Origin: Minisyncoccota bacterium
GTDB taxonomy: Bacteria > Patescibacteriota > Minisyncoccia > UBA6257 > 2-01-FULL-56-20
Direction of reading: 5' to 3'
NCBI GenBank assembly: GCA_035509435.1
Contig: DATJLR010000002.1
Location: 69,774-133,773, forward strand
DNA: 64,000 nucleotides
The position numbers and the translations under genes are program-made. The notes beneath the pieces are model-generated. The model was not told the origin of the DNA and made no database searches. It was given only the letters and a program-made list of their open reading frames with translations. Below are positions 1 through 64,000 of this stretch, in pieces (the first letter of the stretch is position 1; the number at the start of each line of letters is the position of its first letter).

Positions 1-1
1 G

Positions 2-859
2 GTCCCGGATCCAGGTTCGATGTTTGCCGGATGGTCCGGCGCCTGCTCGGGCACGCAGAGCACCTGCACGCTCGCGCTGAACTCGGACGCGTCCGTGACG
101 GCGACGTTCAACTCGACCGTCTCAAATCCGACATCGACGACATCAGCGGCGCCTTCCCTCACGGGCCTTGGCCCGATATCCGGTCCTGTCGGCACGTCGG
201 TGACGGTCACCGGCGCCAACTTTGGCAACGCGAACACGGTCCTCATGAACGGCCTTGTTGCCGCAACGGATGTTTCGTCGGACGGTTCGTCGCTCACCTT
301 CACGATACCGTCATCGCTCACCCCGAATTGCACGAACGGCGGGGCATGCCCCGCGTATGCGGTGCTCGTGACCTCGAACTCGTATACGGTGAGCGTCCTC
401 ACGAACGGCCAGACGAGCAACTCGCTCACGTTCACGGTAAATACTGCGGGATCTTCCACTGGCTCGGGTTCAGGCTCGGGATCGGGCACCGGCACCGGCA
501 CAGAAACCTCATCGACGATCGTCCTTCCGACGACGATACAGGGTCTTCAGGCGCTCATCGCTTCTCTCGAGGCGCAGCTCGCGACGCTCGAGGCGCAGGT
601 GAATAATTCCTCCCATACGTTCTCCCGCGACCTCCATTACGGAAGCTACGGCAGTGATGTCCAGGCCCTCCAGGAATTTTTGAACCAGAACGGCTACCCG
701 GTTGCCTCGTCGGGCCCCGGCTCTTCCGGCAACGAGTCGGACTACTTCGGCTCCGGAACGCAGAGCGCGCTTGCCGCGTACCAGCAGGCGCACGGGATCA
801 GTCCTGCATCGGGATACTTCGGTTCGATCACGAGAGGATACATCTCCGGACAAAACTGA
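2..859 (+). CDS. 5'-truncated surface protein; IPT/TIG-like beta-sandwich region, GS/GT linker, coiled-coil, C-terminal peptidoglycan-binding (PG_binding_1-like) domain
   Basis: Open frame continues to position 2 with no upstream stop. C-terminal motif GSYGSDVQALQEFLNQNGY...GYFGSGTQSALAAYQQAHGI is typical of PG_binding_1. SGSGSGSGTGTGT linker. Confidence 0.6.
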   Translation, partial: VPDPGSMFAGWSGACSGTQSTCTLALNSDASVTATFNSTVSNPTSTTSAAPSLTGLGPISGPVGTSVTVTGANFGNANTVLMNGLVAATDVSSDGSSLTFTIPSSLTPNCTNGGACPAYAVLVTSNSYTVSVLTNGQTSNSLTFTVNTAGSSTGSGSGSGSGTGTGTETSSTIVLPTTIQGLQALIASLEAQLATLEAQVNNSSHTFSRDLHYGSYGSDVQALQEFLNQNGYPVASSGPGSSGNESDYFGSGTQSALAAYQQAHGISPASGYFGSITRGYISGQN

Positions 860-900
860 CGTCTTTTCCCACAAGAGAACGGCCCGATGGGGCCGTTCTC

Positions 901-2127
901 TTGTGGTATCATGTAGATATGCTGTTCCATTACGTTGCCGCAGACGAAGCGGGGAAGATGGAGGAAGGGGAGCACGAAGCGGACACGCTGGCTGACGTCC
1001 TTCGTTTTCTTGGCGGCAAGCAATTGCGTCCGGTATCGGTAAAGCCGATGCAGAAGGTCAAGGTGGGGTTCTTTAAAAGTTTTTTCGGCGGGATCAACAC
1101 GTCGGACAAGGTGTTCCTCACCAAATATCTTGCGCTCATGCTTCGCGTGGGTACCGACCTCCTTTCGGCGATCAATATTCTCATCCTCGATTTCGACAAG
1201 CCGTCCATGCGCAATTTTCTCCTCGAAGTGCGCGACGACCTGAGCAAGGGGCAGCCTTTCTATATGTCATTCGCGCGCCATCCGAAGGAATTTTCGCCGA
1301 CGGTCATCAATCTTATAAAAGCGGCGGAAGCGTCGGGGACGCTTCAAAAAACGTTCGAAGACCTGAGCGTTTCACTTGAAAAGGAGGCGGAGATACGGAG
1401 CAAAGTGCGCTCGGCGATGATCTATCCGATCGTGCTCGTGTGCATCGCCACCGGCATTCTCACGTTCCTCGTGACATTCGCATTGCCGAAGGTCGCGAAT
1501 GTGTTCTCGCAGAGCGGCATCAATCCGCCGTGGTTCTCGCAGATCGTGTTCACCGTCGGCCTGTTCCTTGGCGCGAACATATTCATCATCCTTCCCGGGG
1601 TCGTCATCCTCGTGGCAGTGCTCGTATGGGTGTCCACGAAGACCAACGCAGGGAAGAAGGTCGCGAGCCGCGTCCTTACCCAGCTTCCCCTTGTCCGCAC
1701 GGTGTATCACGAGATCGCCGTCCAGCGCATGGCGTCGACCATGAGCTCGCTCATGAAGGCCGGATTGCCGATCGTCCAGACGATCGAGATCGCCGCCGAA
1801 ACGGTGGGACTCGACTCATATCGGTCCGCGCTGCTCCGGATCGCAAACGAAGGATTGAGCAAAGGGCTCACGATCGGCGAAGCGTTTCGCCGGGAAACGG
1901 TGTTTCCAAAGATGGTGTCCAACCTCGTCGCCATTTCGGAAAAGGCCGGCCACCTTGAAGAGGTGCTGGATACGCTCGCGCAATTTTATGAATCGAACAT
2001 CGACGGCAACATCAAGGCGCTCGTGTCGCTCCTTGAGCCCGCGATGCTCCTTGTGATGGGCGTCATGGTCGGCGTCATCGCCCTTTCCATCATCGTGCCT
2101 ATCTACCAGCTTACTACTTCGTTCTAA
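901..2127 (+). CDS. pilC: Type IV pilus / type II secretion platform protein (GspF/PilC family)
   Basis: 408-aa polytopic membrane protein with two GspF-type repeats and PilC-like N-terminus. The true start may be the ATG at 919 (MLFHYVAADEAG...). Confidence 0.85.
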   Translation: MWYHVDMLFHYVAADEAGKMEEGEHEADTLADVLRFLGGKQLRPVSVKPMQKVKVGFFKSFFGGINTSDKVFLTKYLALMLRVGTDLLSAINILILDFDKPSMRNFLLEVRDDLSKGQPFYMSFARHPKEFSPTVINLIKAAEASGTLQKTFEDLSVSLEKEAEIRSKVRSAMIYPIVLVCIATGILTFLVTFALPKVANVFSQSGINPPWFSQIVFTVGLFLGANIFIILPGVVILVAVLVWVSTKTNAGKKVASRVLTQLPLVRTVYHEIAVQRMASTMSSLMKAGLPIVQTIEIAAETVGLDSYRSALLRIANEGLSKGLTIGEAFRRETVFPKMVSNLVAISEKAGHLEEVLDTLAQFYESNIDGNIKALVSLLEPAMLLVMGVMVGVIALSIIVPIYQLTTSF

Positions 2128-2131
2128 GCGC

Positions 2132-2614
2132 ATGCGCAAAGGGTTCACGCTCATCGAACTTATTGTCGTGGTCGGGATCATGCTCGCCGTGAGCGCGGTG
2201 GTCTTTTCCAATCTCGCGGGGGAGCGGACGGAGGCCGATCTTACCGCGACGACCCAGCAGGTCACGACGCTCCTGCGCGAAGCGCAAACCGACGCGATGA
2301 CGCAGGAAAACAATTCGCAGGCAGTTGACGCCGCGTGGGGCGTCCATTTTTCGAACGCGACCGCGACGGCGCCGTTCTATGCGCTTTTTACCGGAAGCTA
2401 TTCGCAGAGCAGCACGGTCAGTTCTTATCCGCTTCTTTCGACCGTCGCGTACCAGACCTCCACCCTCCCCGCGGGAGCGACGCTCGACGTGATCTTTTCC
2501 CCCGTCACCGGGTTCCCGTCCGCTTCCGCGACCATCGGGTTCTACATGCCGAAGGAGAATACGGCATTTTCGTCCACCATCGTGGTCGCGCCCACGGGCG
2601 CGGTCAGCTATTAG
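2132..2614 (+). CDS. Prepilin-type N-terminal cleavage/methylation domain pseudopilin
   Basis: N-terminus MRKGFTLIELIVVVGIM is a class III signal peptide (G|FTLIE). 160 aa. Confidence 0.8.
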   Translation: MRKGFTLIELIVVVGIMLAVSAVVFSNLAGERTEADLTATTQQVTTLLREAQTDAMTQENNSQAVDAAWGVHFSNATATAPFYALFTGSYSQSSTVSSYPLLSTVAYQTSTLPAGATLDVIFSPVTGFPSASATIGFYMPKENTAFSSTIVVAPTGAVSY

Positions 2615-2655
2615 CATCGGTGCGCCCCGGGCCGCCGATGTGATAAAATGAGAGC

Positions 2656-4167
2656 ATGACCGTTCACTCCCGCCGCGGGCAGTCCATCACGGAGGTGCTG
2701 ATCTCGATCGCGATCGCCGGGATATTCGCCGCCGGCGCCGCGTCGATCATCGCGCCCGCCCTGCGCGAGAACAGCCAGGCGGGAAAGATCCAGCAGGCCG
2801 CGACGGAGGCGCAATCCCTGCTTGCCGGCGTGCGCGTATGGTCGGAAGCGAACTGGAGCAACGTCCTTTCCCTTGCGACCGGCACGGCGAGCGACTATTA
2901 CCTGATCACATCGTCAACGCCGTACACGGCGACGTCGGGAGTCGAGTCGATCGTCATCGGCACGACGACATACACGCGATATTTTTATCTGACCGATGCG
3001 TATCGCGCGAGCGGCGGCGCGATCTCCAACGCGTCCTCGGGGAACACCTATGATCCCTCCACCAAGCAGATCACCGTGGTGTATGGATGGGCGGGCTCGG
3101 CGACGGGCACAATGAGCGCGTATCTCACCCGGAACGGCGATGTCACGTTCCTTCAGACGGACTGGTCCGGCGGCCCCAATCCGGGCAGGGTGGCGACCAC
3201 CGTCGGCAGCCAGTTTTCCTCGTCCTCCAATATCGACTACACGGACATATCGGGTTCGATATCCATCCCGCTGAACTCCATAACGGACCAATACGGCACG
3301 TGGGTGCTCGTTCCCGGCAACAGCACCTTCGGGACCCCGAACTTTTGGGTCATGAAATATGCGGCGGTCTGCACCAATGGCAGCGGAAGCGTCGTGAATA
3401 CGCCCTCTGATGACGGGGGCTACGATGATGCTTCCAAGAATTGCACATCCGCAAATAGCTTGCAGATCGGCTCGTTTCCCGGCGGCGACCCCATCGTGGA
3501 TGTCTCTCATACGAGCGCCTCTTCTTACTGCCAGTCCATCGGCGCGCATCTTCTCACAAACGACGAGTATATGACGATCGTGACGAACGCCGCAAACCAG
3601 GGTTCCAACTGGACAGGGGGCAGTGTCGGGTCCGGCGGCATATATATCGGCAACGCGAACAATCCGGAGCCGTACCCCGCTGGTTCAAGCGATGCGAACG
3701 GCTATGCGGGTGAATCGGACCTGACCGTCACATATACGAACGACGAGCGGCGCACGTTCACGCTTTCGAACGGGAGCATTGTCTGGGATATGTCCGGCAA
3801 TGTTTGGGAGGATGTTTCCCGGAGCGTGAACGACTCGGGTGACGCCACGACCACCATGTCCATGCCTTCCTGTTCCGATAACTATAACGGGTGGGAAGAT
3901 TGCCAGTTCGGCAATTCGACGATCCCTTATATCACGTCGTATACCTCGGACCTCACGCAGCTTATGCTCGCGCCGCCGAACTCTTCGTGGAATTCGTCCC
4001 AGAATGTCGGCGTGGTCCAAACGTACGGCTCGGGCGGGAATCAGGGGGCCGCCGGCTTTGCCCGTGGCGGCAACGCTGACGACGGCTCGAGCGCCGGCGC
4101 ATTCGCGTTCTTTCCGGTGGATCCGAGCGGCTCCGGCAATTGGCTGGGCTTTCGCTGCTCGCGCTGA
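2656..4167 (+). CDS. Pilin-like protein with C-terminal formylglycine-generating-enzyme (FGE/SUMF1)-like domain
   Basis: N-terminus RRGQSITEVLISIAIAGIFAAGA is pilin-like with Glu at +5. C-terminal region has DMSGNVWEDV and terminal GFRCSR, hallmarks of the FGE-sulfatase/DUF323 fold. Confidence 0.65.
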   Translation: MTVHSRRGQSITEVLISIAIAGIFAAGAASIIAPALRENSQAGKIQQAATEAQSLLAGVRVWSEANWSNVLSLATGTASDYYLITSSTPYTATSGVESIVIGTTTYTRYFYLTDAYRASGGAISNASSGNTYDPSTKQITVVYGWAGSATGTMSAYLTRNGDVTFLQTDWSGGPNPGRVATTVGSQFSSSSNIDYTDISGSISIPLNSITDQYGTWVLVPGNSTFGTPNFWVMKYAAVCTNGSGSVVNTPSDDGGYDDASKNCTSANSLQIGSFPGGDPIVDVSHTSASSYCQSIGAHLLTNDEYMTIVTNAANQGSNWTGGSVGSGGIYIGNANNPEPYPAGSSDANGYAGESDLTVTYTNDERRTFTLSNGSIVWDMSGNVWEDVSRSVNDSGDATTTMSMPSCSDNYNGWEDCQFGNSTIPYITSYTSDLTQLMLAPPNSSWNSSQNVGVVQTYGSGGNQGAAGFARGGNADDGSSAGAFAFFPVDPSGSGNWLGFRCSR

Positions 4168-4179
4168 TACTATAAGGAT

Positions 4180-5124
4180 ATGAGAACGACCATCGCCGGC
4201 AGCAAGAGCAAGCGCTGTTCCATCCGCTCCGGGCTGTTCTTTGTTTGCGCCGCGATCGGCGGCATCTTTTTCGCGTTCGCGTTTTCCCCGTCGCGCGCGC
4301 TTGCCGCGACGAATATAAATGCGACCTCGTCGCAGCACTCTGCGTGGAACGACGAGATCGGCTGGATAGATTTTTACAGTACCGGCAATGTGACGGTGGG
4401 ATCAAGCCAGCTCACGGGCTATGCAAGCTCATCGGCCGGCCCGATATCCCTGGATTGCGCCACAAGCCCGTCGGGGAACATCTGCTCGTCCAGCGAATAT
4501 GACGTCTCGAACGATGGATCGGGAGATCTTTCGGGGTGGGCGTGGAACGACGAGATCGGCTGGATATCGTTCTATTGGGGGAACGCGTCCGCAAATTCCG
4601 CGGCCACAACGACCGCGCTTTGCCAGTCCTACGGTTCATATTGCGGCGTTTCCATAAACGGCTCAGGCGTATTCCAGGGGTGGGCGTGGAATGACGACGT
4701 GGGATGGATCGATTTCAATTGCGCCAACGTTTCCGAGAGTATCTGTTCAACATCCAACTTCGAAGTCGCGACATCGTGGGCCCCGCAAGCGGCGACAGGG
4801 ACCCTCGATTCTCAGACGTTTGACACCGGCGTCGCTGCCGGCGCGCAGCTGAATTCGGTCACGTGGTACGGCTCTTTGCCTGCGGGCACATCCGTGGCAT
4901 TTCAGATCGCCGTGAGCAACAGCTCGAGCGGTCCGTGGAACTTCCAGGGCACCGACGGCACTTCGGCAACGACCTATCCCACCCTTGAGGGGGTTCCCAC
5001 GCCGCTGACCAATTATTCATCCCTCAGCGGACGCTATTTCCGATACCGCATCATCCTCACTTCCGATCTCGCGCAGACGGTTTCGCCGCGTGTTGACTCG
5101 GTGATCGTCAATTGGAGCCCATAA
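4180..5124 (+). CDS. Secreted protein with three Trp-rich tandem repeats (consensus W(A)WND(E/D)(I/V)GWI(D/S)F)
   Basis: N-terminal signal/TM segment. Repeats SAWNDEIGWIDFY, GWAWNDEIGWISFYW and GWAWNDDVGWIDFNC, each flanked by Cys pairs. Confidence 0.5.
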   Translation: MRTTIAGSKSKRCSIRSGLFFVCAAIGGIFFAFAFSPSRALAATNINATSSQHSAWNDEIGWIDFYSTGNVTVGSSQLTGYASSSAGPISLDCATSPSGNICSSSEYDVSNDGSGDLSGWAWNDEIGWISFYWGNASANSAATTTALCQSYGSYCGVSINGSGVFQGWAWNDDVGWIDFNCANVSESICSTSNFEVATSWAPQAATGTLDSQTFDTGVAAGAQLNSVTWYGSLPAGTSVAFQIAVSNSSSGPWNFQGTDGTSATTYPTLEGVPTPLTNYSSLSGRYFRYRIILTSDLAQTVSPRVDSVIVNWSP

Positions 5125-5155
5125 AAAAGCACCGCCCTATGTTATAATTGAAAAT

Positions 5156-5962
5156 ATGAAAAGAGGATTCACGCTTGTTGAAATGCTCATCGCGATCGGT
5201 CTGTTCACCATCATCGTGGTCTCCCTCATCGCGATCCTGACGGTGGTGGTACAGGTGCAGGTGCGTTCTTCGTCCGCCGCCGCGGTGGATCAGGAAAGCC
5301 AGTTCCTCCTGCAGAAACTGCAATATTATATCGGCACTGCAAGCATCGTCGACATTGTAACCTCCACTCCGACGTCTACCCTCAAGCTTCAGGTGGCGAG
5401 TTCGTCGCTCGACCCGACCTATATCACGCTTGCGAGCGGCACCGTATACCTTCAGCAGGCGAGCGGCACGCTCCAGGCGCTCACTTCCAACCGTGTCACG
5501 GTCTCAAATCTTTCGTTCACGCGCCAGTCCAATCCTCCCGGCCATGACCTGGTGAGCATTTCGTACGCCATGTCGTACAACACAGTGAACGTCAAACAGG
5601 CGTTCAGCCAATTGTTCCAGACGGCGATCGAACATGTTTCCGCCGCCACGTTCGACACCGGCGTATATCCGTCGGTGAACGGTTCCGAACCGCTCGGCGC
5701 GAGCGGCCAGGCATGGAGTTCCATAAACGGCACGATAGATTTCAGCGGAAGCAATGTGGGGATCGGCACGCTTTCGCCCGGACAGGCGCTCGAAGTGAAC
5801 GGCGGCATCCGGCTGAATCCGAGCGGTTCGGAGCCGGCGTGCAACAGCAGTTCGAGCGCGCGCGGGACGCTGTGGTTCCAGGCCGGCGGGGGAGGTAAGG
5901 ATTCCCTCTATCTTTGCGCGCAGAACAGCGGCGGGACGCTTGGCTGGCAGCAGATATATTAA
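5156..5962 (+). CDS. Prepilin-type N-terminal cleavage/methylation domain pseudopilin
   Basis: MKRGFTLVEMLIAIGLFTIIV (G|FTLVE) class III signal peptide. 268 aa. An extended -10-like TTATAAT lies upstream. Confidence 0.75.
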   Translation: MKRGFTLVEMLIAIGLFTIIVVSLIAILTVVVQVQVRSSSAAAVDQESQFLLQKLQYYIGTASIVDIVTSTPTSTLKLQVASSSLDPTYITLASGTVYLQQASGTLQALTSNRVTVSNLSFTRQSNPPGHDLVSISYAMSYNTVNVKQAFSQLFQTAIEHVSAATFDTGVYPSVNGSEPLGASGQAWSSINGTIDFSGSNVGIGTLSPGQALEVNGGIRLNPSGSEPACNSSSSARGTLWFQAGGGGKDSLYLCAQNSGGTLGWQQIY

Positions 5963-5984
5963 CGATAAATGATATACTGGATGT

Positions 5985-6527
5985 ATGAGCAATAGACAAA
6001 AAACTCTGGCACTCGTCGTCGCGGCGCTCGTGATAGTGGCCGCGGGCGCGTGGGTGTGGATCTCATATGACCATAACGGAACTGAAGGCGGTTCCGGAGG
6101 GTCTGTTGCGACAGGGACGCCGACCTCGGCGACGCGCGCGCCGGTTCCCGCGGGTACGGTCGTGCCGAACGAGGGCGCGACCGATACGCCGGCCGGTGTC
6201 GCGGTTCCCGCGGTGCAGAGCATCGGCGACCCGTCAGGCAATACGAGCTACCGCAGTTTCAATATCACCGCGCAGGGCGGCACGTTCTCGCCGGCGACGA
6301 TTGCGGTGAATGAAGGTGATACCGTTGACCTTGAAATAACCGCTGCCGACGCGGCCTATTCGTTCACGCAGCCGGATTACGGGTTCAATGCCGCGATCGC
6401 CAAGGGCAAGACCCAACGTATTCAGTTCCAGGCATTACAGACCGGCGACTTCATTTTCTATTGCGGATCATGCGGCGGCCCGGCGAAAGGTCCGGTCGGG
6501 CACATCATCGTAACGGCAAAACAATAG
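5985..6527 (+). CDS. Membrane-anchored protein with possible cupredoxin-like C-terminal domain
   Basis: N-terminal TM anchor. C-terminal FIFYCGSCGG...GPVGHIIV resembles cupredoxin-like folds; weak. Confidence 0.4.
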   Translation: MSNRQKTLALVVAALVIVAAGAWVWISYDHNGTEGGSGGSVATGTPTSATRAPVPAGTVVPNEGATDTPAGVAVPAVQSIGDPSGNTSYRSFNITAQGGTFSPATIAVNEGDTVDLEITAADAAYSFTQPDYGFNAAIAKGKTQRIQFQALQTGDFIFYCGSCGGPAKGPVGHIIVTAKQ

Positions 6528-6536
6528 CAACGCATC

Positions 6537-7868
6537 ATGAAGAAAAAGATCATCACCATCAGCGCGGCAGCCGCCGTTTTCGGCGGGATCTTTGCCTTTG
6601 CGTTCAACGCGCTCGCGTTCGTGGGACCGACGCAGAATCCGCCGGGCGGGAATGGGGCATTTGCGAGCGACAGTTCCAATAACCTTGCCATCGGCACTTC
6701 GACGACGGCGTCAACGACGAAATTTTTGGTGATTGGCGCGTCGAATGACGCAAGCACCTACGCCATAGCGATAAAAAGCAGCAATGCAACCCCGCTTCTG
6801 CTTGTCCGTGACGACGGAGCGGTATCTATCGCCACCACGACCGTGACCGCCGGGAGCACGGTCATCGGCAACAACCTCGTCGTGGGCGGGACCGTGACCG
6901 CGAGCGGATTAGGAGGGTCCACCATCAGCGCGGGAAATGTTTCTGCCGGACAGTTCGGTTCCAATACCGGAGGCGGGAACTTCAGCTTTCCGGCGGCCGT
7001 GAACGTATCCGGTACCCTTTCCGCCGCGAGCGGGACGTTCACTGGTCCCGTCAGCATCAACACATCCACCCAGCGTGGAGTGTTTACCGTCGCCACAGGG
7101 AGCTATGGAATGTTCGAGGCGACGAACGGCAATTTTGAAATCTACAACAACCAAAGCAGCCCTCTCGCTCCTGTGGCCGCTCTTGATATAGAAGGCGTAA
7201 ATAGCAACGGCATCACAGACCTTCTTGCGCTCCACAACAATTCGGGAGGTACTGGGAACGGCGCAGGAATTGTGTTCAGCGCTGTGGGAGGGGGTTGGGC
7301 AACGGAAGCGGAAATCCATCAAGTAAGAACCAGTCTTGTCGGCAGCTACGATGCGGATTTGGTTTTTCAAACAGATAGGAACAATGTTTTGACGGAAGAC
7401 GCCCGCTTCACGAGCAACGGTTCCCTTGACGTGAATACCACCTCGACTTCCCTTGGGGTGGGCATCAACGACAATGGGTCTGAAATCGTAACAGGAAAAC
7501 TGTACGACGGGTCGGGGAACGCATATGCAACTTCATCATCGGTGACCTTCAATATCTATAACGCGACGACAACGGTGCCGTACAGCCTCTCCAAGATCTA
7601 TACTGCCAATGCAAAGACGGTCGTATCGGTCTCGTGCTCCGAATACGCATCGGCGACGACGACCGTGCAGCTTTTCTACACTACTTCCACGGCAAATACG
7701 ACGGGGCCGGTCGTCCTGTCGTCCATTGCATGCGGCCATGCAGGCGCTTCTACGGCGTCGTTCACCAACGCGACGATCCCCGCGGGCGGGTATCTGTTCA
7801 GCAGCGTGACCGCGACCGCCGGAACTCCTACGTGGACGACGGTGAATGTCGCCGCAGCTTCGCAATGA
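6537..7868 (+). CDS. Secreted Gly/Thr/Ser-rich protein (pilus-associated or surface protein)
   Basis: Signal peptide MKKKIITISAAAAVFGGIFAFAFNALA, low-complexity G/T/S/A-rich body. The stop overlaps the next gene's start (ATGA). Confidence 0.5.
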   Translation: MKKKIITISAAAAVFGGIFAFAFNALAFVGPTQNPPGGNGAFASDSSNNLAIGTSTTASTTKFLVIGASNDASTYAIAIKSSNATPLLLVRDDGAVSIATTTVTAGSTVIGNNLVVGGTVTASGLGGSTISAGNVSAGQFGSNTGGGNFSFPAAVNVSGTLSAASGTFTGPVSINTSTQRGVFTVATGSYGMFEATNGNFEIYNNQSSPLAPVAALDIEGVNSNGITDLLALHNNSGGTGNGAGIVFSAVGGGWATEAEIHQVRTSLVGSYDADLVFQTDRNNVLTEDARFTSNGSLDVNTTSTSLGVGINDNGSEIVTGKLYDGSGNAYATSSSVTFNIYNATTTVPYSLSKIYTANAKTVVSVSCSEYASATTTVQLFYTTSTANTTGPVVLSSIACGHAGASTASFTNATIPAGGYLFSSVTATAGTPTWTTVNVAAASQ

Positions 7869-9352
7869 TGAAGAAGGGATATTTCATTCTGGCTTTTGCG
7901 CTTACGGTCGTCGCGTGCGTGGCGGTGGTGATGGGGTTGCGGGAGAAGGCCAGTGCGACCGGCATCACATTTGTGCAGGCCGCGAGCTCCACGTCAGAGT
8001 ATAATAGCGGGCCTTATTCTAGCGCGAGCGCCCAGTTCACCGGCAGCGTCACGACGGGCAATATGATCGTGGTAATCATCCAGTACGGGAAGAACAGCAA
8101 TTATTATGGCGGCATGACGAGCAATGATGTTGTGACAGGGTGCAGCGACACGAACAACGGCACGTCGAGCTACCGTGAGGCGATCGATGCGGTGGGCGGC
8201 GGCTACAACGGCATCGATCTGTGGTATGCCACGAATGTGACGGGCGGTGCGGCTCCGACGGTCACCTGCACGATCAATCCGGCCGTCGGCAATATTTCGA
8301 TGGGCATCGCGGAATATTCCGGCGTGGCGGCCTCTTCGGCTCTCGACACGGCCACATTTATCAATGATTCTCCCACATCGACGTCTTGGAGCTCGGGAAG
8401 CGCCACGACGCAATCCTCGGGCGACCTCATCATCGGCGGATTCGAAGCCCCGTATCAGACGCTTACCTTTACTCCCGCATCCGGTTTTACAAAAAGGATC
8501 GACCAAGGCGGAAGCACCGGGCTCATGATGGAGGATACGATACAGTCCTCGGCCGGTTCCATAGCGGCTGCCGCCACATCTTCGGTTGCCGTAGTGCATC
8601 AGGAGGCCTTCATGGCGGCATTCCGTCCTGCGGGCGCTTCGCTTCCTTCTGGCATACGGTGGATCCAAAATGCGAACAATATCATCACGAATGGCGTGAA
8701 CCCGACCACCACGTTCATCAATCCTGTGACAACGGGGGATACAATAGTGGTCGGACTGTCATACGGTGACGCCACGACGGGCATCACCGGCTGCAGCGAT
8801 ACATATGATTCTTCATCTTCATATCATCTTGCCGCAGCGACCAGCAGCGTGCCCGCATTCGCCTCTATCGACGTCTGGTATGCCGCGAACGTGACGGGCG
8901 GCGCGAACGATACGGTTACCTGCACCGTGGCATCGGGTCACTCGATATACGCCAAGATAATCACCGCATCGGAATATGCCGGCATTGCAACTTCGAGCCC
9001 GCTTGATACGACTTCGGCGTCGTATTCGTCGGCAAGCACGACTTTCTTCACCACCGGGACATCCACTACGAGCCATAACGGCGATCTCGTCTTCGGCATG
9101 ATAAGCCATTTGACGGACGACAACACCGATTTCTTGACCCCTGGTTCGGGATACACTGTACGCGCGAATAACACCGGGTCGGGAGCGGAGGATATGGTGC
9201 AGACGTCCGCGGGGCCCGTTTCGGCGTATGCGACCAATTCTGAATCGGATACATATCTCGGCGTTCTCGCGGCGTTCGTGCCGGCAAACGGCGTTTCCTC
9301 TCCTTCGTACGCGTCTACGCCGTACACAGAGATATTATCGTTCGGATGGTGA
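7865..9352 (+). CDS. Membrane-anchored/secreted Thr/Ser/Gly-rich protein
   Basis: Start reassigned to ATG at 7865 (MMKKGYFILAFALTVVACVAVV, signal anchor). The track ORF from 7634 would overlap the previous gene. Confidence 0.5.
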   Translation: MMKKGYFILAFALTVVACVAVVMGLREKASATGITFVQAASSTSEYNSGPYSSASAQFTGSVTTGNMIVVIIQYGKNSNYYGGMTSNDVVTGCSDTNNGTSSYREAIDAVGGGYNGIDLWYATNVTGGAAPTVTCTINPAVGNISMGIAEYSGVAASSALDTATFINDSPTSTSWSSGSATTQSSGDLIIGGFEAPYQTLTFTPASGFTKRIDQGGSTGLMMEDTIQSSAGSIAAAATSSVAVVHQEAFMAAFRPAGASLPSGIRWIQNANNIITNGVNPTTTFINPVTTGDTIVVGLSYGDATTGITGCSDTYDSSSSYHLAAATSSVPAFASIDVWYAANVTGGANDTVTCTVASGHSIYAKIITASEYAGIATSSPLDTTSASYSSASTTFFTTGTSTTSHNGDLVFGMISHLTDDNTDFLTPGSGYTVRANNTGSGAEDMVQTSAGPVSAYATNSESDTYLGVLAAFVPANGVSSPSYASTPYTEILSFGW

Positions 9353-9392
9353 CGTGATAGCCCCCGCAGGCGCGAAAGGGTATAATAAAAAC

Positions 9393-9809
9393 GTGGATCA
9401 TAAGGGATTTTTTAAAAAAGGGCAGGCGTTTTTGGCGTTGACGTTCTTTATAGGAGGGATCCTGGCCATTGCAGGTATTCTGATAGCGTTCTTTGCCCTT
9501 TCATATATTGATACTGGATACGGGGCAGCCGCATCCTTCCGGGCGGACGCTGCCGCGACGGCGGGAGCGGAAGATGCCCTGTTACAGCTTGACCGCAATG
9601 CCGCGTTCAGCAATACATCGGGATATGCCGTGAATTCCGGATCCGCATCCGCGACGGTGACGGTGACGCAAAATTCCCCTTCGGCGGGTCAGGTGGCCAT
9701 CCTCTCCGCTTCCACGGTGGGGGGGCATACGAAAAAGATCAGTGCCGTTGTTTCGGAAGATCCGACGACGGGACAGGTGAGCGTCGTTTCATGGACGGAA
9801 ATACAATAA
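9393..9809 (+). CDS. Small membrane-anchored pilin-like hypothetical protein; start uncertain
   Basis: Hydrophobic segment AFLALTFFIGGILAIAGILIAFFAL followed by a Ser/Thr-rich domain. The start could be GTG at 9393; the track ORF begins at 9228. Confidence 0.35.
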   Translation: MDHKGFFKKGQAFLALTFFIGGILAIAGILIAFFALSYIDTGYGAAASFRADAAATAGAEDALLQLDRNAAFSNTSGYAVNSGSASATVTVTQNSPSAGQVAILSASTVGGHTKKISAVVSEDPTTGQVSVVSWTEIQ

Positions 9810-9815
9810 TATTTC

Positions 9816-11333
9816 ATGCAAAGCATCAAGCGCCAGTTTCAAAAGATACTTTCCTTCCTGCGCATCCGTCCCCGCGTCGGCGGTCTTGAAGTGAGCGACC
9901 AGGTTCTGCGCCTTGCGTATTCCGGGAAAAAGGGATGGCAGATGGAAGCGGTACGTATCGCGCCCGGCGTCATGGAGCGCGGAAAAATAAAAGATGCGGC
10001 GGCCTTTGCGGCGGCCTTGCACGAACTGAAGGCAAAGATACCCTCCATCGCCGGAAAAGGAAAGAAAGCGAATGTCGTCGTCGCGCTGAGCTCCGTCAAT
10101 ATTTATACCCAGGCGTTCACCCTGCCCGCGATGGAGGGGAAGGACCTCGAAAAAGCGATCGATCTGAATGTCCAGATGGCATCGCCGCTCGATGTTTCGA
10201 AGGCGTACTTTGGCTGGCAGGTCATTGGCCGGGACGAAGTGAGCGTGCGCACCGAGGTCGCCGCGGCATTCGTGGAGAAGACGGTGGTGGACGAGATGAC
10301 GCAGGCGCTGTATGCGTCGGGGTTCATTACGGTCGGCGTGGAGTCGCGCGCGTTCGCGCTCGTGCACACCCTCCGGGAAAAAGGGACCGGCGTGGACATG
10401 AGCCGCTCATATGTGCTGGTGGACGTCGATAATTCGGGCATCGACTTTCTCATCGTGCGTAAGGGCAAGCTGTATTTTGAATATGCCAACCAATGGGCCG
10501 ACCTTGCCGATGAGAAAGGGCAGATTCCGGTGGAGAAGTTCAAGGACACATTGAAGGCGACCATGCGGCAGGTGCTCAATTTCTATTCCCAGCATTGGCC
10601 CGAACCGCTCGCGGGAGCGATCCTTTCGGCTGTCGCGTTCCGGGAACAGGCCGAAGAGGCGATAAAAGAATCGGCGGGCCTTTCCGTGATCCCGCTTACG
10701 CTCGCGCCCGGGGGCCCTCCGTCCCCCGAGTGGTTTGTCGCGTTCGGATGCGGCCTGTGGGATGTGAGCGCGCGGGCGAAAGCGCATGAAATAAACCTTT
10801 CGGGAGAAGGGGCAATGGATACGTTCCACGAGGAGCACATACTGAACTTTCTGGTGCTGTGGAGGGTGCTGATCCCCGTATTCCTTGCGTGCCTCATCCT
10901 GATCCTCGCCCTCGCCAACAGCTTTTTGGGCGAGACGAAGGCCAATATCGAATCATCATCGGCGTTCACCGCGCCGGAAACGGAGGCGGCAGAGCTCTCG
11001 GCGCTCGAAGCATCATCTACGGCATTCAATCAGTCGGTCGCGGTCGCGGCTTCCGCAGAAGCAAAACTCAACGACAATTATAAGATGATCGCGGACATCA
11101 ACGGCCTCGCTGCGGCGAACGACGTGAGCATCAGTCACATCTCTTTCCAGGCGGCGAACACGCCGATCCTCGTCGCCGGAAGCGCACAATCGGAAACGCA
11201 GATCGCCGCGTTCCAGAATGCGGTCCAGGCGGATCCTCATTTTGGCACGGTCACGCTTCCGCTGTTGAACATCCAGCCGAGCAACGGCGGGTACACATTC
11301 TCCATGACGTTCCCGCTCTCGACTGGATTCTAA
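9816..11333 (+). CDS. pilM: Type IV pilus assembly protein PilM (actin-like ATPase) fused to a PilN-like TM/periplasmic segment
   Basis: N-terminal ~330 aa PilM/FtsA-like fold, TM helix NFLVLWRVLIPVFLACLILILALA, then a ~150-aa periplasmic PilN-like tail. Confidence 0.75.
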   Translation: MQSIKRQFQKILSFLRIRPRVGGLEVSDQVLRLAYSGKKGWQMEAVRIAPGVMERGKIKDAAAFAAALHELKAKIPSIAGKGKKANVVVALSSVNIYTQAFTLPAMEGKDLEKAIDLNVQMASPLDVSKAYFGWQVIGRDEVSVRTEVAAAFVEKTVVDEMTQALYASGFITVGVESRAFALVHTLREKGTGVDMSRSYVLVDVDNSGIDFLIVRKGKLYFEYANQWADLADEKGQIPVEKFKDTLKATMRQVLNFYSQHWPEPLAGAILSAVAFREQAEEAIKESAGLSVIPLTLAPGGPPSPEWFVAFGCGLWDVSARAKAHEINLSGEGAMDTFHEEHILNFLVLWRVLIPVFLACLILILALANSFLGETKANIESSSAFTAPETEAAELSALEASSTAFNQSVAVAASAEAKLNDNYKMIADINGLAAANDVSISHISFQAANTPILVAGSAQSETQIAAFQNAVQADPHFGTVTLPLLNIQPSNGGYTFSMTFPLSTGF

Positions 11334-11335
11334 CT

Positions 11336-11872
11336 TCAGGATAGGGATAATTTTTCGAATACCGCTTCAAATGCCTTTCTGTCGCCCGTGGTGATCGGCG
11401 AGAGCACAAAATCCTCCGCCTTTTTGCGGCGCGCCTCGTCCTTTTCCCGGATACCGATGCGGATGCGCGCAAAGTCCGCAGTGTGGAGGTGGTCGATGAT
11501 GGATTGGACCCCTTTATGCCCCGCGGAACCGCCACCCTGCGCGCGCTTGAACTCGCCGACGGTGATATCGCTGTCGTCATGAATGACGATGATATCCTCC
11601 GCCTTTGCGCCGAAGTCACGCATTGCCGCCGCGACGGCGCGGCCGGACTCGTTCATATAGAGAAGCGGCCGGATGAATATGCGGTTTTGGATCTTTGCGT
11701 AAGCAAAAAGGGCGCCATGCGGGCGGAACTTTATGGTGCCGCGGGGCGCGCCGCCTTCCTCTTCCGACGCGCGCTCCGCGAGCCATTGTACCGCAAGCGC
11801 CCCCACGTTGTGGTAGGTCGTCTCAAGCGCCGGGTCGGGATTTCCGAGGCCAATGATGAGCGTTTGGTCCAT
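11336..11872 (-). CDS. pth: Peptidyl-tRNA hydrolase
   Basis: MDQTLIIGLGNPDP...TYHNVG, canonical Pth N-terminus. 178 aa. Confidence 0.9.
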   Translation of the reverse strand: MDQTLIIGLGNPDPALETTYHNVGALAVQWLAERASEEEGGAPRGTIKFRPHGALFAYAKIQNRIFIRPLLYMNESGRAVAAAMRDFGAKAEDIIVIHDDSDITVGEFKRAQGGGSAGHKGVQSIIDHLHTADFARIRIGIREKDEARRKKAEDFVLSPITTGDRKAFEAVFEKLSLS

Positions 11873-11919
11873 GCTTGATTATTATATTGCATCTTCTATA
11901 TAATGAGTACACTTCATTC

Positions 11920-12495
11920 ATGAGAAAGTTCCTCGCGTCGTTTTTGGAGGTTTTGGAGATCGCGGTCATTGCCGTTGCGGCGGTGTTCATCGTACGGACG
12001 TTTCTTGTCCAGCCGTTTCTCGTGAGCGGCACCAGCATGTATCCTACCTTCTCTAACAACGATTATGTGCTGACGGATGAACTTACCTATCGTATACGGC
12101 CGCCCGAACGCGGCGAGGTCGTGGTATTCCACGATGTGAGCGACCCGTCCACATATCTCATCAAGCGCATCATCGGCCTGCCCGGGGAGCGTGTGGTGAT
12201 CGACAACAACACCGTCACCATCTATAACCAGCAGAATCCGAACGGGTTTGTGCTCGACGAATCGTATCTGCCGCCGGGAACGGTCACGGCGGGGAACGAG
12301 GACGTCACGCTCTCATCGAGCACGTACTTTATGATGGGGGACAACCGCGCCGTGAGTTACGACTCCCGCAGCTGGGGTCCGCTTCCGGCAAAGAACATCG
12401 TCGGCCTTGTGCGTTTCCGCCTCTGGCCGCTCAACGCACTGCAGTTCTTTGGCGCTCCGCAGTATTCGACGTCAACCGCCCCAACGTCCTCGTAA
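11920..12495 (+). CDS. lepB: Signal peptidase I
   Basis: SGTSMYPTF (catalytic Ser), IKRIIGLPGE and GDNRAVSYDSR boxes. Start placed at the internal ATG 11920 to leave a divergent promoter gap with pth; the ORF opens at 11875. Confidence 0.85.
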   Translation: MRKFLASFLEVLEIAVIAVAAVFIVRTFLVQPFLVSGTSMYPTFSNNDYVLTDELTYRIRPPERGEVVVFHDVSDPSTYLIKRIIGLPGERVVIDNNTVTIYNQQNPNGFVLDESYLPPGTVTAGNEDVTLSSSTYFMMGDNRAVSYDSRSWGPLPAKNIVGLVRFRLWPLNALQFFGAPQYSTSTAPTSS

Positions 12496-12503
12496 CCATC
12501 ACC

Positions 12504-13817
12504 ATGCCCATGTCCAAAGAAGAGAAAGAAAAGCCAAAGGAAGTTGTGCGTGCCTTCCAGTCCGTGAAGGGCATGCACGATGTGCTGCCTTCCGATGAGC
12601 CATACTGGGAGAAGATAGAGAGCGTGGTGCGTTCGCTTGCTTCGGCATACGGGTTCTCGCGGATCGAGCCGCCGGTGCTGGAATTCGCCGATCTTTACAA
12701 CAAGACGTCCGGCGAGGGGAGCGATGTGGTGCAAAAAGAGATGTACACGCTCCGCACGAAGGGCGGGGATTTTCTCGCGCTCCGGCCGGAATATACGCCC
12801 GGCGTGGCGCGCGCATACATGCAGAACGGCCTCTCGCGCCTTGGCCAGCCGCAAAAGCTATGGGCAATGGGGCCGGTTTTTCGGCACGAGCGTCCGCAGC
12901 TTGGCCGCGCCCGCCAGTTCACCCAGATCGAGTTCAATACGCTGGGCGGCGTGAACGATCCCATCTACGACGCCGAGATCATCGCGCTTTTTTCAGACCT
13001 GCTTGGCGAGCTCAAGATCAAAAATGTCACGCTCCGCGTGAACTCGATCGGGTGCCGCGTCTGCCGGCCCCTCTATAAAAAGCAGTTGGCAAGCTATTAT
13101 AAGAATCACGAGAGCGATCTGTGCGAGGACTGCAAGACGCGCCTCAAGACGGACCCTCTCAAATTGCTCGATTGCAAAGAGCCGCAGTGCATCGCGCTCA
13201 AGGAGAAGGCGCCCAGCTTCCTCGACAAGCTGTGCGTGATGTGCAGTTCGCATTTCAAGCTAGTCCTGGAATATCTCGACGAGGTGGGCATTTCGTATGA
13301 GCTTGATCCTCACCTCGTGCGCGGCCTCGACTATTACAGCCGCACGGTCTTTGAGATGTATGCCGAGGGGGACGAGGCGCAGATCGGCGCGCTTCCCGCC
13401 GGCGGCCGCTACGATTACTTGATGGAAACGATCGGCGGCCATCTGACGCCCGCCATCGGCGGCGCGTGCGGAGTGGAACGGCTGATCGCCGTCCTGCGCG
13501 CAAAGGAGATCGCGTTCAACGGCAGATCCGGCAAACGCGTGTTCCTCGCGCACGCCGGCGACCTCGCAAAAAAGAAAGCGTTCGCCATCCTGAAGGACCT
13601 CCGCGGCCGCGGATTTCTCGTCACCGAATCACTTGCAAAGGAATCGCTCGCCGCGCAGCTCAAGGTGGCGGACAAGGAGGGTATCGCGCTCGCGCTCATC
13701 CTCGGCCAGAAAGAGATCTATGAGAACACGATCATCATCCGCGACCTCGTGAACGGTTTGCAGGAAGCGGTGCCAATGGAGAAGCTGGGGGAAGAGATAA
13801 AGAAGAGGCAGAAGTAG
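12504..13817 (+). CDS. hisS: Histidine--tRNA ligase
   Basis: Class II aaRS motifs, HisRS-specific regions (GGRYDYL, anticodon-binding C-terminus). 437 aa. Confidence 0.92.
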   Translation: MPMSKEEKEKPKEVVRAFQSVKGMHDVLPSDEPYWEKIESVVRSLASAYGFSRIEPPVLEFADLYNKTSGEGSDVVQKEMYTLRTKGGDFLALRPEYTPGVARAYMQNGLSRLGQPQKLWAMGPVFRHERPQLGRARQFTQIEFNTLGGVNDPIYDAEIIALFSDLLGELKIKNVTLRVNSIGCRVCRPLYKKQLASYYKNHESDLCEDCKTRLKTDPLKLLDCKEPQCIALKEKAPSFLDKLCVMCSSHFKLVLEYLDEVGISYELDPHLVRGLDYYSRTVFEMYAEGDEAQIGALPAGGRYDYLMETIGGHLTPAIGGACGVERLIAVLRAKEIAFNGRSGKRVFLAHAGDLAKKKAFAILKDLRGRGFLVTESLAKESLAAQLKVADKEGIALALILGQKEIYENTIIIRDLVNGLQEAVPMEKLGEEIKKRQK

Positions 13818-13948
13818 CCCTCCCAACATTGCTTCGAGCGGGCGTCGGAATCCCGCTCGCGCGGTTTTGTGGATCGAATGAGCCTTACCCGGATCGCAGA
13901 TCCAGTCACGCCTTGCCAAGCCCCGATTTTTCCTATATACTCTCTCCT

Positions 13949-14164
13949 ATGGCAATCGAAGCACGCAAAAAAGAAGGTGAGTCGGGGCAGTCATTGCTCT
14001 ATAGTTTCACGCGCAAAGTGAAGCGCAGCGGCATTGTAAAAGAGGTGCGCCACCGCAAGTTCCACACCCGCACGATCAGCCGCATCAAGCGCCGCTCCTC
14101 CGCGATCCATCGCGAGGAAAAGAAGGCCGATGTTGAGCGCCAGAAAAAGCTCGGCCTCATCTAG
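13949..14164 (+). CDS. rpsU: 30S ribosomal protein S21
   Basis: 71-aa basic protein MAIEARKKEGESGQSLLYSFTRKVKRSGIVKEVRHRKFH..., S21 signature. Start at the internal ATG of track ORF 13829..14164. Confidence 0.85.
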   Translation: MAIEARKKEGESGQSLLYSFTRKVKRSGIVKEVRHRKFHTRTISRIKRRSSAIHREEKKADVERQKKLGLI

Positions 14165-14198
14165 CCGGCGCGCGATCCGCACATTCACGACGCCCTCG

Positions 14199-14648
14199 AT
14201 GGCACTCCTTCAAAAAATAAACGATGACATGAAAGCCGCCATGAAGAGCGGCGATAAGGCGCGCCTTGAGGTGCTGCGTTTCACGCTCGCCTCGCTGAAC
14301 GCCGCGCAAAAAGAAAAATCATTGAAGGATCCGCAGGCGGCGCTTACTGATGATGAAGTGGTTTCGGTTCTCCAAAAAGAAGCAAAGAAGCGCAAGGACT
14401 CGCTCGAACTGTTCCGTCAGGGAAAGCGCGATGATCTTGTCGCAAAGGAAGAGGCCGACCTCAAAGTGCTCTCTGAATATCTTCCCGCCGAACTTTCGCG
14501 CGACGAGATCGCGGCGATGGTAAAGACCGCAAAGGCAAATGGCGCGAACGATTTTTCGTCCATCATGAAAGAGGTGATGAAGCAGGCGAAGGGACGCGCC
14601 GATGGCAAGACGGTGGGGGACGTGATCCGCGATGTGGAACGAACGTAA
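14199..14648 (+). CDS. yqeY: GatB/YqeY domain protein
   Basis: 149 aa from the internal ATG (MALLQKINDDMKAAMKSGDKARLEVLR...), typical YqeY size and sequence. Confidence 0.8.
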   Translation: MALLQKINDDMKAAMKSGDKARLEVLRFTLASLNAAQKEKSLKDPQAALTDDEVVSVLQKEAKKRKDSLELFRQGKRDDLVAKEEADLKVLSEYLPAELSRDEIAAMVKTAKANGANDFSSIMKEVMKQAKGRADGKTVGDVIRDVERT

Positions 14649-15003
14649 GCTGGCGCGCGTTGCGGACAAAATATTGAAGATGCTCCGCGTCCGCAATGCG
14701 GCGCTCGATATCATCCTCCTTGACGACCGGAGCATGGCCGCGCTCAAAGCGCGCTTTATAAAGAAACGGACCGAACCGAACGTGCTCTCGTTCCCGGAGC
14801 CCGCGCATTTTCCGCATCCGGAGACGAAAAAGCGCTATCTTGGCGAGGTCTATCTGAACCGGGATATCCTGCGGCACTCCCCCGAGCGTGCGCAAGCGCT
14901 TCTCTTGCACGGTGTCCTCCACTTGCTCGGCTATGATCACAAAAAGAAGGCGGACATTGTCAAAATGGAGGGTCTCGAGAGAAAAATACTAATTAAACTT
15001 TAG
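14632..15003 (+). CDS. ybeY: rRNA maturation endoribonuclease YbeY
   Basis: HGVLHLLGYDH zinc-binding motif. 123 aa. Confidence 0.88.
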   Translation: MWNERKLARVADKILKMLRVRNAALDIILLDDRSMAALKARFIKKRTEPNVLSFPEPAHFPHPETKKRYLGEVYLNRDILRHSPERAQALLLHGVLHLLGYDHKKKADIVKMEGLERKILIKL

Positions 15004-15028
15004 GGCGCCCCGAAAAAGCATCAAAAAA

Positions 15029-15056
15029 ATCGCTCATAAAGCGATTTTTTGTTGGT
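15029..15056 (+). terminator. Rho-independent terminator downstream of ybeY
   Basis: AAATCGCT-cataa-AGCGATTT hairpin followed by TTTTGTT. Confidence 0.7.
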
Positions 15057-15060
15057 GTTT

Positions 15061-15260
15061 GCGACACCATGCCAGCCTTACCACCTTGATATCCATAGTA
15101 CTCGAATCGCTATGGATGTCAAATTCAGGCTCCGCGCCAACGTTGACCGGTGGGGAGTCGAGACGGAAAAGGACGCTCGTTGCCTCCTGGCAGATGATAG
15201 TTCGGCAACGAGCGTCCTTTTCCGATTCACCGGCCCTTTCGGTCGTTGGCTTTGTCACCA
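15061..15260 (+). ncRNA. Candidate structured RNA / cis-regulatory leader between ybeY and ftsA
   Basis: Nested stems: GGTGT/ACACC, ATCCATAG/CTATGGAT, and a perfect 20-bp inverted repeat GGAAAAGGACGCTCGTTGCC/GGCAACGAGCGTCCTTTTCC (15165..15223). Outer pairing GCCAACG..ACCGGTG with CACCGG..CGTTGGC. ORFs here have no protein-like features. Confidence 0.3.
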
Positions 15261-15351
15261 TAACCTAGAAGCGATTAAAACTATCTTAAACGGCCCGCGC
15301 CCTCTTTGCACAGTTCCTCTTGTGGCACTTTTCGTGATAAAATAAGACCAT

Positions 15352-16599
15352 ATGAAGCTCAAGGGACTCGGCGGCGGCGGGGATTTTATCACGGGATTGG
15401 ACGTGGGAACGTCGTCCCTTAAGGTTGTCGTCGCCGAATGCCGCGGCCCGCGTCCCACGATCCTCTACGCGCACGAGGAGCCGTCGTACGGCATCCGCAA
15501 AGGCGCGGTCATCGACCTTGGCGAGGCGTCGCAGGCGATCAACCGCGCGCTTTCGGAGGTCAAAAAGATCTCCAAGCAGGCGCTGCGCAATATTTACGTG
15601 AGCATCGGCACGCCGCAGGCAAAGATGCAGACCTCGCGCGGCATCGTGGCTGTTTCCCGCGCGGACGCGGAGATCGCGAAGGATGACATGGACCGTGCCG
15701 TCCGCGCGAGCCAGGCGGTGAACCTTCCGCAGAACCGCACGATCGTTCACACGATCGTGAAGGAGTATATGGTGGACGGCGTTGGCGACATTTTGGACCC
15801 GCTCGGCCTTTCCGGCAGCCGGTTGGAGGTGCAGTCGCTCATCATCGACGCCTTCGCGCCGCACATCAAGACGCTCATCCGCGCCGTGGAACTTTCGGGG
15901 GGCGACATCAGCGGCCTCGGCTACGGTCCGATCATCGCCGCGCAGGCCGCGCTCTCCAAACGGCAGAAAGATCTCGGCACCGCGATCGTGGACCTTGGCT
16001 TCGGCACGACCGGCCTCAGCGTGTATGAAGAGAACCGCCTTGTCGGCGTCGCAAAGTTCCCGGTCGGCGCGGGGAACATTTCGAACGACCTTGCGGTTGG
16101 GCTTAAAGTTCCCGTTGACGCAGCGGAGGAGATCAAGGTCCATTACGGATATGCGTATTCAAAAGAAGTGCCGCATAAGGAATCGGTGGACATGAAAAAG
16201 TTTTCGGAGGATGCGAAAGGCGCGGTCGCGCGCAAGTTCATCGCGGAGATCGTAGAGTCCCGCCTGGAAGAAATTTTCGACCTCGTGAACAACGAGCTGA
16301 AGCTTATGGAGCGGTACGGCCAGTTGCCGGGAGGCGTGGTGCTCGTGGGCGGCGGGGCAAAGCTGCCGGGTCTTACGGATCTTGTTAAGCAGGAAATGAA
16401 ACTGGCTGCCCAGATCGGATTCACGCTTGCCGACGAGTGGGAGGGCCACGGCGGCGGGTTCAAGGAATATCTGGAGGATCCGGCATTTGTGAGCGCGTTT
16501 GGCCTTGTTTTATGGGGCATGGAGAGCGAGGGGCGCGTCGGCGACAAAACGCCGAATGGCGGCGGATTTAAAAAAATATTCGGCCTTTTCACCCCTTAG
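15352..16599 (+). CDS. ftsA: Cell division protein FtsA
   Basis: Actin-like ATPase fold (DVGTSSLKVVVAE..., GGGAKLPGL). 415 aa, immediately upstream of ftsZ. Confidence 0.92.
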   Translation: MKLKGLGGGGDFITGLDVGTSSLKVVVAECRGPRPTILYAHEEPSYGIRKGAVIDLGEASQAINRALSEVKKISKQALRNIYVSIGTPQAKMQTSRGIVAVSRADAEIAKDDMDRAVRASQAVNLPQNRTIVHTIVKEYMVDGVGDILDPLGLSGSRLEVQSLIIDAFAPHIKTLIRAVELSGGDISGLGYGPIIAAQAALSKRQKDLGTAIVDLGFGTTGLSVYEENRLVGVAKFPVGAGNISNDLAVGLKVPVDAAEEIKVHYGYAYSKEVPHKESVDMKKFSEDAKGAVARKFIAEIVESRLEEIFDLVNNELKLMERYGQLPGGVVLVGGGAKLPGLTDLVKQEMKLAAQIGFTLADEWEGHGGGFKEYLEDPAFVSAFGLVLWGMESEGRVGDKTPNGGGFKKIFGLFTP

Positions 16600-16665
16600 C
16601 CCCGGTAACGCGTTACTGGAAACCAGTTACCAGGAGTGGTACCATTGTAGAAACATTAAATCCTC

Positions 16666-17994
16666 ATGAAAAAGAAGCGTCACGCAGCACATCATTCGTC
16701 AAGCAGGCCAAAGAAGCCCAGCGAAAAGTTCCAGCCGCTTTCGGCGAACGTAAAAGTGATCGGCATCGGCGGCGGCGGCGGCAACGCGGTCGCGCGCATG
16801 GCGCGTGACTTCACGCGCGGCGTGGACTTCATCGCGATCAACACGGACCACCAGGACCTCGACGAGTGCGAGGTCAAGCAAAAATTATATATCGGGAAAA
16901 GTTTGACGCGCGGGTTGGGCACGGGTATGAACCCGGACCTCGGCCGCCAGGCGGCGGAAGAGAACCGTTCTGAGATCACTGAGGCGGTGCAGGGTGCGGA
17001 TCTCGTGTTCCTCGCCGCGGGACTTGGGGGTGGCACTGGTTCGGGCGCGACGCCGATCGTCGCGGAAGCGGCAAAGCAGTCCGGCGCCCTCACGATCGCA
17101 GTCGTCACGAAGCCGTTCACCTTCGAGGGCAGCCAGCGGGAACGTATCGCGAACGAATCGCTCGTGAAGCTGCGCGACAAAGTTGACGCGATCATCGTCG
17201 TGCCGAACGACCGCATCTTTACCGTGATCAGTAAGGACACGCCGATCGTAAAAGCGTTCGAGGCGATCGACGAGATCCTGCGCAACGCGCTCCGCGGCCT
17301 CGTGGAGATCATTGCGATGCCGGGCATCATCAATGTGGACTTCGCGGACGTGAAGAACATCATGCAGGACGCGGGCATCGCGATCGTGGGCGTCGGCCGC
17401 GCGGCCGGCCCGGACCGCGCCGTGAAGGCGGTCAACGCCGCGCTTCATTCACCGCTCCTTGAGACGAACCCCGAAGGCGCGAAGGCGGTGCTCCTCGGCA
17501 TCACCGGCAGCCGCGATCTCAAGATGACGGAAGTGAACGATGCCGCCAAGATCGTCGCGCAGACCGCGGACCCGGGCGCGCGCATCATCTTTGGCGCCTA
17601 TCATGACCGCAACATGAAGCCGGGCGAGCTCAAGGTGACGATCGTCGCCGCTGGCTTCAGCGGCAGCCAGCCGGGCGCGCTCTTTGGCAACCATTTTGAG
17701 GGCCGCCAGGGCGGGGCCTCCATGTTCGGCCGCGCCGGCGCGGAAGGGTCTTCCGCGAGCGGCAACGGCACTTCGGCATTCGCAACCAAGCAGTCCACGC
17801 CCGCGCGCGAGCCGGGCACGAGCTCCAAAACGCCCGTTGTCCACGCTCGTGGCGAGGAATCCGCCGACGAGATAATGGCCCAGAAATCCCTCTCGCCGAA
17901 CGGCTTTGAAAAGAAGCCCGAACCCGCCAAACCGGTTACGAAAGAGAGTGACGCGTGGGACATCCCCGCGTTTCTGCGAAGGAGAAAGCGTTAA
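16666..17994 (+). CDS. ftsZ: Cell division GTPase FtsZ
   Basis: GGGTGSG tubulin signature, NTDHQDL, T7 loop. 442 aa with disordered C-terminal tail and conserved C-terminal peptide DIPAFLRR. Confidence 0.95.
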   Translation: MKKKRHAAHHSSSRPKKPSEKFQPLSANVKVIGIGGGGGNAVARMARDFTRGVDFIAINTDHQDLDECEVKQKLYIGKSLTRGLGTGMNPDLGRQAAEENRSEITEAVQGADLVFLAAGLGGGTGSGATPIVAEAAKQSGALTIAVVTKPFTFEGSQRERIANESLVKLRDKVDAIIVVPNDRIFTVISKDTPIVKAFEAIDEILRNALRGLVEIIAMPGIINVDFADVKNIMQDAGIAIVGVGRAAGPDRAVKAVNAALHSPLLETNPEGAKAVLLGITGSRDLKMTEVNDAAKIVAQTADPGARIIFGAYHDRNMKPGELKVTIVAAGFSGSQPGALFGNHFEGRQGGASMFGRAGAEGSSASGNGTSAFATKQSTPAREPGTSSKTPVVHARGEESADEIMAQKSLSPNGFEKKPEPAKPVTKESDAWDIPAFLRRRKR

Positions 17995-18542
17995 TCTACG
18001 ACAAGTCGTGTGAGGAGGGGGAATTTCTTATAGGGCTGTTTAAATGTTCCTGAGCCCATATGTCCTTCTCCGTGAAGGATTATTTGCGTTCCTCCGATAT
18101 GGTCGAATAGTATCCGCCCCTGTTTGTCGTCGCATTTCCAAGGATCATTATCCGAATTTACAAAAACTATATTTTCCACGCGAGATCTTATGGTGTCCCA
18201 TTTGAATTCATCTTTGCTATCATCGGTGTCATTTTTGGGGAGGGCTTCCGCATATCCTGCGACGAGGATCGCTTGTTTTACTCGAACATCTATTTTTTCC
18301 AGAATGTGCAGGATCAATGCTGACCCTTTTGAGTGTCCGATGAGAACTGTGTTTTCTGTAAAAGTTCCATTATCGAGCGCGAACGGAAGCCACTCCGCAA
18401 TATTCGGTTTATCTGCGTTCGGAAGCTGGGGAAGCCATACGGAATAGCCGCGCGATTCAAGATTTTCTTTTAGATAGGGAAACCAAAACTCATCAGGGCG
18501 CGTTCCTGTTCCGTGAAAGATTACGGCGTTCTTTGCGGCCAT
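17991..18542 (-). CDS. Alpha/beta hydrolase (serine hydrolase family, YdeN/RBBP9-like)
   Basis: GHSKGS nucleophile elbow. Start placed at the ATG at 18542 (MAAKNAVIFHG...), giving only a 5-nt gap to the rmuC stop; the track ORF start at 18644 would overlap rmuC by ~100 nt. Confidence 0.7.
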   Translation of the reverse strand: MAAKNAVIFHGTGTRPDEFWFPYLKENLESRGYSVWLPQLPNADKPNIAEWLPFALDNGTFTENTVLIGHSKGSALILHILEKIDVRVKQAILVAGYAEALPKNDTDDSKDEFKWDTIRSRVENIVFVNSDNDPWKCDDKQGRILFDHIGGTQIILHGEGHMGSGTFKQPYKKFPLLTRLVVD

Positions 18543-18546
18543 GGTT

Positions 18547-19611
18547 TTATTCTCCTCCCAGCTCCCCCGGCTTCTCCACGACCGGCGATTCGAGCTCCAG
18601 CTGTTCGCCGGTGATGCGCAGGATATCTTTGTTGATCTTGCCAAACTCCTTGCCGGCGGCGTTGTAGGCGGAGACGGTCGTCGTCAGGTTCTTGCCCACT
18701 TTGCCGAAGTATTCCTCGTAGCTCAATAAATGCTTGCCGAGCTCGCCGACGCGCTCGCCGATCTTCTTGGCGCTCTCTTCGATGCGCATTGCCTTGAGCC
18801 CTTGCAATACGGTGAGCAGATACGCGTGGAAGGTGGTGGGGGAGACGACGATGACGTTCTTCTTGCCGCTCGCGTATTCGATGAGGTTGACGTTGTTCGA
18901 CTTGAGGGCGCCCACCTTATTGATGAGCAGGTCGTAGTAGACGGCCTCGGACGGAATGAACATGAACGCGAAGCCGAGCGTGCCCTCCTCCGGCTTTACG
19001 TACTTTGACGTCTCGTCAATGCGGATCTTGAGGTCATTCGCGAATGCGTTCTCGTAGCGCTCGCGCTCCACTTTGTCGGATGACTCAAGGATGCGGTTGT
19101 AGTTCTCAAGCGAGAACTTGGAATCCACCGGGATGATGCCGTCCTTCGTGAGCACGACCGCGTCCACGATCGTGCCGTCCTTGAACGGATATTGCATCTG
19201 GTACGCGTTCGGCGGGAGCACGTTCTTGAGCACGGTCTCCAGATAATATTCGCCGAGTACGCCGCGCTGTTTGGGATTCTTCAAAATATCCTGCAGATTC
19301 TTGAGGTTGTCCGCGATGTTCACCACCTGCTGCTGTCCTGCCTTGACCCCTTCAAGCTCTTTCGTGATCGCCTGGATGAGCCGCATGCTTTCGCCCATCT
19401 GCGTGAACGCCTTGCCGGTGGAATCGCTGATCGCCTTTGCCGAGTCGCCGAGTTTGGCTTCGATCGTCCGGTTCAGCTCGTTCAGCTGGTTCTGGAGCAT
19501 CAAAAGGGACTGCGACTCTTCCTTTGGAGCCGCCGCTTGCGGCGGCCGCCAAAGCCGCCACGCGATGGCGGCGAAGAGCAGGGCTATGATAATGAGCAGC
19601 GCGATTTCCAT
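18547..19611 (-). CDS. rmuC: DNA recombination protein RmuC
   Basis: N-terminal TM helix, long coiled-coil, C-terminal RmuC nuclease-like domain. 354 aa. Confidence 0.85.
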   Translation of the reverse strand: MEIALLIIIALLFAAIAWRLWRPPQAAAPKEESQSLLMLQNQLNELNRTIEAKLGDSAKAISDSTGKAFTQMGESMRLIQAITKELEGVKAGQQQVVNIADNLKNLQDILKNPKQRGVLGEYYLETVLKNVLPPNAYQMQYPFKDGTIVDAVVLTKDGIIPVDSKFSLENYNRILESSDKVERERYENAFANDLKIRIDETSKYVKPEEGTLGFAFMFIPSEAVYYDLLINKVGALKSNNVNLIEYASGKKNVIVVSPTTFHAYLLTVLQGLKAMRIEESAKKIGERVGELGKHLLSYEEYFGKVGKNLTTTVSAYNAAGKEFGKINKDILRITGEQLELESPVVEKPGELGGE

Positions 19612-19634
19612 AAGTCTATTTTATCATAGAAACA

Positions 19635-19659
19635 AAAATACCCCCGAAGGGGTATTTTT
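19635..19659 (-). terminator. Hairpin terminator downstream of the RRM gene (possibly bidirectional)
   Basis: AAAAATACCCC-gaa-GGGGTATTTTT, a perfect stem flanked by A/T runs on both sides. Confidence 0.65.
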
Positions 19660-19678
19660 GATGAGCAGACCCGAAGGC

Positions 19679-19984
19679 CTACTGCCAATCCCTGCCGCCG
19701 CCGCCGAAACTGTTTTCGCGGCGAGGAGGACGGGCCTCGAGAGGCTTGGCCTCGTTCACGGTGAGCTTGCGCCCGCCGAAATCCTGGCCGTTCCACATTT
19801 CGATCGCCTTCTGGGCGTCGTCATCGGAACCCATCTCGACGAAACCGAATCCGCGCGAGCGGCCGGTCATCTTGTCCATGATGATGCTTGCGGACACGAC
19901 GGCACCCGCCTTCGCGAACGCTTCCTGCAACTCATCCTGGCTGGTCGAGTAGGGAAGACCTCCAACGTATAATTTTGTAGCCAT
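19679..19984 (-). CDS. RNA-binding protein with RRM domain
   Basis: RNP2 LYVGGL and RNP1 RGFGFVEM. Gly-rich C-terminal tail. 101 aa. Confidence 0.85.
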   Translation of the reverse strand: MATKLYVGGLPYSTSQDELQEAFAKAGAVVSASIIMDKMTGRSRGFGFVEMGSDDDAQKAIEMWNGQDFGGRKLTVNEAKPLEARPPRRENSFGGGGRDWQ

Positions 19985-20115
19985 TCAAATGCTAGTGATG
20001 TGTAAGGCGACCTCCTTCTCCTCTGCTCCTGCGCCGACGTATTGTGGCCAGTGGAAACTTAGTAAGAACACTTACATCACTTGCCATTATACCATAACCT
20101 TCCCCAAAACCGCAA

Positions 20116-20961
20116 ATGCCGGTTAATATGGATTTAATGTCCGGAAACCCCACGATCGCGCAGTTTAAAAGGACCATATGGGCGCATTATCGCCGCACAG
20201 GACGCGCCACGCTGCCGTGGCGGCACACCCGCGACCCGTATGCCATCTTTATTTCCGAGGTCATGCTCCAGCAGACGCAGGTCACGCGCGTGGAGGGCTA
20301 CTATGCGAAATGGCTCGCCCGCTTTCCGGATTTTAGCGCGCTTGCCCGGGCGCGGACGGCAGACGTGCTTGCCGTATGGCAGGGGCTTGGCTATAACCGC
20401 CGGGCGCTGTTTTTGAAAAGAGCGGCGGAGATCGTCGTGAAGAAATATGGCGGCAGCTTGCCGCGCGATCGCGCGGCGCTCCAGGCGTTGCCCGGCATCG
20501 GAAAAGGAACTTCAGGATCGCTGATGGTATTTGCGTTCGATGAACCGGAGGTGTTCATAGAGACGAACATCCGCCGCGTCTTCATTCATTTTTTCTTTCC
20601 GAGAAAAAAATATGTAACCGATGCGGAATTGGAACGTTATATCAAAAGCAGCCTCGATCGGAAACGTCCGCGAGAATGGTATTGGGCGCTCATGGACTGT
20701 GGAGCGGCAATGAAGCGTGAAAATCCCAATCGCCGGAGCGCGCACTATAAAAAGCAGGCGAAGTTCGAGGGCTCGCAACGGCAATTGAGAGGCAGGCTGC
20801 TTCGTCTCATGGTTTCTGCGCCCAAAAGGGGTGAAATAGATGTTCGTGAGCTTCCGGCGATGATCGGTGTAGCCACGGCGAGGATCCGAAAGGCGATAGT
20901 CGGGCTTGAAAAAGAAGGATTTATCGTAAGGAAAGGATATTATATTTGTATTAAAACATGA
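20116..20961 (+). CDS. HhH-GPD superfamily DNA glycosylase (Nth/MutY-like, no obvious 4Fe-4S Cys cluster)
   Basis: VMLQQTQV, helix-hairpin-helix LPGIGKGTSG and catalytic Asp region. Only a single Cys near the C-terminus, so the FeS cluster is probably absent. Confidence 0.8.
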   Translation: MPVNMDLMSGNPTIAQFKRTIWAHYRRTGRATLPWRHTRDPYAIFISEVMLQQTQVTRVEGYYAKWLARFPDFSALARARTADVLAVWQGLGYNRRALFLKRAAEIVVKKYGGSLPRDRAALQALPGIGKGTSGSLMVFAFDEPEVFIETNIRRVFIHFFFPRKKYVTDAELERYIKSSLDRKRPREWYWALMDCGAAMKRENPNRRSAHYKKQAKFEGSQRQLRGRLLRLMVSAPKRGEIDVRELPAMIGVATARIRKAIVGLEKEGFIVRKGYYICIKT

Positions 20962-22154
20962 CAATGAAGCGCAACTTGATCATTTCCGGAGCCATTGCCC
21001 TTGCGCTTGGGGCGGCGCCTTTTTTTGCCTCCGCGGCGACGGCCGTTAAGACCCCCTTTTATTATGGCGCGTGGATCCCGTATTGGACGGGCCAGGCCGG
21101 CGAACAGCAGGTTTCCGTCAATCTGGACTCCCTGAACGAAGTGAGCCCGTTCTCATATGAGATCGTGGATGGAGGGACCATTCAGGATGACCTCGGCATC
21201 AATAAAGGATTGTGGACCGCGTGGATCCAGGCGGTACAGTCGGGTGGTGTCAAAGTGATCCCGACGATCGCGTGGTTCGACACGAACGGCATTTACAACC
21301 TGCTTTCAAATGGAACCGCCCGGCGCGCGGAAGAGACAAGCATCGCCGCGCTCGCGAAGACGGACAGTTTTGATGGCATCGACATCGACTTTGAGGCAAT
21401 GTCCACCTCTACGCGTCCCTACTACTCGCTGTTTATAGAAGGACTTTCCGATCGGCTCCATGCAGAAGGCAAGGTGCTCACGTGTTCCGTGGTGCCGCGT
21501 GATTTCCCAAGCTCGGTCTATGTCGCCGTTCCGCAGGATCTCACGTACGCCGAATCATATCCGGTGCTCAATCAGTATTGCGACGAGGTGCGCCTGGAGG
21601 CATATGACCAGGGGACGACAGACCGCGTGCTTGAAGCGCAAAAAGGACAGGACGGCACGCTCTATGCGCCGGTCGCGGATCCCGATTGGACGGCGAAGAT
21701 CATCCAGTACGCACTGCAGTATATCAATCCCAAGAAGATCATGCTTGGCATACCCACCTACGGCTACGAGTACGAGGTCTCATGGAGCAACGATGTAACG
21801 ACATATCAGGAGGTCCGTTCGTGGGATTTCTTCGGCGCGATGGACCGCGCGGATTCGCTCGGCATTGTTCCGGTACGCGACAACGCGGGTGAGCTCAGTT
21901 TCACATTCACGTCGAGTACCTACATCCAGGAACCCCTTGACCTCACATCATACGTTTCATCCACGGAGCCGGCGGTGCTCGCCACGCATGACCCGAACGC
22001 ATCCACCACGTTCTTTGTGACGTTCCCCGACGCCACATCCGAAATGAACATGGTGAACCTCGCAAAGCAATACGGCCTCCGTGGCGTGATGTTCTTCAAG
22101 GCGGACGGCGATATTGACCCTGCGATTTGGGGAGATATCAGCGCGGCGCAGTAG
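20958..22154 (+). CDS. Secreted glycoside hydrolase family 18 (chitinase-like)
   Basis: Signal peptide, then the FDGIDIDFE catalytic motif (DxxDxDxE). 398 aa. Confidence 0.85.
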   Translation: MTMKRNLIISGAIALALGAAPFFASAATAVKTPFYYGAWIPYWTGQAGEQQVSVNLDSLNEVSPFSYEIVDGGTIQDDLGINKGLWTAWIQAVQSGGVKVIPTIAWFDTNGIYNLLSNGTARRAEETSIAALAKTDSFDGIDIDFEAMSTSTRPYYSLFIEGLSDRLHAEGKVLTCSVVPRDFPSSVYVAVPQDLTYAESYPVLNQYCDEVRLEAYDQGTTDRVLEAQKGQDGTLYAPVADPDWTAKIIQYALQYINPKKIMLGIPTYGYEYEVSWSNDVTTYQEVRSWDFFGAMDRADSLGIVPVRDNAGELSFTFTSSTYIQEPLDLTSYVSSTEPAVLATHDPNASTTFFVTFPDATSEMNMVNLAKQYGLRGVMFFKADGDIDPAIWGDISAAQ

Positions 22155-22155
22155 G

Positions 22156-22776
22156 CTATTTGCCTTCGGCTTCCTTCTTCATAGTCTCTGAATAGATCAA
22201 TATGCGGTCGCGACCGCGATCGATCGTGCCATCCTCTCGCGCCTTATCCTCTTTTGCGACATACAGGGCCGTGTCGGCGCGCTCGATGGCGTCTTTGACG
22301 CTCTCTCCGGGATTGAGCTGCGTAAGCCCTCCACTGAAAGTGATCGGGATCTTTTCGCCGTCCAATTCAGTGGTGAACCCCAGCCTGACCTTCTCTTTGA
22401 ACCGCTCCACATCGGCGTTCTTTAAGAACACCACGATCTCCTCGCCGCCGATGCGCGCGATGAAGTCGCCTTCGCGGAACTGGCTTTTGAGATATTCTCC
22501 GGCTTCGCGCAAAATGCGATCGCCGCCCGAGTGGCCTTCCTGGAAGGCATCGTTCACGATCTTAAAGTTATCGATATCAAGCAGAAGTACGGCATCCGGG
22601 CTTTCCTCGCGCTTTTCGTTGTATGCATTGCGGTTCGCGATGCCCATCAGGGAATCGGTATATGCGATGTTCCTCAGGCGTTCATTTTCTTCCCGCAAGG
22701 CCGTGTTTTCCGTTTTTAGCCGCACTACCTCCTGCTGCTCGGGGGTCGTCGGCGATTCCAATACTTCCGGTGCCAT
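22156..22776 (-). CDS. GGDEF diguanylate cyclase with N-terminal coiled-coil
   Basis: RIGGEEIVVF (GGEEF active site) with upstream RxxD-like context. 206 aa. Confidence 0.85.
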   Translation of the reverse strand: MAPEVLESPTTPEQQEVVRLKTENTALREENERLRNIAYTDSLMGIANRNAYNEKREESPDAVLLLDIDNFKIVNDAFQEGHSGGDRILREAGEYLKSQFREGDFIARIGGEEIVVFLKNADVERFKEKVRLGFTTELDGEKIPITFSGGLTQLNPGESVKDAIERADTALYVAKEDKAREDGTIDRGRDRILIYSETMKKEAEGK

Positions 22777-22891
22777 GGATTTATTATGGTTTATTTATGA
22801 AAATTATATGCCGTGTGGCAAAAAAATAACAGCGCCCGGGTGCGTGGTTCGGGCGCTGGGGTGGACGGTTGTCCTCCATTGTTCAAATCGG

Positions 22892-23221
22892 TCAGGAATG
22901 TTTTATTCTCGCAAGGCGCCGCTCCTCAAAGCTCTCCATGCGGCCTTCTGCTTTCTCGCATGACGCCGAGAGCCGCTCCATGAGCTCGCGTACTTTCCGG
23001 AACCGTTCTCCGGGATGTGCCGTCTGGGGATAGTGCTTGTGCAGGGCTTCAAGGTATCCGTATGCTTCGGTGATTTTCGCTATGGCATCCACGATCCGTT
23101 CTTCCGGATCCGTTTCGGCCGGGCCCATATCAAAAAAAAGTTTTTTGATGTCCTGTGTCATCGTTTTGAGCCGGCTCCGGCAGAAAACGGTGGCTGCTTC
23201 CGTGCGGCTTTCGGTTATCAT
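22892..23221 (-). CDS. Hypothetical protein
   Basis: 109-aa ORF in an operon-like position between the GGDEF gene and the large fusion gene. No recognisable motif. Confidence 0.4.
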   Translation of the reverse strand: MITESRTEAATVFCRSRLKTMTQDIKKLFFDMGPAETDPEERIVDAIAKITEAYGYLEALHKHYPQTAHPGERFRKVRELMERLSASCEKAEGRMESFEERRLARIKHS

Positions 23222-23258
23222 ATCCCTCCCTCCTCTCCGTCCTTTGAAAGGACTGATT

Positions 23259-25232
23259 TCAGGGTAGCGGATTTTGCGCCGGCGCGCCAGACGGCCTGGA
23301 GGCGCTGTAATACTTAAGGAAAAGAAGGGCTTCGTCGCGATCTTTAACGGCCCGCGCCGCGCCGGTTTCGAGCGTTTTGAGTTCGATTTCCAGGAAGGGC
23401 GCGTTATGGAAAAGGTGAGAGCGTTCCCGTGAGTGCCTTGCGGCGACGATATGGGATCGTATCACGTCCACGGTTTCATCAATGACCTCTTCCCAGAATA
23501 TTTTTTTAAGGGCGGGGATTATCTCCGTGATGGATGCGTTCGTTGCGCGTTCCGGGCATTGCTTCCGAAATCGTCGCGCTACGAGCGTGCCAATGCTTGT
23601 CATGCGGCCTCGCAGCAGATCATCGATCCAGTCATGTGCATCATCATGAAGTTGCCGCGCGATAAGGTAATGATGGAACATCAGTTCGACTCCCCGACAC
23701 TCCTCCGACCCCGGGTCATATCCCAAAAACAGCAGTTCGGCGAGCGGGCCCATTGCGTGCCCGATGCTGCGGTCAGCGAGACGTTCATATGCGTTGAACA
23801 AAGGCAGATTTTTAGGGAGTGTTCCTTGGCCGCCTGCCGGGATGCGGCAATGGTTTTGCTCCCACGCATTCGCATCATCAACGCGATCCATTATCCTTTT
23901 AAAGAGTTCACGCGCGCCTTGTATGCGTCCGTCGAGCGTGGCATAGATGTCCCCAACGGACCGCAAAAAGAAGTTTGCGTATGGAATAAGGGAGGCGTCG
24001 CTCTCGTCGTCCATGACATCGTCATAAATTGAATATGCGGCCCAGCCATAGAGATTTCCGAGCGAAAGTGATGCGATGATGTCTGACGGAATGGCTGCGG
24101 CATCTTTCCCTAGTGCCGCTTGGAATTCGTATGCCAATAAAGCGATCTTTCCGTCGGATATTTTTCCGATCTCGGCGAGTGCGGCGGAACGTAGTTCTGT
24201 TCCCGCGGTGGCACAGGCAGCCTTCAGTGCGGGTATCGTTGCGGGTATTTCCTTCGGAACGGCCGCGTTTTCCGCTTTCGCGCACAGCGCAAGCGCTTCA
24301 GCGCAGAATGCTGCGGTAAGCGCTGACGATCCCGCGTATGACCGCTTACCGTCACGCGTCGGATCGATGCAGAATGCATATGGTCGGAATCCTTCCCACG
24401 CCAGTTTTTTTATGAGGGAATCGATCATCCAGGAGGGGATCGCGTCCGCGCGACCGAGATTTACGAGCGATGAGATCGCCATTGAGCATTCAAGGGGCGT
24501 GGCCTTTTTGCCGTCTTCGCCCATGAGCCGCTCCTCAATGACGCGTGCCAGTTGTTGTCGCGCGTCAATGTTTTTATTCGGAAGGGCGTTATAGAAACGC
24601 GAGAAGAAGTAGCCTACATGGAAGATTCCCGGATAGTACGGTGATGTGATGCGGTTTTCTCTTACTGCGGCATCAACGAAGCGGGTCAGGTTCGGAAGGT
24701 GGACGCCGACCGATGAAAGGAAATAGCCGATCGTGCTGTTTACCACCGGATCGATGTCACGCCATGCCAAGGGCGCGCTGGCGTTCACGATCCACGTCCG
24801 ATAGGGGCCGCCCTCCTGTGCTTCGAGCGCGATGAGGAGTTTTGCAAGGGCAGCGAACGCTTCGCCGCCGATATACGAGGGGATATATCGTACCAGCGCC
24901 GCCAGGGCGGTGAACGTGTCGTCAAGATCGTCCGGATAAGGAAGCGTCCTGTTCTCGTCCGTATCACGCGCCCAATAGTTGAACGACCATGCATCGTTCT
25001 TTTGTGAAAGAAGAAAGCGCGCCGCCGCGTCTTGCGTCGGGTCGCGGCTCTTCGCGGAGCTGCGAAGGCAGTTCAGGATGGTTGCGGTAAAAAATGTCGT
25101 ATGACGGGAGATGCCGTCAGAAAGGTCCTCGTGATCGAAACCGGAAACATTTTTGAAGCTTCCATCAAGGGATTGGCATTTTTGGATGTGCCGGAGCGCG
25201 TTGTAGGTTATGGTGGCGTGCGTCGGATTCAT
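23259..25232 (-). CDS. Two-domain terpenoid-enzyme-like protein: N-terminal class II terpene cyclase/prenyltransferase alpha-alpha toroid (DxDDT, QW-like motifs) + C-terminal class I isoprenoid synthase-like domain (DDxxD motifs)
   Basis: N-terminal QSLDGSF and QKNDAWSFNYW QW-like repeats and PYPDDLDDTFTALAAL (DxDDTA-like). C-terminal YSIYDDVMDDESD and LHDDAHDWIDD Asp-rich motifs ~130 aa apart. 657 aa. The start overlaps the HK stop by 68 nt and may be a downstream alternative start. Confidence 0.55.
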   Translation of the reverse strand: MNPTHATITYNALRHIQKCQSLDGSFKNVSGFDHEDLSDGISRHTTFFTATILNCLRSSAKSRDPTQDAAARFLLSQKNDAWSFNYWARDTDENRTLPYPDDLDDTFTALAALVRYIPSYIGGEAFAALAKLLIALEAQEGGPYRTWIVNASAPLAWRDIDPVVNSTIGYFLSSVGVHLPNLTRFVDAAVRENRITSPYYPGIFHVGYFFSRFYNALPNKNIDARQQLARVIEERLMGEDGKKATPLECSMAISSLVNLGRADAIPSWMIDSLIKKLAWEGFRPYAFCIDPTRDGKRSYAGSSALTAAFCAEALALCAKAENAAVPKEIPATIPALKAACATAGTELRSAALAEIGKISDGKIALLAYEFQAALGKDAAAIPSDIIASLSLGNLYGWAAYSIYDDVMDDESDASLIPYANFFLRSVGDIYATLDGRIQGARELFKRIMDRVDDANAWEQNHCRIPAGGQGTLPKNLPLFNAYERLADRSIGHAMGPLAELLFLGYDPGSEECRGVELMFHHYLIARQLHDDAHDWIDDLLRGRMTSIGTLVARRFRKQCPERATNASITEIIPALKKIFWEEVIDETVDVIRSHIVAARHSRERSHLFHNAPFLEIELKTLETGAARAVKDRDEALLFLKYYSASRPSGAPAQNPLP

Positions 25233-26553
25233 GGCGTATGGGAAATGTGACGGTAAATGTGGAGCCGGCGGCCGGCGTACTCGCGACGCTTATCGTGCCG
25301 CCAAGCTCCTCTTTTATTATTTTTTGCACCGTTGCGAGGCCGATGCCGATCCCTTTGTGCGCCTCTTTTGTGGTGAAGAACGGCTCAAATATTTTATCGG
25401 CGACGGCAGGCGTCATGCCGCAACCGTTATCTTCTACGCGGAGGGCGGCCATTCCGTCGTGTTCTTCCATACTGATATTGACGTGCCTCAGGCGAACATC
25501 TTTTTGGGGGAGTTGTTCGTACGACTCGATGGCATTGAAAAGAAGATTGATGATGACCTCTTGGAATTTATACGGCACACCGAAATAGCGGATATCCATC
25601 TTTGGAATATGGGAGAGCCCGATGCGCACGCCCTCCTTGTTTGCTTTGTGGTTGACCAGCTGGACCGCATGGCCGATCGCCTCTTTGAGGGAAAAGGATT
25701 CCCTGGCGTCGGCGTTTCCGATCTGCTTGCGTACCGCCTGCATGAATCCTTCGATCTGCCGTGCGGTATTTCTGGCGCTTGCGAGCGAGGGATCTTCTTC
25801 GTCGTCATTCCGGAGCGAGAGCGCGTTCAGAAGATTTAAGAGGTCGTGGAAGAGACCCGATGACAGCTGTCCGAGTTCTGCAAGGCGATTCAACTGTTGC
25901 ATTTTCTCAAGCTGGGTCCGGCGCAGTTCTTCGGTGCGTTCCCCGACCTTCACCTCCAGCAGGTCCCGTTCCTCCCGGAGCGCCTTCTCGGAATCGTGCG
26001 CACGGCGGAGCGATCGATGAACCTCGCGTTCGTACAGCCACGCAACGGTCATGATAAGAAGGTACAGCACCGAGAAAACGATCGCGTCATCGGCGGTGGG
26101 GCGAGGGACCTGTGTGGCAACGATGCCATGGATCTGGGCATACCAGAGGGGGATGATGAATGCCGCAACGGCGCCGGTGGTGGCGAACCCGAACTGGGTC
26201 CCGCGGAGGATGGTCGCCATGACGATGATGAGCGCATAGGCGATCAGGACCACCTGCATGCCGACGCCGTATCGATATGCGGCATAACTGTTGCTTACGA
26301 AGTATGCCCCGACAAACAGGAATGAGACCACCCGCGGAGATCCGCGGCGCGAAAGGACATACAGAAGGATGAAGAAGGCGGGCAGTACCGAGAATGCGGC
26401 GAACGGGACATCGTGATATGCGGCACCGTCCTGTACGGAATGGAAAAGCACGAATGCGTCGAGGGTCGAGAGCATAAGCACCGATCCGACCAAAAGGACG
26501 TTCAGGATGTTCTTTCTTCTTGGAAGGTCTTCATCCATCGTTCTTAGTCCCAC
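25165..26553 (-). CDS. Sensor histidine kinase (multi-TM sensor, HisKA + HATPase_c)
   Basis: ~6 N-terminal TM helices, H-box LSSGLFHDLLNLLNAL, N-box LLFNAIESY, G boxes EDNGCGM and GIGIGL. 462 aa. Confidence 0.85.
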   Translation of the reverse strand: MGLRTMDEDLPRRKNILNVLLVGSVLMLSTLDAFVLFHSVQDGAAYHDVPFAAFSVLPAFFILLYVLSRRGSPRVVSFLFVGAYFVSNSYAAYRYGVGMQVVLIAYALIIVMATILRGTQFGFATTGAVAAFIIPLWYAQIHGIVATQVPRPTADDAIVFSVLYLLIMTVAWLYEREVHRSLRRAHDSEKALREERDLLEVKVGERTEELRRTQLEKMQQLNRLAELGQLSSGLFHDLLNLLNALSLRNDDEEDPSLASARNTARQIEGFMQAVRKQIGNADARESFSLKEAIGHAVQLVNHKANKEGVRIGLSHIPKMDIRYFGVPYKFQEVIINLLFNAIESYEQLPQKDVRLRHVNISMEEHDGMAALRVEDNGCGMTPAVADKIFEPFFTTKEAHKGIGIGLATVQKIIKEELGGTISVASTPAAGSTFTVTFPIRHESDARHHNLQRAPAHPKMPIP

Positions 26554-26711
26554 GATTCGAATTCGTTCTGCGCCGCTGCAAGCGCTTCTGTTCCTTCCGG
26601 CACGCGTGCCAATGGATCAGTGAGCACTTTTTCCAGTAATGTATTCATGCTATGTAACGTGGATTTTTCGACCTTTCCCACGCATTATACTCAGGGAGGA
26701 TTAAATATATC

Positions 26712-27407
26712 TTAAGTTGAACGCGGTCCGGAAACATATGCTTTTCCGACGATGAATCCGCGGCCAGGGACCGTATGGATAAAGGCATCCTTGTCACGCC
26801 GGTCGATCTTTCGCCGGAGGTTCATGACATGCATATCGATGCTTTTGGAGAACTGGTCCGCGCTGTCGTCCCAGACATGCTCCAGGATCATGCCGCGCGA
26901 GACCACTGTGCCCGCGTTGCGCATAAGATATTCAAGCAGCATGAACTCCTTCGGCGTGAGGCGCGTCGTTCTTTCGCGGAAGGTGAACGAATATGTTTTT
27001 GCATCAAGCGAAAGGTCTTCGACCACGAGCGCCTTCGCGTGGATGTTCTGCGGACGGCGCAAAAGCGCCTTCACGCGCGCGGCAAGCTCGCTCCATACAT
27101 ATGGCTTGGTGAGATAATCGTCCGCGCCGCAATTGAGCAGCTGTACTTTGTCCTCGATCTCTGCCGCAGCGCTCAATATGAGTATCGGGGCCGCCATGTT
27201 GTATTCCCGAAGGGCCGAACAGATCTCGTATCCGTCCTTTCCCGGCAGAGTTTTATCGAGGAGAATGAGGTCGTAATCGTTCGTGCGTGCTTTATAAAAT
27301 CCTTTCTCGCCGTCGTGCTCCACGTCCACGGCGTAGCATTCCGCCTCGAGCTTGCGCTTCAAGGTCGCGGCAGTTTCTTCCTGGTCTTCGACCACGAGGA
27401 TCCTCAT
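26712..27407 (-). CDS. OmpR/PhoB-family response regulator
   Basis: Receiver domain (MRILVVEDQ, phospho-acceptor D in LILLDKTLPGKDG) and winged-helix trans_reg_C (LTPKEFMLLEYLMRNAGTVVSR). 231 aa. Confidence 0.9.
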   Translation of the reverse strand: MRILVVEDQEETAATLKRKLEAECYAVDVEHDGEKGFYKARTNDYDLILLDKTLPGKDGYEICSALREYNMAAPILILSAAAEIEDKVQLLNCGADDYLTKPYVWSELAARVKALLRRPQNIHAKALVVEDLSLDAKTYSFTFRERTTRLTPKEFMLLEYLMRNAGTVVSRGMILEHVWDDSADQFSKSIDMHVMNLRRKIDRRDKDAFIHTVPGRGFIVGKAYVSGPRST

Positions 27408-27759
27408 GGGGATTGGGTTTCAATAAGTATACACTAAGTCGGCCGAGCTTGTGGACCTGCCGGGACGTGCGCCCGGTTCTCCGTTTGGCAAAATCGGTAT
27501 CCTACTACATAGACGACAGGCCCGCGATCCACAAGCATAGGCACCCTACCATGATGATCATTAAAACTATTTTAAACGCCTGCAAAACATAAATGACCAC
27601 GATAAAGTGGTCATTTATGCGCCAAACGGATATGAACCCGCCATCTTGCGGATCACCGATTTCATAGATAATAATAAGCTTCTTTTGAGCAATGTCAAAA
27701 GATTTTTAATGATTTTTTAATGTTCTCGCGGGGGTGGGGGAGCGTGGTACAATCAAGGA

Positions 27760-28614
27760 ATGACCGGCGGCGTATTCGATGCACAGGGCCCCGTGGCGCT
27801 CGACGAACGGAATTTGATCATTCTGGCCGTCATCCTTATGCTGCTTGTGGCGATCCCGATGCTCGCGCTGCTCTACACCTTTGCGTGGAAGTACCGCGCG
27901 GGGCGCAAGGATCCGGCAAAATATGAGCCGGAGCACGCGGGCAGCGCGCCGAAACAACTGCTCTGGTGGATCATCCCGGCGATCATCATCGCGACGCTCG
28001 GCGTGATCGACTGGCAGAGCACGCATGCACTTGACCCGTACAAGCCGATCGTGTCCAGCAACCCGCCGCTTACGATCGAGGTGGTGGCGCTTGAGTGGAA
28101 GTGGCTCTTTATCTATCCGCAGCAGGGGATCGCGACGGTCAACTATATTCAGTTTCCCGCGGACACGCCGGTGCATTTTATGCTGACGGCGGACGCGCCG
28201 ATGAGCTCGTTCTGGATCCCGCAGCTTGGCAGCCAGATTTACGCGATGGCCGCGATGCAGACCCAGCTGTACCTTGAGGCGAGCACGACCGGCGAGTACA
28301 CCGGCAAGGACACGGAGATCAACGGCGCGGGATACGCGGGAATGACCTTCACGGCAAAGTCCACCTCGCTTGACGACTTCAACGCCTGGGTGGCATCGGT
28401 CAAAAATTCTTCCAATACGCTTACGCTAGCCGATTACAATAGCGACCTGATGCCGTCGAGCACGGACAATCCCGTGGTGTTCTATTCCTCCGTCGATCCG
28501 AATTTGTATGATACGATATTGGTAAAGTACATGATCCCGCCGCCGAGCACTTCTACGTCGGCTTCGGGGTCGTCACCGTCAGCGCCGGACGCCATGCCGG
28601 GCATGTCAATGTAA
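27760..28614 (+). CDS. cyoA: Cytochrome bo3-type quinol oxidase subunit II (CyoA-like; CuA ligands absent)
   Basis: Two TM helices, then a cupredoxin domain (FWIPQLG) lacking the CxxxC CuA cysteines, as in quinol oxidases. Confidence 0.85.
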   Translation: MTGGVFDAQGPVALDERNLIILAVILMLLVAIPMLALLYTFAWKYRAGRKDPAKYEPEHAGSAPKQLLWWIIPAIIIATLGVIDWQSTHALDPYKPIVSSNPPLTIEVVALEWKWLFIYPQQGIATVNYIQFPADTPVHFMLTADAPMSSFWIPQLGSQIYAMAAMQTQLYLEASTTGEYTGKDTEINGAGYAGMTFTAKSTSLDDFNAWVASVKNSSNTLTLADYNSDLMPSSTDNPVVFYSSVDPNLYDTILVKYMIPPPSTSTSASGSSPSAPDAMPGMSM

Positions 28615-28621
28615 ACGAATC

Positions 28622-30628
28622 ATGGAACACTTCCTTCTCGGAGACCTCACGTGGAGCGCGCTGCCGCATCAATGGTTCACCATCGGGGGCACCGCGGCGA
28701 TCTTCGGAGGGCTTATCATCATTGCGGCAATTCTCACGTACTTCAAGCGCTGGAAATGGCTGTGGAAAGAATGGCTGACGTCCACCGACCCGAAGAAGAT
28801 CGGCGTCATGTACATTGTGATGGCGTCGCTCATGCTCTTCCGCGGCGGCCTCGATGCGGCGATGATCTGGCTGCAGCAGTCGCTCGGATCCAGCAACGGT
28901 CCCGGATTTCTCGGCGTCTCGCACGGCTATCTTGATTCCAGTCATTTCCAGCAGATATTCACGGCGCACGGGGATATCATGGTGTTCTTCGTGACGATGG
29001 GATTCTTTTTCGGCCTCATGAACCTGATCGTGCCGCTGCAGATCGGCGCGCGCGACCTTGCGTTCCCGTTCCTCAATTCGCTCGGATTCTGGCTCTACGT
29101 GGCGGGCGCCGTCTTTATAAACATGTTCTTCGTGATCGGCGGTGAATTTGCCGCGAGCGGCTGGCTCTCGCTGCCGCCGCTATCCGAATTGCAATATAGC
29201 CCGGGCACCGGCGTGGATTATTGGGTATGGTCGCTGCAGATCTCCGGCCTCGGATCCCTGCTCGGCGGCATCAATTTCATCGTCACCATTTTGAAGATGC
29301 GCGTGAAGGGGATGAAGCTCATGATGATGCCGCTGTTCACCTGGACGTCGCTCTGCAGCATGTTCCTCGTGATCGCGGCTTTCCCGGTGCTCACCGCGAC
29401 GACACTGCTCCTCTGGCTTGACCGTTTCATGGGCATGCACTTCTTTACGACGACCGCCGGCGGCAACCCGATGCTGTATGTGAACCTGATCTGGATGTGG
29501 GGGCATCCGGAGGTGTACATCCTCGTGATCCCGGCGTTCGGCATCTTTTCGGAGATCGTTGCCACGTTTTCCGGCAAGAAGATCTTCGGCTATGTTTCCA
29601 TGGTGTGTGCCGCGATCTGCATCACCCTACTTTCGTTCCTTGTCTGGTTGCATCACTTCTTTACCATGGGCGCCGGCGCCGACGTTGACGCGTTTTTCGG
29701 CATCATGACGGGCATCATCGCGATCCCGACGGCCGTTCAGATATTCAACTGGATCGCCACGATGTTCCGCGGGCGGATACGGTTCACAACGCCGATGATG
29801 TATTTCATCGGGTTTGTGAGCCTCTTCACGTTCGGCGGCATGGCGGGCGTTCTGCTCTCCATCCCGGGCGCGGATTTTGAGCTGCACAATTCGCTCTTCC
29901 TCGTGGCGCACTTCCATACGATGATCGTGAGCGGCGCGCTCTTCGGCATCTTCGCGGGGCTCACGTACTGGTTCCCCAAAGTGATGGGATTCAGGCTGAA
30001 CGAGCGCCTGGGTCGGCGCGCGTTCTGGCTGTGGCTCGTCGGATTCCTCGTCTCGTTCACGCCGCTCTATATATTGGGTTTCCTCGGCGCGACGCGGCGG
30101 CTTGACACCTATGACGCCTCGACCGGCTGGCAGCCGTTGTTCATCGTCGCGGGGGTCGGCGTATGCATCATCGCCGCCGGCGCGCTCACGCAGGTGTGGC
30201 AGGTGATCGTGAGCATTCGCGAGCGCAAGGAGAACTTGGATACCACGGGCGATCCGTGGGACGGCCGCACGCTTGAGTGGGCAACGCATTCGCCGGTGCC
30301 ATACTACGATTTTGCGCAAACGCCGGAAGCGGATTCCCGCGACGCATTCTGGGAGATGAAGAAGCGGGGTACAGTGCGTGGCCGCGACGTTCCGGTAAAG
30401 TACGAGGACATCACGCTCTCAAAGAACACCGGCATGGCGATCTACCTTTCGGGATTCTTCTTCCTGTTCTCGTTCGGCGCGGTATGGCACATCATCTGGC
30501 TCATGGTGCTCGGGCTTGTTGGCTGCGTCGCGTGCGTCATCATCCGTTCGTTCAACGACGATACTGAATACACGATTCCCGCGGCCGAAGTGGAACGGAT
30601 GGAAAAACTCGCATGGAAAAAGCAATGA
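28622..30628 (+). CDS. cyoB: Heme-copper oxidase subunit I (quinol oxidase CyoB)
   Basis: 668 aa, ~14 TM helices, conserved His ligands (WGHPEVYIL..., HFHTMIVSG, WAHHMF-type motifs). Confidence 0.95.
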   Translation: MEHFLLGDLTWSALPHQWFTIGGTAAIFGGLIIIAAILTYFKRWKWLWKEWLTSTDPKKIGVMYIVMASLMLFRGGLDAAMIWLQQSLGSSNGPGFLGVSHGYLDSSHFQQIFTAHGDIMVFFVTMGFFFGLMNLIVPLQIGARDLAFPFLNSLGFWLYVAGAVFINMFFVIGGEFAASGWLSLPPLSELQYSPGTGVDYWVWSLQISGLGSLLGGINFIVTILKMRVKGMKLMMMPLFTWTSLCSMFLVIAAFPVLTATTLLLWLDRFMGMHFFTTTAGGNPMLYVNLIWMWGHPEVYILVIPAFGIFSEIVATFSGKKIFGYVSMVCAAICITLLSFLVWLHHFFTMGAGADVDAFFGIMTGIIAIPTAVQIFNWIATMFRGRIRFTTPMMYFIGFVSLFTFGGMAGVLLSIPGADFELHNSLFLVAHFHTMIVSGALFGIFAGLTYWFPKVMGFRLNERLGRRAFWLWLVGFLVSFTPLYILGFLGATRRLDTYDASTGWQPLFIVAGVGVCIIAAGALTQVWQVIVSIRERKENLDTTGDPWDGRTLEWATHSPVPYYDFAQTPEADSRDAFWEMKKRGTVRGRDVPVKYEDITLSKNTGMAIYLSGFFFLFSFGAVWHIIWLMVLGLVGCVACVIIRSFNDDTEYTIPAAEVERMEKLAWKKQ

Positions 30629-30632
30629 AAAA

Positions 30633-31223
30633 ATGAAAACAGAAACGGAAATGAAAAATGAAGCCTCGACCGCCGACCGCCATGCGTTCGGGTTCTGGGT
30701 CTATCTGATGACCGACCTTGTGATATTCGGCGTGCTCTTCGCGGTATATTTCGTGCTGCAGCCTGCCACGTTCGGAGCGCCTTCAGCGCACGATCTTTTC
30801 AGCCTGCCGACCGCGCTTGCGAACACGCTCGTGCTGCTCACCTCGAGCTTCACCTGCGGGCTTGCTACGCTCGCGGCGCGGCGGGGGAAGGTGAACCAGG
30901 TGATCGCATGGCTCGCGGTCACGTTCGTGCTCGGCGCGACGTTCCTTACGATCGAGCTTACCGAGTTCTCGCACTTCATTTCCCTTGGAGCGGACTGGAC
31001 GAAGAGCGCGTTCCTGTCTTCGTTCTTTACGCTCGTCGGGACGCACGGCCTGCATATCTCCGTGGGGCTCCTGTGGATCGTCGTCGCGATCGTCCAGCTG
31101 AAAGTGCGCGGCCTCACGCCGCCCATCATTTCCAAACTGGACCGCTTCACGCTGTTCTGGCATTTTTTGGACATCGTCTGGATATTCATCTTTACGACCG
31201 TTTACCTGATGGGAATAATGTAA
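30633..31223 (+). CDS. cyoC: Quinol oxidase subunit III (CyoC)
   Basis: 5-TM protein, 196 aa from the in-frame ATG at 30633 just after the cyoB stop. The track ORF starts further upstream inside cyoB. Confidence 0.88.
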   Translation: MKTETEMKNEASTADRHAFGFWVYLMTDLVIFGVLFAVYFVLQPATFGAPSAHDLFSLPTALANTLVLLTSSFTCGLATLAARRGKVNQVIAWLAVTFVLGATFLTIELTEFSHFISLGADWTKSAFLSSFFTLVGTHGLHISVGLLWIVVAIVQLKVRGLTPPIISKLDRFTLFWHFLDIVWIFIFTTVYLMGIM

Positions 31224-31227
31224 AACC

Positions 31228-31581
31228 ATGAAAGCTTCGCTCAAGTCATATGTCACCGGATTTATCCTTTCTGTCATGCTCACGCTCGCGGCAGCGTGGC
31301 TCGTCTTCGCGCACGTGACGAGCGGCATCTTCTCGGGCGATGTCCTTATCGGCGCCATCCTTGTCCTCGCGGTCGCGCAGCTTTTCGTCCAACTTATATT
31401 CTTCATGCACATCGCGGAAGAGACGGGGCCGCGCTTCCGGCTCGTGGTGCTCTTTTCCACGGTCGGGATCATCTTCATCGTGATCGCCGGGTCCATTTGG
31501 ATCATGAACCATCTGAACTATAATATGATGGCATCGCCGGCAGAGATGAACGCATATATCCAGAGCCAGGACGGATTCTGA
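31228..31581 (+). CDS. cyoD: Quinol oxidase subunit IV (CyoD)
   Basis: 117-aa 3-TM protein directly after cyoC. Typical CyoD size and hydropathy. Confidence 0.8.
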   Translation: MKASLKSYVTGFILSVMLTLAAAWLVFAHVTSGIFSGDVLIGAILVLAVAQLFVQLIFFMHIAEETGPRFRLVVLFSTVGIIFIVIAGSIWIMNHLNYNMMASPAEMNAYIQSQDGF

Positions 31582-31601
31582 ACGATGACGATGCTTTCGC
31601 A

Positions 31602-32513
31602 ATGAAATACTATTACGAGCTTACCAAGTCAGGACTGGTGTTCGGGAACCTCATTACGGTGATCGCGGGATTTTTGCTCGGCGCGCGGACCGTTGCGATC
31701 GTGAACGGCATCCTGCCGGTGGACCCGTGGCTTTTGTTCGCAACATGCGCGGGCATTGCCTGCGTGATGGCGTCCGGATGCGTGTTCAATAATTACATCG
31801 ACCGCGACATTGACGGGAAAATGGAGCGCACGCGGCACCGCGCCCTCGTCGCGCGGCATATCTCCGGCCGCGCGGCAATCGTCTTCGCCGCCGCGCTCGG
31901 CATCGCCGGCTTTTTCATCCTCGCCATATATACCAACACGCTTGCGACGCTCGCCGCCGCGACGGGATTTATTTTCTACGTTTTCGCGTACAGCCTGTGG
32001 GGAAAGCGGCGCACGGTGTATGGCACGTTCATCGGCGCGATCGCGGGCGCCACGCCGCCGGTCGTGGGATACGCGGCGGCGAGCGGCCGGGTCGACATGG
32101 CGGCGGCGATCCTGTTCGTCATCATGCTCGCGTGGCAGATGCCGCATTTTTTCGCCATCGCCATCCGGCGCAGGGATGATTACGCCGCCGCCCATATTCC
32201 GGTAATGCCCGTGAGTCGCGGCATGCGGCGCACGAAATCGAGCATGGCCATCTATATAATAGAGTTCACGCTTGCCGCCTGCCTTCTCTTCATGTTCGGC
32301 TATGCGGGCATCCCATACCTTGCGATCGCCGCCGCGCTCGGCATTGTCTGGCTCGGATTCGCTGTGCGCGGATTTTCGATACCGGATGCCGCAACGGAGC
32401 CGTCGCATCCGCATGCCGCCGCGAATAAAAAATGGGCGACGCAGATGTTCGCCCTTTCGCTCATCATCATGGTCGCCCTTTTCGGCGCGATCGCGGTGAC
32501 CGCTGTTATATAA
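31602..32513 (+). CDS. cyoE: Protoheme IX farnesyltransferase (heme O synthase)
   Basis: UbiA-family motifs (NNYIDRDIDGKMERTRHRAL; second Asp-rich region YAAAHIP), 9 TM. 303 aa. Confidence 0.9.
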   Translation: MKYYYELTKSGLVFGNLITVIAGFLLGARTVAIVNGILPVDPWLLFATCAGIACVMASGCVFNNYIDRDIDGKMERTRHRALVARHISGRAAIVFAAALGIAGFFILAIYTNTLATLAAATGFIFYVFAYSLWGKRRTVYGTFIGAIAGATPPVVGYAAASGRVDMAAAILFVIMLAWQMPHFFAIAIRRRDDYAAAHIPVMPVSRGMRRTKSSMAIYIIEFTLAACLLFMFGYAGIPYLAIAAALGIVWLGFAVRGFSIPDAATEPSHPHAAANKKWATQMFALSLIIMVALFGAIAVTAVI

Positions 32514-32584
32514 CGGCCATCCCGGCCGTATTATCTGGCAAGCAAAAAGGTCGGCCAAACAGCCATATTGTCGTCACTATTACT

Positions 32585-32737
32585 ATGCTTGTCACCATAG
32601 CAGTCATCCTTCTTGTTCTTTGGGTCCTGGGCCTTGTAACATCGTATACGCTTGGGGGGTTCATCTACCTCCTTCTTGTCGCCGCCATCATATTGTTCCT
32701 GATCCGCGTCATCCGCGGAGAAAATCCGATCAAATAG
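32585..32737 (+). CDS. Small two-TM membrane protein (lmo0937/DUF5670-like)
   Basis: 50 aa from the internal ATG: MLVTIAVILLVLWVLGLVTSYTLGGFIYLLLVAAIILFLIRVIRGENPIK. The track ORF start at 32432 overlaps cyoE. Confidence 0.5.
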   Translation: MLVTIAVILLVLWVLGLVTSYTLGGFIYLLLVAAIILFLIRVIRGENPIK

Positions 32738-32744
32738 GCGGGCG

Positions 32745-34031
32745 TCAGCCGATCACCACTTTTGCGATGGCGAAAATGCTCCTCAAAGAATAGTTCGCGG
32801 TAAAGCTCACGTTGTTGCCGTTCGTGATGTACGGATCCTTCATGACATAATTGCCGTTGCTGCCGCTCACCAGAACGACGAAGTGCGTGCCTCCGTAGGC
32901 ATTGATGCCCACGATCACCGGATTGCCGGTGGCGAGCGTCGCGTCGATGGCGGCGGTCTTGCGCGTGACGGTCACGCCGTCGACGTTGAAGGTCGTGAGG
33001 AGATACGCAGGATAATATGCGGCAAAGTCGTTCGGGTTGGAATTGATCGTTTCCGGCGTCACGTCCTTGTACCCGTAGTGCGTGAGCACCATCGCCATCG
33101 CGGTCACAAGGCAGCCGTCGGCAGCCATCGTATATTTTGTGCCATCAAGCGGCAGACTGCCCCATGCGCTGTCGCGCTGATTATAATAGCAGCCCCATGA
33201 ATCACAGACCGTCTGATTGCCGAGGATCTTCGATCCGCCCGCGTTCGCCGCGAACGCGGAAAAGCTCGCGAGCTGTGCCTGCGCGGAAGCAAGGAGTTTT
33301 TCGTACGTCGCCTCCTGCGAGTTCGTTTCCACAAGAAGCTGGTTCTTTGATTGCACGGTTTGCGTGAGCGTCTGCTGCTGCGCGGTCAGCGTCTGCTGCT
33401 GCGCGGTCAGCGTGCTTTGTTTCTGCTGCGAGGCGTTTTGCGATGACGCAAGGGCGTCCTTTTCCTGCTTGAGCGTTTCCATCGCGCTTTGGATGCCGTC
33501 CTGGATCTGGAGGGTCTGATTCACGTCTTCCCATGCCTTTTCAAGGCCGCCGGAAGAGAGCATTTCCACGAGAAGGGGCTGGGCATCCTGTTTTTGAAGG
33601 CTTTCGAGATACGCGCCGAGCGCCGTCTGGTCGGTTTCGATCGTCTGCTGAGTATCCGTGATCTCGCCGCCCAGCTGCTGGATCTCTATCTGGGTGGCGC
33701 TGATCTCGGTTTGGGTAAGGTTGATCTGCGCCTGGACCTTGTTCTTTTGGAGATCGAGGGAGTTGATCGCTGCCTGAAGCGTCTTTTTATTGGCTCCGAC
33801 CTGCTGGAGCTCGGCTTGATATTGCGCAATTTGGGCATTAAGGGCGGCCATCTGCTCCTGATTGGCGTCAAGCTGGGCCTGCAGGGTACTGCTGCTCGTG
33901 GTCGTGGACGTTGCAGCGGTGGCTTGTGCATAGGCAGCCGGAAGCCGTATAAGGGTGATTCCGGTAGCCACGGCGACGATGGATATTGCTATCGAGAGTA
34001 TGATGAGCGTTTTTTTCATAAATGGGAGCAC
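32745..34031 (-). CDS. Secreted coiled-coil protein with C-terminal peptidase C39-like (papain-fold) domain
   Basis: Signal peptide, ~250 aa Gln/Thr/Leu-rich coiled coil with heptad TLTAQQQ repeats, C-terminal Cys...His domain (CDSWGCYY...GTHFVVLVSG). Confidence 0.6.
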   Translation of the reverse strand: MLPFMKKTLIILSIAISIVAVATGITLIRLPAAYAQATAATSTTTSSSTLQAQLDANQEQMAALNAQIAQYQAELQQVGANKKTLQAAINSLDLQKNKVQAQINLTQTEISATQIEIQQLGGEITDTQQTIETDQTALGAYLESLQKQDAQPLLVEMLSSGGLEKAWEDVNQTLQIQDGIQSAMETLKQEKDALASSQNASQQKQSTLTAQQQTLTAQQQTLTQTVQSKNQLLVETNSQEATYEKLLASAQAQLASFSAFAANAGGSKILGNQTVCDSWGCYYNQRDSAWGSLPLDGTKYTMAADGCLVTAMAMVLTHYGYKDVTPETINSNPNDFAAYYPAYLLTTFNVDGVTVTRKTAAIDATLATGNPVIVGINAYGGTHFVVLVSGSNGNYVMKDPYITNGNNVSFTANYSLRSIFAIAKVVIG

Positions 34032-34150
34032 TGGTATATTATAAGCCCGGGAAAATCGCTGGCAACCGACCTTTTTTATTGCTTACTTGCCGGTGCCGTG
34101 TATATGGCATAAGATACGGAAAGAGTTATATCGCATTGAGGAGGCTCCTT

Positions 34151-34647
34151 TGAAAGAACCCGCAATTTCTTGTTTGGTTTTTCTTGCCATGGGAGCATCT
34201 TGTGGCATTGCCCAAACCCTCTTGCTGGACGAACCATCTCCGGCTCCGACCGCTGCGGCGTCTGCTGTGACGACGAGCGCAGCTTCCAAAGTTTCCCCGG
34301 GAAATTTTTTTGTCATTGGCGGCATCCAGGCGCATCGCCGCGCATGGACGGTCTCTGACGGCATCCTGGAGGGGACACTTCTTGCGCTTGGGGCCGTCGA
34401 TTGCGTCCAAACCCTTGAAGCGAGCGGGAGCTCCTCACAATACGTGGAGCTCAATCCCATTCTGGGATCTCATCCGAGCAAGGGAAGTGTCTTCGCCTAT
34501 TTTGGCGGGATGGGCGCAGCGCAGGTGGGAGTGAGCGCAATTCTGCATCGTCGTACACGCCGATGGGAAACGCTTGCGTTTTTGGGAATGGAAACCTATG
34601 CGGTGATCGGCAATAGTGGTGCGATACCGCATACGTATTGGCACTGA
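34151..34647 (+). CDS. Secreted hypothetical protein (TTG start after GGAGG RBS)
   Basis: GAGGAGG at 34139..34145, 5-nt spacer, TTG at 34151. The product begins with a signal-peptide-like KEPAISCLVFLAMGASCGIAQ. Confidence 0.45.
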
Positions 34648-34653
34648 TCCTGA

Positions 34654-34697
34654 GGGGCTGTCGGAAGTGATTTCCGGCAGCCCCTTATTTTTTTTTA
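34654..34697 (+). terminator. Rho-independent terminator
   Basis: GGGGCTGTCGGAAGTGATTTCCGGCAGCCCC hairpin followed by TTATTTTTTTTT. Confidence 0.75.
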
Positions 34698-34896
34698 ATG
34701 CTGTTTTTATTTGTGCCGCTTGCTCTTTTTTGCCTTCTTTGCTTCCAGCATGAGCCGTTTGGCCTCAAGCCGCTTCTTTGTCTTCTTGGAATTTGATCGT
34801 TGGCCTGTTATCCAGTGTCCTCGCTTTGGCATGGGATATGGTGGTTAATTTAATTACTTTCTAATCTTATCAGAACAAGGAGGAAAAATAAACCTA

Positions 34897-35313
34897 TCAG
34901 TGGATATATAAGCTTATGAAAAGCCCGACCCCCGACAGGATGGAGAGGCCCCATGCGTAGACGAATGTGATCGTGAGCCGTCGATGCTTCAAAAAATAAT
35001 TTTCGCCTTTGCGGTAACCGCCTGCGGCCACAAGAAAGAATACGATGAGCGCCACGAACATGATGAGGGAAAATATCCCGTGGAATGCTCCGATCGCGGT
35101 TTCGTATGGATTGAGCGGGCCGGCACTGTCGCCCTTGAGCTCACGGGAGAACATGTAAGTGATGTTAAAGAGCAATTCGTACGCGAGCACGCCGAACGCA
35201 AACCATCGCAGGAAGACGCCGGTGGTATAGGCTTTGCGGATGATGAAATATATGGACGTGGTCACGATAAGCTCTGCGCACAGGGTGATGGTGCTCAAAA
35301 GCGGGATATGCAT
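34897..35313 (-). CDS. Four-TM membrane protein (possibly DUF420/CtaM-like oxidase-associated)
   Basis: 138 aa, four hydrophobic helices. The family call is weak. Confidence 0.45.
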   Translation of the reverse strand: MHIPLLSTITLCAELIVTTSIYFIIRKAYTTGVFLRWFAFGVLAYELLFNITYMFSRELKGDSAGPLNPYETAIGAFHGIFSLIMFVALIVFFLVAAGGYRKGENYFLKHRRLTITFVYAWGLSILSGVGLFISLYIH

Positions 35314-35405
35314 GATATTGAGTATAGCACTGTTTTTGCGCGGTCAAAGCACCAAAATCAGCCGCTGGCTCGTACAAATAAGAAGGTGAGCATTATAATA
35401 CTAGT

Positions 35406-37262
35406 ATGAACAAAAAACATGGGGGATTTGCGGTTGCGGCGTCGGTAGCGGCCAGTTTGCTCATGGCTTCGTCGGCCTATGCCTTGACGCCCACATTTTC
35501 GGCTTCCTATACGGGAAGCGGCGATTATGTGCAGGTGAACATCTCGAACGCGGATCCCAACTATAGCGTCCTTCTTGATACCAATAACAGCATCCAGGCG
35601 ATCGGCACCACGAATTCGAGCGGCGAGTTTTCGGATTCGATCAGCACGTCGGCCTATAATATCACCCCGGGTAGCGTGGTGTACGTGACGGTGGACGGTC
35701 AGCAGTCAAATTCGCTCACGTGGCCCTATACCACCGGCAGCAATTCCACGTTTTCTTTGAACCAGAGCGAACTTTCGCTCACGACCGGAGAGTCTGCTAC
35801 GATCACGGCGAGCACGGATGGCCCGTTCTTTCTTTCCAGCAATTCCAATCCGTCGATCGCCAACGTTTCCTTTAATGGTGACCAGATCGTTGTGGCGGCA
35901 AACACTGCCGGCAGCACGAACCTGACGGTCTGCCTTGTCTCGTCGACGGGAAGCTGCCAAACAGAGACCGTCAATGTCTCCGGTAGCGGCTCCACTACGA
36001 TCACCTTCAGCCAGAACAATTTGAGCATTCCCACCGGTCAGACCGCCACCGTGAACGTGAGCGGCGGGACGGGCGTATATACGATCAGCAATAACTCCAA
36101 TTCCGCCGTTGTCGGGGCATCGATCTCCGGCAATGTTGTCTCGCTCTACGCCTCGAATGTCGAGGGCACCGCATCTATCACTGTCTGTTCCACCAATATG
36201 AGTTCGTGCGGCGTGATCAGTGTCACCGTCACCACAAACTCCGATTATTCGTCGCTTGTCTTTAGCAATACCGCACCATCGCTTGCGGTAGGACAGTCCG
36301 TGAGCGTGAGCATCATCGGCGGCGTCGCGCCATATTATGTGAGCGGAAATTCCAATTCGAGCGTTGTAGGAACTTCGATCTCCGGAAATGTAGTGACCTT
36401 ATCGGGTATTGAAACGGGCGCCGCGAGCGTCACGATATGTTCCAATACCAATGTATGCCAGACGTTGCCCGTCACGGTCGGCGAATCCTCGTCGGAAGCC
36501 CTCTCCGTAGGCCAGACGAACGTCACGCTCGCCCCGGGAGGCAGCGATTCGGTCTCGATCTCCGGTTCGGGCAGTTATTATGTTTCAAGCAACAGTAATG
36601 GGAGCGTGGCGACCGCGGCGATCAGCGGCGATAACGTTGTATTCACCGGCATCACCGCAGGCACGGACGATGTAGGCGTCTGCGAGAACACCGGTCAGTG
36701 TGCCACGATCTACGTGACGGTCACCGGCTCTCCCGCGTCCACCGGCACCACGGTGACGCAGTCCACGGGTTCCGGCCTTACGCTTACGCAGGTGCTGTCC
36801 GCGGGGCAGGGCCTGAATATCCTCCTTTCCGGCGGCACTGAGCCGTACTCCATCTCCGTTGCCCCGAGTTCCATTGTGAGCGCTTCCGTAAACAGCGGCG
36901 ATGTCCTTACGCTTGCGGGCATCATTCCCGGCGAGACGTCGCTCACCGTCTGTTCCGCGAACGGTCTTTGTTCTCCGGTATATATCGATGTGACGGCAGC
37001 GGCAACGGCCACCACCGGCGCCACGACCGCATCGTCCGGTCAATATGACTTCACTACGTTCCTGGGATATGGCTCCACGGGCGCGGCAGTCACGGCGCTT
37101 CAGGAACAGCTGACGCGTGACGGCATCTATAGCGGTCCTATCACGGGTTATTACGGCGACCTTACGACCACCGCAGTGAAGACATTCCAATCTGATCACG
37201 GCATCTCATCCGTCGGTTACGTTGGCCCCTCAACGCGCGCGGCGCTGAATGCAGGTGATTAG
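35406..37262 (+). CDS. Secreted protein with ~6 bacterial Ig-like (Big_2-type) repeats and C-terminal peptidoglycan-binding domain
   Basis: Signal peptide. Repeated modules ending ...GTASITVCS / AASVTICS / TSLTVCS. C-terminus YDFTTFLGYGSTGAAVTALQEQLTRDGIY...TAVKTFQSDHGI (PG_binding_1). Confidence 0.7.
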   Translation: MNKKHGGFAVAASVAASLLMASSAYALTPTFSASYTGSGDYVQVNISNADPNYSVLLDTNNSIQAIGTTNSSGEFSDSISTSAYNITPGSVVYVTVDGQQSNSLTWPYTTGSNSTFSLNQSELSLTTGESATITASTDGPFFLSSNSNPSIANVSFNGDQIVVAANTAGSTNLTVCLVSSTGSCQTETVNVSGSGSTTITFSQNNLSIPTGQTATVNVSGGTGVYTISNNSNSAVVGASISGNVVSLYASNVEGTASITVCSTNMSSCGVISVTVTTNSDYSSLVFSNTAPSLAVGQSVSVSIIGGVAPYYVSGNSNSSVVGTSISGNVVTLSGIETGAASVTICSNTNVCQTLPVTVGESSSEALSVGQTNVTLAPGGSDSVSISGSGSYYVSSNSNGSVATAAISGDNVVFTGITAGTDDVGVCENTGQCATIYVTVTGSPASTGTTVTQSTGSGLTLTQVLSAGQGLNILLSGGTEPYSISVAPSSIVSASVNSGDVLTLAGIIPGETSLTVCSANGLCSPVYIDVTAAATATTGATTASSGQYDFTTFLGYGSTGAAVTALQEQLTRDGIYSGPITGYYGDLTTTAVKTFQSDHGISSVGYVGPSTRAALNAGD

Positions 37263-37312
37263 GGGATGGTGGCCCCTTGCACGATTACGCCGCAATATGC
37301 TACTTTCCGTGG

Positions 37313-38968
37313 ATGAAGAGATCATTTAAAGTGGCATCGCTCGCGGCGCTTTTTGTCGTTCTCCTTGGCGTTGGATGGTGGCAATATGGAAGGCTGGAGG
37401 CCGCCCGATCTTTGGAGGATGTTCCTCTGGGGGTGTCGGTCAATACCCAAAACGGCAAGATCGATGTCCTTACCTATCATTACGATGACGCCCGCGACGG
37501 CGTTGATCCGGACGAGACGACGCTCACGCCCGTGAACGTGAACGTGAACACGTTCGGCAAGATCATGACGCTGCCCGTCGACGGCCAGGTGTATGCCCAG
37601 CCGCTCTATGTGTCCGGCGTGAAACTCGCGGATGGCAGTACTCACGACGTGCTGTATGTGGCGACGGCGAACGATAGCCTGTATGCATTTGACGCGAACA
37701 CCGGCGCGCAGCTTTGGAAGGACAGTTTCATAGATCCCTATCAATGGGTGGTCCCTGTGCCTGTCCAGGACGTCAAAACGTTGGATATCACTCCCACGAT
37801 CGGCATCATCGGAACTCCCGTGATCGATCCCACATCGAACACGCTCTATGTCGTTTCCAAAGTGGAGGATGTGCAGGGCATCAACACCCAGCCGCCGACC
37901 TTCGCGCAATACCTCCACGCGATCGACCTCGCGACGGGCAAAGAGAAGTTCAACGGGCCGTCGCTCATCGTCGCCACCGACACGCTCCCGAACGGCACGT
38001 CCATCGATTTCGACCCGCTGCTCGGCAACCAGCGCGGCGCGCTCACGCTCCTTGATGGAACCGTTTATATCCCGTGGGCATCGCATGGCGACGTGGGCGA
38101 CTTCCACGGATGGGTGATGGGCTACGCCGCCGATGACGTGCAGAAGCAGACCGCGGTCTTTATGGACACGCCATACGGCGATCGCGGCGGCATCTGGATG
38201 TCGGGCGACGGCCTTGCCACGGACGGCACATATCTCTATTCAAGCGACGGCGACGGCGATTTCAGCGCCGCGCCTGGCGCGCAGAACTTCGGCGAGAGCA
38301 CCGTCAAGCTGGATCCGTCCACCCTGAAGGTCGTGGATTATTTTGCCACGTTCGATGCCGAGAAGGACGGCCAGGACGACCTTGATGCGGGCACGGGCGG
38401 CGTGCATCTTATTACGGACAAGACGACCTCTTCCACGCTCCTCGTCACGGGGGACAAGCAGGGCGACATCTACGTGCTCGACGCGAGCGACCTTGGCGGC
38501 TATTCTTCGAGCACCAACAACGACATCCAGGAGATCAAGCTCGGGAAGCCGCTGCTCAACAATATGGCCTACTTTGATCAGACGCTCTACGCGGGCGGCA
38601 ACAATCTTCCGCTGCAGGCCTTTACGCTGAACGACCGGCAGTTTTCCACGGCGGCCACGTCAAAGACGGGCAACACGTTCGGCACAGGCGGCTTCAACGG
38701 GCAGGGGACGAATCCTGTCGTGAGCGCGAACGGCACGAGCAGCGCGATCGTGTGGGCGCTCGACAACAGCGCGTACGGTTCGAACGGGCCGGCCGTGCTC
38801 TATGCGTACAATGCCCGGAACCTCGGCCAGGAGTTGTACTCAAGCAACCAGGATGCGTCGCGCGACGCGGCCGGCCCGGCGGTCAAGTTCACCGCCGCGC
38901 TCGTTGCGAACGGCAAGGTCTTCGTGCCGGGCGCATCGCAGGTGACGGTGTATGGCCTCTTGAATTGA
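37313..38968 (+). CDS. Secreted PQQ-like beta-propeller repeat protein
   Basis: Signal anchor MKRSFKVASLAALFVVLLGVGWW. Repeats of the G-x-LYAFDANTGAQLW type. 552 aa. Confidence 0.55.
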   Translation: MKRSFKVASLAALFVVLLGVGWWQYGRLEAARSLEDVPLGVSVNTQNGKIDVLTYHYDDARDGVDPDETTLTPVNVNVNTFGKIMTLPVDGQVYAQPLYVSGVKLADGSTHDVLYVATANDSLYAFDANTGAQLWKDSFIDPYQWVVPVPVQDVKTLDITPTIGIIGTPVIDPTSNTLYVVSKVEDVQGINTQPPTFAQYLHAIDLATGKEKFNGPSLIVATDTLPNGTSIDFDPLLGNQRGALTLLDGTVYIPWASHGDVGDFHGWVMGYAADDVQKQTAVFMDTPYGDRGGIWMSGDGLATDGTYLYSSDGDGDFSAAPGAQNFGESTVKLDPSTLKVVDYFATFDAEKDGQDDLDAGTGGVHLITDKTTSSTLLVTGDKQGDIYVLDASDLGGYSSSTNNDIQEIKLGKPLLNNMAYFDQTLYAGGNNLPLQAFTLNDRQFSTAATSKTGNTFGTGGFNGQGTNPVVSANGTSSAIVWALDNSAYGSNGPAVLYAYNARNLGQELYSSNQDASRDAAGPAVKFTAALVANGKVFVPGASQVTVYGLLN

Positions 38969-39003
38969 CCGGTCTGCTATAATAGGACCATAAGGCCAAT
39001 ATC

Positions 39004-39228
39004 ATGAGAATAGAAAATCAGGCAGGAGCGCCAAAGACGAACGAGGAATATTTCCAGGAAATCGAAGCGCTGTTGGGAGAAGGGTGGAAGTTCGGCGGCA
39101 ATGACTTTCAGCAAGATCAAACGTGGCGTGTGGTGATGACAAAAGAAGGGGAGGAAGACAAGGAATTCCATCTGACCAAGGCATATCCCAAAATGGTCGA
39201 TAGGACCGGCACGACGAAGAACGGATGA
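39004..39228 (+). CDS. Small hypothetical protein
   Basis: 74-aa ORF followed by a good terminator. Lower GC than its surroundings. Confidence 0.3.
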   Translation: MRIENQAGAPKTNEEYFQEIEALLGEGWKFGGNDFQQDQTWRVVMTKEGEEDKEFHLTKAYPKMVDRTGTTKNG

Positions 39229-39238
39229 AATGATCAAA

Positions 39239-39276
39239 CCCCTCCGCCTAAGTGGCCGGAGGGGTCGGTTTTTTCT
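39239..39276 (+). terminator. Rho-independent terminator
   Basis: CCCCTCCGCC-taagt-GGCCGGAGGGG hairpin followed by a TTTTTT run. Confidence 0.65.
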
Positions 39277-39490
39277 TTCGTGAGTAGAACAGGTATGCCG
39301 ATGCCCAGGCGATGCCTCCGGGGAGGACAAAAAGTGCTCCCACGATGAGCGCTTTTTTCAGCTTCACGCAGAGCTCCTCTCTGGTGCTGTATCAATGGTA
39401 TCGCTCCGCGAGGGGAGCCGTCAATATTTTTCAATCAATAAGAAACGCCGCCTTCGTAGAGACAGGCGGCGTTGAGTTTAGGGCACGAGA

Positions 39491-40144
39491 TCATCCGCCG
39501 TTCTTTCGGGCGAGGAATTCTTTTCCTTTGCCGCGGGCGGTGTTTATGGGAACGTCCCGTGCGCATAGTGGGCATTTTTCCGCGGACCATTTGTCGAGAG
39601 TGATGTCGACGAGCGAATAGAGCTCAGGAACATCGCCAATCTCAGCTGCCGTGACGCCGCCGCGATTGCAGATGGCGGCGACGCCACGGATGTCCCCGCC
39701 AAGAGCACGTACGGCCTGCACCACCGCCTTCACCGAACCGCCGGTGGTGAGCACGTCTTCGACAATAAGTACCCGCTTGCCAGGGATGAGCTTTTCATAT
39801 CCCCGCGCGAAGATGAATGTACCATCGTTCGTGGTGTCCTTTTCGGCATAGACCGCGAGCACGTCATTGATGTTCGTAATGTCCGTGAGCCTATGTGCGG
39901 TCCATTGCGAGAGGATGATGCCGCCCTTTTCCGGTCCGACGACGACCTGAATGTCGTCGAATTCAAATCGATCGGCGAAAAGTCGGCAAAGACGTGCTGT
40001 TTCCACAGTATGCGGATAGATCGCATCCTTGTTGACATACACCGATCCGTGATCGCCTTTCGTGTAGACGAAGTGGTCGTTCGTGAGCACGGCATTCAAC
40101 CGTCCCAGGATTTCCAACGCGACCTGTTCTGTCGTGGTGTTCAT
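39491..40144 (-). CDS. pyrE: Orotate phosphoribosyltransferase
   Basis: PRPP-binding motif VLIVEDVLTTGGS. Start at the ATG overlapping the pyrF stop (ATGA at 40141..40144); the track ORF starts at 40168. Confidence 0.9.
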   Translation of the reverse strand: MNTTTEQVALEILGRLNAVLTNDHFVYTKGDHGSVYVNKDAIYPHTVETARLCRLFADRFEFDDIQVVVGPEKGGIILSQWTAHRLTDITNINDVLAVYAEKDTTNDGTFIFARGYEKLIPGKRVLIVEDVLTTGGSVKAVVQAVRALGGDIRGVAAICNRGGVTAAEIGDVPELYSLVDITLDKWSAEKCPLCARDVPINTARGKGKEFLARKNGG

Positions 40145-41070
40145 CGGGTTGCAAGCTCCTCCCGGCACTGGGTGATGAGGTTGTGAAGCGTGAGGGTTTC
40201 GCGCCTCGCCGCTTCGGCAAAATCTTCGCCGTGCGAGGCAAAGATGATGCCGCGGGACGAGTTGATGATCATTCCCGCGCCGCGCGAGTCCATTGCCGCG
40301 CTGACCGTCGCTTTGACATCGCCACCCTGTGCCCCGATGCCGGGGATGAGGATCGGCGTGCCATCGACGACATTGCGGACGTTGCGGAGTTCATGGGGAT
40401 AGGTCGCTCCTACGACCACTCCGCAGTTTCCGTTTTTGTTCCAGGCGATGCTCACTTGGCAGGCGACATGAAGATACATCGGTGCATAACATCCAGGAAT
40501 CCCTATGGACCATCCGGTCGCGTGGCAGCGAGAGAGAAATTCAATCTCCCCTCTGCTTACGCCAACCTGAAGGTCTTGGAATTCACCCGCGCCGGGATTT
40601 GATGTCCGGCAGAGGATGAATATCCCTTTGTCGTCCCGATCAAGGAATGGCTGGAGCGCTTTTGCGCCGAGGTAGGGATGGAGCGTGATGGCGTCAGCCT
40701 GGAAATACTCGAATGCTTCACGCACATATCCGGCGTTGGTGCTGCCGATGTCCCCGCGCTTGGCGTCGAGGATCACGGGAATTTCCGGCGCAAAGTTGTG
40801 GATGTATTGTATCGTCCGCTGGAGCGCTGCGATGCCTTCGGCACCGTATCCCGCATAGGATGCGATGTTCGGCTTGTAGGCACACACGATCGTGGATGTC
40901 GCATTGACGATGGCCGCATTGAAGGTCACGATCGACCTGATGATGTCGTTGAAGCTCTTTGTGCGTACGGATTCCGGGATTTGCGCATAGTCGCTGTCCA
41001 ATCCGACGCATACGAATTTGCCGGCCGACCAGCGGGATTCAAGCAGGCTGCGGAAGTTTCTGTCTCCCAT
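40141..41070 (-). CDS. pyrF: Orotidine 5'-phosphate decarboxylase (type 2, long form)
   Basis: FVCVGLDSD, DAKRGDIGST and related OMPdecase motifs. 309 aa. Confidence 0.88.
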   Translation of the reverse strand: MGDRNFRSLLESRWSAGKFVCVGLDSDYAQIPESVRTKSFNDIIRSIVTFNAAIVNATSTIVCAYKPNIASYAGYGAEGIAALQRTIQYIHNFAPEIPVILDAKRGDIGSTNAGYVREAFEYFQADAITLHPYLGAKALQPFLDRDDKGIFILCRTSNPGAGEFQDLQVGVSRGEIEFLSRCHATGWSIGIPGCYAPMYLHVACQVSIAWNKNGNCGVVVGATYPHELRNVRNVVDGTPILIPGIGAQGGDVKATVSAAMDSRGAGMIINSSRGIIFASHGEDFAEAARRETLTLHNLITQCREELATR

Positions 41071-41152
41071 ATTGATCTCCTTGGTAAAGGGCTGAATTCG
41101 GCCAGATCCTGTCGGACCAGGCTTGCGATTGTTTTAGCAGAAAAGAAAGGGA

Positions 41153-42193
41153 TTGGCAATGAATATCGCACGTGCGTCGGTTATTGACATCCAATACGGA
41201 TGTGGGGGCCGTGTCGCCGTTGAACCCAACACCAAGCCGCCCAACCTCACCGGCGAGGACTCGGTCCGCTATTGCCGGGAGATCGAGGCGCTTCTTGAGC
41301 GTTATCCTCGCGAGAAGCGGTTCACGCCGGTGCCGATCATGCAGATCACCGAGCATACCACTCCGCAGATGGCGCTCGATGCGTACGCGCTCGGGGTGCG
41401 GATATTCAAGGTGTACCCTTTCTTCGTAACGACGAACTCGGAGAACGGAGTGAAGGATTACACCAAGCTTTACCGGGTGTTCGAAACGCTTGAAAAACTT
41501 CCCGGGGTCGTCGTTCAGTTTCATGCTGAAACGCCACGCTTCGAAGTGTTCGGGCGGATCAAGGAAGAGCGGTTCTTCACTGGCGAGGGCGCGGAGATGC
41601 CCGAGATCGAACGGCGGTTCCAAGGCCTCGCGATCAGCATCGAGCACGTCAGCTCGAAGGTCGGCATCGAGTGGATCAGGCAATTTCCGCTTGAACGCCG
41701 GATCAGGGGCAGTATCACGATCCAACACATCACGAATACTGCTGACGACATGTCGGGATACAGCTGGCGGAGCGGGGGACTCATGCGGGTGCACGAAGGA
41801 TTCAAGCCCCAGGCAAAGGATCCCGATGACCGCGACGCTGTCCGTGCCGCTGCGCTTTCCGGAGACCCGCGTTTCTTCAACAGCAACGACGATGCGTGGC
41901 ATCTCAAAAGCAGCAAAGAATGCGCTGGCGCAAATTGCGGGGCCGCGAACACCATCGCGGCGCCGTCGCTTACCATCGAGTTCTTTGAGGAGAATCACGC
42001 ATTGGACAAGCTCGAGCCGTTCGTTTCGGAGTTCGGCCCCCGTTTCTACGGATATTCGCCGAACACCGGAACGACGCGGTATGTGAAGAAACCGTCACGG
42101 GTCCCGGCCGAACTGGAGGTTCCCGGCTCGGGGGACACGGTGATACCATGGCGCGCCGGAGAAGAGCTCCAATGGCAGGTCGCAGACGATTGA
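41153..42193 (+). CDS. Dihydroorotase-like protein (type II PyrC homologue lacking the N-terminal HxH metal ligands)
   Basis: Clear similarity to E. coli-type PyrC (VEPNTKPP, KVYPFFVTTNS, FNSNDDAWHLKSSKECAGANCGAANTIAAPS...GPRFYG), but the ORF cannot extend upstream (stop at 41135) to include the DxHxH region. TTG or ATG (41159) start. Confidence 0.7.
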   Translation: MAMNIARASVIDIQYGCGGRVAVEPNTKPPNLTGEDSVRYCREIEALLERYPREKRFTPVPIMQITEHTTPQMALDAYALGVRIFKVYPFFVTTNSENGVKDYTKLYRVFETLEKLPGVVVQFHAETPRFEVFGRIKEERFFTGEGAEMPEIERRFQGLAISIEHVSSKVGIEWIRQFPLERRIRGSITIQHITNTADDMSGYSWRSGGLMRVHEGFKPQAKDPDDRDAVRAAALSGDPRFFNSNDDAWHLKSSKECAGANCGAANTIAAPSLTIEFFEENHALDKLEPFVSEFGPRFYGYSPNTGTTRYVKKPSRVPAELEVPGSGDTVIPWRAGEELQWQVADD

Positions 42194-42390
42194 TCGAGAT
42201 GTTTTTTTCTCCGCCGCCGTCCGAAAGGATGGCGGCGTTTCTTATTTGACAAGCGATAATTTTTTTAATATAAAGAAACCAGCTTGGAAGGAGGTCAAAA
42301 TCCGATAGTCCAATGCGCTTTGCATGAAAATGGCTCAGCGTACGCCTTCCCATTAACCCCTCCCTTTAATCCCCCCTAAAGGAGAAATCC

Positions 42391-42948
42391 ATGAACAGCA
42401 TGGTAAAATCGGCCATTGTGTCCTTACTGGTTGCGCTTCTCGCGCTCGCGCCAGTACAACCCGCTTACGCGACGACCTTAACCCGTCGTGCAGAGGGAAT
42501 GAGGAAGCTTCTTCCAATGTCAGAAGACCTTCTTCAGAAAACCCTTGCGATCTGCAACAAGCCCGATGTTCGGGACTTTGCGGAAGCGCAGGATTGCCGG
42601 GACACTGCGACGGGACTGCTCCAGCATGCGAAGAAGGGCAGGGCATTTCTTCAGGACCCCACGAGCGATTCAGCGGGTGTCTGGCTGCAGGAACATGCTG
42701 AAGGGTATCAGCGCCTCCAGAAAAACCTGGAGGCCCTGCAATTGCGCCTGAATCCCGCGGTGGATCCCACGCTATTTGAACATGCTCGGCCTCGCGCATG
42801 TTTGCGTACCGTGGCGAAGGAGGTCACGTGCGCGGATATGCTGGGCGTCGCAACGGCGATCTGCTCCCTATATCTCGCAGTTTCGCCCCTCGCCGGGGTG
42901 ATTTGCGAGGTCGCGTCCATCTATGGATACATCGGCTGTATCTATTGA
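42391..42948 (+). CDS. Secreted hypothetical protein
   Basis: Signal peptide MNSMVKSAIVSLLVALLALAPVQPAYA, several Cys. 185 aa. Confidence 0.45.
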   Translation: MNSMVKSAIVSLLVALLALAPVQPAYATTLTRRAEGMRKLLPMSEDLLQKTLAICNKPDVRDFAEAQDCRDTATGLLQHAKKGRAFLQDPTSDSAGVWLQEHAEGYQRLQKNLEALQLRLNPAVDPTLFEHARPRACLRTVAKEVTCADMLGVATAICSLYLAVSPLAGVICEVASIYGYIGCIY

Positions 42949-42957
42949 GGAGGACAA

Positions 42958-43224
42958 ATGCCGGATCTGAGAAGAAGAACCCTTCCCGCACCATCGACAG
43001 TGGCGATCGGTGTGGGGATGTTGTGGTTGATCGCAGGAGTCACAATTGTCATCATGCACGACTTCCGCGTCCACCTTCTTGATTCCTTTCTCCTCATAGG
43101 AAGCGCGCTCGTCTTGGTGGGAGGAAACGAGAAGATTCTGAAAGGATCAAAGTGGCGTTGGATTGGACGGCTCGTATTCGTGTTGTTGGTCTGGGCCGCT
43201 ATATCCAGTATCCTGAGACCTTGA
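42958..43224 (+). CDS. Small membrane protein
   Basis: 88 aa, two or three hydrophobic helices. Follows the previous gene by 9 nt. Confidence 0.35.
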   Translation: MPDLRRRTLPAPSTVAIGVGMLWLIAGVTIVIMHDFRVHLLDSFLLIGSALVLVGGNEKILKGSKWRWIGRLVFVLLVWAAISSILRP

Positions 43225-43291
43225 TCCTCACTCAACTCTTAACGAAGGCCGCGGGCAAACGTCTGCGGCCTTTTCTTTGGGGCCACTTTGA

Positions 43292-43582
43292 TTGACATGC
43301 GACCGAAAGCATCGGATATTTATGGTGGCAAGAGGTCCATCGCAGGAGGAAAAATGTATGAAGCCGCTTGGCAATCTGGAAGACCTTCGCCCCTGGTGTC
43401 TGGAGGCAACACAACGGGACGAGGAGATATTCGCCGTGTCCGGAGAGATCGATCAGGCTACGGCAAGCGCCTTCGCCGGGGCCGTGAACCGTGAACGCCC
43501 GGATCATATCTGGGTGGAGGTTGTGACTGTTGTATGCAATCCTGACCCTTCGACCGTGATCCGCGTCCGCTGTTCGGCATGA
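43292..43582 (+). CDS. Hypothetical protein (possible STAS-like fragment)
   Basis: 96-aa ORF; EIFAVSGEIDQATASAFAGAV is weakly reminiscent of anti-sigma antagonist domains. Low confidence. Confidence 0.25.
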   Translation: MTCDRKHRIFMVARGPSQEEKCMKPLGNLEDLRPWCLEATQRDEEIFAVSGEIDQATASAFAGAVNRERPDHIWVEVVTVVCNPDPSTVIRVRCSA

Positions 43583-43628
43583 CGGCGGCGCAATGACGGC
43601 GACCTGCTTTTGCAGAGGTCGCCGTTTT

Positions 43629-44054
43629 CTATTTATTGGCCCGGTGCTTTTCGCACTTACAGCCCTTGGGCTTGATGAACTTGTCGAAATATTCCTTGCC
43701 GTAGTCGTAGGTGAGCTCGGTTCCCGCCTTGATGCGTTTGCGGGAGAAGATGAATATCCTGTCGCCGGGACCGATCGCTTCGCAGTTCGGCCTGCACGAG
43801 TGGTTGATGTACCGCGCGCGGTTGGCGCGCACGTTCCCGTCGATCGTCTTGCGGGAGTTCACCTCAAAAAGATATCTGCCTTCGTCCTCGTCCGCCTCTT
43901 TGCTGCTCACCACGCGGCCGGTGTATTCGATGACGCAGACCCCTTTCGGGATATCCTCTTTGGTGAAGAGGCCTTTGCCGGTGAGCGAGCGGCGAACGGA
44001 AAGTTTGTAGCCCCGAGGGGTATATTTGGAGAGATGTTTTTTCATATGGCCCAA
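43629..44054 (-). CDS. SET-domain protein (putative lysine methyltransferase)
   Basis: RYINHSCRPNCE and GTELTYDYG, classic SET/post-SET motifs. 141 aa. Confidence 0.8.
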   Translation of the reverse strand: MGHMKKHLSKYTPRGYKLSVRRSLTGKGLFTKEDIPKGVCVIEYTGRVVSSKEADEDEGRYLFEVNSRKTIDGNVRANRARYINHSCRPNCEAIGPGDRIFIFSRKRIKAGTELTYDYGKEYFDKFIKPKGCKCEKHRANK

Positions 44055-44078
44055 AACCGCCTGATGTAGGGGTCTATT

Positions 44079-44756
44079 TTACCATATATACGGCACAAGC
44101 CGATAGCGGACCTTCTGCGTGTATTCGGCATACCCCGGAAGATCTTTCTTCAATATTTTTTCTTCGTCGATCATCCGCCACAGAAGGATGGGAAAGAAGG
44201 GGACGATGAGGGCTATCGTCCACCATGAACCGAGCGCGAGCGGGATGCCCACAAAGAGCCATAATGCTCCCGCATACATCGGATGCCGCACGTGCGCGTA
44301 CGGGCCGCTCGAGACCACCTTTTGGTCAGCCGCCACGGTGATGTTCGCCGCCGCGAAGCTGTTCACGCGGATGACCCAGAAGATAAAGAGGAAAGAAAGC
44401 ACGATGATGAGATTGCCGAGCACGCTGCCCCATGCGGGAACCGGCGAGAGGCCGTAGCGATGGTCAAGCACGGCGAGGACGATGAAGGCAAAGAACGAGA
44501 AGATGATGAGCGATATGATGATCTTCTGCGCCGCGCCCTCCTCTTTCCACGGTCCGGCGTTCATCCTGCGCTCAAGGAGCGGGCGATCATAGAGCAAGAG
44601 GTATATCGTGAAGGCGATCGTCGAGAGCGCAAAGACGGCGAGAAAAAGCCAGCCCTGCCAGTACTGCCACGTTCCCGCGCTCACGTATATGAGCGCCACG
44701 AAGAACGCCATCCCGAGCACGCTTTGCATGATCGCTTTCCCGATGAGGGACCTCAT
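44079..44756 (-). CDS. Isoprenylcysteine carboxyl methyltransferase (ICMT)/phospholipid methyltransferase family membrane protein
   Basis: Multi-TM, C-terminal VSSGPYAHVRHPMYAGALWLFVGIPL motif of the ICMT/PEMT family. 225 aa. Confidence 0.8.
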   Translation of the reverse strand: MRSLIGKAIMQSVLGMAFFVALIYVSAGTWQYWQGWLFLAVFALSTIAFTIYLLLYDRPLLERRMNAGPWKEEGAAQKIIISLIIFSFFAFIVLAVLDHRYGLSPVPAWGSVLGNLIIVLSFLFIFWVIRVNSFAAANITVAADQKVVSSGPYAHVRHPMYAGALWLFVGIPLALGSWWTIALIVPFFPILLWRMIDEEKILKKDLPGYAEYTQKVRYRLVPYIW

Positions 44757-45062
44757 ACTCTAACGATACACCTGCTGGCGGCAAGCACAACTTGCTGCTC
44801 CGCATGATACGCGCCGTAAGAACCCACACTTACAGCCATGTAATGCCACGTGAGCAGACCTCAACGCCCAGTGTTTAGGGCTTTCTAGCCCGTAAATGCC
44901 CCCGTGTGCGATCGTTCGCCGCGGGTGAGGGTTGAGGAGGCGGTAAGGGGCGGGAGACGTGGGACATTAGCACGTTTCATCGGGCATAATGTTTCACTCG
45001 CCAAAAAAGGAAAATAGCCCACTTTTACCCAAGCATTACCTAATTTTTTAGAGAAAATCAAA

Positions 45063-45677
45063 ATGCCAATCAGATTTACCATCCCTAATAATTTCGGTAA
45101 GACGCAGATGCCACGACGTTTCACTATGAGTTCCCAAGAATCCAAGGAAACCGTTGAGGGCAAAGAAGGTCTTAGCGTCGCCGAACTGAAAAAGGGCGGC
45201 GTGTTCCGGGGTCGGCGCGTGGAAGCGCAATACGGGTTTCGATATGGCGAGTTCGAGATGATACTCGTCCACGATCCGATCGAGCTCGATTGGTACTTGA
45301 AGATTACGAATCCGGGGCCAAGAAACCGGAATAACGCCATCACGATCGTCGAGACCTCTTGCCACTATGGAGGCGTCCGGGAGTGGTTCGTGTGCCCTCG
45401 TTGCGAGCGTCGCTGCGGCAACTTGTACAAAGATGAAGATGACTTCGCCTGCCGGCGCTGCATGGATTTCGGATACGCTTCGCAAAGGGTGAACTATCGG
45501 AGCTTTGAGCCGACCATTGTTCGCATGAAGAAATATGAAAAAGAGATCGAAAAGAAACCCATTTACCAATCTTACAAAGGGAAGCCAACAAAACGTGCCC
45601 TGCGCTACGACAAGCTCTTGGAGCGGTTAGGATCGTGGAGCGAAGCTTTTAACCAGCGGGAAGCGGAGGAGCTTTAA
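45063..45677 (+). CDS. Hypothetical protein with CxxC...CxxC zinc-ribbon
   Basis: CPRCERRCGNLYKDEDDFACRRCMD motif, 204 aa, AT-rich codon usage. The overlapping minus ORF 44885..45343 is less protein-like. Confidence 0.5.
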   Translation: MPIRFTIPNNFGKTQMPRRFTMSSQESKETVEGKEGLSVAELKKGGVFRGRRVEAQYGFRYGEFEMILVHDPIELDWYLKITNPGPRNRNNAITIVETSCHYGGVREWFVCPRCERRCGNLYKDEDDFACRRCMDFGYASQRVNYRSFEPTIVRMKKYEKEIEKKPIYQSYKGKPTKRALRYDKLLERLGSWSEAFNQREAEEL

Positions 45678-45768
45678 CTTCATACTTGGGGATACATCAC
45701 GCTTCCCTTGGTGCTGTTATTTTTGTAAAATTAAAGTATTAAAACGGTCTAGCGCTCGTTTAATTCAA

Positions 45769-46389
45769 ATGGTTCTTACTAACGATAAACTCATACGTGC
45801 GGCTCTACGAGCTAACTTGGAACGGGACCTGCAAAGATACCGGGCAAAGAGCGGCCATCCAGCGCAAATTTTTGAAGAACTTGGGGTAAGGCACGGCGTT
45901 TCAAGGATTGACCTTGCCGTGATCAACGGCGTGATGCACGGCTATGAGATAAAGAGTGACCTAGACACACTTCAAAGACTCCCGGATCAGGTAGATGCCT
46001 TTAGCTCCGTATTCGACAAGCTAACGCTCGTCGTCGGAAAAAAACATTTGTACGATGCGATAAACATCCTACCTGATTGGTGGGGGGTCTTGCTTGCAAA
46101 AGTTGATGACGATGGAACCTTGATTTTCCAATCTATCAGGAAGGCGAGTAAAAATTTTACGCAAGACCCCCATTCGATTGCGAAGCTTTTATGGAGGGAG
46201 GAGGCGTTACAAATTTTAGAGAATAAGAATAGAGCGAAAGGAGTTCGATCAAAAACACGCGACGTAATTTATGAGAGGTTGGCTGAGGTCATGCCGATCG
46301 GTGCACTGAAAGAGAGGGTGAGGGATGCACTATTGGTTTCTCGCGAAGGCTGGCGATCTGATCTACCACTAGCTTTAAGTGGTGATTAA
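45769..46389 (+). CDS. PD-(D/E)xK nuclease-fold protein (sce7726-family-like)
   Basis: RIDLAVING...GYEIKSD gives the D...ExK catalytic signature in the expected beta-strand context. ~206 aa, matching the uncharacterised sce7726-type proteins that pair with sce7725-type partners (family assignment from memory, unverified). Confidence 0.55.
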   Translation: MVLTNDKLIRAALRANLERDLQRYRAKSGHPAQIFEELGVRHGVSRIDLAVINGVMHGYEIKSDLDTLQRLPDQVDAFSSVFDKLTLVVGKKHLYDAINILPDWWGVLLAKVDDDGTLIFQSIRKASKNFTQDPHSIAKLLWREEALQILENKNRAKGVRSKTRDVIYERLAEVMPIGALKERVRDALLVSREGWRSDLPLALSGD

Positions 46390-47506
46390 TTTCCCAAGCA
46401 ATCCAATCTACTGCGCGGCCGGTACCTTTAAGTGAGGTATCTTTTATGTATCGGTGGAAATGCTTCGCCTTCTCAGCAATTTGTTTATCTCCCCAGCAGT
46501 GTTTTTCTCCGTAAAATAAATTTTTATCATCAATGATGTCTTCTACGAGTAGTTTCGCGTTTGCTAAATAATATTGGAACTCGGCTACTTTTCCCTTCAT
46601 AACCAGCCAATCTTTTTCGAGAGTGTATTTGATGCTTGTGGTTGAATTATAGTACTGAAGCGCTTCAACGAAAATGGGGTTTCGAATAGTGTAATCGGCG
46701 TAATTGGGCTTTCTAACGAGTTTTTGGGTTCGGACATGTTGAAACCAACCATGCCAATCCGCACGTGGTAAGAAGTTAGGTTTATCAAGCTCGCACTCGC
46801 CAACATCTTTTGGAAAAGCACCGCTTGCGAATATGAAGTTTTTCCAGCTACCTAAGTTTTTTATTTTTTGGCTGGCGGTCAAAAATTGTAAATACAGCCC
46901 GTCTTTTTCTTGGATTGCTTTGATATCGACCAATAAGTCGATCTCCTTTTCGGCTAAGTTAAATGCAGCCAAAAAGGCGCCGATTTTTTCATTTAGCTTT
47001 TCTGGATCGAGGAGGTCAGAGGATGCAATTCTCAGGCAAAGGCCCTCTTTGTATTTTCCATAAAGAGAACAAGCCGCTGCTTTTATGCTGTCATCATCGT
47101 TCAAATTCAAAACCGGGATCAACTTCGCCCCCAATCCCATAGCTGCTGGTACAATTGAATTTAATGCGTCTACTTTTAGCTGGGTAGTTAGCTCGCCCTC
47201 CATCAGTAATGTAAAGTCGACAAAGATAGGTCTAGAGCCCCACGCTTTAAATATCTCATTCGGGATTTCGTTTATGCGCTCTTCCTTAAATTTTTTCACC
47301 ACTTCCGCAAAGATTTCCTCTTGAGATTTTTTTACTTTCTTTTTCTCCCCGTTCTGGTGAACAATTTTGGAATTATTCACTGTCGGCATTACAAGCTCGA
47401 TCAGAGGCAGTAGAGCGTCTTTGGTTTTTTCATCCAAAGGCTCGAGCGCCCACTGTTCGGCCGGCTTCCACTTAAGTATTGGGGTGTACTGTTCTTTATT
47501 TAACAT
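46289..47506 (-). CDS. ~400-aa uncharacterised partner protein (sce7725-family-like)
   Basis: Long AT-rich ORF, convergent with and overlapping the nuclease-like gene by ~100 nt. Start placed at the internal ATG (MLNKEQYTPILKWKP...) 11 nt inside the upstream higA-immA gene. No catalytic motif recognised by eye. Confidence 0.5.
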   Translation of the reverse strand: MLNKEQYTPILKWKPAEQWALEPLDEKTKDALLPLIELVMPTVNNSKIVHQNGEKKKVKKSQEEIFAEVVKKFKEERINEIPNEIFKAWGSRPIFVDFTLLMEGELTTQLKVDALNSIVPAAMGLGAKLIPVLNLNDDDSIKAAACSLYGKYKEGLCLRIASSDLLDPEKLNEKIGAFLAAFNLAEKEIDLLVDIKAIQEKDGLYLQFLTASQKIKNLGSWKNFIFASGAFPKDVGECELDKPNFLPRADWHGWFQHVRTQKLVRKPNYADYTIRNPIFVEALQYYNSTTSIKYTLEKDWLVMKGKVAEFQYYLANAKLLVEDIIDDKNLFYGEKHCWGDKQIAEKAKHFHRYIKDTSLKGTGRAVDWIAWEINHHLKLVVDQIASLREKPIVHPSPSLSVHRSA

Positions 47507-48722
47507 GTTTTTTCTTTCCCGATTTCTCGTCGGGGAAAAGAACACGGACCTTTGTTTCGCCTACGATGCTGTTTAAATAAACCCATTTTCCGCTTTCATG
47601 TCTCATTTTCCCGGCGACAATAGCTACGTGAACGCCTAACTCTTTAGCCAGACTATTAGCTGCTATGGATGAGGGGACGAGCTTAGCAGCGCTTATTTCC
47701 CATTTATCGGAAGGTACCAAGGCTTCGCCTGCGAGCTTATCCGCTTCTCTTTCTTTTGTCCCGATATCCGATCCTTTTGGATCTTCAAGTTCGTCATAGA
47801 AGAAATCGATATCCTGATCATAATGCAAAGCCACGTGAGCCAACTCGTGCATTAGCGTAAACCAAAAATTATCTAGTCTATCGTATCTAAGAGTCAGTCC
47901 GATAATCGGATTTTTTTTATCCGCCATAATAGCCATCCCATCTAAAGATGTTTTGGAAAGATGAGGCACTATTACAAGAGTTATCCCGTGCTTTTTTAGA
48001 TAGTCTTTAGCGAGAATTGGTCCATTCTCTTGGATGCTTAATTTTGCTAGCGCCTGCATGAAATCGAGGTTAACCGTCCCGGGTTTATAGGGTGCGTGCG
48101 TGCTTTCTTCTTTTGCTTTTTTTAGAACGCGCGTAGCCCAAGCCGCTAACGCATGTTTATCCGTAAGAGGAGAAGAACGATAATTAGATTTCCGTAAGCC
48201 CATAATTTGCGCAGAAAACTTTGTTTGCGAAAAAAACTCTTTTAGTAAGTCCACCTTGTTCATTTTTTTGACTGATCCAGACCCAAAATAACCACGTTCT
48301 TCCATTTCGGCAATGAGGGCGTTGTTCCAGTTTTGATATTCTGAATTTTCATCTAGTGTCGGCTTTTGAATGAGGACTTTAGCTGGAATCCCAAGACCAA
48401 GCTCCAAAGCTCTAATCATTTCTATGCTAAGAGGTCTTTTCCCGGAGAGTATTTCTGAAACTCTACTAGGACTCCCAAGATACGGAATTAGGTCGGCAGG
48501 TTTTAGATCGGCCTGTTCCATTCTAAATTTAATTGCATCTATGGGACTAGGCAGCGCCGAAGGAAAATATCTTTTTTCATAATCCTCAATCAGCGTACTC
48601 AGCAGGGCGAGTTGCTCGCCTTCTGCTGAATCGGGGTTTGGATCATGGATCATAAGCGTCTCAAGTAATTTGAGCGCTTCTTGGTAATCTGATTCAGTTT
48701 TTATGACTTTGATTATGTTCAT
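47496..48722 (-). CDS. higA: HigA-like HTH (XRE) antitoxin fused to ImmA/IrrE-family metallopeptidase (HEXXH)
   Basis: N-terminus MNIIKVIKTESDYQEALKLLETLM...SRVSEILSGKRPLSIEMIRALELGLGIPAKVLI (HigA-type HTH). C-terminal LMHELAHVAL HEXXH zinc-peptidase motif (DUF955/ImmA). Confidence 0.75.
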   Translation of the reverse strand: MNIIKVIKTESDYQEALKLLETLMIHDPNPDSAEGEQLALLSTLIEDYEKRYFPSALPSPIDAIKFRMEQADLKPADLIPYLGSPSRVSEILSGKRPLSIEMIRALELGLGIPAKVLIQKPTLDENSEYQNWNNALIAEMEERGYFGSGSVKKMNKVDLLKEFFSQTKFSAQIMGLRKSNYRSSPLTDKHALAAWATRVLKKAKEESTHAPYKPGTVNLDFMQALAKLSIQENGPILAKDYLKKHGITLVIVPHLSKTSLDGMAIMADKKNPIIGLTLRYDRLDNFWFTLMHELAHVALHYDQDIDFFYDELEDPKGSDIGTKEREADKLAGEALVPSDKWEISAAKLVPSSIAANSLAKELGVHVAIVAGKMRHESGKWVYLNSIVGETKVRVLFPDEKSGKKKHVK

Positions 48723-48735
48723 GTTTTTAATTTCA

Positions 48736-49017
48736 CTAGGTCCAAGTATCGTATTCTTTGTGGGTCCCAATTTTTTTAACTAAGGCTATTTGATTTTTAT
48801 AGTTGATCTGAGCCAACAACCTGTACTTATTTCCACAAATATCGAACACGACCTGTTGATCCCCTAAGAGGCTGGCTTTTTGATACCTGCTCTTGAGAGC
48901 ATGGGGAGTGGCCCAGCCAGCATCCTCGACTTCCGCCTCCCATGCTTCAATCTGAGCTCTGGCATCTGGATAATTATCCTTGAAGTCGGAAAGTAGCTGT
49001 TTGCCTAGTAATTTCAT
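48736..49017 (-). CDS. higB: Type II toxin HigB (RelE/ParE fold)
   Basis: 93 aa; MKLLGKQLLSDFKDNYPDARAQIEAWEAEVEDAGWATPHALKSRYQKASLL...KIGTHKEYDTW, typical of HigB-family toxins encoded upstream of HigA. Confidence 0.75.
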   Translation of the reverse strand: MKLLGKQLLSDFKDNYPDARAQIEAWEAEVEDAGWATPHALKSRYQKASLLGDQQVVFDICGNKYRLLAQINYKNQIALVKKIGTHKEYDTWT

Positions 49018-49143
49018 ATCTTTTTGCCGGGGATTTAATCATTATTTGGGTTCCCATATTGGGAAGTATGGACGGGTTTATCCGGAATGTCAAGCTCCCC
49101 CCAGAGAGGGGGGGGGATGAGTAATTCGGTGCCGAATAGGCTT

Positions 49144-50625
49144 CTAATTTTGTGGTTCCAACTCTTGCTCTATCTCCTCAAACGATTCCACTGCGGCGCG
49201 GAGGTGCTCGAGAATTTCGGCTGCGATTACCTTCGGCTCAGGCAGGTTTTCCATGTCGGTCACGCTGTCATCTTTGAGCCAGAAGATGTCGAGGTTCACT
49301 TTATCGCGTGCAATGATCTCGCTGTACGCAAACCGCTTGAAACGCTCGGACTCCTTTCGCTTGTGTCGATTCTCCGGATTGTAGGCCGCAAGGAATTCGG
49401 CGAAGTCCTCGTCAGCGAGCTTGCGCTCTTTGAGCGTGAAGTGCTTGTTGGTACGCAAGTCGTAAATCCACACTTCCTTCGTCTGTGGGTCTTTGCTCGC
49501 TGGTTTGTTATCAAAGAAGATGACGTTTGCTTTGACGCCCTGCGCGTAGAAGATGCCGGTCGGCAGCCGCAGGATCGTGTGCAGGTCGGTCGTCTCCAAG
49601 AGCTTGCGACGAACTGTCTCACCGGCCCCGCCCTCAAAGAGCACGTTGTCCGGAACGACGACCGCCGCGCGGCCGTCAGCTTTCAGCATCGTGCGAATAT
49701 GCTGCACGAAGTTAAGCTGCTTGTTTGAGGTAGACGCCCAGAAATCCTGTCGGTTGTATGAAAGTGCCTCGCGTGATACCGCACCGCTTTCTTCAGCGGT
49801 TACGACGTAGCTCGACTGACGGCCGAAAGGAGGATTGGCGAGCACGTAATCGAAGCGCATGCCGCTGTCCGCGAGCAAACTATCATCGCGATGGATTGGC
49901 GGCGTATCGCCGGCATCGCCGATGCCGTGCAAAAAGAGATTCATGACGCAGACGCGCGCAGTCTCCGGCACAAGCTCCCAGCCGGTAAAAGTTTTCTTTT
50001 TCAAAAATGCCAGCTCATCGCGGCCAAGCTCATCGCCGTAGGTACGTAACAGATAATCCTGCGCCGAAAGGAAGAAGCCGCCTGTCCCGCAAGCAGGATC
50101 GGCAATCGTCTTCTTGGGCTGCGGCCGAAGTGCAGCAACCATGGCGCGGATGAGCGGACGCGGCGTGAAGTATTGTCCGGCTCCGCTTTTCGTATCCGAG
50201 GCAACGCGCTCGAGGAGCGATTCGTAAATCTCGCCTTTGACGTCCACGTTAAGGCCGACCCAGCTCGTTTCTTCGATCATATCGATAACGCGTTTGAGGA
50301 GGGCGGGCGTTTGAATTTTATTCTGCGCTCGAGCGAAGATCATGCCGAGCATGCCGGGCTTATTGCCGAGCGCCTCGAGAATCTCGATGTAGTGCGCTTC
50401 CAGTTCCGCACCCTTCTGCGCCACGAGCGTGGGCCACGCGTACTTCGCTGGGATGCCGAGATCGCGATTGTAAGGCGGTTTGGCATACTCATCAGCCATC
50501 TTGAGAAAAAGCAGGATCGTGAGCTGCTGGAGATAGTCGCCCGTCGAGACGCCGGCATCCAAAAGAACGTCGCATAAACTCCAGATACGGTTGCTGATAT
50601 TTGAAACTTGAGGTGAAGTGGCCAT
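49144..50625 (-). CDS. hsdM: Type I restriction-modification system methyltransferase subunit
   Basis: N6-adenine MTase motifs (DPACGTGGF motif I, VLANPPFG motif IV), HsdM N-terminal domain. 493 aa. Confidence 0.92.
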   Translation of the reverse strand: MATSPQVSNISNRIWSLCDVLLDAGVSTGDYLQQLTILLFLKMADEYAKPPYNRDLGIPAKYAWPTLVAQKGAELEAHYIEILEALGNKPGMLGMIFARAQNKIQTPALLKRVIDMIEETSWVGLNVDVKGEIYESLLERVASDTKSGAGQYFTPRPLIRAMVAALRPQPKKTIADPACGTGGFFLSAQDYLLRTYGDELGRDELAFLKKKTFTGWELVPETARVCVMNLFLHGIGDAGDTPPIHRDDSLLADSGMRFDYVLANPPFGRQSSYVVTAEESGAVSREALSYNRQDFWASTSNKQLNFVQHIRTMLKADGRAAVVVPDNVLFEGGAGETVRRKLLETTDLHTILRLPTGIFYAQGVKANVIFFDNKPASKDPQTKEVWIYDLRTNKHFTLKERKLADEDFAEFLAAYNPENRHKRKESERFKRFAYSEIIARDKVNLDIFWLKDDSVTDMENLPEPKVIAAEILEHLRAAVESFEEIEQELEPQN

Positions 50626-50629
50626 AGTT

Positions 50630-52078
50630 TTATTTTATCGCCGTCTTTGATCGACCGCGCGTCTTCGATATTACCTTCGTTCGCGGCGCTGCGTCGACAC
50701 GCTTGGCATTGATGCGTTCAAGCAATGCGGCCGCTGGCTCGTCGCTCGAATCCTGCGGTACAAGCTTGCCCGTGAACGCCTGCTGCAAAATGGACTGACG
50801 AAGATGCTCGGCACGTTGGAGATTGGCGGATAAAACCTGTTCGATCTCGTCGGCGACGCTCAGTCGACATTCAACTTCGGAAACGATACGCTTTTGCTCA
50901 GCGAGGGGTGGTAGCGGTACGGCAATACTCGCAACGATGCTCAAATTCAGATTGGGTTGTACTCCACCGCTCGAATGCCCTCTTACATCCTCATAATTTT
51001 TCCAGAAGAAAATCTTGAGATAATTCTTTACCTCTGAATCCATAACCTGCACTGCGGCAATCGCTTGATTTGTAGTAGCAGAGATCATTAATTCCGAGCA
51101 CTTACCGCGCGTTTTCCCTTCGCCATACATAGCAAGCAGCAAAGTACCTGCTGGATACAATGTCAGATTCGTTTCTTTCAATGCCTTTTCTGTCACGAAC
51201 TCCGATGCTTCTTTGACCTGTAAGTTATTAAGCGCCCCGCTTGTGATCCAAGCTATGTCTCCATTATGGTAATAAGACGAATCACCTCGATTTGGAGTTG
51301 CGCCGGTGCCTACAAGCGAAAGCTGTGCAACGCTCGCCCATGTCCATCCCTCCGGCAGTGCCGACAATCCGGTCGTGTCTGGCGATGCCGGTTCTTTGTA
51401 CTTACCGCGGCCGTTCCATTTTTCATGGCGCTCTTTGAGGATACGCGTGAGGAGCTCGGAGCCAGTTTCATAGCTGCGGCCTTCGGATCGAGCAACCTCG
51501 GCTTCCGTGGGTACGAGTTTGCCGGAGCATGCGGCGGCAAGAACGCTCGCACGATAACGCTTCAATTCCACCTGCGCTTCCTCAAGTTCCTTGATGCCAG
51601 AATCGAGCTCTGAAATAAATTCATCGACTTTAGTAACGATACGTTCCTGCTCCGCGAGGGGCGGCAGTGGAAATTCACGTTCCAGTGTTTTTGTTACAAC
51701 CACGAATGGCTGTGCTGCGCCGCTTCGTATCCAAAAATGCTCGTTGTTGAGGCGATACCAAAGGAAGCGGACGTTGATCGCGTGATCGCGAGGCCGTACC
51801 ACGTGTGTGTTTGCGATAGCAGACCATTTCCCAGATGCAAGAAAACACTTGCCGCACCGCGCTCCGACAGCAGATACAATCACGGCATCTCCTTCTTCTT
51901 CATATCCATCACGCCAAACATCCTGACCGGTTGCGCTGAATGCCGCAAATAATTTTTCGCCAGCATGGGACGAAAGACGTCCTTTGATAAGCTTTGAATT
52001 ACCGGAGTGGTGCTCCGTTACATCAGCGAGCGTAGCGGCAGCCCATCCTTGTGGAATTTTTTCTGTATTGTTGCTCAT
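50630..52078 (-). CDS. hsdS: Type I restriction-modification system specificity subunit
   Basis: 482 aa with two target-recognition domains separated by conserved coiled-coil spacers (LPPLAEQERIV... and LPPLAEQKRIVSEV...). Confidence 0.85.
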   Translation of the reverse strand: MSNNTEKIPQGWAAATLADVTEHHSGNSKLIKGRLSSHAGEKLFAAFSATGQDVWRDGYEEEGDAVIVSAVGARCGKCFLASGKWSAIANTHVVRPRDHAINVRFLWYRLNNEHFWIRSGAAQPFVVVTKTLEREFPLPPLAEQERIVTKVDEFISELDSGIKELEEAQVELKRYRASVLAAACSGKLVPTEAEVARSEGRSYETGSELLTRILKERHEKWNGRGKYKEPASPDTTGLSALPEGWTWASVAQLSLVGTGATPNRGDSSYYHNGDIAWITSGALNNLQVKEASEFVTEKALKETNLTLYPAGTLLLAMYGEGKTRGKCSELMISATTNQAIAAVQVMDSEVKNYLKIFFWKNYEDVRGHSSGGVQPNLNLSIVASIAVPLPPLAEQKRIVSEVECRLSVADEIEQVLSANLQRAEHLRQSILQQAFTGKLVPQDSSDEPAAALLERINAKRVDAAPRTKVISKTRGRSKTAIK

Positions 52079-54828
52079 ACGGTTGCGAGTTCGCGCTGTA
52101 GATCGGTGAGGATTTCTTCATAGCCCTCACCGAAGACCTCATAGACGCCGGCTAATCCACCATGCTGCACGAGCGGCGGCAGATCAAGGTCGTCCTTAGT
52201 GATTTCGAGCGACGTCGCGATGTGGTCTTTGATAAGCGTGAGCCAATCGATTTGGGCCGGTGTAAATGTCTTACCTTCCTTCTGCATTTTTGCCAACCAT
52301 CCAGCAAAGCGCTCCTCGACTTCCTCGCGGAACGGCGCAAGCGCCGACTGCGGTTCGATGGCGTGGCGTACTAAAGCGACGACATCGGGCAGGGTTTTTG
52401 CGGTGCCGGGCTTCACTTTCGGCCCCTCGATCATCCGGAATGCGTACCAAATTTCCTGCGGCGGTAACGCGGCGTCTTTGAGTTGCTCGGCCAATTCCTT
52501 CGCCATCGCATAGGTTATGTGGCGCTTGTTGTAGGGCTGACTGTAAAAAATCTGAAGCGCAACGACATCGTCACGGTGCTTCGCGATAAAGTCCTTGAAT
52601 TTCTGAACGGTCGCTTTGGCACGCTCAAGCGCCTGTGCGTCCGTGCCCGAGGAGAGCACGGAGTCCGGCGTTATCTTGTCGATAATTTGGTCATGTTCCT
52701 GCCGGACGGTCTCGATGAGATCGCGCAGCTTCGGATCGTCGAACGGCGCACACGCTTCAGTGACGAGCGCTTTCGCCGCCGCCGCTATCGCCGCTTCGTC
52801 CGGCTCTGGCGCACCGGTCGTCTGTTTGGCGCGATCCGCTTGGATGTCGAGATCGTAGGCATCAAGGAGCGCGCGGGCGAGATCGGCCGGACTCTTGCCG
52901 CCGGCAACTTTCGCGATGCGTTCCCGTTCCGCTGGTTCGAGCTCCCGATCCAAGCGAGCAAGACGGTTACCGAGCGACGTGAGCGTGTCCTCGTCGCGCA
53001 CGCCCAAGGCCGCCTGCATGAGGAGCGCCTTCATACTAACCGACGGTCGGCGTTCGAGGGGCCGCGATGCCTGCTTCGGCGATTCCGTGACGCCCACGGC
53101 ATCAACGATGACGAAGTGTGTCTTCGCGTGAGCCGCCGATGACACTTTCTTGAGATCATCTCCTGAGAGCACGCGCGTACCGCGACCCTTCATCTGCTCA
53201 AAGTAATTCTCGGAACGGACATCACGCATAAACAAAAGACATTCGAGCGGCTTCACGTCCGTGCCGGTCGCAACCATGTCGACGGTCACGGCTATTCTCG
53301 GATTGTAGTCATTGCGGAAATCGGAAAGCGTCTGCTCCGGATTCTCGGCGTTGTAGGTGATCTTGCGGCAGAACGCATTCCCTTCGGCGAATTCTTCGCG
53401 GATGATCGTGATAATGTCGTCGGCGTGGGAATCGGTCTTCGCGAAGACGAGCGTCTTCGGAACTTCGAATTCTTGTTTACCGTCTTTGTCCGTAAAGCGA
53501 TCAGGAAAGAGCGACGGCAGCACGCGTTTGAACTCGCGGATGACCGTGCGGATTTGATTCGGGTTCACGACGCTGCGGTCAAGCTCGCTTGAGGGGTAGA
53601 TGACATCCTCGTCAACCTGCTCCCAGCGCTTGCGGCGCGTAAGACGGCTGCGCTTGTCCACCCATTCACCGGCCTCGATCTGGCCGCCCTGTTCGCCGAC
53701 GGCCGTCTTGATGCGGTAGACGTCATAACCCACATTCACGCCGTCGACGACGGCCTCTTCGTGTGTGTACTCGGAGACGACATTCTGATTAAAAAATCCG
53801 TAGGTGCGAGCGTCGGGCGTGGCGGTCAGGCCGACCATGAACGCATCGAAGTAATCGAGTACCTGCTTCCAGACGTTGTAAATAGATCGGTGACATTCGT
53901 CGATGATAATGAGGTCGAAAAACTCCGGCGGATAGGTGGCGTTGTAGACCACGTCTCGCATTTGCTTGAGTGCAGCTTCGCCAACCGAATGCTCTTCGGC
54001 AGATTCATCAAGCTCCTCGCCGCGGAGGATCGAATACATGCGCTGGATGGTGCTCACGCACACCTGCGAACTCGGATCGATAGTGCCGGAGCGAAGCCGC
54101 TGCACGTTGTAGAGCTCCGTGAACTTGCGGCTGTCATCCTGCGGCGTGTAGGCCTGAAATTCCTGTTCCGCCTGCCTGCCGAGATTCCGTGTATCAACGA
54201 GAAAGAGTACGCGCTTGCCCTTGGCGAATTTCAGATAGCGATACACCGCCGTGATAGCGGTGTACGTCTTACCCGATCCGGTGGCCATCTGGACGAGAGC
54301 GCGAGGCCTTGCTTCTTTCAGCGACTTCTCGAGATTGTCTATGGCAACGATTTGGCATTGGCGCAGGCCTTTATGGTCGAGCGCCGGCAGATCAAGCAGC
54401 CGGGCGCGGAGCGTCTTCGCTTCGGCGTGCCATGCGGCAAGCGTTTCGGGCCGATGGAAATTAAAAATGTCCCGGGCCCGCGGCTTCGGATCGCGCATGT
54501 CGGTGAACCGCGTCTCCTCGCCGGTTGATTCGTAGACGAACGGAAGCGGCTCGTTGCCGACGCGCCACTTGATCTCGCTCACGGCATAACGCTCCGCCTG
54601 CGTCTCAACTTTCGAGAGCACGGTGCCTGCCGGTTTTGCTTCGACGACCCCAACATGCACACGGTCGACCATCAAGAGGTAATCAACCGGGCCGGTGTCA
54701 GTGGGATATTCGCGGACGGCGATACCTACGCCTGCTCCGGGGTTCATCTCCCGATAATCCTGAAGAATCCAACCCGCTGCGATCAGCTGTTTGTCTATGT
54801 TTTCACGTGCTCGTTGCTCGGGAGTCAT
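52075..54828 (-). CDS. hsdR: Type I restriction enzyme endonuclease/helicase subunit
   Basis: 917 aa; N-terminal PD-(D/E)xK region, SF2 helicase motifs (MATGSGKT Walker A, DECH box IIIDECHRS, motif VI), C-terminal HsdR domain. Overlaps the hsdS start (ATGA). Confidence 0.92.
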   Translation of the reverse strand: MTPEQRARENIDKQLIAAGWILQDYREMNPGAGVGIAVREYPTDTGPVDYLLMVDRVHVGVVEAKPAGTVLSKVETQAERYAVSEIKWRVGNEPLPFVYESTGEETRFTDMRDPKPRARDIFNFHRPETLAAWHAEAKTLRARLLDLPALDHKGLRQCQIVAIDNLEKSLKEARPRALVQMATGSGKTYTAITAVYRYLKFAKGKRVLFLVDTRNLGRQAEQEFQAYTPQDDSRKFTELYNVQRLRSGTIDPSSQVCVSTIQRMYSILRGEELDESAEEHSVGEAALKQMRDVVYNATYPPEFFDLIIIDECHRSIYNVWKQVLDYFDAFMVGLTATPDARTYGFFNQNVVSEYTHEEAVVDGVNVGYDVYRIKTAVGEQGGQIEAGEWVDKRSRLTRRKRWEQVDEDVIYPSSELDRSVVNPNQIRTVIREFKRVLPSLFPDRFTDKDGKQEFEVPKTLVFAKTDSHADDIITIIREEFAEGNAFCRKITYNAENPEQTLSDFRNDYNPRIAVTVDMVATGTDVKPLECLLFMRDVRSENYFEQMKGRGTRVLSGDDLKKVSSAAHAKTHFVIVDAVGVTESPKQASRPLERRPSVSMKALLMQAALGVRDEDTLTSLGNRLARLDRELEPAERERIAKVAGGKSPADLARALLDAYDLDIQADRAKQTTGAPEPDEAAIAAAAKALVTEACAPFDDPKLRDLIETVRQEHDQIIDKITPDSVLSSGTDAQALERAKATVQKFKDFIAKHRDDVVALQIFYSQPYNKRHITYAMAKELAEQLKDAALPPQEIWYAFRMIEGPKVKPGTAKTLPDVVALVRHAIEPQSALAPFREEVEERFAGWLAKMQKEGKTFTPAQIDWLTLIKDHIATSLEITKDDLDLPPLVQHGGLAGVYEVFGEGYEEILTDLQRELATV

Positions 54829-54973
54829 TACCCCTGATGATAGCGGAAAATCAAGGATTTGTTAATGATTTTTTAATCTTTTATTTACCTTAATTTTAAG
54901 GTATCAACTCGTAAGAATTGGACTAAGAATGGTCGTGGTCCAAAGACCCGCAAAAAGTGAGGCAGATAAAGAC

Positions 54974-55000
54974 GAAACCGAGGTTTTCACCTCGGTTCGT
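54974..55000 (-). terminator. Hairpin terminator downstream of the tRNA (minus strand)
   Basis: AACCGAGG-ttttcac-CCTCGGTT stem-loop immediately 3' of the tRNA acceptor end, followed on the minus strand by a T-rich tract. Confidence 0.55.
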
Positions 55001-55009
55001 CCAGCTTTG

Positions 55010-55291
55010 CTCCGCGACCAGGACTCGAACCTGGAACCATCGCCTTACACGTTTCCTAATGTTTCCAAAAGGCGTGGACTATATCATTGCCGTGGTCCGC
55101 CGCGCGAGGCGGGGACGGTAGGCATCTCGGTATCTAGTCTCTACGGTGCCCCTCCTTGCGGAGGGTTCCCACGGTGTTCGCATGCCCTTGCGGGGTTAGC
55201 CTTCACCGTTATCCCAAGATTGTTCATCGTGCCGTTTCCGACACAAGCTGCCTTCTGACAGGGCGCCGCTCTACCATTGAGCTATCGCGGA
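55010..55291 (-). tRNA. tRNA gene interrupted in the anticodon loop by a group I intron (anticodon probably GUU/Asn, alternatively UGU/Thr)
   Basis: Minus-strand reading: 5' half TCCGCGA-TA-GCTC-AATGGTA-GAGC-G-GCGCC-CUGU..., 3' half ...UAA-GGCGA-UGGUU-CCAGG-UUCGAGU-CCUGG-UCGCGGA-G. The 7-bp acceptor stem is perfectly complementary and D and T arms are canonical. CCA is not encoded. The ~210-nt insert carries group I R- and S-like elements. Confidence 0.85.
55048..55259 (-). ncRNA. Group I self-splicing intron within the tRNA anticodon loop (~210 nt, no ORF)
   Basis: Minus-strand sequence contains GTAGAGACTAGA (R/P7-like) and ATGATATAGTCC (S-like) conserved elements. Intron begins after an exonic U, ends with G, and a 4-bp P1 (exon CUGU / intron GCAG) is possible. 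Exact boundaries are ±2 nt. Confidence 0.7.
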
Positions 55292-55341
55292 ATATGAAGA
55301 ACTCGAATACTATTCTAACAGATAGCGGGGGATTTTCAACC

Positions 55342-56004
55342 TCAGCCCGCGCTCGGCGGCGGCTGTACCGTCAAGCTGCCGTCCGGATTCTGGTCCACCT
55401 CGAAGAGGATATTTGCGGTGCCGCCGGTCGTGAGGATGATCGGGAACGTGCCGGGGTCGGGAAGCGTGAAGACGACCGGCTGGGCCGCGTACGTTTCGCC
55501 TTGCGTGCCGTTGCAGGTGCCCGAATCGGGGAAGGTGAACTGCTGGGTGACGGGCGGCGCAAGGTCGCCGTTCTCGTCGGCGATCAGGCGCATGGTGAGC
55601 GGCACGCATTCGGAGGCGGCGCCCATCTGTACCTGGACATCCACCGTGAGTTGCGCTCCGGAGATCTGCGCGCCGGTGACGGCAAGCGCTTCGTTGCCTT
55701 GTGTCCAGGTGATCGCCGCGGCGCCGACGGACGTCGACCCCGGTGTTGATGACGGCGTGCTTGTCGCCCCGGCGGGGGATGACGACGCAAGCGAGAGTGT
55801 TGATGATGCGAACGCGGTGGAGCTTGCGGTAGAGGTCGGCTCCGCGGCGATCGGCGTGCTCGTGCTGAATATCCCGCCGTCGCTCGACATGGAGTCCACC
55901 ACGTAAGTGCCGCCGCCGCTATAGAAAACGACGTAGAACGTGATCGCGACCATCACCACCGCGACGATGGACAACGTGATAAGGATATTCCTCAATGTCA
56001 TCAT
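55342..56004 (-). CDS. Membrane-anchored Ser/Thr-rich hypothetical protein
   Basis: N-terminal TM anchor MMTLRNILITLSIVAVVMVAITFYVVF, S/T/A-rich linker, ~90-aa C-terminal domain with two Cys. Confidence 0.45.
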   Translation of the reverse strand: MMTLRNILITLSIVAVVMVAITFYVVFYSGGGTYVVDSMSSDGGIFSTSTPIAAEPTSTASSTAFASSTLSLASSSPAGATSTPSSTPGSTSVGAAAITWTQGNEALAVTGAQISGAQLTVDVQVQMGAASECVPLTMRLIADENGDLAPPVTQQFTFPDSGTCNGTQGETYAAQPVVFTLPDPGTFPIILTTGGTANILFEVDQNPDGSLTVQPPPSAG

Positions 56005-56077
56005 GTCCTCCTATTATACTATAAAGAGCCGGTGTGCCGAACTATCATCTGTAGGGAGGCACAGCGGCCCTTTTTGT

Positions 56078-57073
56078 TTATTCCGGCTTTTTCTTTTCCG
56101 TCGCGTGGCTGTCCACTTCGTACGACGTGTTCTGCGCCTCAAAGAAATTGACGAGCTCAAGGACGTCGGTGGCGCCGCTCATCCATTTGGCGGGATTCTT
56201 CGCGCCGTAGTGCGCGCCGATGCCGAGCTCTTCCAGGCGCCGGTCGGCGACGTACTGCACGTACTGGTTCACGTAGTCGGCATTCAGCCCGAGGATGCCG
56301 CGGGGGAAAAGGTCCTTGTTATACGCGACCTCCAGATCCACGCCGTCCACGACGATCTGCTTGATCTCCTCGGCAAATTCCTTCGTCAGCAGTTCCGCGT
56401 TCTCCTCTAAAATGTTCTGGATGAGGTTCATGCCGAATTTGAGGTGGAGCGATTCGTCGCGGAGCACCCAGTTGATCATGGAACCGAAGTTGCGGAGCTG
56501 GTTGCGCTGGCGGAACGAGAGCACCACCATGAAGCCGCTGTAGAACCAGATGCCCTCCATCACGATGTTCGTCGCGACGAGATTGCGGATAAAGTCCATC
56601 TTGCCCTCCGGCGTCTCGACGTCCAACGTGTCTTCCGTCATGCGCTTCATGTACTTGTTGATGTAATCCTCCTTGGCCTTCATGGACGGCGTGTCGAGGT
56701 GGAGATTGAAGACGTTCGACCGGTCGAGCGGGAACGTTTCCAGGACATATTCAAAGGACACGCAGTGGTTCGCTTCTTCCCACATCTGCTTCGCGAGATA
56801 GAGGTGGCATTCCGGCGACTTCAGATATGGATAGATGCCGAGCGCGATGGAGCGGTTGACGATGAGCTCGCCCGGATTGAAGAACGCCATCAGGAACTTC
56901 ACCGCGTGGCGCTCGTCGTCCGTCATCTTCTCCCAGTCGTAGAGGTCTTCCTTGAGCGCGATCTCGTGCGGGAACCACGTGTTGCGCACCGCCTGCTGAT
57001 AGAGGTCATATGCCCACTGGTACTTGATGGGGTGGAGGTTCATGTCCTCCGGGGACGCTTTGCCGATCAACAT
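56078..57073 (-). CDS. nrdB: Ribonucleotide reductase class Ia beta subunit
   Basis: Ferritin-like di-iron ligands (EExH motifs: MWEEANHCVSFEY, IVMEGIWFYSGF), C-terminal NrdA-binding tail. 331 aa. Confidence 0.92.
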   Translation of the reverse strand: MLIGKASPEDMNLHPIKYQWAYDLYQQAVRNTWFPHEIALKEDLYDWEKMTDDERHAVKFLMAFFNPGELIVNRSIALGIYPYLKSPECHLYLAKQMWEEANHCVSFEYVLETFPLDRSNVFNLHLDTPSMKAKEDYINKYMKRMTEDTLDVETPEGKMDFIRNLVATNIVMEGIWFYSGFMVVLSFRQRNQLRNFGSMINWVLRDESLHLKFGMNLIQNILEENAELLTKEFAEEIKQIVVDGVDLEVAYNKDLFPRGILGLNADYVNQYVQYVADRRLEELGIGAHYGAKNPAKWMSGATDVLELVNFFEAQNTSYEVDSHATEKKKPE

Positions 57074-57183
57074 GGTTTTAGTTGATTTATGTTATCTTAA
57101 AACTTTTTTTTAAACAAGCGATGGGACTCTGGGGGTTTGAGCGAGTGGCAGTTCCGACTGTGGAGCGAAAACCCCCGGAGCCC

Positions 57184-59913
57184 TTACTGACAGCTGTCGC
57201 AGAGGAACTGTTCCTGCGGATCGCTCGGGGGCATGATGCGCGGCGCGTTTGAGGCGACGGCGGATGCGGGAGCAGGCCGTTCGGCTTGTGTTTGTGGTTT
57301 TGGCTGGGCTTGTATGAGCGGTTGCTGCGGCGCAGGTTTTGCTTCGGCGAAGGGCCGGGCCGGAGCCTTGGCGAGCGTCGCCTCGATAGGTGCCGCCGCA
57401 CTCGCCTCTGCCGTGGTAGCCACGACTGGGCCGCCGATGAACGACGCTACGGTTTCCGCGACGGCGAACGGCTTTGTGGCGGGCTGCGCCGCTGTCGCTT
57501 GGCCTGTTTCTGCTGCAGGCGCACTGGCCGCTGCCTGCATCACCGCGGCGAACCCGCGCTTGCCCATCTGCTCCGCCTTGTTGACATGGACCGTTGACTG
57601 CTCCGCCGTGTGGCGCGGCTTCATGTGGAGGTAGTAGGTGGACTTTAATCCTTTCTTCCACGCGGTCGCGTAGATGTCCATCATGTCGCCGATGTCGCGC
57701 GTCTCAAGATACATGTTGCGCGAGAGCGACTGGTCCATCCACTTTTGCGCCCGCGCCGCGACCTCGATGAACGCGTACGGCGACGTGCTGAACGATGTCT
57801 TGTAGATCTCGCGGATGTGCGCGGGGATCTCATCAATGTTCGCGATGTCGCCCTGCTCGGCGATGATGCGTTCTTTCATCTTTTCCCACAGGCTCATGTT
57901 CTTGAGGTCGTTCACCAGGTTATGGTTGATGTCGAGATACTTTCCGGAGATCTTGTTGCGCGAGAAGACCTGCGCGAAACGGGGATCGATGCCGGGCGTC
58001 GTGCCGGCGACGAGCCCGATGTTCGCGTTCGGCGCGGTGGCCATGAGCGTCGCGTTGCGCATTCCTTTTTTCACCTTTTCGCGGAGCGCGTCCCAGTTCA
58101 ATCCGCGGTAATGCTTTTCCTTGTTGACGGTGAGCTCCGTGCCGCGGCCCTCTTCGAGCGTCGCGAGCGTGTCCATCGGCACCATGCCCTTGGACCAGCC
58201 CGAGCCATTGAAGTTCTTGTAGGCTCCGCGCTCGGCGGCGAGGTTCGCGCTCTCATCGATCGCGACGTAGCTCACGAACTCGAAGATCTTGTCGGCGAAG
58301 TTCCACGCGTGTTCGCTCTCATATGAAAGGCCGATCTGTTCGAGCATGTCGGAGAGTCCCATCACGCCGAGCCCGATCGCGCGGTTCTCCTGGTCGGAGC
58401 GCGTCGCCTCGGGAACCGGGAGCACATTGATGTCTATGAGGTTATCGAGCTGATGGACGGCAAAGCGCACGCTCTCCTCGAGGTTTTCCCAATCGATGGC
58501 CTTGTTGTGGACGTGGGTGGCGAGATTGAGCGATGCAAGGTTGCAGACCGCGATGTTGTCCTTGTCCTGCGGGAGGCAGATCTCCGTGCAGAGATTCGAC
58601 ATGTGGATCGTGCCGGTGTTGTTGTTGAGGGCCCGAAGGTTGGTGGAATCCTTCCAGGTAAGCCACGGGTGGCCGGTGGATTGGAGGGACGAGAGCATTT
58701 GGCGGTACTGTTCCTCTGCGGGCACCTTCTTGAACACCCGCAGCTCGCCTTTTTCGGCCATTTCTATGTATTCCGCGTAGCGCTTGCTGAATTCTTTGCC
58801 GTAAAGCTCCACGAGGTCGGGCGTCTCCTTCGGGTCGAACATGTACCACAATTCATGGTTCTCTACGCGGCGCATGAACTCGTCCGAGATCCATGCTGCG
58901 GTGTCCGCGGTGCGCATGCGGAGGTAGTCATCGCCCGCGTTGTGTTTCCAGTCCAGATATTCCGGGAAGTCGATGTGCCAGTTCTCCATGTAGAAGCAGA
59001 GCGCCCCTTTTTTCTTTCCGCCGCGCTGGATCGCGCGGATGGAGGTGTCGACGATCTTCGCGAACGGCGTCGGCCCCGACGACGGGGTGTTGTTGGAAGA
59101 GAGCGGCGAGCCGGTCGCGCGCAGCTTCGTCACCGAGAGCCCGAGGCCGCCCGTCGCTTTGGAGATCCGGATGACGTCCGCGACGGTCTTTGCGATGTGC
59201 TCGATGTCGTCTTCCATCTGGATGAGAAAGCAGTTGGAGAGCGAGGGGCGGGTGGTGCCGGCGCCGACGTTCGTGGAACCGCCCGCGATGTAGTTCATCT
59301 GCGACATCTTCTTGTAGAAACGCTTTGCCCAGAGCGTCGGATCTTTTTCATTGAACGAAAGTCCCATCGCGACGCGCATGAAGAAATATTGCGGCGTCTC
59401 CGCGGGCTCGTTCTCTTTGTCTTTGATGGAATAGCGATGGAGCATCGTGTCGAGGCCGCTGTAGACGAAGAGTTCGTCGCGCGAGATGTCGAGCGCGTTC
59501 GCCAATTCCTTGAGGTCGAACTTTTCCACCATGCGCGGATCGAGCAATTTATCGTCGACACCCTTTTTTATCCATGCCGAGAACCCGTCGCGATGCTTCT
59601 TGCGGAGAATTTCCGGATTGTCCTCGTAATCGCCGACCACTTTGCGGTAGATCGTCTTCAAAAGGAGGCGGACGGCCACTTTATCGTACTCGATATCCTC
59701 TTTGATGTTCTGTACGGCGGCATTGATCGTCGCCTGGTCCATCTCTTCGGTGGTGATGCCGTCATAGAGGGTGAGCCGCGTCTCGGTGGCGATCTGCGTG
59801 ACCATGCTGATGGGGTCCTGCAGGCCCGCGCACGCACGCTCGATGGAGCGGTTGATCTTATCCGCGTTGAATGGCTCCCTGGTTCCGTCTCTTTTTGTGA
59901 TCGTAAGCTCCAT
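57184..59913 (-). CDS. nrdA: Ribonucleotide reductase class Ia alpha subunit with extended low-complexity C-terminal linker
   Basis: N-terminal ATP cone (MELTITKRDGTREPFNADKINRSIERA), catalytic core (NLCTEI..., PNANI), C-terminal CDSCQ redox pair preceded by a ~120-aa Ala/Pro-rich linker. 909 aa. Confidence 0.95.
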   Translation of the reverse strand: MELTITKRDGTREPFNADKINRSIERACAGLQDPISMVTQIATETRLTLYDGITTEEMDQATINAAVQNIKEDIEYDKVAVRLLLKTIYRKVVGDYEDNPEILRKKHRDGFSAWIKKGVDDKLLDPRMVEKFDLKELANALDISRDELFVYSGLDTMLHRYSIKDKENEPAETPQYFFMRVAMGLSFNEKDPTLWAKRFYKKMSQMNYIAGGSTNVGAGTTRPSLSNCFLIQMEDDIEHIAKTVADVIRISKATGGLGLSVTKLRATGSPLSSNNTPSSGPTPFAKIVDTSIRAIQRGGKKKGALCFYMENWHIDFPEYLDWKHNAGDDYLRMRTADTAAWISDEFMRRVENHELWYMFDPKETPDLVELYGKEFSKRYAEYIEMAEKGELRVFKKVPAEEQYRQMLSSLQSTGHPWLTWKDSTNLRALNNNTGTIHMSNLCTEICLPQDKDNIAVCNLASLNLATHVHNKAIDWENLEESVRFAVHQLDNLIDINVLPVPEATRSDQENRAIGLGVMGLSDMLEQIGLSYESEHAWNFADKIFEFVSYVAIDESANLAAERGAYKNFNGSGWSKGMVPMDTLATLEEGRGTELTVNKEKHYRGLNWDALREKVKKGMRNATLMATAPNANIGLVAGTTPGIDPRFAQVFSRNKISGKYLDINHNLVNDLKNMSLWEKMKERIIAEQGDIANIDEIPAHIREIYKTSFSTSPYAFIEVAARAQKWMDQSLSRNMYLETRDIGDMMDIYATAWKKGLKSTYYLHMKPRHTAEQSTVHVNKAEQMGKRGFAAVMQAAASAPAAETGQATAAQPATKPFAVAETVASFIGGPVVATTAEASAAAPIEATLAKAPARPFAEAKPAPQQPLIQAQPKPQTQAERPAPASAVASNAPRIMPPSDPQEQFLCDSCQ

Positions 59914-60413
59914 GATTCGTTAAAAATTATTTTTTATCCCTCCGCCCCGCGTCCGCACTCCGATCGGAATGCTTTTTTCGCGGTATCGTCTTCGTATGAA
60001 ATGGCAGAGGGGAGAGGTCATGGGAAAAAGTTGAGCGTAAAACTATTTTAGCACCGGCTTCCGGAAACCAGCGCCGGCCTGTGGATAACGGAGGCCGGAA
60101 ATTGGACAAGGTTTTCCAAAGATGTCCTTGCTCCCGCCGCGCGGGGCCTCTTTGGGCTCCAAGCGGATTAATAGTATAGCACTTTTTTCATGCAAGTTTA
60201 ATGAAGGCGAAATTTTCGGGCAAAAAAAGCCCTTTATTTTGGAGGCCGGCCCTGAGCTAGTCGTCCCATAGGCCGGACCTCCATATAGTGCTACACCCGC
60301 GGGCCGGTTTTCTTGCCTTTCATGAAGACGGGGGCTTGACGGGTTTCGGGAAGGGCCCGTTGGTACCGCATTTTTAAGATCCTTTTAATCGGCTGTGTGG
60401 TACTGTCCGTTGC

Positions 60414-61955
60414 ATGAGCAAAAAACAAATCATATCCGTTGGGATTTTTGGCATTATCACGACGCTTGGCGCGGGCATCGCATATTATTGGGACCCCGGA
60501 GCGATCAACGGCGCGTTGGGGATCGACAGCGCCCAGATCGGCGCCGGTTTGGATGCGGATGTGACGATGATCGATGCGTCATCGGCGCCGGCATCGGACC
60601 TTCCTTCGGAAAATATCGCCATTCCGGCGCCGTCACCTCAAAAAAAGACGCCGCTGACGGCGGCCAGCGTACTTGTGCCGCCAGTGGCAACGGTTTCGGA
60701 TGCGGAAAATGGCGGTGATGGCGACATAGGCGCGGAGATCCCCGCGTCGTCGCCGCAGGATGACGCCCCTTCTCCATCGGCGCCGTGCGCATTTCCCTCT
60801 GCCGCTCCGTCCACGACCCAGAAAATAATTTTGAACGAGGTCGCATGGATGGGTTCATCATCGTCATCGGTCGCGGAGTGGATGGAATTGAAAAATGATT
60901 CTTCGGGCACCGCGAACCTTGCCGAATGGGAACTGTCCGACACGTCCGGGAAAATAAAAATTTCTTTTTCGGGCGGCGATGTGATCGCGCCCGGAGGGTT
61001 CTTGGTGCTCGCGCGCGCAGGCGCGGTGCCGGCCGCCGGGAACGCGCCCGAAAAAATATATTCCGGCGATCTTGCGAATGGCGGCGATGTGATCGCGATC
61101 ATTGATCCGCAGTGCGCCGTCTCGGATTATCTCGACGCATCTCACGGATGGCCGGCGGGGGACAACATGACGAAGGCAACGATGGAGCGCGATGATGATA
61201 ATGCGGGATGGCACACGAGCGCCGTTCCCGGCGGCACGCCGGGCGCGAAAAATTCCACGGCCGCCCCGCAATCGTCCGCGCCGCAGAAGAGCATCGCTGC
61301 CGCAACGACGACCGTTGCGATCCAGCCGCCTCCGGCCGCGTCACCATCTTCGGCCGCTCCGGCCATCGACGGGAGCAATGATGATCCTGTGGCAGATGAC
61401 AATGCGACGACAACTGCCACGACCACTGATGCGAGCGATGCGGGTTCCGCTGGCACTCCGGTCGGAGCGCCCCCTCCGGCCGCCACTTCCTCCGGCCATG
61501 TCCTTATCGCGGCAGTGCAGATCGCCGGGGCATCGTCCAGCAATGACCTCGTGCGGCTTTATAACCCTACCGGCAGCGCCGTGGACATGAGCGGCTGGAA
61601 ACTCCATAAAAAGTCGCAAACAGGCGCCGATTATTCGCTCAAGGCGTTCCCGACAGGGAGCGCGATCCCTGTCGGCGGATCGTTCGTATGGGCCAATTCC
61701 GAAGGGGGATTTTCGGAAACGGTCGGCGCGGACGTTTCGAGCACGGAGACGCTCTCGGCGGACAATAGCGTGGCGCTCCTGGATGCCTCGGGGAACGTGA
61801 TCGATGTGGTCGCATGGGGCAACGGCACAAACCAGTATGGCGAAGGGCCGCCGTACCCCACGGATCCGGGCGCGGGCCAGATGCTCGCGCGCAGTGTGTC
61901 CGGCGGCGTGATGGCGGATACGGGCAACAATATGGACGATTTCGTTCTGCAATAA
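60414..61955 (+). CDS. Membrane-anchored protein with two lamin-tail domains (LTD)
   Basis: TM anchor; LTD1 ILNEVAWMGSSSSSVAEWMELKNDSSGTANLAEWELSD...; LTD2 VLIAAVQIAGASSSNDLVRLYNPTGSAVDMSGWKLHKK... Ala/Pro/Ser linkers. 513 aa. Confidence 0.65.
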   Translation: MSKKQIISVGIFGIITTLGAGIAYYWDPGAINGALGIDSAQIGAGLDADVTMIDASSAPASDLPSENIAIPAPSPQKKTPLTAASVLVPPVATVSDAENGGDGDIGAEIPASSPQDDAPSPSAPCAFPSAAPSTTQKIILNEVAWMGSSSSSVAEWMELKNDSSGTANLAEWELSDTSGKIKISFSGGDVIAPGGFLVLARAGAVPAAGNAPEKIYSGDLANGGDVIAIIDPQCAVSDYLDASHGWPAGDNMTKATMERDDDNAGWHTSAVPGGTPGAKNSTAAPQSSAPQKSIAAATTTVAIQPPPAASPSSAAPAIDGSNDDPVADDNATTTATTTDASDAGSAGTPVGAPPPAATSSGHVLIAAVQIAGASSSNDLVRLYNPTGSAVDMSGWKLHKKSQTGADYSLKAFPTGSAIPVGGSFVWANSEGGFSETVGADVSSTETLSADNSVALLDASGNVIDVVAWGNGTNQYGEGPPYPTDPGAGQMLARSVSGGVMADTGNNMDDFVLQ

Positions 61956-61972
61956 AAATATAAAACACAACA

Positions 61973-62590
61973 ATGAAGAAACGAGCCAAAGGGATTCTTT
62001 TCGCGTGGATGGTCATCGCCGCCGTCGCCGCGGGCACGGCGTTCTTTATCGCGCGCCGCATCGAGCCCGGGATGGGAGCGGCCGCGGCGCCCGGCGCGCA
62101 GCCGAACGCGGACGTGGCGCAGGATGTTTCCGATGACAGTGATGCAAATTCCCCGGTGTCCGTCCCGATGCAGCAGTTCTCGAACGACGGATATGCGTTG
62201 AGCATTCCGGCGAGCTGGAGCGTCGAACGCACAGCGACGGATACGATCGCGGTACATCCGGATGCGGCGTCGCCCGATGCCGTGTGCAAGATCGAAGTAT
62301 CGGCATTCCCGTTCGTCGCCGGGGTCGATGTGCCTGATTGGATCGCGCATCGCATCGGCGCCGATCCGAGCGTCGCCGTCGTCGAGCGGTCGAGCGAGGA
62401 GGTGGCGCTTGCGAGCGGCACCGCGATCGAATGGAGCGGGACGATGGACGGCATTCCGACGACGCTCGCTTATGCGTTCAATGCGGCGCACGCGTACGAG
62501 ATCGTTCCGTCCGTGATCGGCGAGAGCGCCGCGGGCGATGTGCAATGCGGCGGCATCCTGCAAACGTTCCTTTCCGGGCTTTCTCTCTGA
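61973..62590 (+). CDS. Membrane-anchored hypothetical protein
   Basis: N-terminal TM anchor MKKRAKGILFAWMVIAAVAAGTAFFIA, 205 aa, no recognisable motif. Confidence 0.4.
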   Translation: MKKRAKGILFAWMVIAAVAAGTAFFIARRIEPGMGAAAAPGAQPNADVAQDVSDDSDANSPVSVPMQQFSNDGYALSIPASWSVERTATDTIAVHPDAASPDAVCKIEVSAFPFVAGVDVPDWIAHRIGADPSVAVVERSSEEVALASGTAIEWSGTMDGIPTTLAYAFNAAHAYEIVPSVIGESAAGDVQCGGILQTFLSGLSL

Positions 62591-62608
62591 AAATGATCAT
62601 CCTTATCC

Positions 62609-64000
62609 ATGAAGAAAAAACATTTTAGGACCATGATCGTTCTCTCCGTCGCCGGTGCAGCATGCGCGGCGCTCGCGTTGCCTGCGCGTTCGTCCGCCGC
62701 GGCGCTGTCCGTAAAGCTGCCATACGCGAAAGGAGAGAGCTTCGTGGTGACGCAAGGCTATAACTCCCCGCCGACGCACATCAAAAAGGACGCCTACGCG
62801 ATCGATCTTACGCAGAACGGATGCGCGGCGTATGGGCTGTCGGCGGTCGCGGCCGCCTCAGGCACGGCGATGTTCGTAAGCCAGGAGGGATATAACGGCG
62901 GCTATGGCACCGAGATCATTGTGAGCCATGGCGGCGCCATTGTGAGCCGTTATGCGCACCTGATCCCGGATAGCATCACGGTGGCGACGGGTACTCCCAT
63001 CCGGCAAGGACAGATGATCGGCCGCATCGGCGACACGGGCCTCGTGGCGGGCGCTGCGTGCGCCGCGCATCCCGGGACGCACATCCATTTCGCGATGGAT
63101 ACGGTGAACGCCGACGGCACATTCTCCGCGTATGATCCGGAACCGATATCAGGCTATACGGACATCACAGAGGGGAAGTGGTATCTTTCCGATAATGGTG
63201 ACGACGAAGCGGGCGCTGCAACAACGGTATTGCTACCGCCATCATCCACGCCGCCGTCGGCGCTCGCAATGACGACCAGCACTGTTGTTGCCACCACCAC
63301 CGCCATCGCGGCACCTGTGAACGGCGCCATTGTTCCAAATTCCGGTTTTACGACCGTGAGCCCGGGCATTTCCGTCGCCCAAGTGCCGTCAACAACACTC
63401 GAGATGACAATCACCGTTACCACTACTACGGCAGCGACGTCCTCCGATGAAAATGATGCCGTCGCCACCAGCACGCCGACGGACGATGCCACGAGTACGG
63501 TAAGCGGCGACGCAACCGGTACCCAGGAAACAACGCCTTCGTCGACTATTCTTGCCGCTTCCTCCAGCGATATTCTTTTCGAGCAGCTGGGCGACGACGT
63601 CCAATCCACCCAGAGCTATTACAGTGACAATTGGTTCGAGCTCGGCAACGGATATTCGGGAACGCTCACGGCGATCACCCTTGAGGGTGCGGAGAACAGT
63701 CCGGACTATCTCGCGGGGCAGATCACCCTGCAGGAATTCAAGGACAAAAATTACTCGGCGGAAGTAGAGGAATTCCCGATCTCCGAAAATGCGCCATTCA
63801 CGTTTACGATGGCAACAGCAACCTTCAACGGACTTTCCATTTTGCTCAAGCCGTATTTCTATTACCGCATTTCCACCCTGCAGGACCGGTCGCTCATCAG
63901 CATGATCCTTGCCGGCACCGCGACGACCACGACGGGCACGGAGATGTGGGCCAACCGCATGGCATATGTGGGGCGAGAGGAATTCACCGCGCCATTCTTC
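62609..64000 (+). CDS. 3'-truncated M23-family metallopeptidase with Thr-rich linker and C-terminal domain
   Basis: Not in the ORF track because no stop lies inside the window. ATG at 62609 (MKKKHFRTMIVLSVAGAACAALALPA signal). M23 motifs DAYAIDL, HGGAIVSRYAHL, GDTG, GTHIHF. The frame is open to position 64000. Confidence 0.75.
   Translation, partial: MKKKHFRTMIVLSVAGAACAALALPARSSAAALSVKLPYAKGESFVVTQGYNSPPTHIKKDAYAIDLTQNGCAAYGLSAVAAASGTAMFVSQEGYNGGYGTEIIVSHGGAIVSRYAHLIPDSITVATGTPIRQGQMIGRIGDTGLVAGAACAAHPGTHIHFAMDTVNADGTFSAYDPEPISGYTDITEGKWYLSDNGDDEAGAATTVLLPPSSTPPSALAMTTSTVVATTTAIAAPVNGAIVPNSGFTTVSPGISVAQVPSTTLEMTITVTTTTAATSSDENDAVATSTPTDDATSTVSGDATGTQETTPSSTILAASSSDILFEQLGDDVQSTQSYYSDNWFELGNGYSGTLTAITLEGAENSPDYLAGQITLQEFKDKNYSAEVEEFPISENAPFTFTMATATFNGLSILLKPYFYYRISTLQDRSLISMILAGTATTTTGTEMWANRMAYVGREEFTAPFF

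Follow-up and report, generated by a model that had tools for sequence, protein, structure and literature searches.

A tRNA-Asn(GUU) gene of a CPR bacterium, very probably interrupted in its anticodon loop by a compact Azoarcus-like group I intron

The 64-kb stretch of DNA analysed here, referred to as the window in the following, carries two tRNA-like halves on its minus strand, which are separated by 210 nucleotides (nt). This arrangement raises the question of what the insert is, to which amino acid the interrupted gene belongs and whether a functional tRNA can be expected to arise from it. As argued below, it is very likely that the locus is a tRNA-Asn(GUU) gene, which is interrupted between U35 and U36 by a compact group I ribozyme of the Azoarcus-like IC3 type without an ORF. 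The split gene extends over positions 55291..55010 of the minus strand, with the 210-nt insert at 55257..55048. The 5' exon (55258..55291, minus strand; UCCGCGAUAGCUCAAUGGUAGAGCGGCGCCCUGU, UCCGCGA...CCCUGU) was delimited by direct reading and by ARAGORN, which was applied to the spliced sequence and with its intron option; it comprises the 5' strand of the acceptor stem (UCCGCGA), the D arm, the 5' strand of the anticodon stem and the loop nucleotides C32, U33, G34 and U35. The 3' exon (55010..55047, minus strand; UAAGGCGAUGGUUCCAGGUUCGAGUCCUGGUCGCGGAG), likewise assigned by ARAGORN and direct reading, opens with UAAGGCGA and closes with UCGCGGA-G, and contributes U36, A37 and A38, the 3' strand of the anticodon stem, the variable loop, the T arm, the 3' strand of the acceptor stem and G73 (55010). 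The intron between them (55048..55257, minus strand; CAGAAGGCAG...GAAACGUG) is 210 nt long and contains no ORF; it begins with C(+1) at 55257, and its closing letters, GGAAACGUG, lead up to the omega G at 55048.

When the insert is removed in silico, a canonical 72-nt tRNA results, for which ARAGORN draws a cloverleaf: the 7 bp of its acceptor stem are perfect, the D stem has 4 bp and the T stem 5 bp, the T loop reads UUCGAGU, and the variable loop is 5 nt long. The tRNA halves, the fully complementary 7-bp acceptor stem and the D and T arms that had been described in the initial annotation are thus borne out on the minus strand. The spliced cloverleaf has a single blemish at the top of its anticodon stem, the mismatch G27.A43, and CCA is absent from the gene, in which GCA stands directly 3' of G73. 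ARAGORN in its default mode finds zero tRNA genes in the whole 64-kb window. With the intron option, a single gene is reported, c[55009,55291], which has a 210-nt intron and is labelled Thr(tgt) i(33,210); the sequence spliced between positions 35 and 36 is called tRNA-Asn(gtt), with 73 bases by ARAGORN's count. The silence of the default mode is the behaviour described by Lui et al. 2021 (PMC8172020), according to whom group I introns in some CPR tRNAs make these difficult to detect.

The gene is framed by two candidate transcription signals. Around 20 nt upstream of tRNA position 1, a promoter-like site (55312..55339, minus strand) combines TTGAAA, a 16-nt spacer and TG-TAGAAT; it reached 10 of 12 consensus matches in a consensus scan and has an extended -10 TG, and from this match it would be expected to function as a promoter. 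A terminator scan detected a terminator-like hairpin with a 10-bp stem and a U-rich tail (54975..54998, minus strand), which starts 12 nt after the tRNA. Because of these two signals, the tRNA-Asn gene apparently forms a transcription unit of its own.

Homologous loci were collected with the pattern GTAGAGACTANATA-N(25-55)-GATATAGTCC in one genome per species, which yielded at least 120 matching loci, nearly all of them in Patescibacteria (CPR) metagenome-assembled genomes (MAGs). According to ARAGORN, 97 of the 120 matches listed lie within a split tRNA gene, and the same split tRNA-Asn is found in at least 44 of the 120 related genomes listed, almost all of which are Patescibacteria (CPR). 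In the window and in all 44 Asn loci listed, the intron follows C32-U33-G34-U35 of a tRNA with a GUN anticodon, and the junction reads CUGU|...G|UAA; tRNAs for Asp(GUC), Tyr(GUA) and His(GUG) contain sister introns, again after CUGU|. Across tRNA and intron, the window shares 88.6% identity with L084, a Ca. Paceibacteria MAG. The exons of the window, of L084 and of the Minisyncoccia MAG L108 are identical, and their introns differ by compensated changes. Together with the synteny of the flanks with L108, this makes a high-GC member of the Paceibacteria/Minisyncoccia within the Patescibacteria (CPR) the most likely host. It had been remarked initially that group I introns are seldom found in the tRNA genes of bacteria other than cyanobacteria, a few proteobacteria and CPR lineages, and this is a fair description: the closest relatives of the window are CPR genomes, in which such introns are common.

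A complete P1-P9 layout can be drawn from the window sequence, for which the Williams 2020 alignment served as a guide (a string position p corresponds to window position 55262 - p). Conservation was assessed in an unfitted MAFFT alignment of the window and 21 short homologues (22 sequences). In P1 (55248..55261, minus strand), C32-U35 and the intron base C+1 (55261-55257) pair with GGCAG (55252-55248) across the loop AGAA. U35 (55258) forms a wobble with the G at 55251, which is a U.G in 21 of the 22 homologues, U33 is engaged in a U-A pair in 21 of 22, and the +1 pair covaries (CG 7, GC 7, AU 6). The P2 hairpin (55227..55246, minus strand) consists of 8 bp, all of which show compensatory changes, and is closed by the GAAA tetraloop L2; it is also present in the minimum free energy (MFE) fold. 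P3 is formed by 7 bp between its 5' strand AUCUUGG (55214..55220, minus strand) and its 3' strand CCGAGAU (55124..55130, minus strand; pairing as 55130..55124), with compensatory changes in five of the seven pairs and 91.6% of cells paired. The P4-P5-P5a-P6-P6a domain (55145..55209, minus strand), which is again contained in the MFE fold, has a tetraloop-receptor-like internal loop in P5, GCUAA...AUGC. In the alignment, pair 53-91 of P4 switches between AU and UA and pair 62-82 of P5 between GC and CG; P5 of the window has a G.G where its relatives have G.U. P6 is limited to 2 bp, to which P6a is added.

The catalytic centre is equally recognisable. The R element GTAGAGACTAGA (= GUAGAGACUAGA; 55133..55144, minus strand) comprises J6/7, the 5' strand of P7 (G, a bulged A and GACU) and the beginning of J7/3; GUAGAGACUAGA does not vary among the 22 homologues and pairs with AGUCC at 55080..55076. 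The resulting P7 (55141-55136 with 55080-55076, minus strand) has the 5' strand G(A)GACU and the 3' strand AGUCC. The S element ATGATATAGTCC (= AUGAUAUAGUCC; 55076..55087, minus strand) contains J8/7 and the AGUCC strand of P7, the guanosine-binding helix; its segment GAUAUAGUCC is invariant in the 22 homologues and agrees with the Rfam consensus GAUAUAGUC. Between these elements lies the P8/P8a hairpin (55089..55123, minus strand) with the internal loop CCUACC...CACGG; a P8 base pair switches between AU (12), GC (7), CG (2) and UA (1), and some homologues such as L048 possess the canonical 11-nt receptor CCUAAG...UAUGG at the site of this loop. P9 (55055..55072, minus strand) spans seven positions with two central U.U mismatches and ends in the GAAA tetraloop L9. 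Six of its seven pairs show compensatory changes in the family, and the two U.U mismatches of the window are common to 7 of the 22 sequences. No convincing candidate for a P10 pairing was found in the window intron. The R-like and S-like core elements of the initial annotation are therefore present, at 55144..55133 and 55087..55076, as are the exonic U before the 5' splice site, here the U of the P1 U.G wobble, and the terminal G of the intron.

The fold is well supported by covariation. Over 59 pairs in the 22 homologues, 89.5% of cells are paired, compared to 35-42% after a shift of the 3' partners by 1-3 columns, and in 36 of the 59 pairs, both sides have changed. The covariation score amounts to 0.449 versus ~0.11, and none of 500 shuffles reached the observed values. 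Compensatory changes occur in P2, P3, P4, P5, P6a, P8 and P9; P6 and P7 never vary in the family, so that covariation neither supports nor contradicts these two helices. RNAfold, which was given the window sequence alone, recovered P1, P2, P3, P4, P5, P5a, P6, P6a and P8 (-80.1 kcal/mol, z = -2.69), and its MFE fold lacks P9 as well as P7, a pseudoknot that RNAfold cannot draw. All helices of the group I core (P3-P8, P4-P6 and P7) can be drawn. Furthermore, a covariance model (R1) was built from 18 related introns, leaving out the window and L084, L108 and L090, its three closest relatives in the homologue alignment. This model, from which the query itself was excluded, matches the window with 165.6 bits (E ~2e-54) at 55261..55045 of the minus strand, covering positions 1-213 of 213, and this is its sole hit in 64 kb; the window intron is hence homologous to the CPR 'CUGU|' family, whose full-length members score ~142-205 bits. 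By its P1-P9 layout, its covariation, the R1 match and around 100 homologues in split tRNA genes, the insert is identified as a group I intron, in accordance with the initial proposal that a tRNA gene is split in its anticodon loop by a group I intron of ~210 nt.

From the established group I mechanism, we infer how the precursor would be spliced in the cell. C32-U35 and the first intron base would pair with the internal guide GGCAG to give P1, in which U35 is held in the U.G wobble. The anticodon stem would stay intact and hold both exons, with P1 stacked on it. The P3-P8 and P4-P6 domains of the core would then fold, probably braced by the GAAA tetraloops L2 and L9, which would dock in the receptor-like loops of P8 and P5, respectively; by analogy with the Azoarcus intron, the internal loops of P5 and P8 would act as receptors, and L2-P8 and L9-P5 clamps are the proposed contacts. 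A free guanosine bound in P7 would attack the bond after U35, whereupon the omega G (55048) would take over the guanosine site and the 3'-OH of U35 would attack the bond after the omega G. U35 would thereby be joined to U36 and the 210-nt intron set free, with the ligated exons spanning GCGCCCUGUUAAGGCGA. The exons would be aligned without P10, probably by the anticodon stem, as in other tRNA introns. Finally, RNase P would process the 5' end, and the tRNA would be completed by CCA addition, which is necessary since the gene encodes GCA after G73.

A ribozyme of this kind could also have decayed. In that case, the locus would be a tRNA pseudogene with a dead intron remnant that no longer splices, and tRNA-Asn would be supplied by another gene. 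The two U.U mismatches in P9, the G.G in P5 and the G27.A43 mismatch in the anticodon stem would fit such a decay, as would the lack of an endonuclease ORF. However, all positions that are invariant in the core of the family are intact in the window, the R1 score falls inside the range of the family, and the P9 mismatches recur in the homologues mentioned above. Exons that are identical to those of L084 and L108, next to introns that differ by compensated changes, also speak against decay, and so does the presence of both the promoter-like site and the terminator-like hairpin. Moreover, ARAGORN finds no other tRNA gene in the 64 kb. We therefore consider a pseudogene improbable, and a splicing-competent intron remains the preferred reading.

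Which tRNA is produced depends on the exact splice junction, as the initial annotation had pointed out for GUU and UGU. The intron starts with ...CU GU|C and ends with ...G UG|UAA, and two junctions consequently provide both a U at position -1 and an omega G: with CUGU|...G|UAA, the gene is Asn(GUU) and is interrupted between positions 35 and 36, and with CU|...G|UGUAA, it is Thr(UGU) and is interrupted between positions 33 and 34. The Thr(UGU) reading (CU|GU...ACG|UGUAA) is what ARAGORN proposes when its intron option is used, and the U before the 5' site and the G at the intron end are found in this reading, too. It is contradicted by P1, in which U33 forms a Watson-Crick U-A pair and the conserved wobble falls on U35. 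The intron ends point in the same direction: the omega G of the Asn reading (G214; 55048) is invariant in 22 of 22 homologues, whereas G212, which the Thr reading requires as omega G, is replaced by A in L065 and L087, and the intron of L057 ends with ...ACG|UAA, so that only the Asn reading retains an omega G in these homologues. In addition, Asp, Tyr and His tRNAs are split after U35 by the same intron family.

The body of the tRNA leads to the same decision. The window and all 44 split Asn genes among the matches listed have UCC...GGA-G, that is U1-A72 and G73, and the spliced window sequence (UCCGCGA...UCGCGGA-G) folds into a cloverleaf with a GUU anticodon. In contrast, all 45 uninterrupted tRNA-Thr genes in the same loci have GC starts (42 GCC, 1 GCT, 1 GCA and 1 that was called one base early as AGC), corresponding to G1-C72, and the 13 UGU and 8 GGU tRNA-Thr genes whose ends were read all finish with ...GC-U (U73). 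The sole uninterrupted tRNA-Asn in related loci starts with UCU and ends with ...AGA-G. G73 and the anticodon are identity elements for AsnRS. Both the Thr(UGU) junction and a Thr(GGU) junction were rejected in view of the wobble position, the conserved omega G and the type of tRNA body; a Thr(UGU) gene is very improbable, and the question can be regarded as settled in favour of tRNA-Asn(GUU), predicted to be spliced between U35 and U36. The 'Ser(tga)' calls of ARAGORN at related loci are Tyr genes that are misread likewise. The closest seed of Williams 2020, Pgr210.Thr.2Ug, ends two bases before the intron end assumed here, which could be counted in favour of Thr(UGU); we think, however, that this seed would represent the same junction read two bases earlier.

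Rfam gave a less clear picture. The initial annotation had named a missing hit of the Rfam group I model as an outcome that would refute the intron, and the result is divided: at gathering thresholds, Rfam has no match in the window, but a sensitive local search of 900 nt with Intron_gpI (RF00028) produced an end-to-end alignment with 19.1 bits and an E value of 0.025, compared to a gathering score of 50 bits. We read this low score as a limit of the Rfam model and not of the intron, because R1 scores high and Rfam's 12 seeds are all non-bacterial. In Williams 2020 (10.1101/2020.01.27.920355), it is stated that none of the 12 group I seeds of Rfam is bacterial, and thresholds of 18-20 bits were used. 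The sensitive local scan also returned weak matches at chance level, including BSnc120, plastid D5, c-di-GMP-I-GGC and others, which are accounted for by the terminator hairpin and P6a; BSnc120 and plastid D5 are due to the terminator hairpin. That the insert is a chance match or a non-intron insertion, for instance a fragment of a mobile element, between two tRNA-like halves would agree with the missing Rfam match at the gathering threshold, but is hardly conceivable and effectively already refuted in view of the E value of the independent R1 model (2e-54), around 100 homologous inserts that occupy comparable sites elsewhere, in other genomes, and the strong compensatory covariation of the group I fold.

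The group I intron in the window does not encode a homing endonuclease, as had been noted initially: the 210 nt contain no ORF, and the plus-strand ORFs 54929-55258 and 55156-55749, which overlap the gene, have no Pfam match and were for this reason treated as spurious. Longer relatives exist. Among the matches listed, 13 of the 44 related Asn introns have a length of 509-549 nt, and 11 of these 13 contain an ORF of ~100-115 amino acids with a CANCHRE/CSNCHRE motif in the P1 loop; L057 has a sense ORF of 105 amino acids at the same spot. Two of the P1-loop ORFs were scanned against Pfam, with a weak match to HNH (19.4 bits) for one of them and no match for the other. It is tempting to combine these observations into a wider picture, to which we would give an even chance: a single intron lineage would have spread over all four CPR tRNAs with a GUN anticodon, namely those for Asn, Asp, Tyr and His, which make up the queuosine family, and existing annotation pipelines would mislabel its Asn members as Thr(UGU) and its Tyr members as Ser(UGA). 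Spread over four isotypes would be possible because they share the loop C32-U33-G34-U35, which is recognised by the guide GCAG, and a small HNH-like endonuclease in the P1 loop of some copies may have helped. The mislabelling would imply that published CPR tRNA inventories and the Williams Thr.2Ug class may be wrong for these isotypes. If both parts of this picture are true, the window intron would be an ORF-less member of the spreading lineage.

Introns of this kind have been catalogued before. Williams 2020 (10.1101/2020.01.27.920355) mapped 5292 group I-split tRNA genes and thereby raised the number of known types from 4 to 21; the classes in the seed alignment include Asn.4Ug, Tyr.4Ug, Asp.4Ug and Thr.2Ug. 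The class Asn.4Ug resembles the window intron in the type of host gene, the CUGU| site after the fourth loop nucleotide, the U at position -1 and the omega G. Among the seeds, Pgr210.Thr.2Ug and Mba143.Tyr.4Ug are structurally closest and share the core strings GGGAUAACGGUGAA, ACACCGUGGGAAC, CCGUAGAGACUAGAUACC and GAUAUAGUCCA with the window. In contrast, Pam37, the seed labelled Asn.4Ug, has a larger intron, in which P2 is followed by a second hairpin and P7 by an extra one. In pairwise comparisons with the Williams seeds, global identities range from 0.59 to 0.73 and hardly discriminate between the seeds; they were used only to choose the nearest seed. The window intron is hence a solid example of a widespread class, which is already known and common in CPR.

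The best-known relative in structural terms is the intron in the pre-tRNA-Ile(CAU) of Azoarcus sp. BH72 (IC3; Aol6.Ile2.5Ug). With ~205 nt, it is nearly as long as the window intron (210 nt), and the segment GUAGAGACUAGA is identical in both. Common to the two are furthermore the P1-P9 layout without peripheral extensions, the GAAA loops on P2 and P9, and receptor-like loops in P5 and P8; the structural roles of the Azoarcus loops and receptors come from crystal structures of the Azoarcus intron. The two introns differ in their position, which is after position 36 of tRNA-Ile2 in Azoarcus and after position 35 of tRNA-Asn in the window, in J7/3 (GAC in Azoarcus, GAUA in the window) and in J8/7-P7 (GGCAUAGUCC in Azoarcus, GAUAUAGUCC in the window). 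Unlike that of Azoarcus, P6 of the window has only the 2 bp and P6a. Self-splicing of the Azoarcus intron has been demonstrated by experiment, whereas that of the window intron is predicted. The cyanobacterial and plastid tRNA-Leu(UAA) intron (Leu.3Ug) is also self-splicing and of the IC3 type, resides in an anticodon loop and has a U.G wobble in a P1 built from the loop; however, it interrupts a type II tRNA, between positions 34 and 35, and its lineage comprises cyanobacteria, plastids and some proteobacteria, not CPR as for the window. Two Bdellovibrio-like MAGs that were found with the homologue pattern (L028 and L118) have introns of the Leu type. Group I introns at a novel insertion site in tRNA genes of Patescibacteria were reportedly described by Nakagawa et al. 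in 2025, and this site may or may not be CUGU|.

The main value of the locus lies in annotation: the gene is missed by default ARAGORN, and when introns are searched for, it is wrongly labelled Thr in place of Asn. In small CPR genomes, in which tRNAs are probably encoded in single copy, tRNA-Asn would then falsely appear to be missing, and a spurious tRNA-Thr would be added. The intron is also a further well-supported example in the large set of compact, ~200-nt Azoarcus-like ribozymes, and this set could serve comparative or structural work. The knowledge of group I introns and of tRNA biology is left unchanged by the locus.

The idea that a genomic island, comprising the type I restriction-modification genes and a low-GC stretch downstream, had integrated at the 3' end of the tRNA is unsupported, because the final 22 nt of the tRNA (with ≤3 mismatches) were not found a second time within the window, which has a GC content of ~58%. 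The type I restriction-modification system is the downstream neighbour of the gene. Upstream, a conserved ORF of 220 amino acids without a Pfam match is followed by NrdB and NrdA. The flanks are syntenic with those of L108, where three segments over ~3 kb show 69-73% nucleotide identity; the synteny with L018 and L090 is weaker.

Among the related loci L003 to L120, which were retrieved by a scan for core strings, the tRNAs for Asn, Asp, Tyr and His are interrupted by one intron family, whose insertion point lies after C32-U33-G34-U35, and these hosts form the full set of four tRNAs with a GUN anticodon. Because the sequence at the splice junction is repeated, ARAGORN wrongly assigned Thr(UGU) to 34 of the 44 split tRNA-Asn genes among the matches listed and Ser(UGA) to several split tRNA-Tyr genes. 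The same ambiguity of reading probably extends to a published sequence: in the entry for the seed Pgr210.Thr.2Ug in the supplementary alignment of Williams 2020 (bioRxiv 10.1101/2020.01.27.920355), P1 is cuguc/GGCAG with a U.G wobble at the second U, and the intron ends two bases before the end of the window's intron. As aligned in that entry, Pgr210.Thr.2Ug is likely to be an intron of class Asn.4Ug to which the other possible junction was assigned.

The homologous tRNA-Asn introns differ in length, and 13 of the 44 among the matches listed span 509-549 nt (L017, L030, L033, L034, L043, L057, L068, L080, L102, L107, L111, L115 and L116). Eleven of these 13 long introns possess an ORF of around 100 to 115 amino acids in the P1 loop, which contains the motifs CxxC...HH...CANCHRE/CSNCHRE; a sense ORF of 105 amino acids is likewise placed in the P1 loop of the L057 intron, and no ORF in the long intron of L043 passed the ORF filter. 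A Pfam scan, which covered the ORFs of L017 and L107, returned a weak HNH match for L017 (19.4 bits, E 1.2e-3) and no match for L107. The P1-loop ORF probably encodes a small homing endonuclease. In contrast to these long introns, the 210-nt intron of the window lacks a P1-loop ORF. At the centre of its P9 helix, two U.U mismatches stand side by side (55069-55068 with 55059-55058); this pattern is common to 7 of the 22 aligned homologues and may therefore represent a non-canonical motif under conservation and not a sign of damage.

When the first 100 related loci were searched with the covariance model R1, ten of them (L002, L006, L007, L021, L031, L041, L042, L049, L053 and L089) gave an additional group I intron match (24-65 bits), which is more divergent than the first and lies no more than a few kb away from it; thus, clustered intron-split genes are frequent in CPR genomes. 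The window, however, contains only a single group I intron.

Next to the tRNA 3' end, on the downstream side, the region 44000-54830 encodes a type I restriction-modification system with HsdR (52075-54828) and HsdS (50630-52078), beyond which the GC content falls to 0.43-0.48 at 46-50 kb of the window. The proximity of this system and the low-GC stretch to the tRNA 3' end suggests that an island was inserted at this tRNA. Yet no further copy of the 22 nt at the 3' end of the tRNA (up to 3 mismatches) is present in the rest of the window, which leaves this reading without support. On the other side, a minus-strand ORF of 220 amino acids (55342-56004) without a Pfam match lies immediately upstream of the putative tRNA promoter, and it is conserved at the corresponding place in L108, L018 and L090, three related MAG contigs with flanks syntenic to the window. 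Further upstream of the tRNA lie the minus-strand genes for NrdB and NrdA, a class I ribonucleotide reductase (56078-59913). The blocks flanking these genes adjoin each other in the same three contigs, and NrdB/NrdA look like either an insertion in the window's genome or a loss in L108, L018 and L090. L090 is also one of six loci with CPR-type introns (L008, L043, L065, L070, L090 and L050) that are labelled as Gammaproteobacteria, Ignavibacteriota or Bacteroidetes, labels which may be binning or naming errors.
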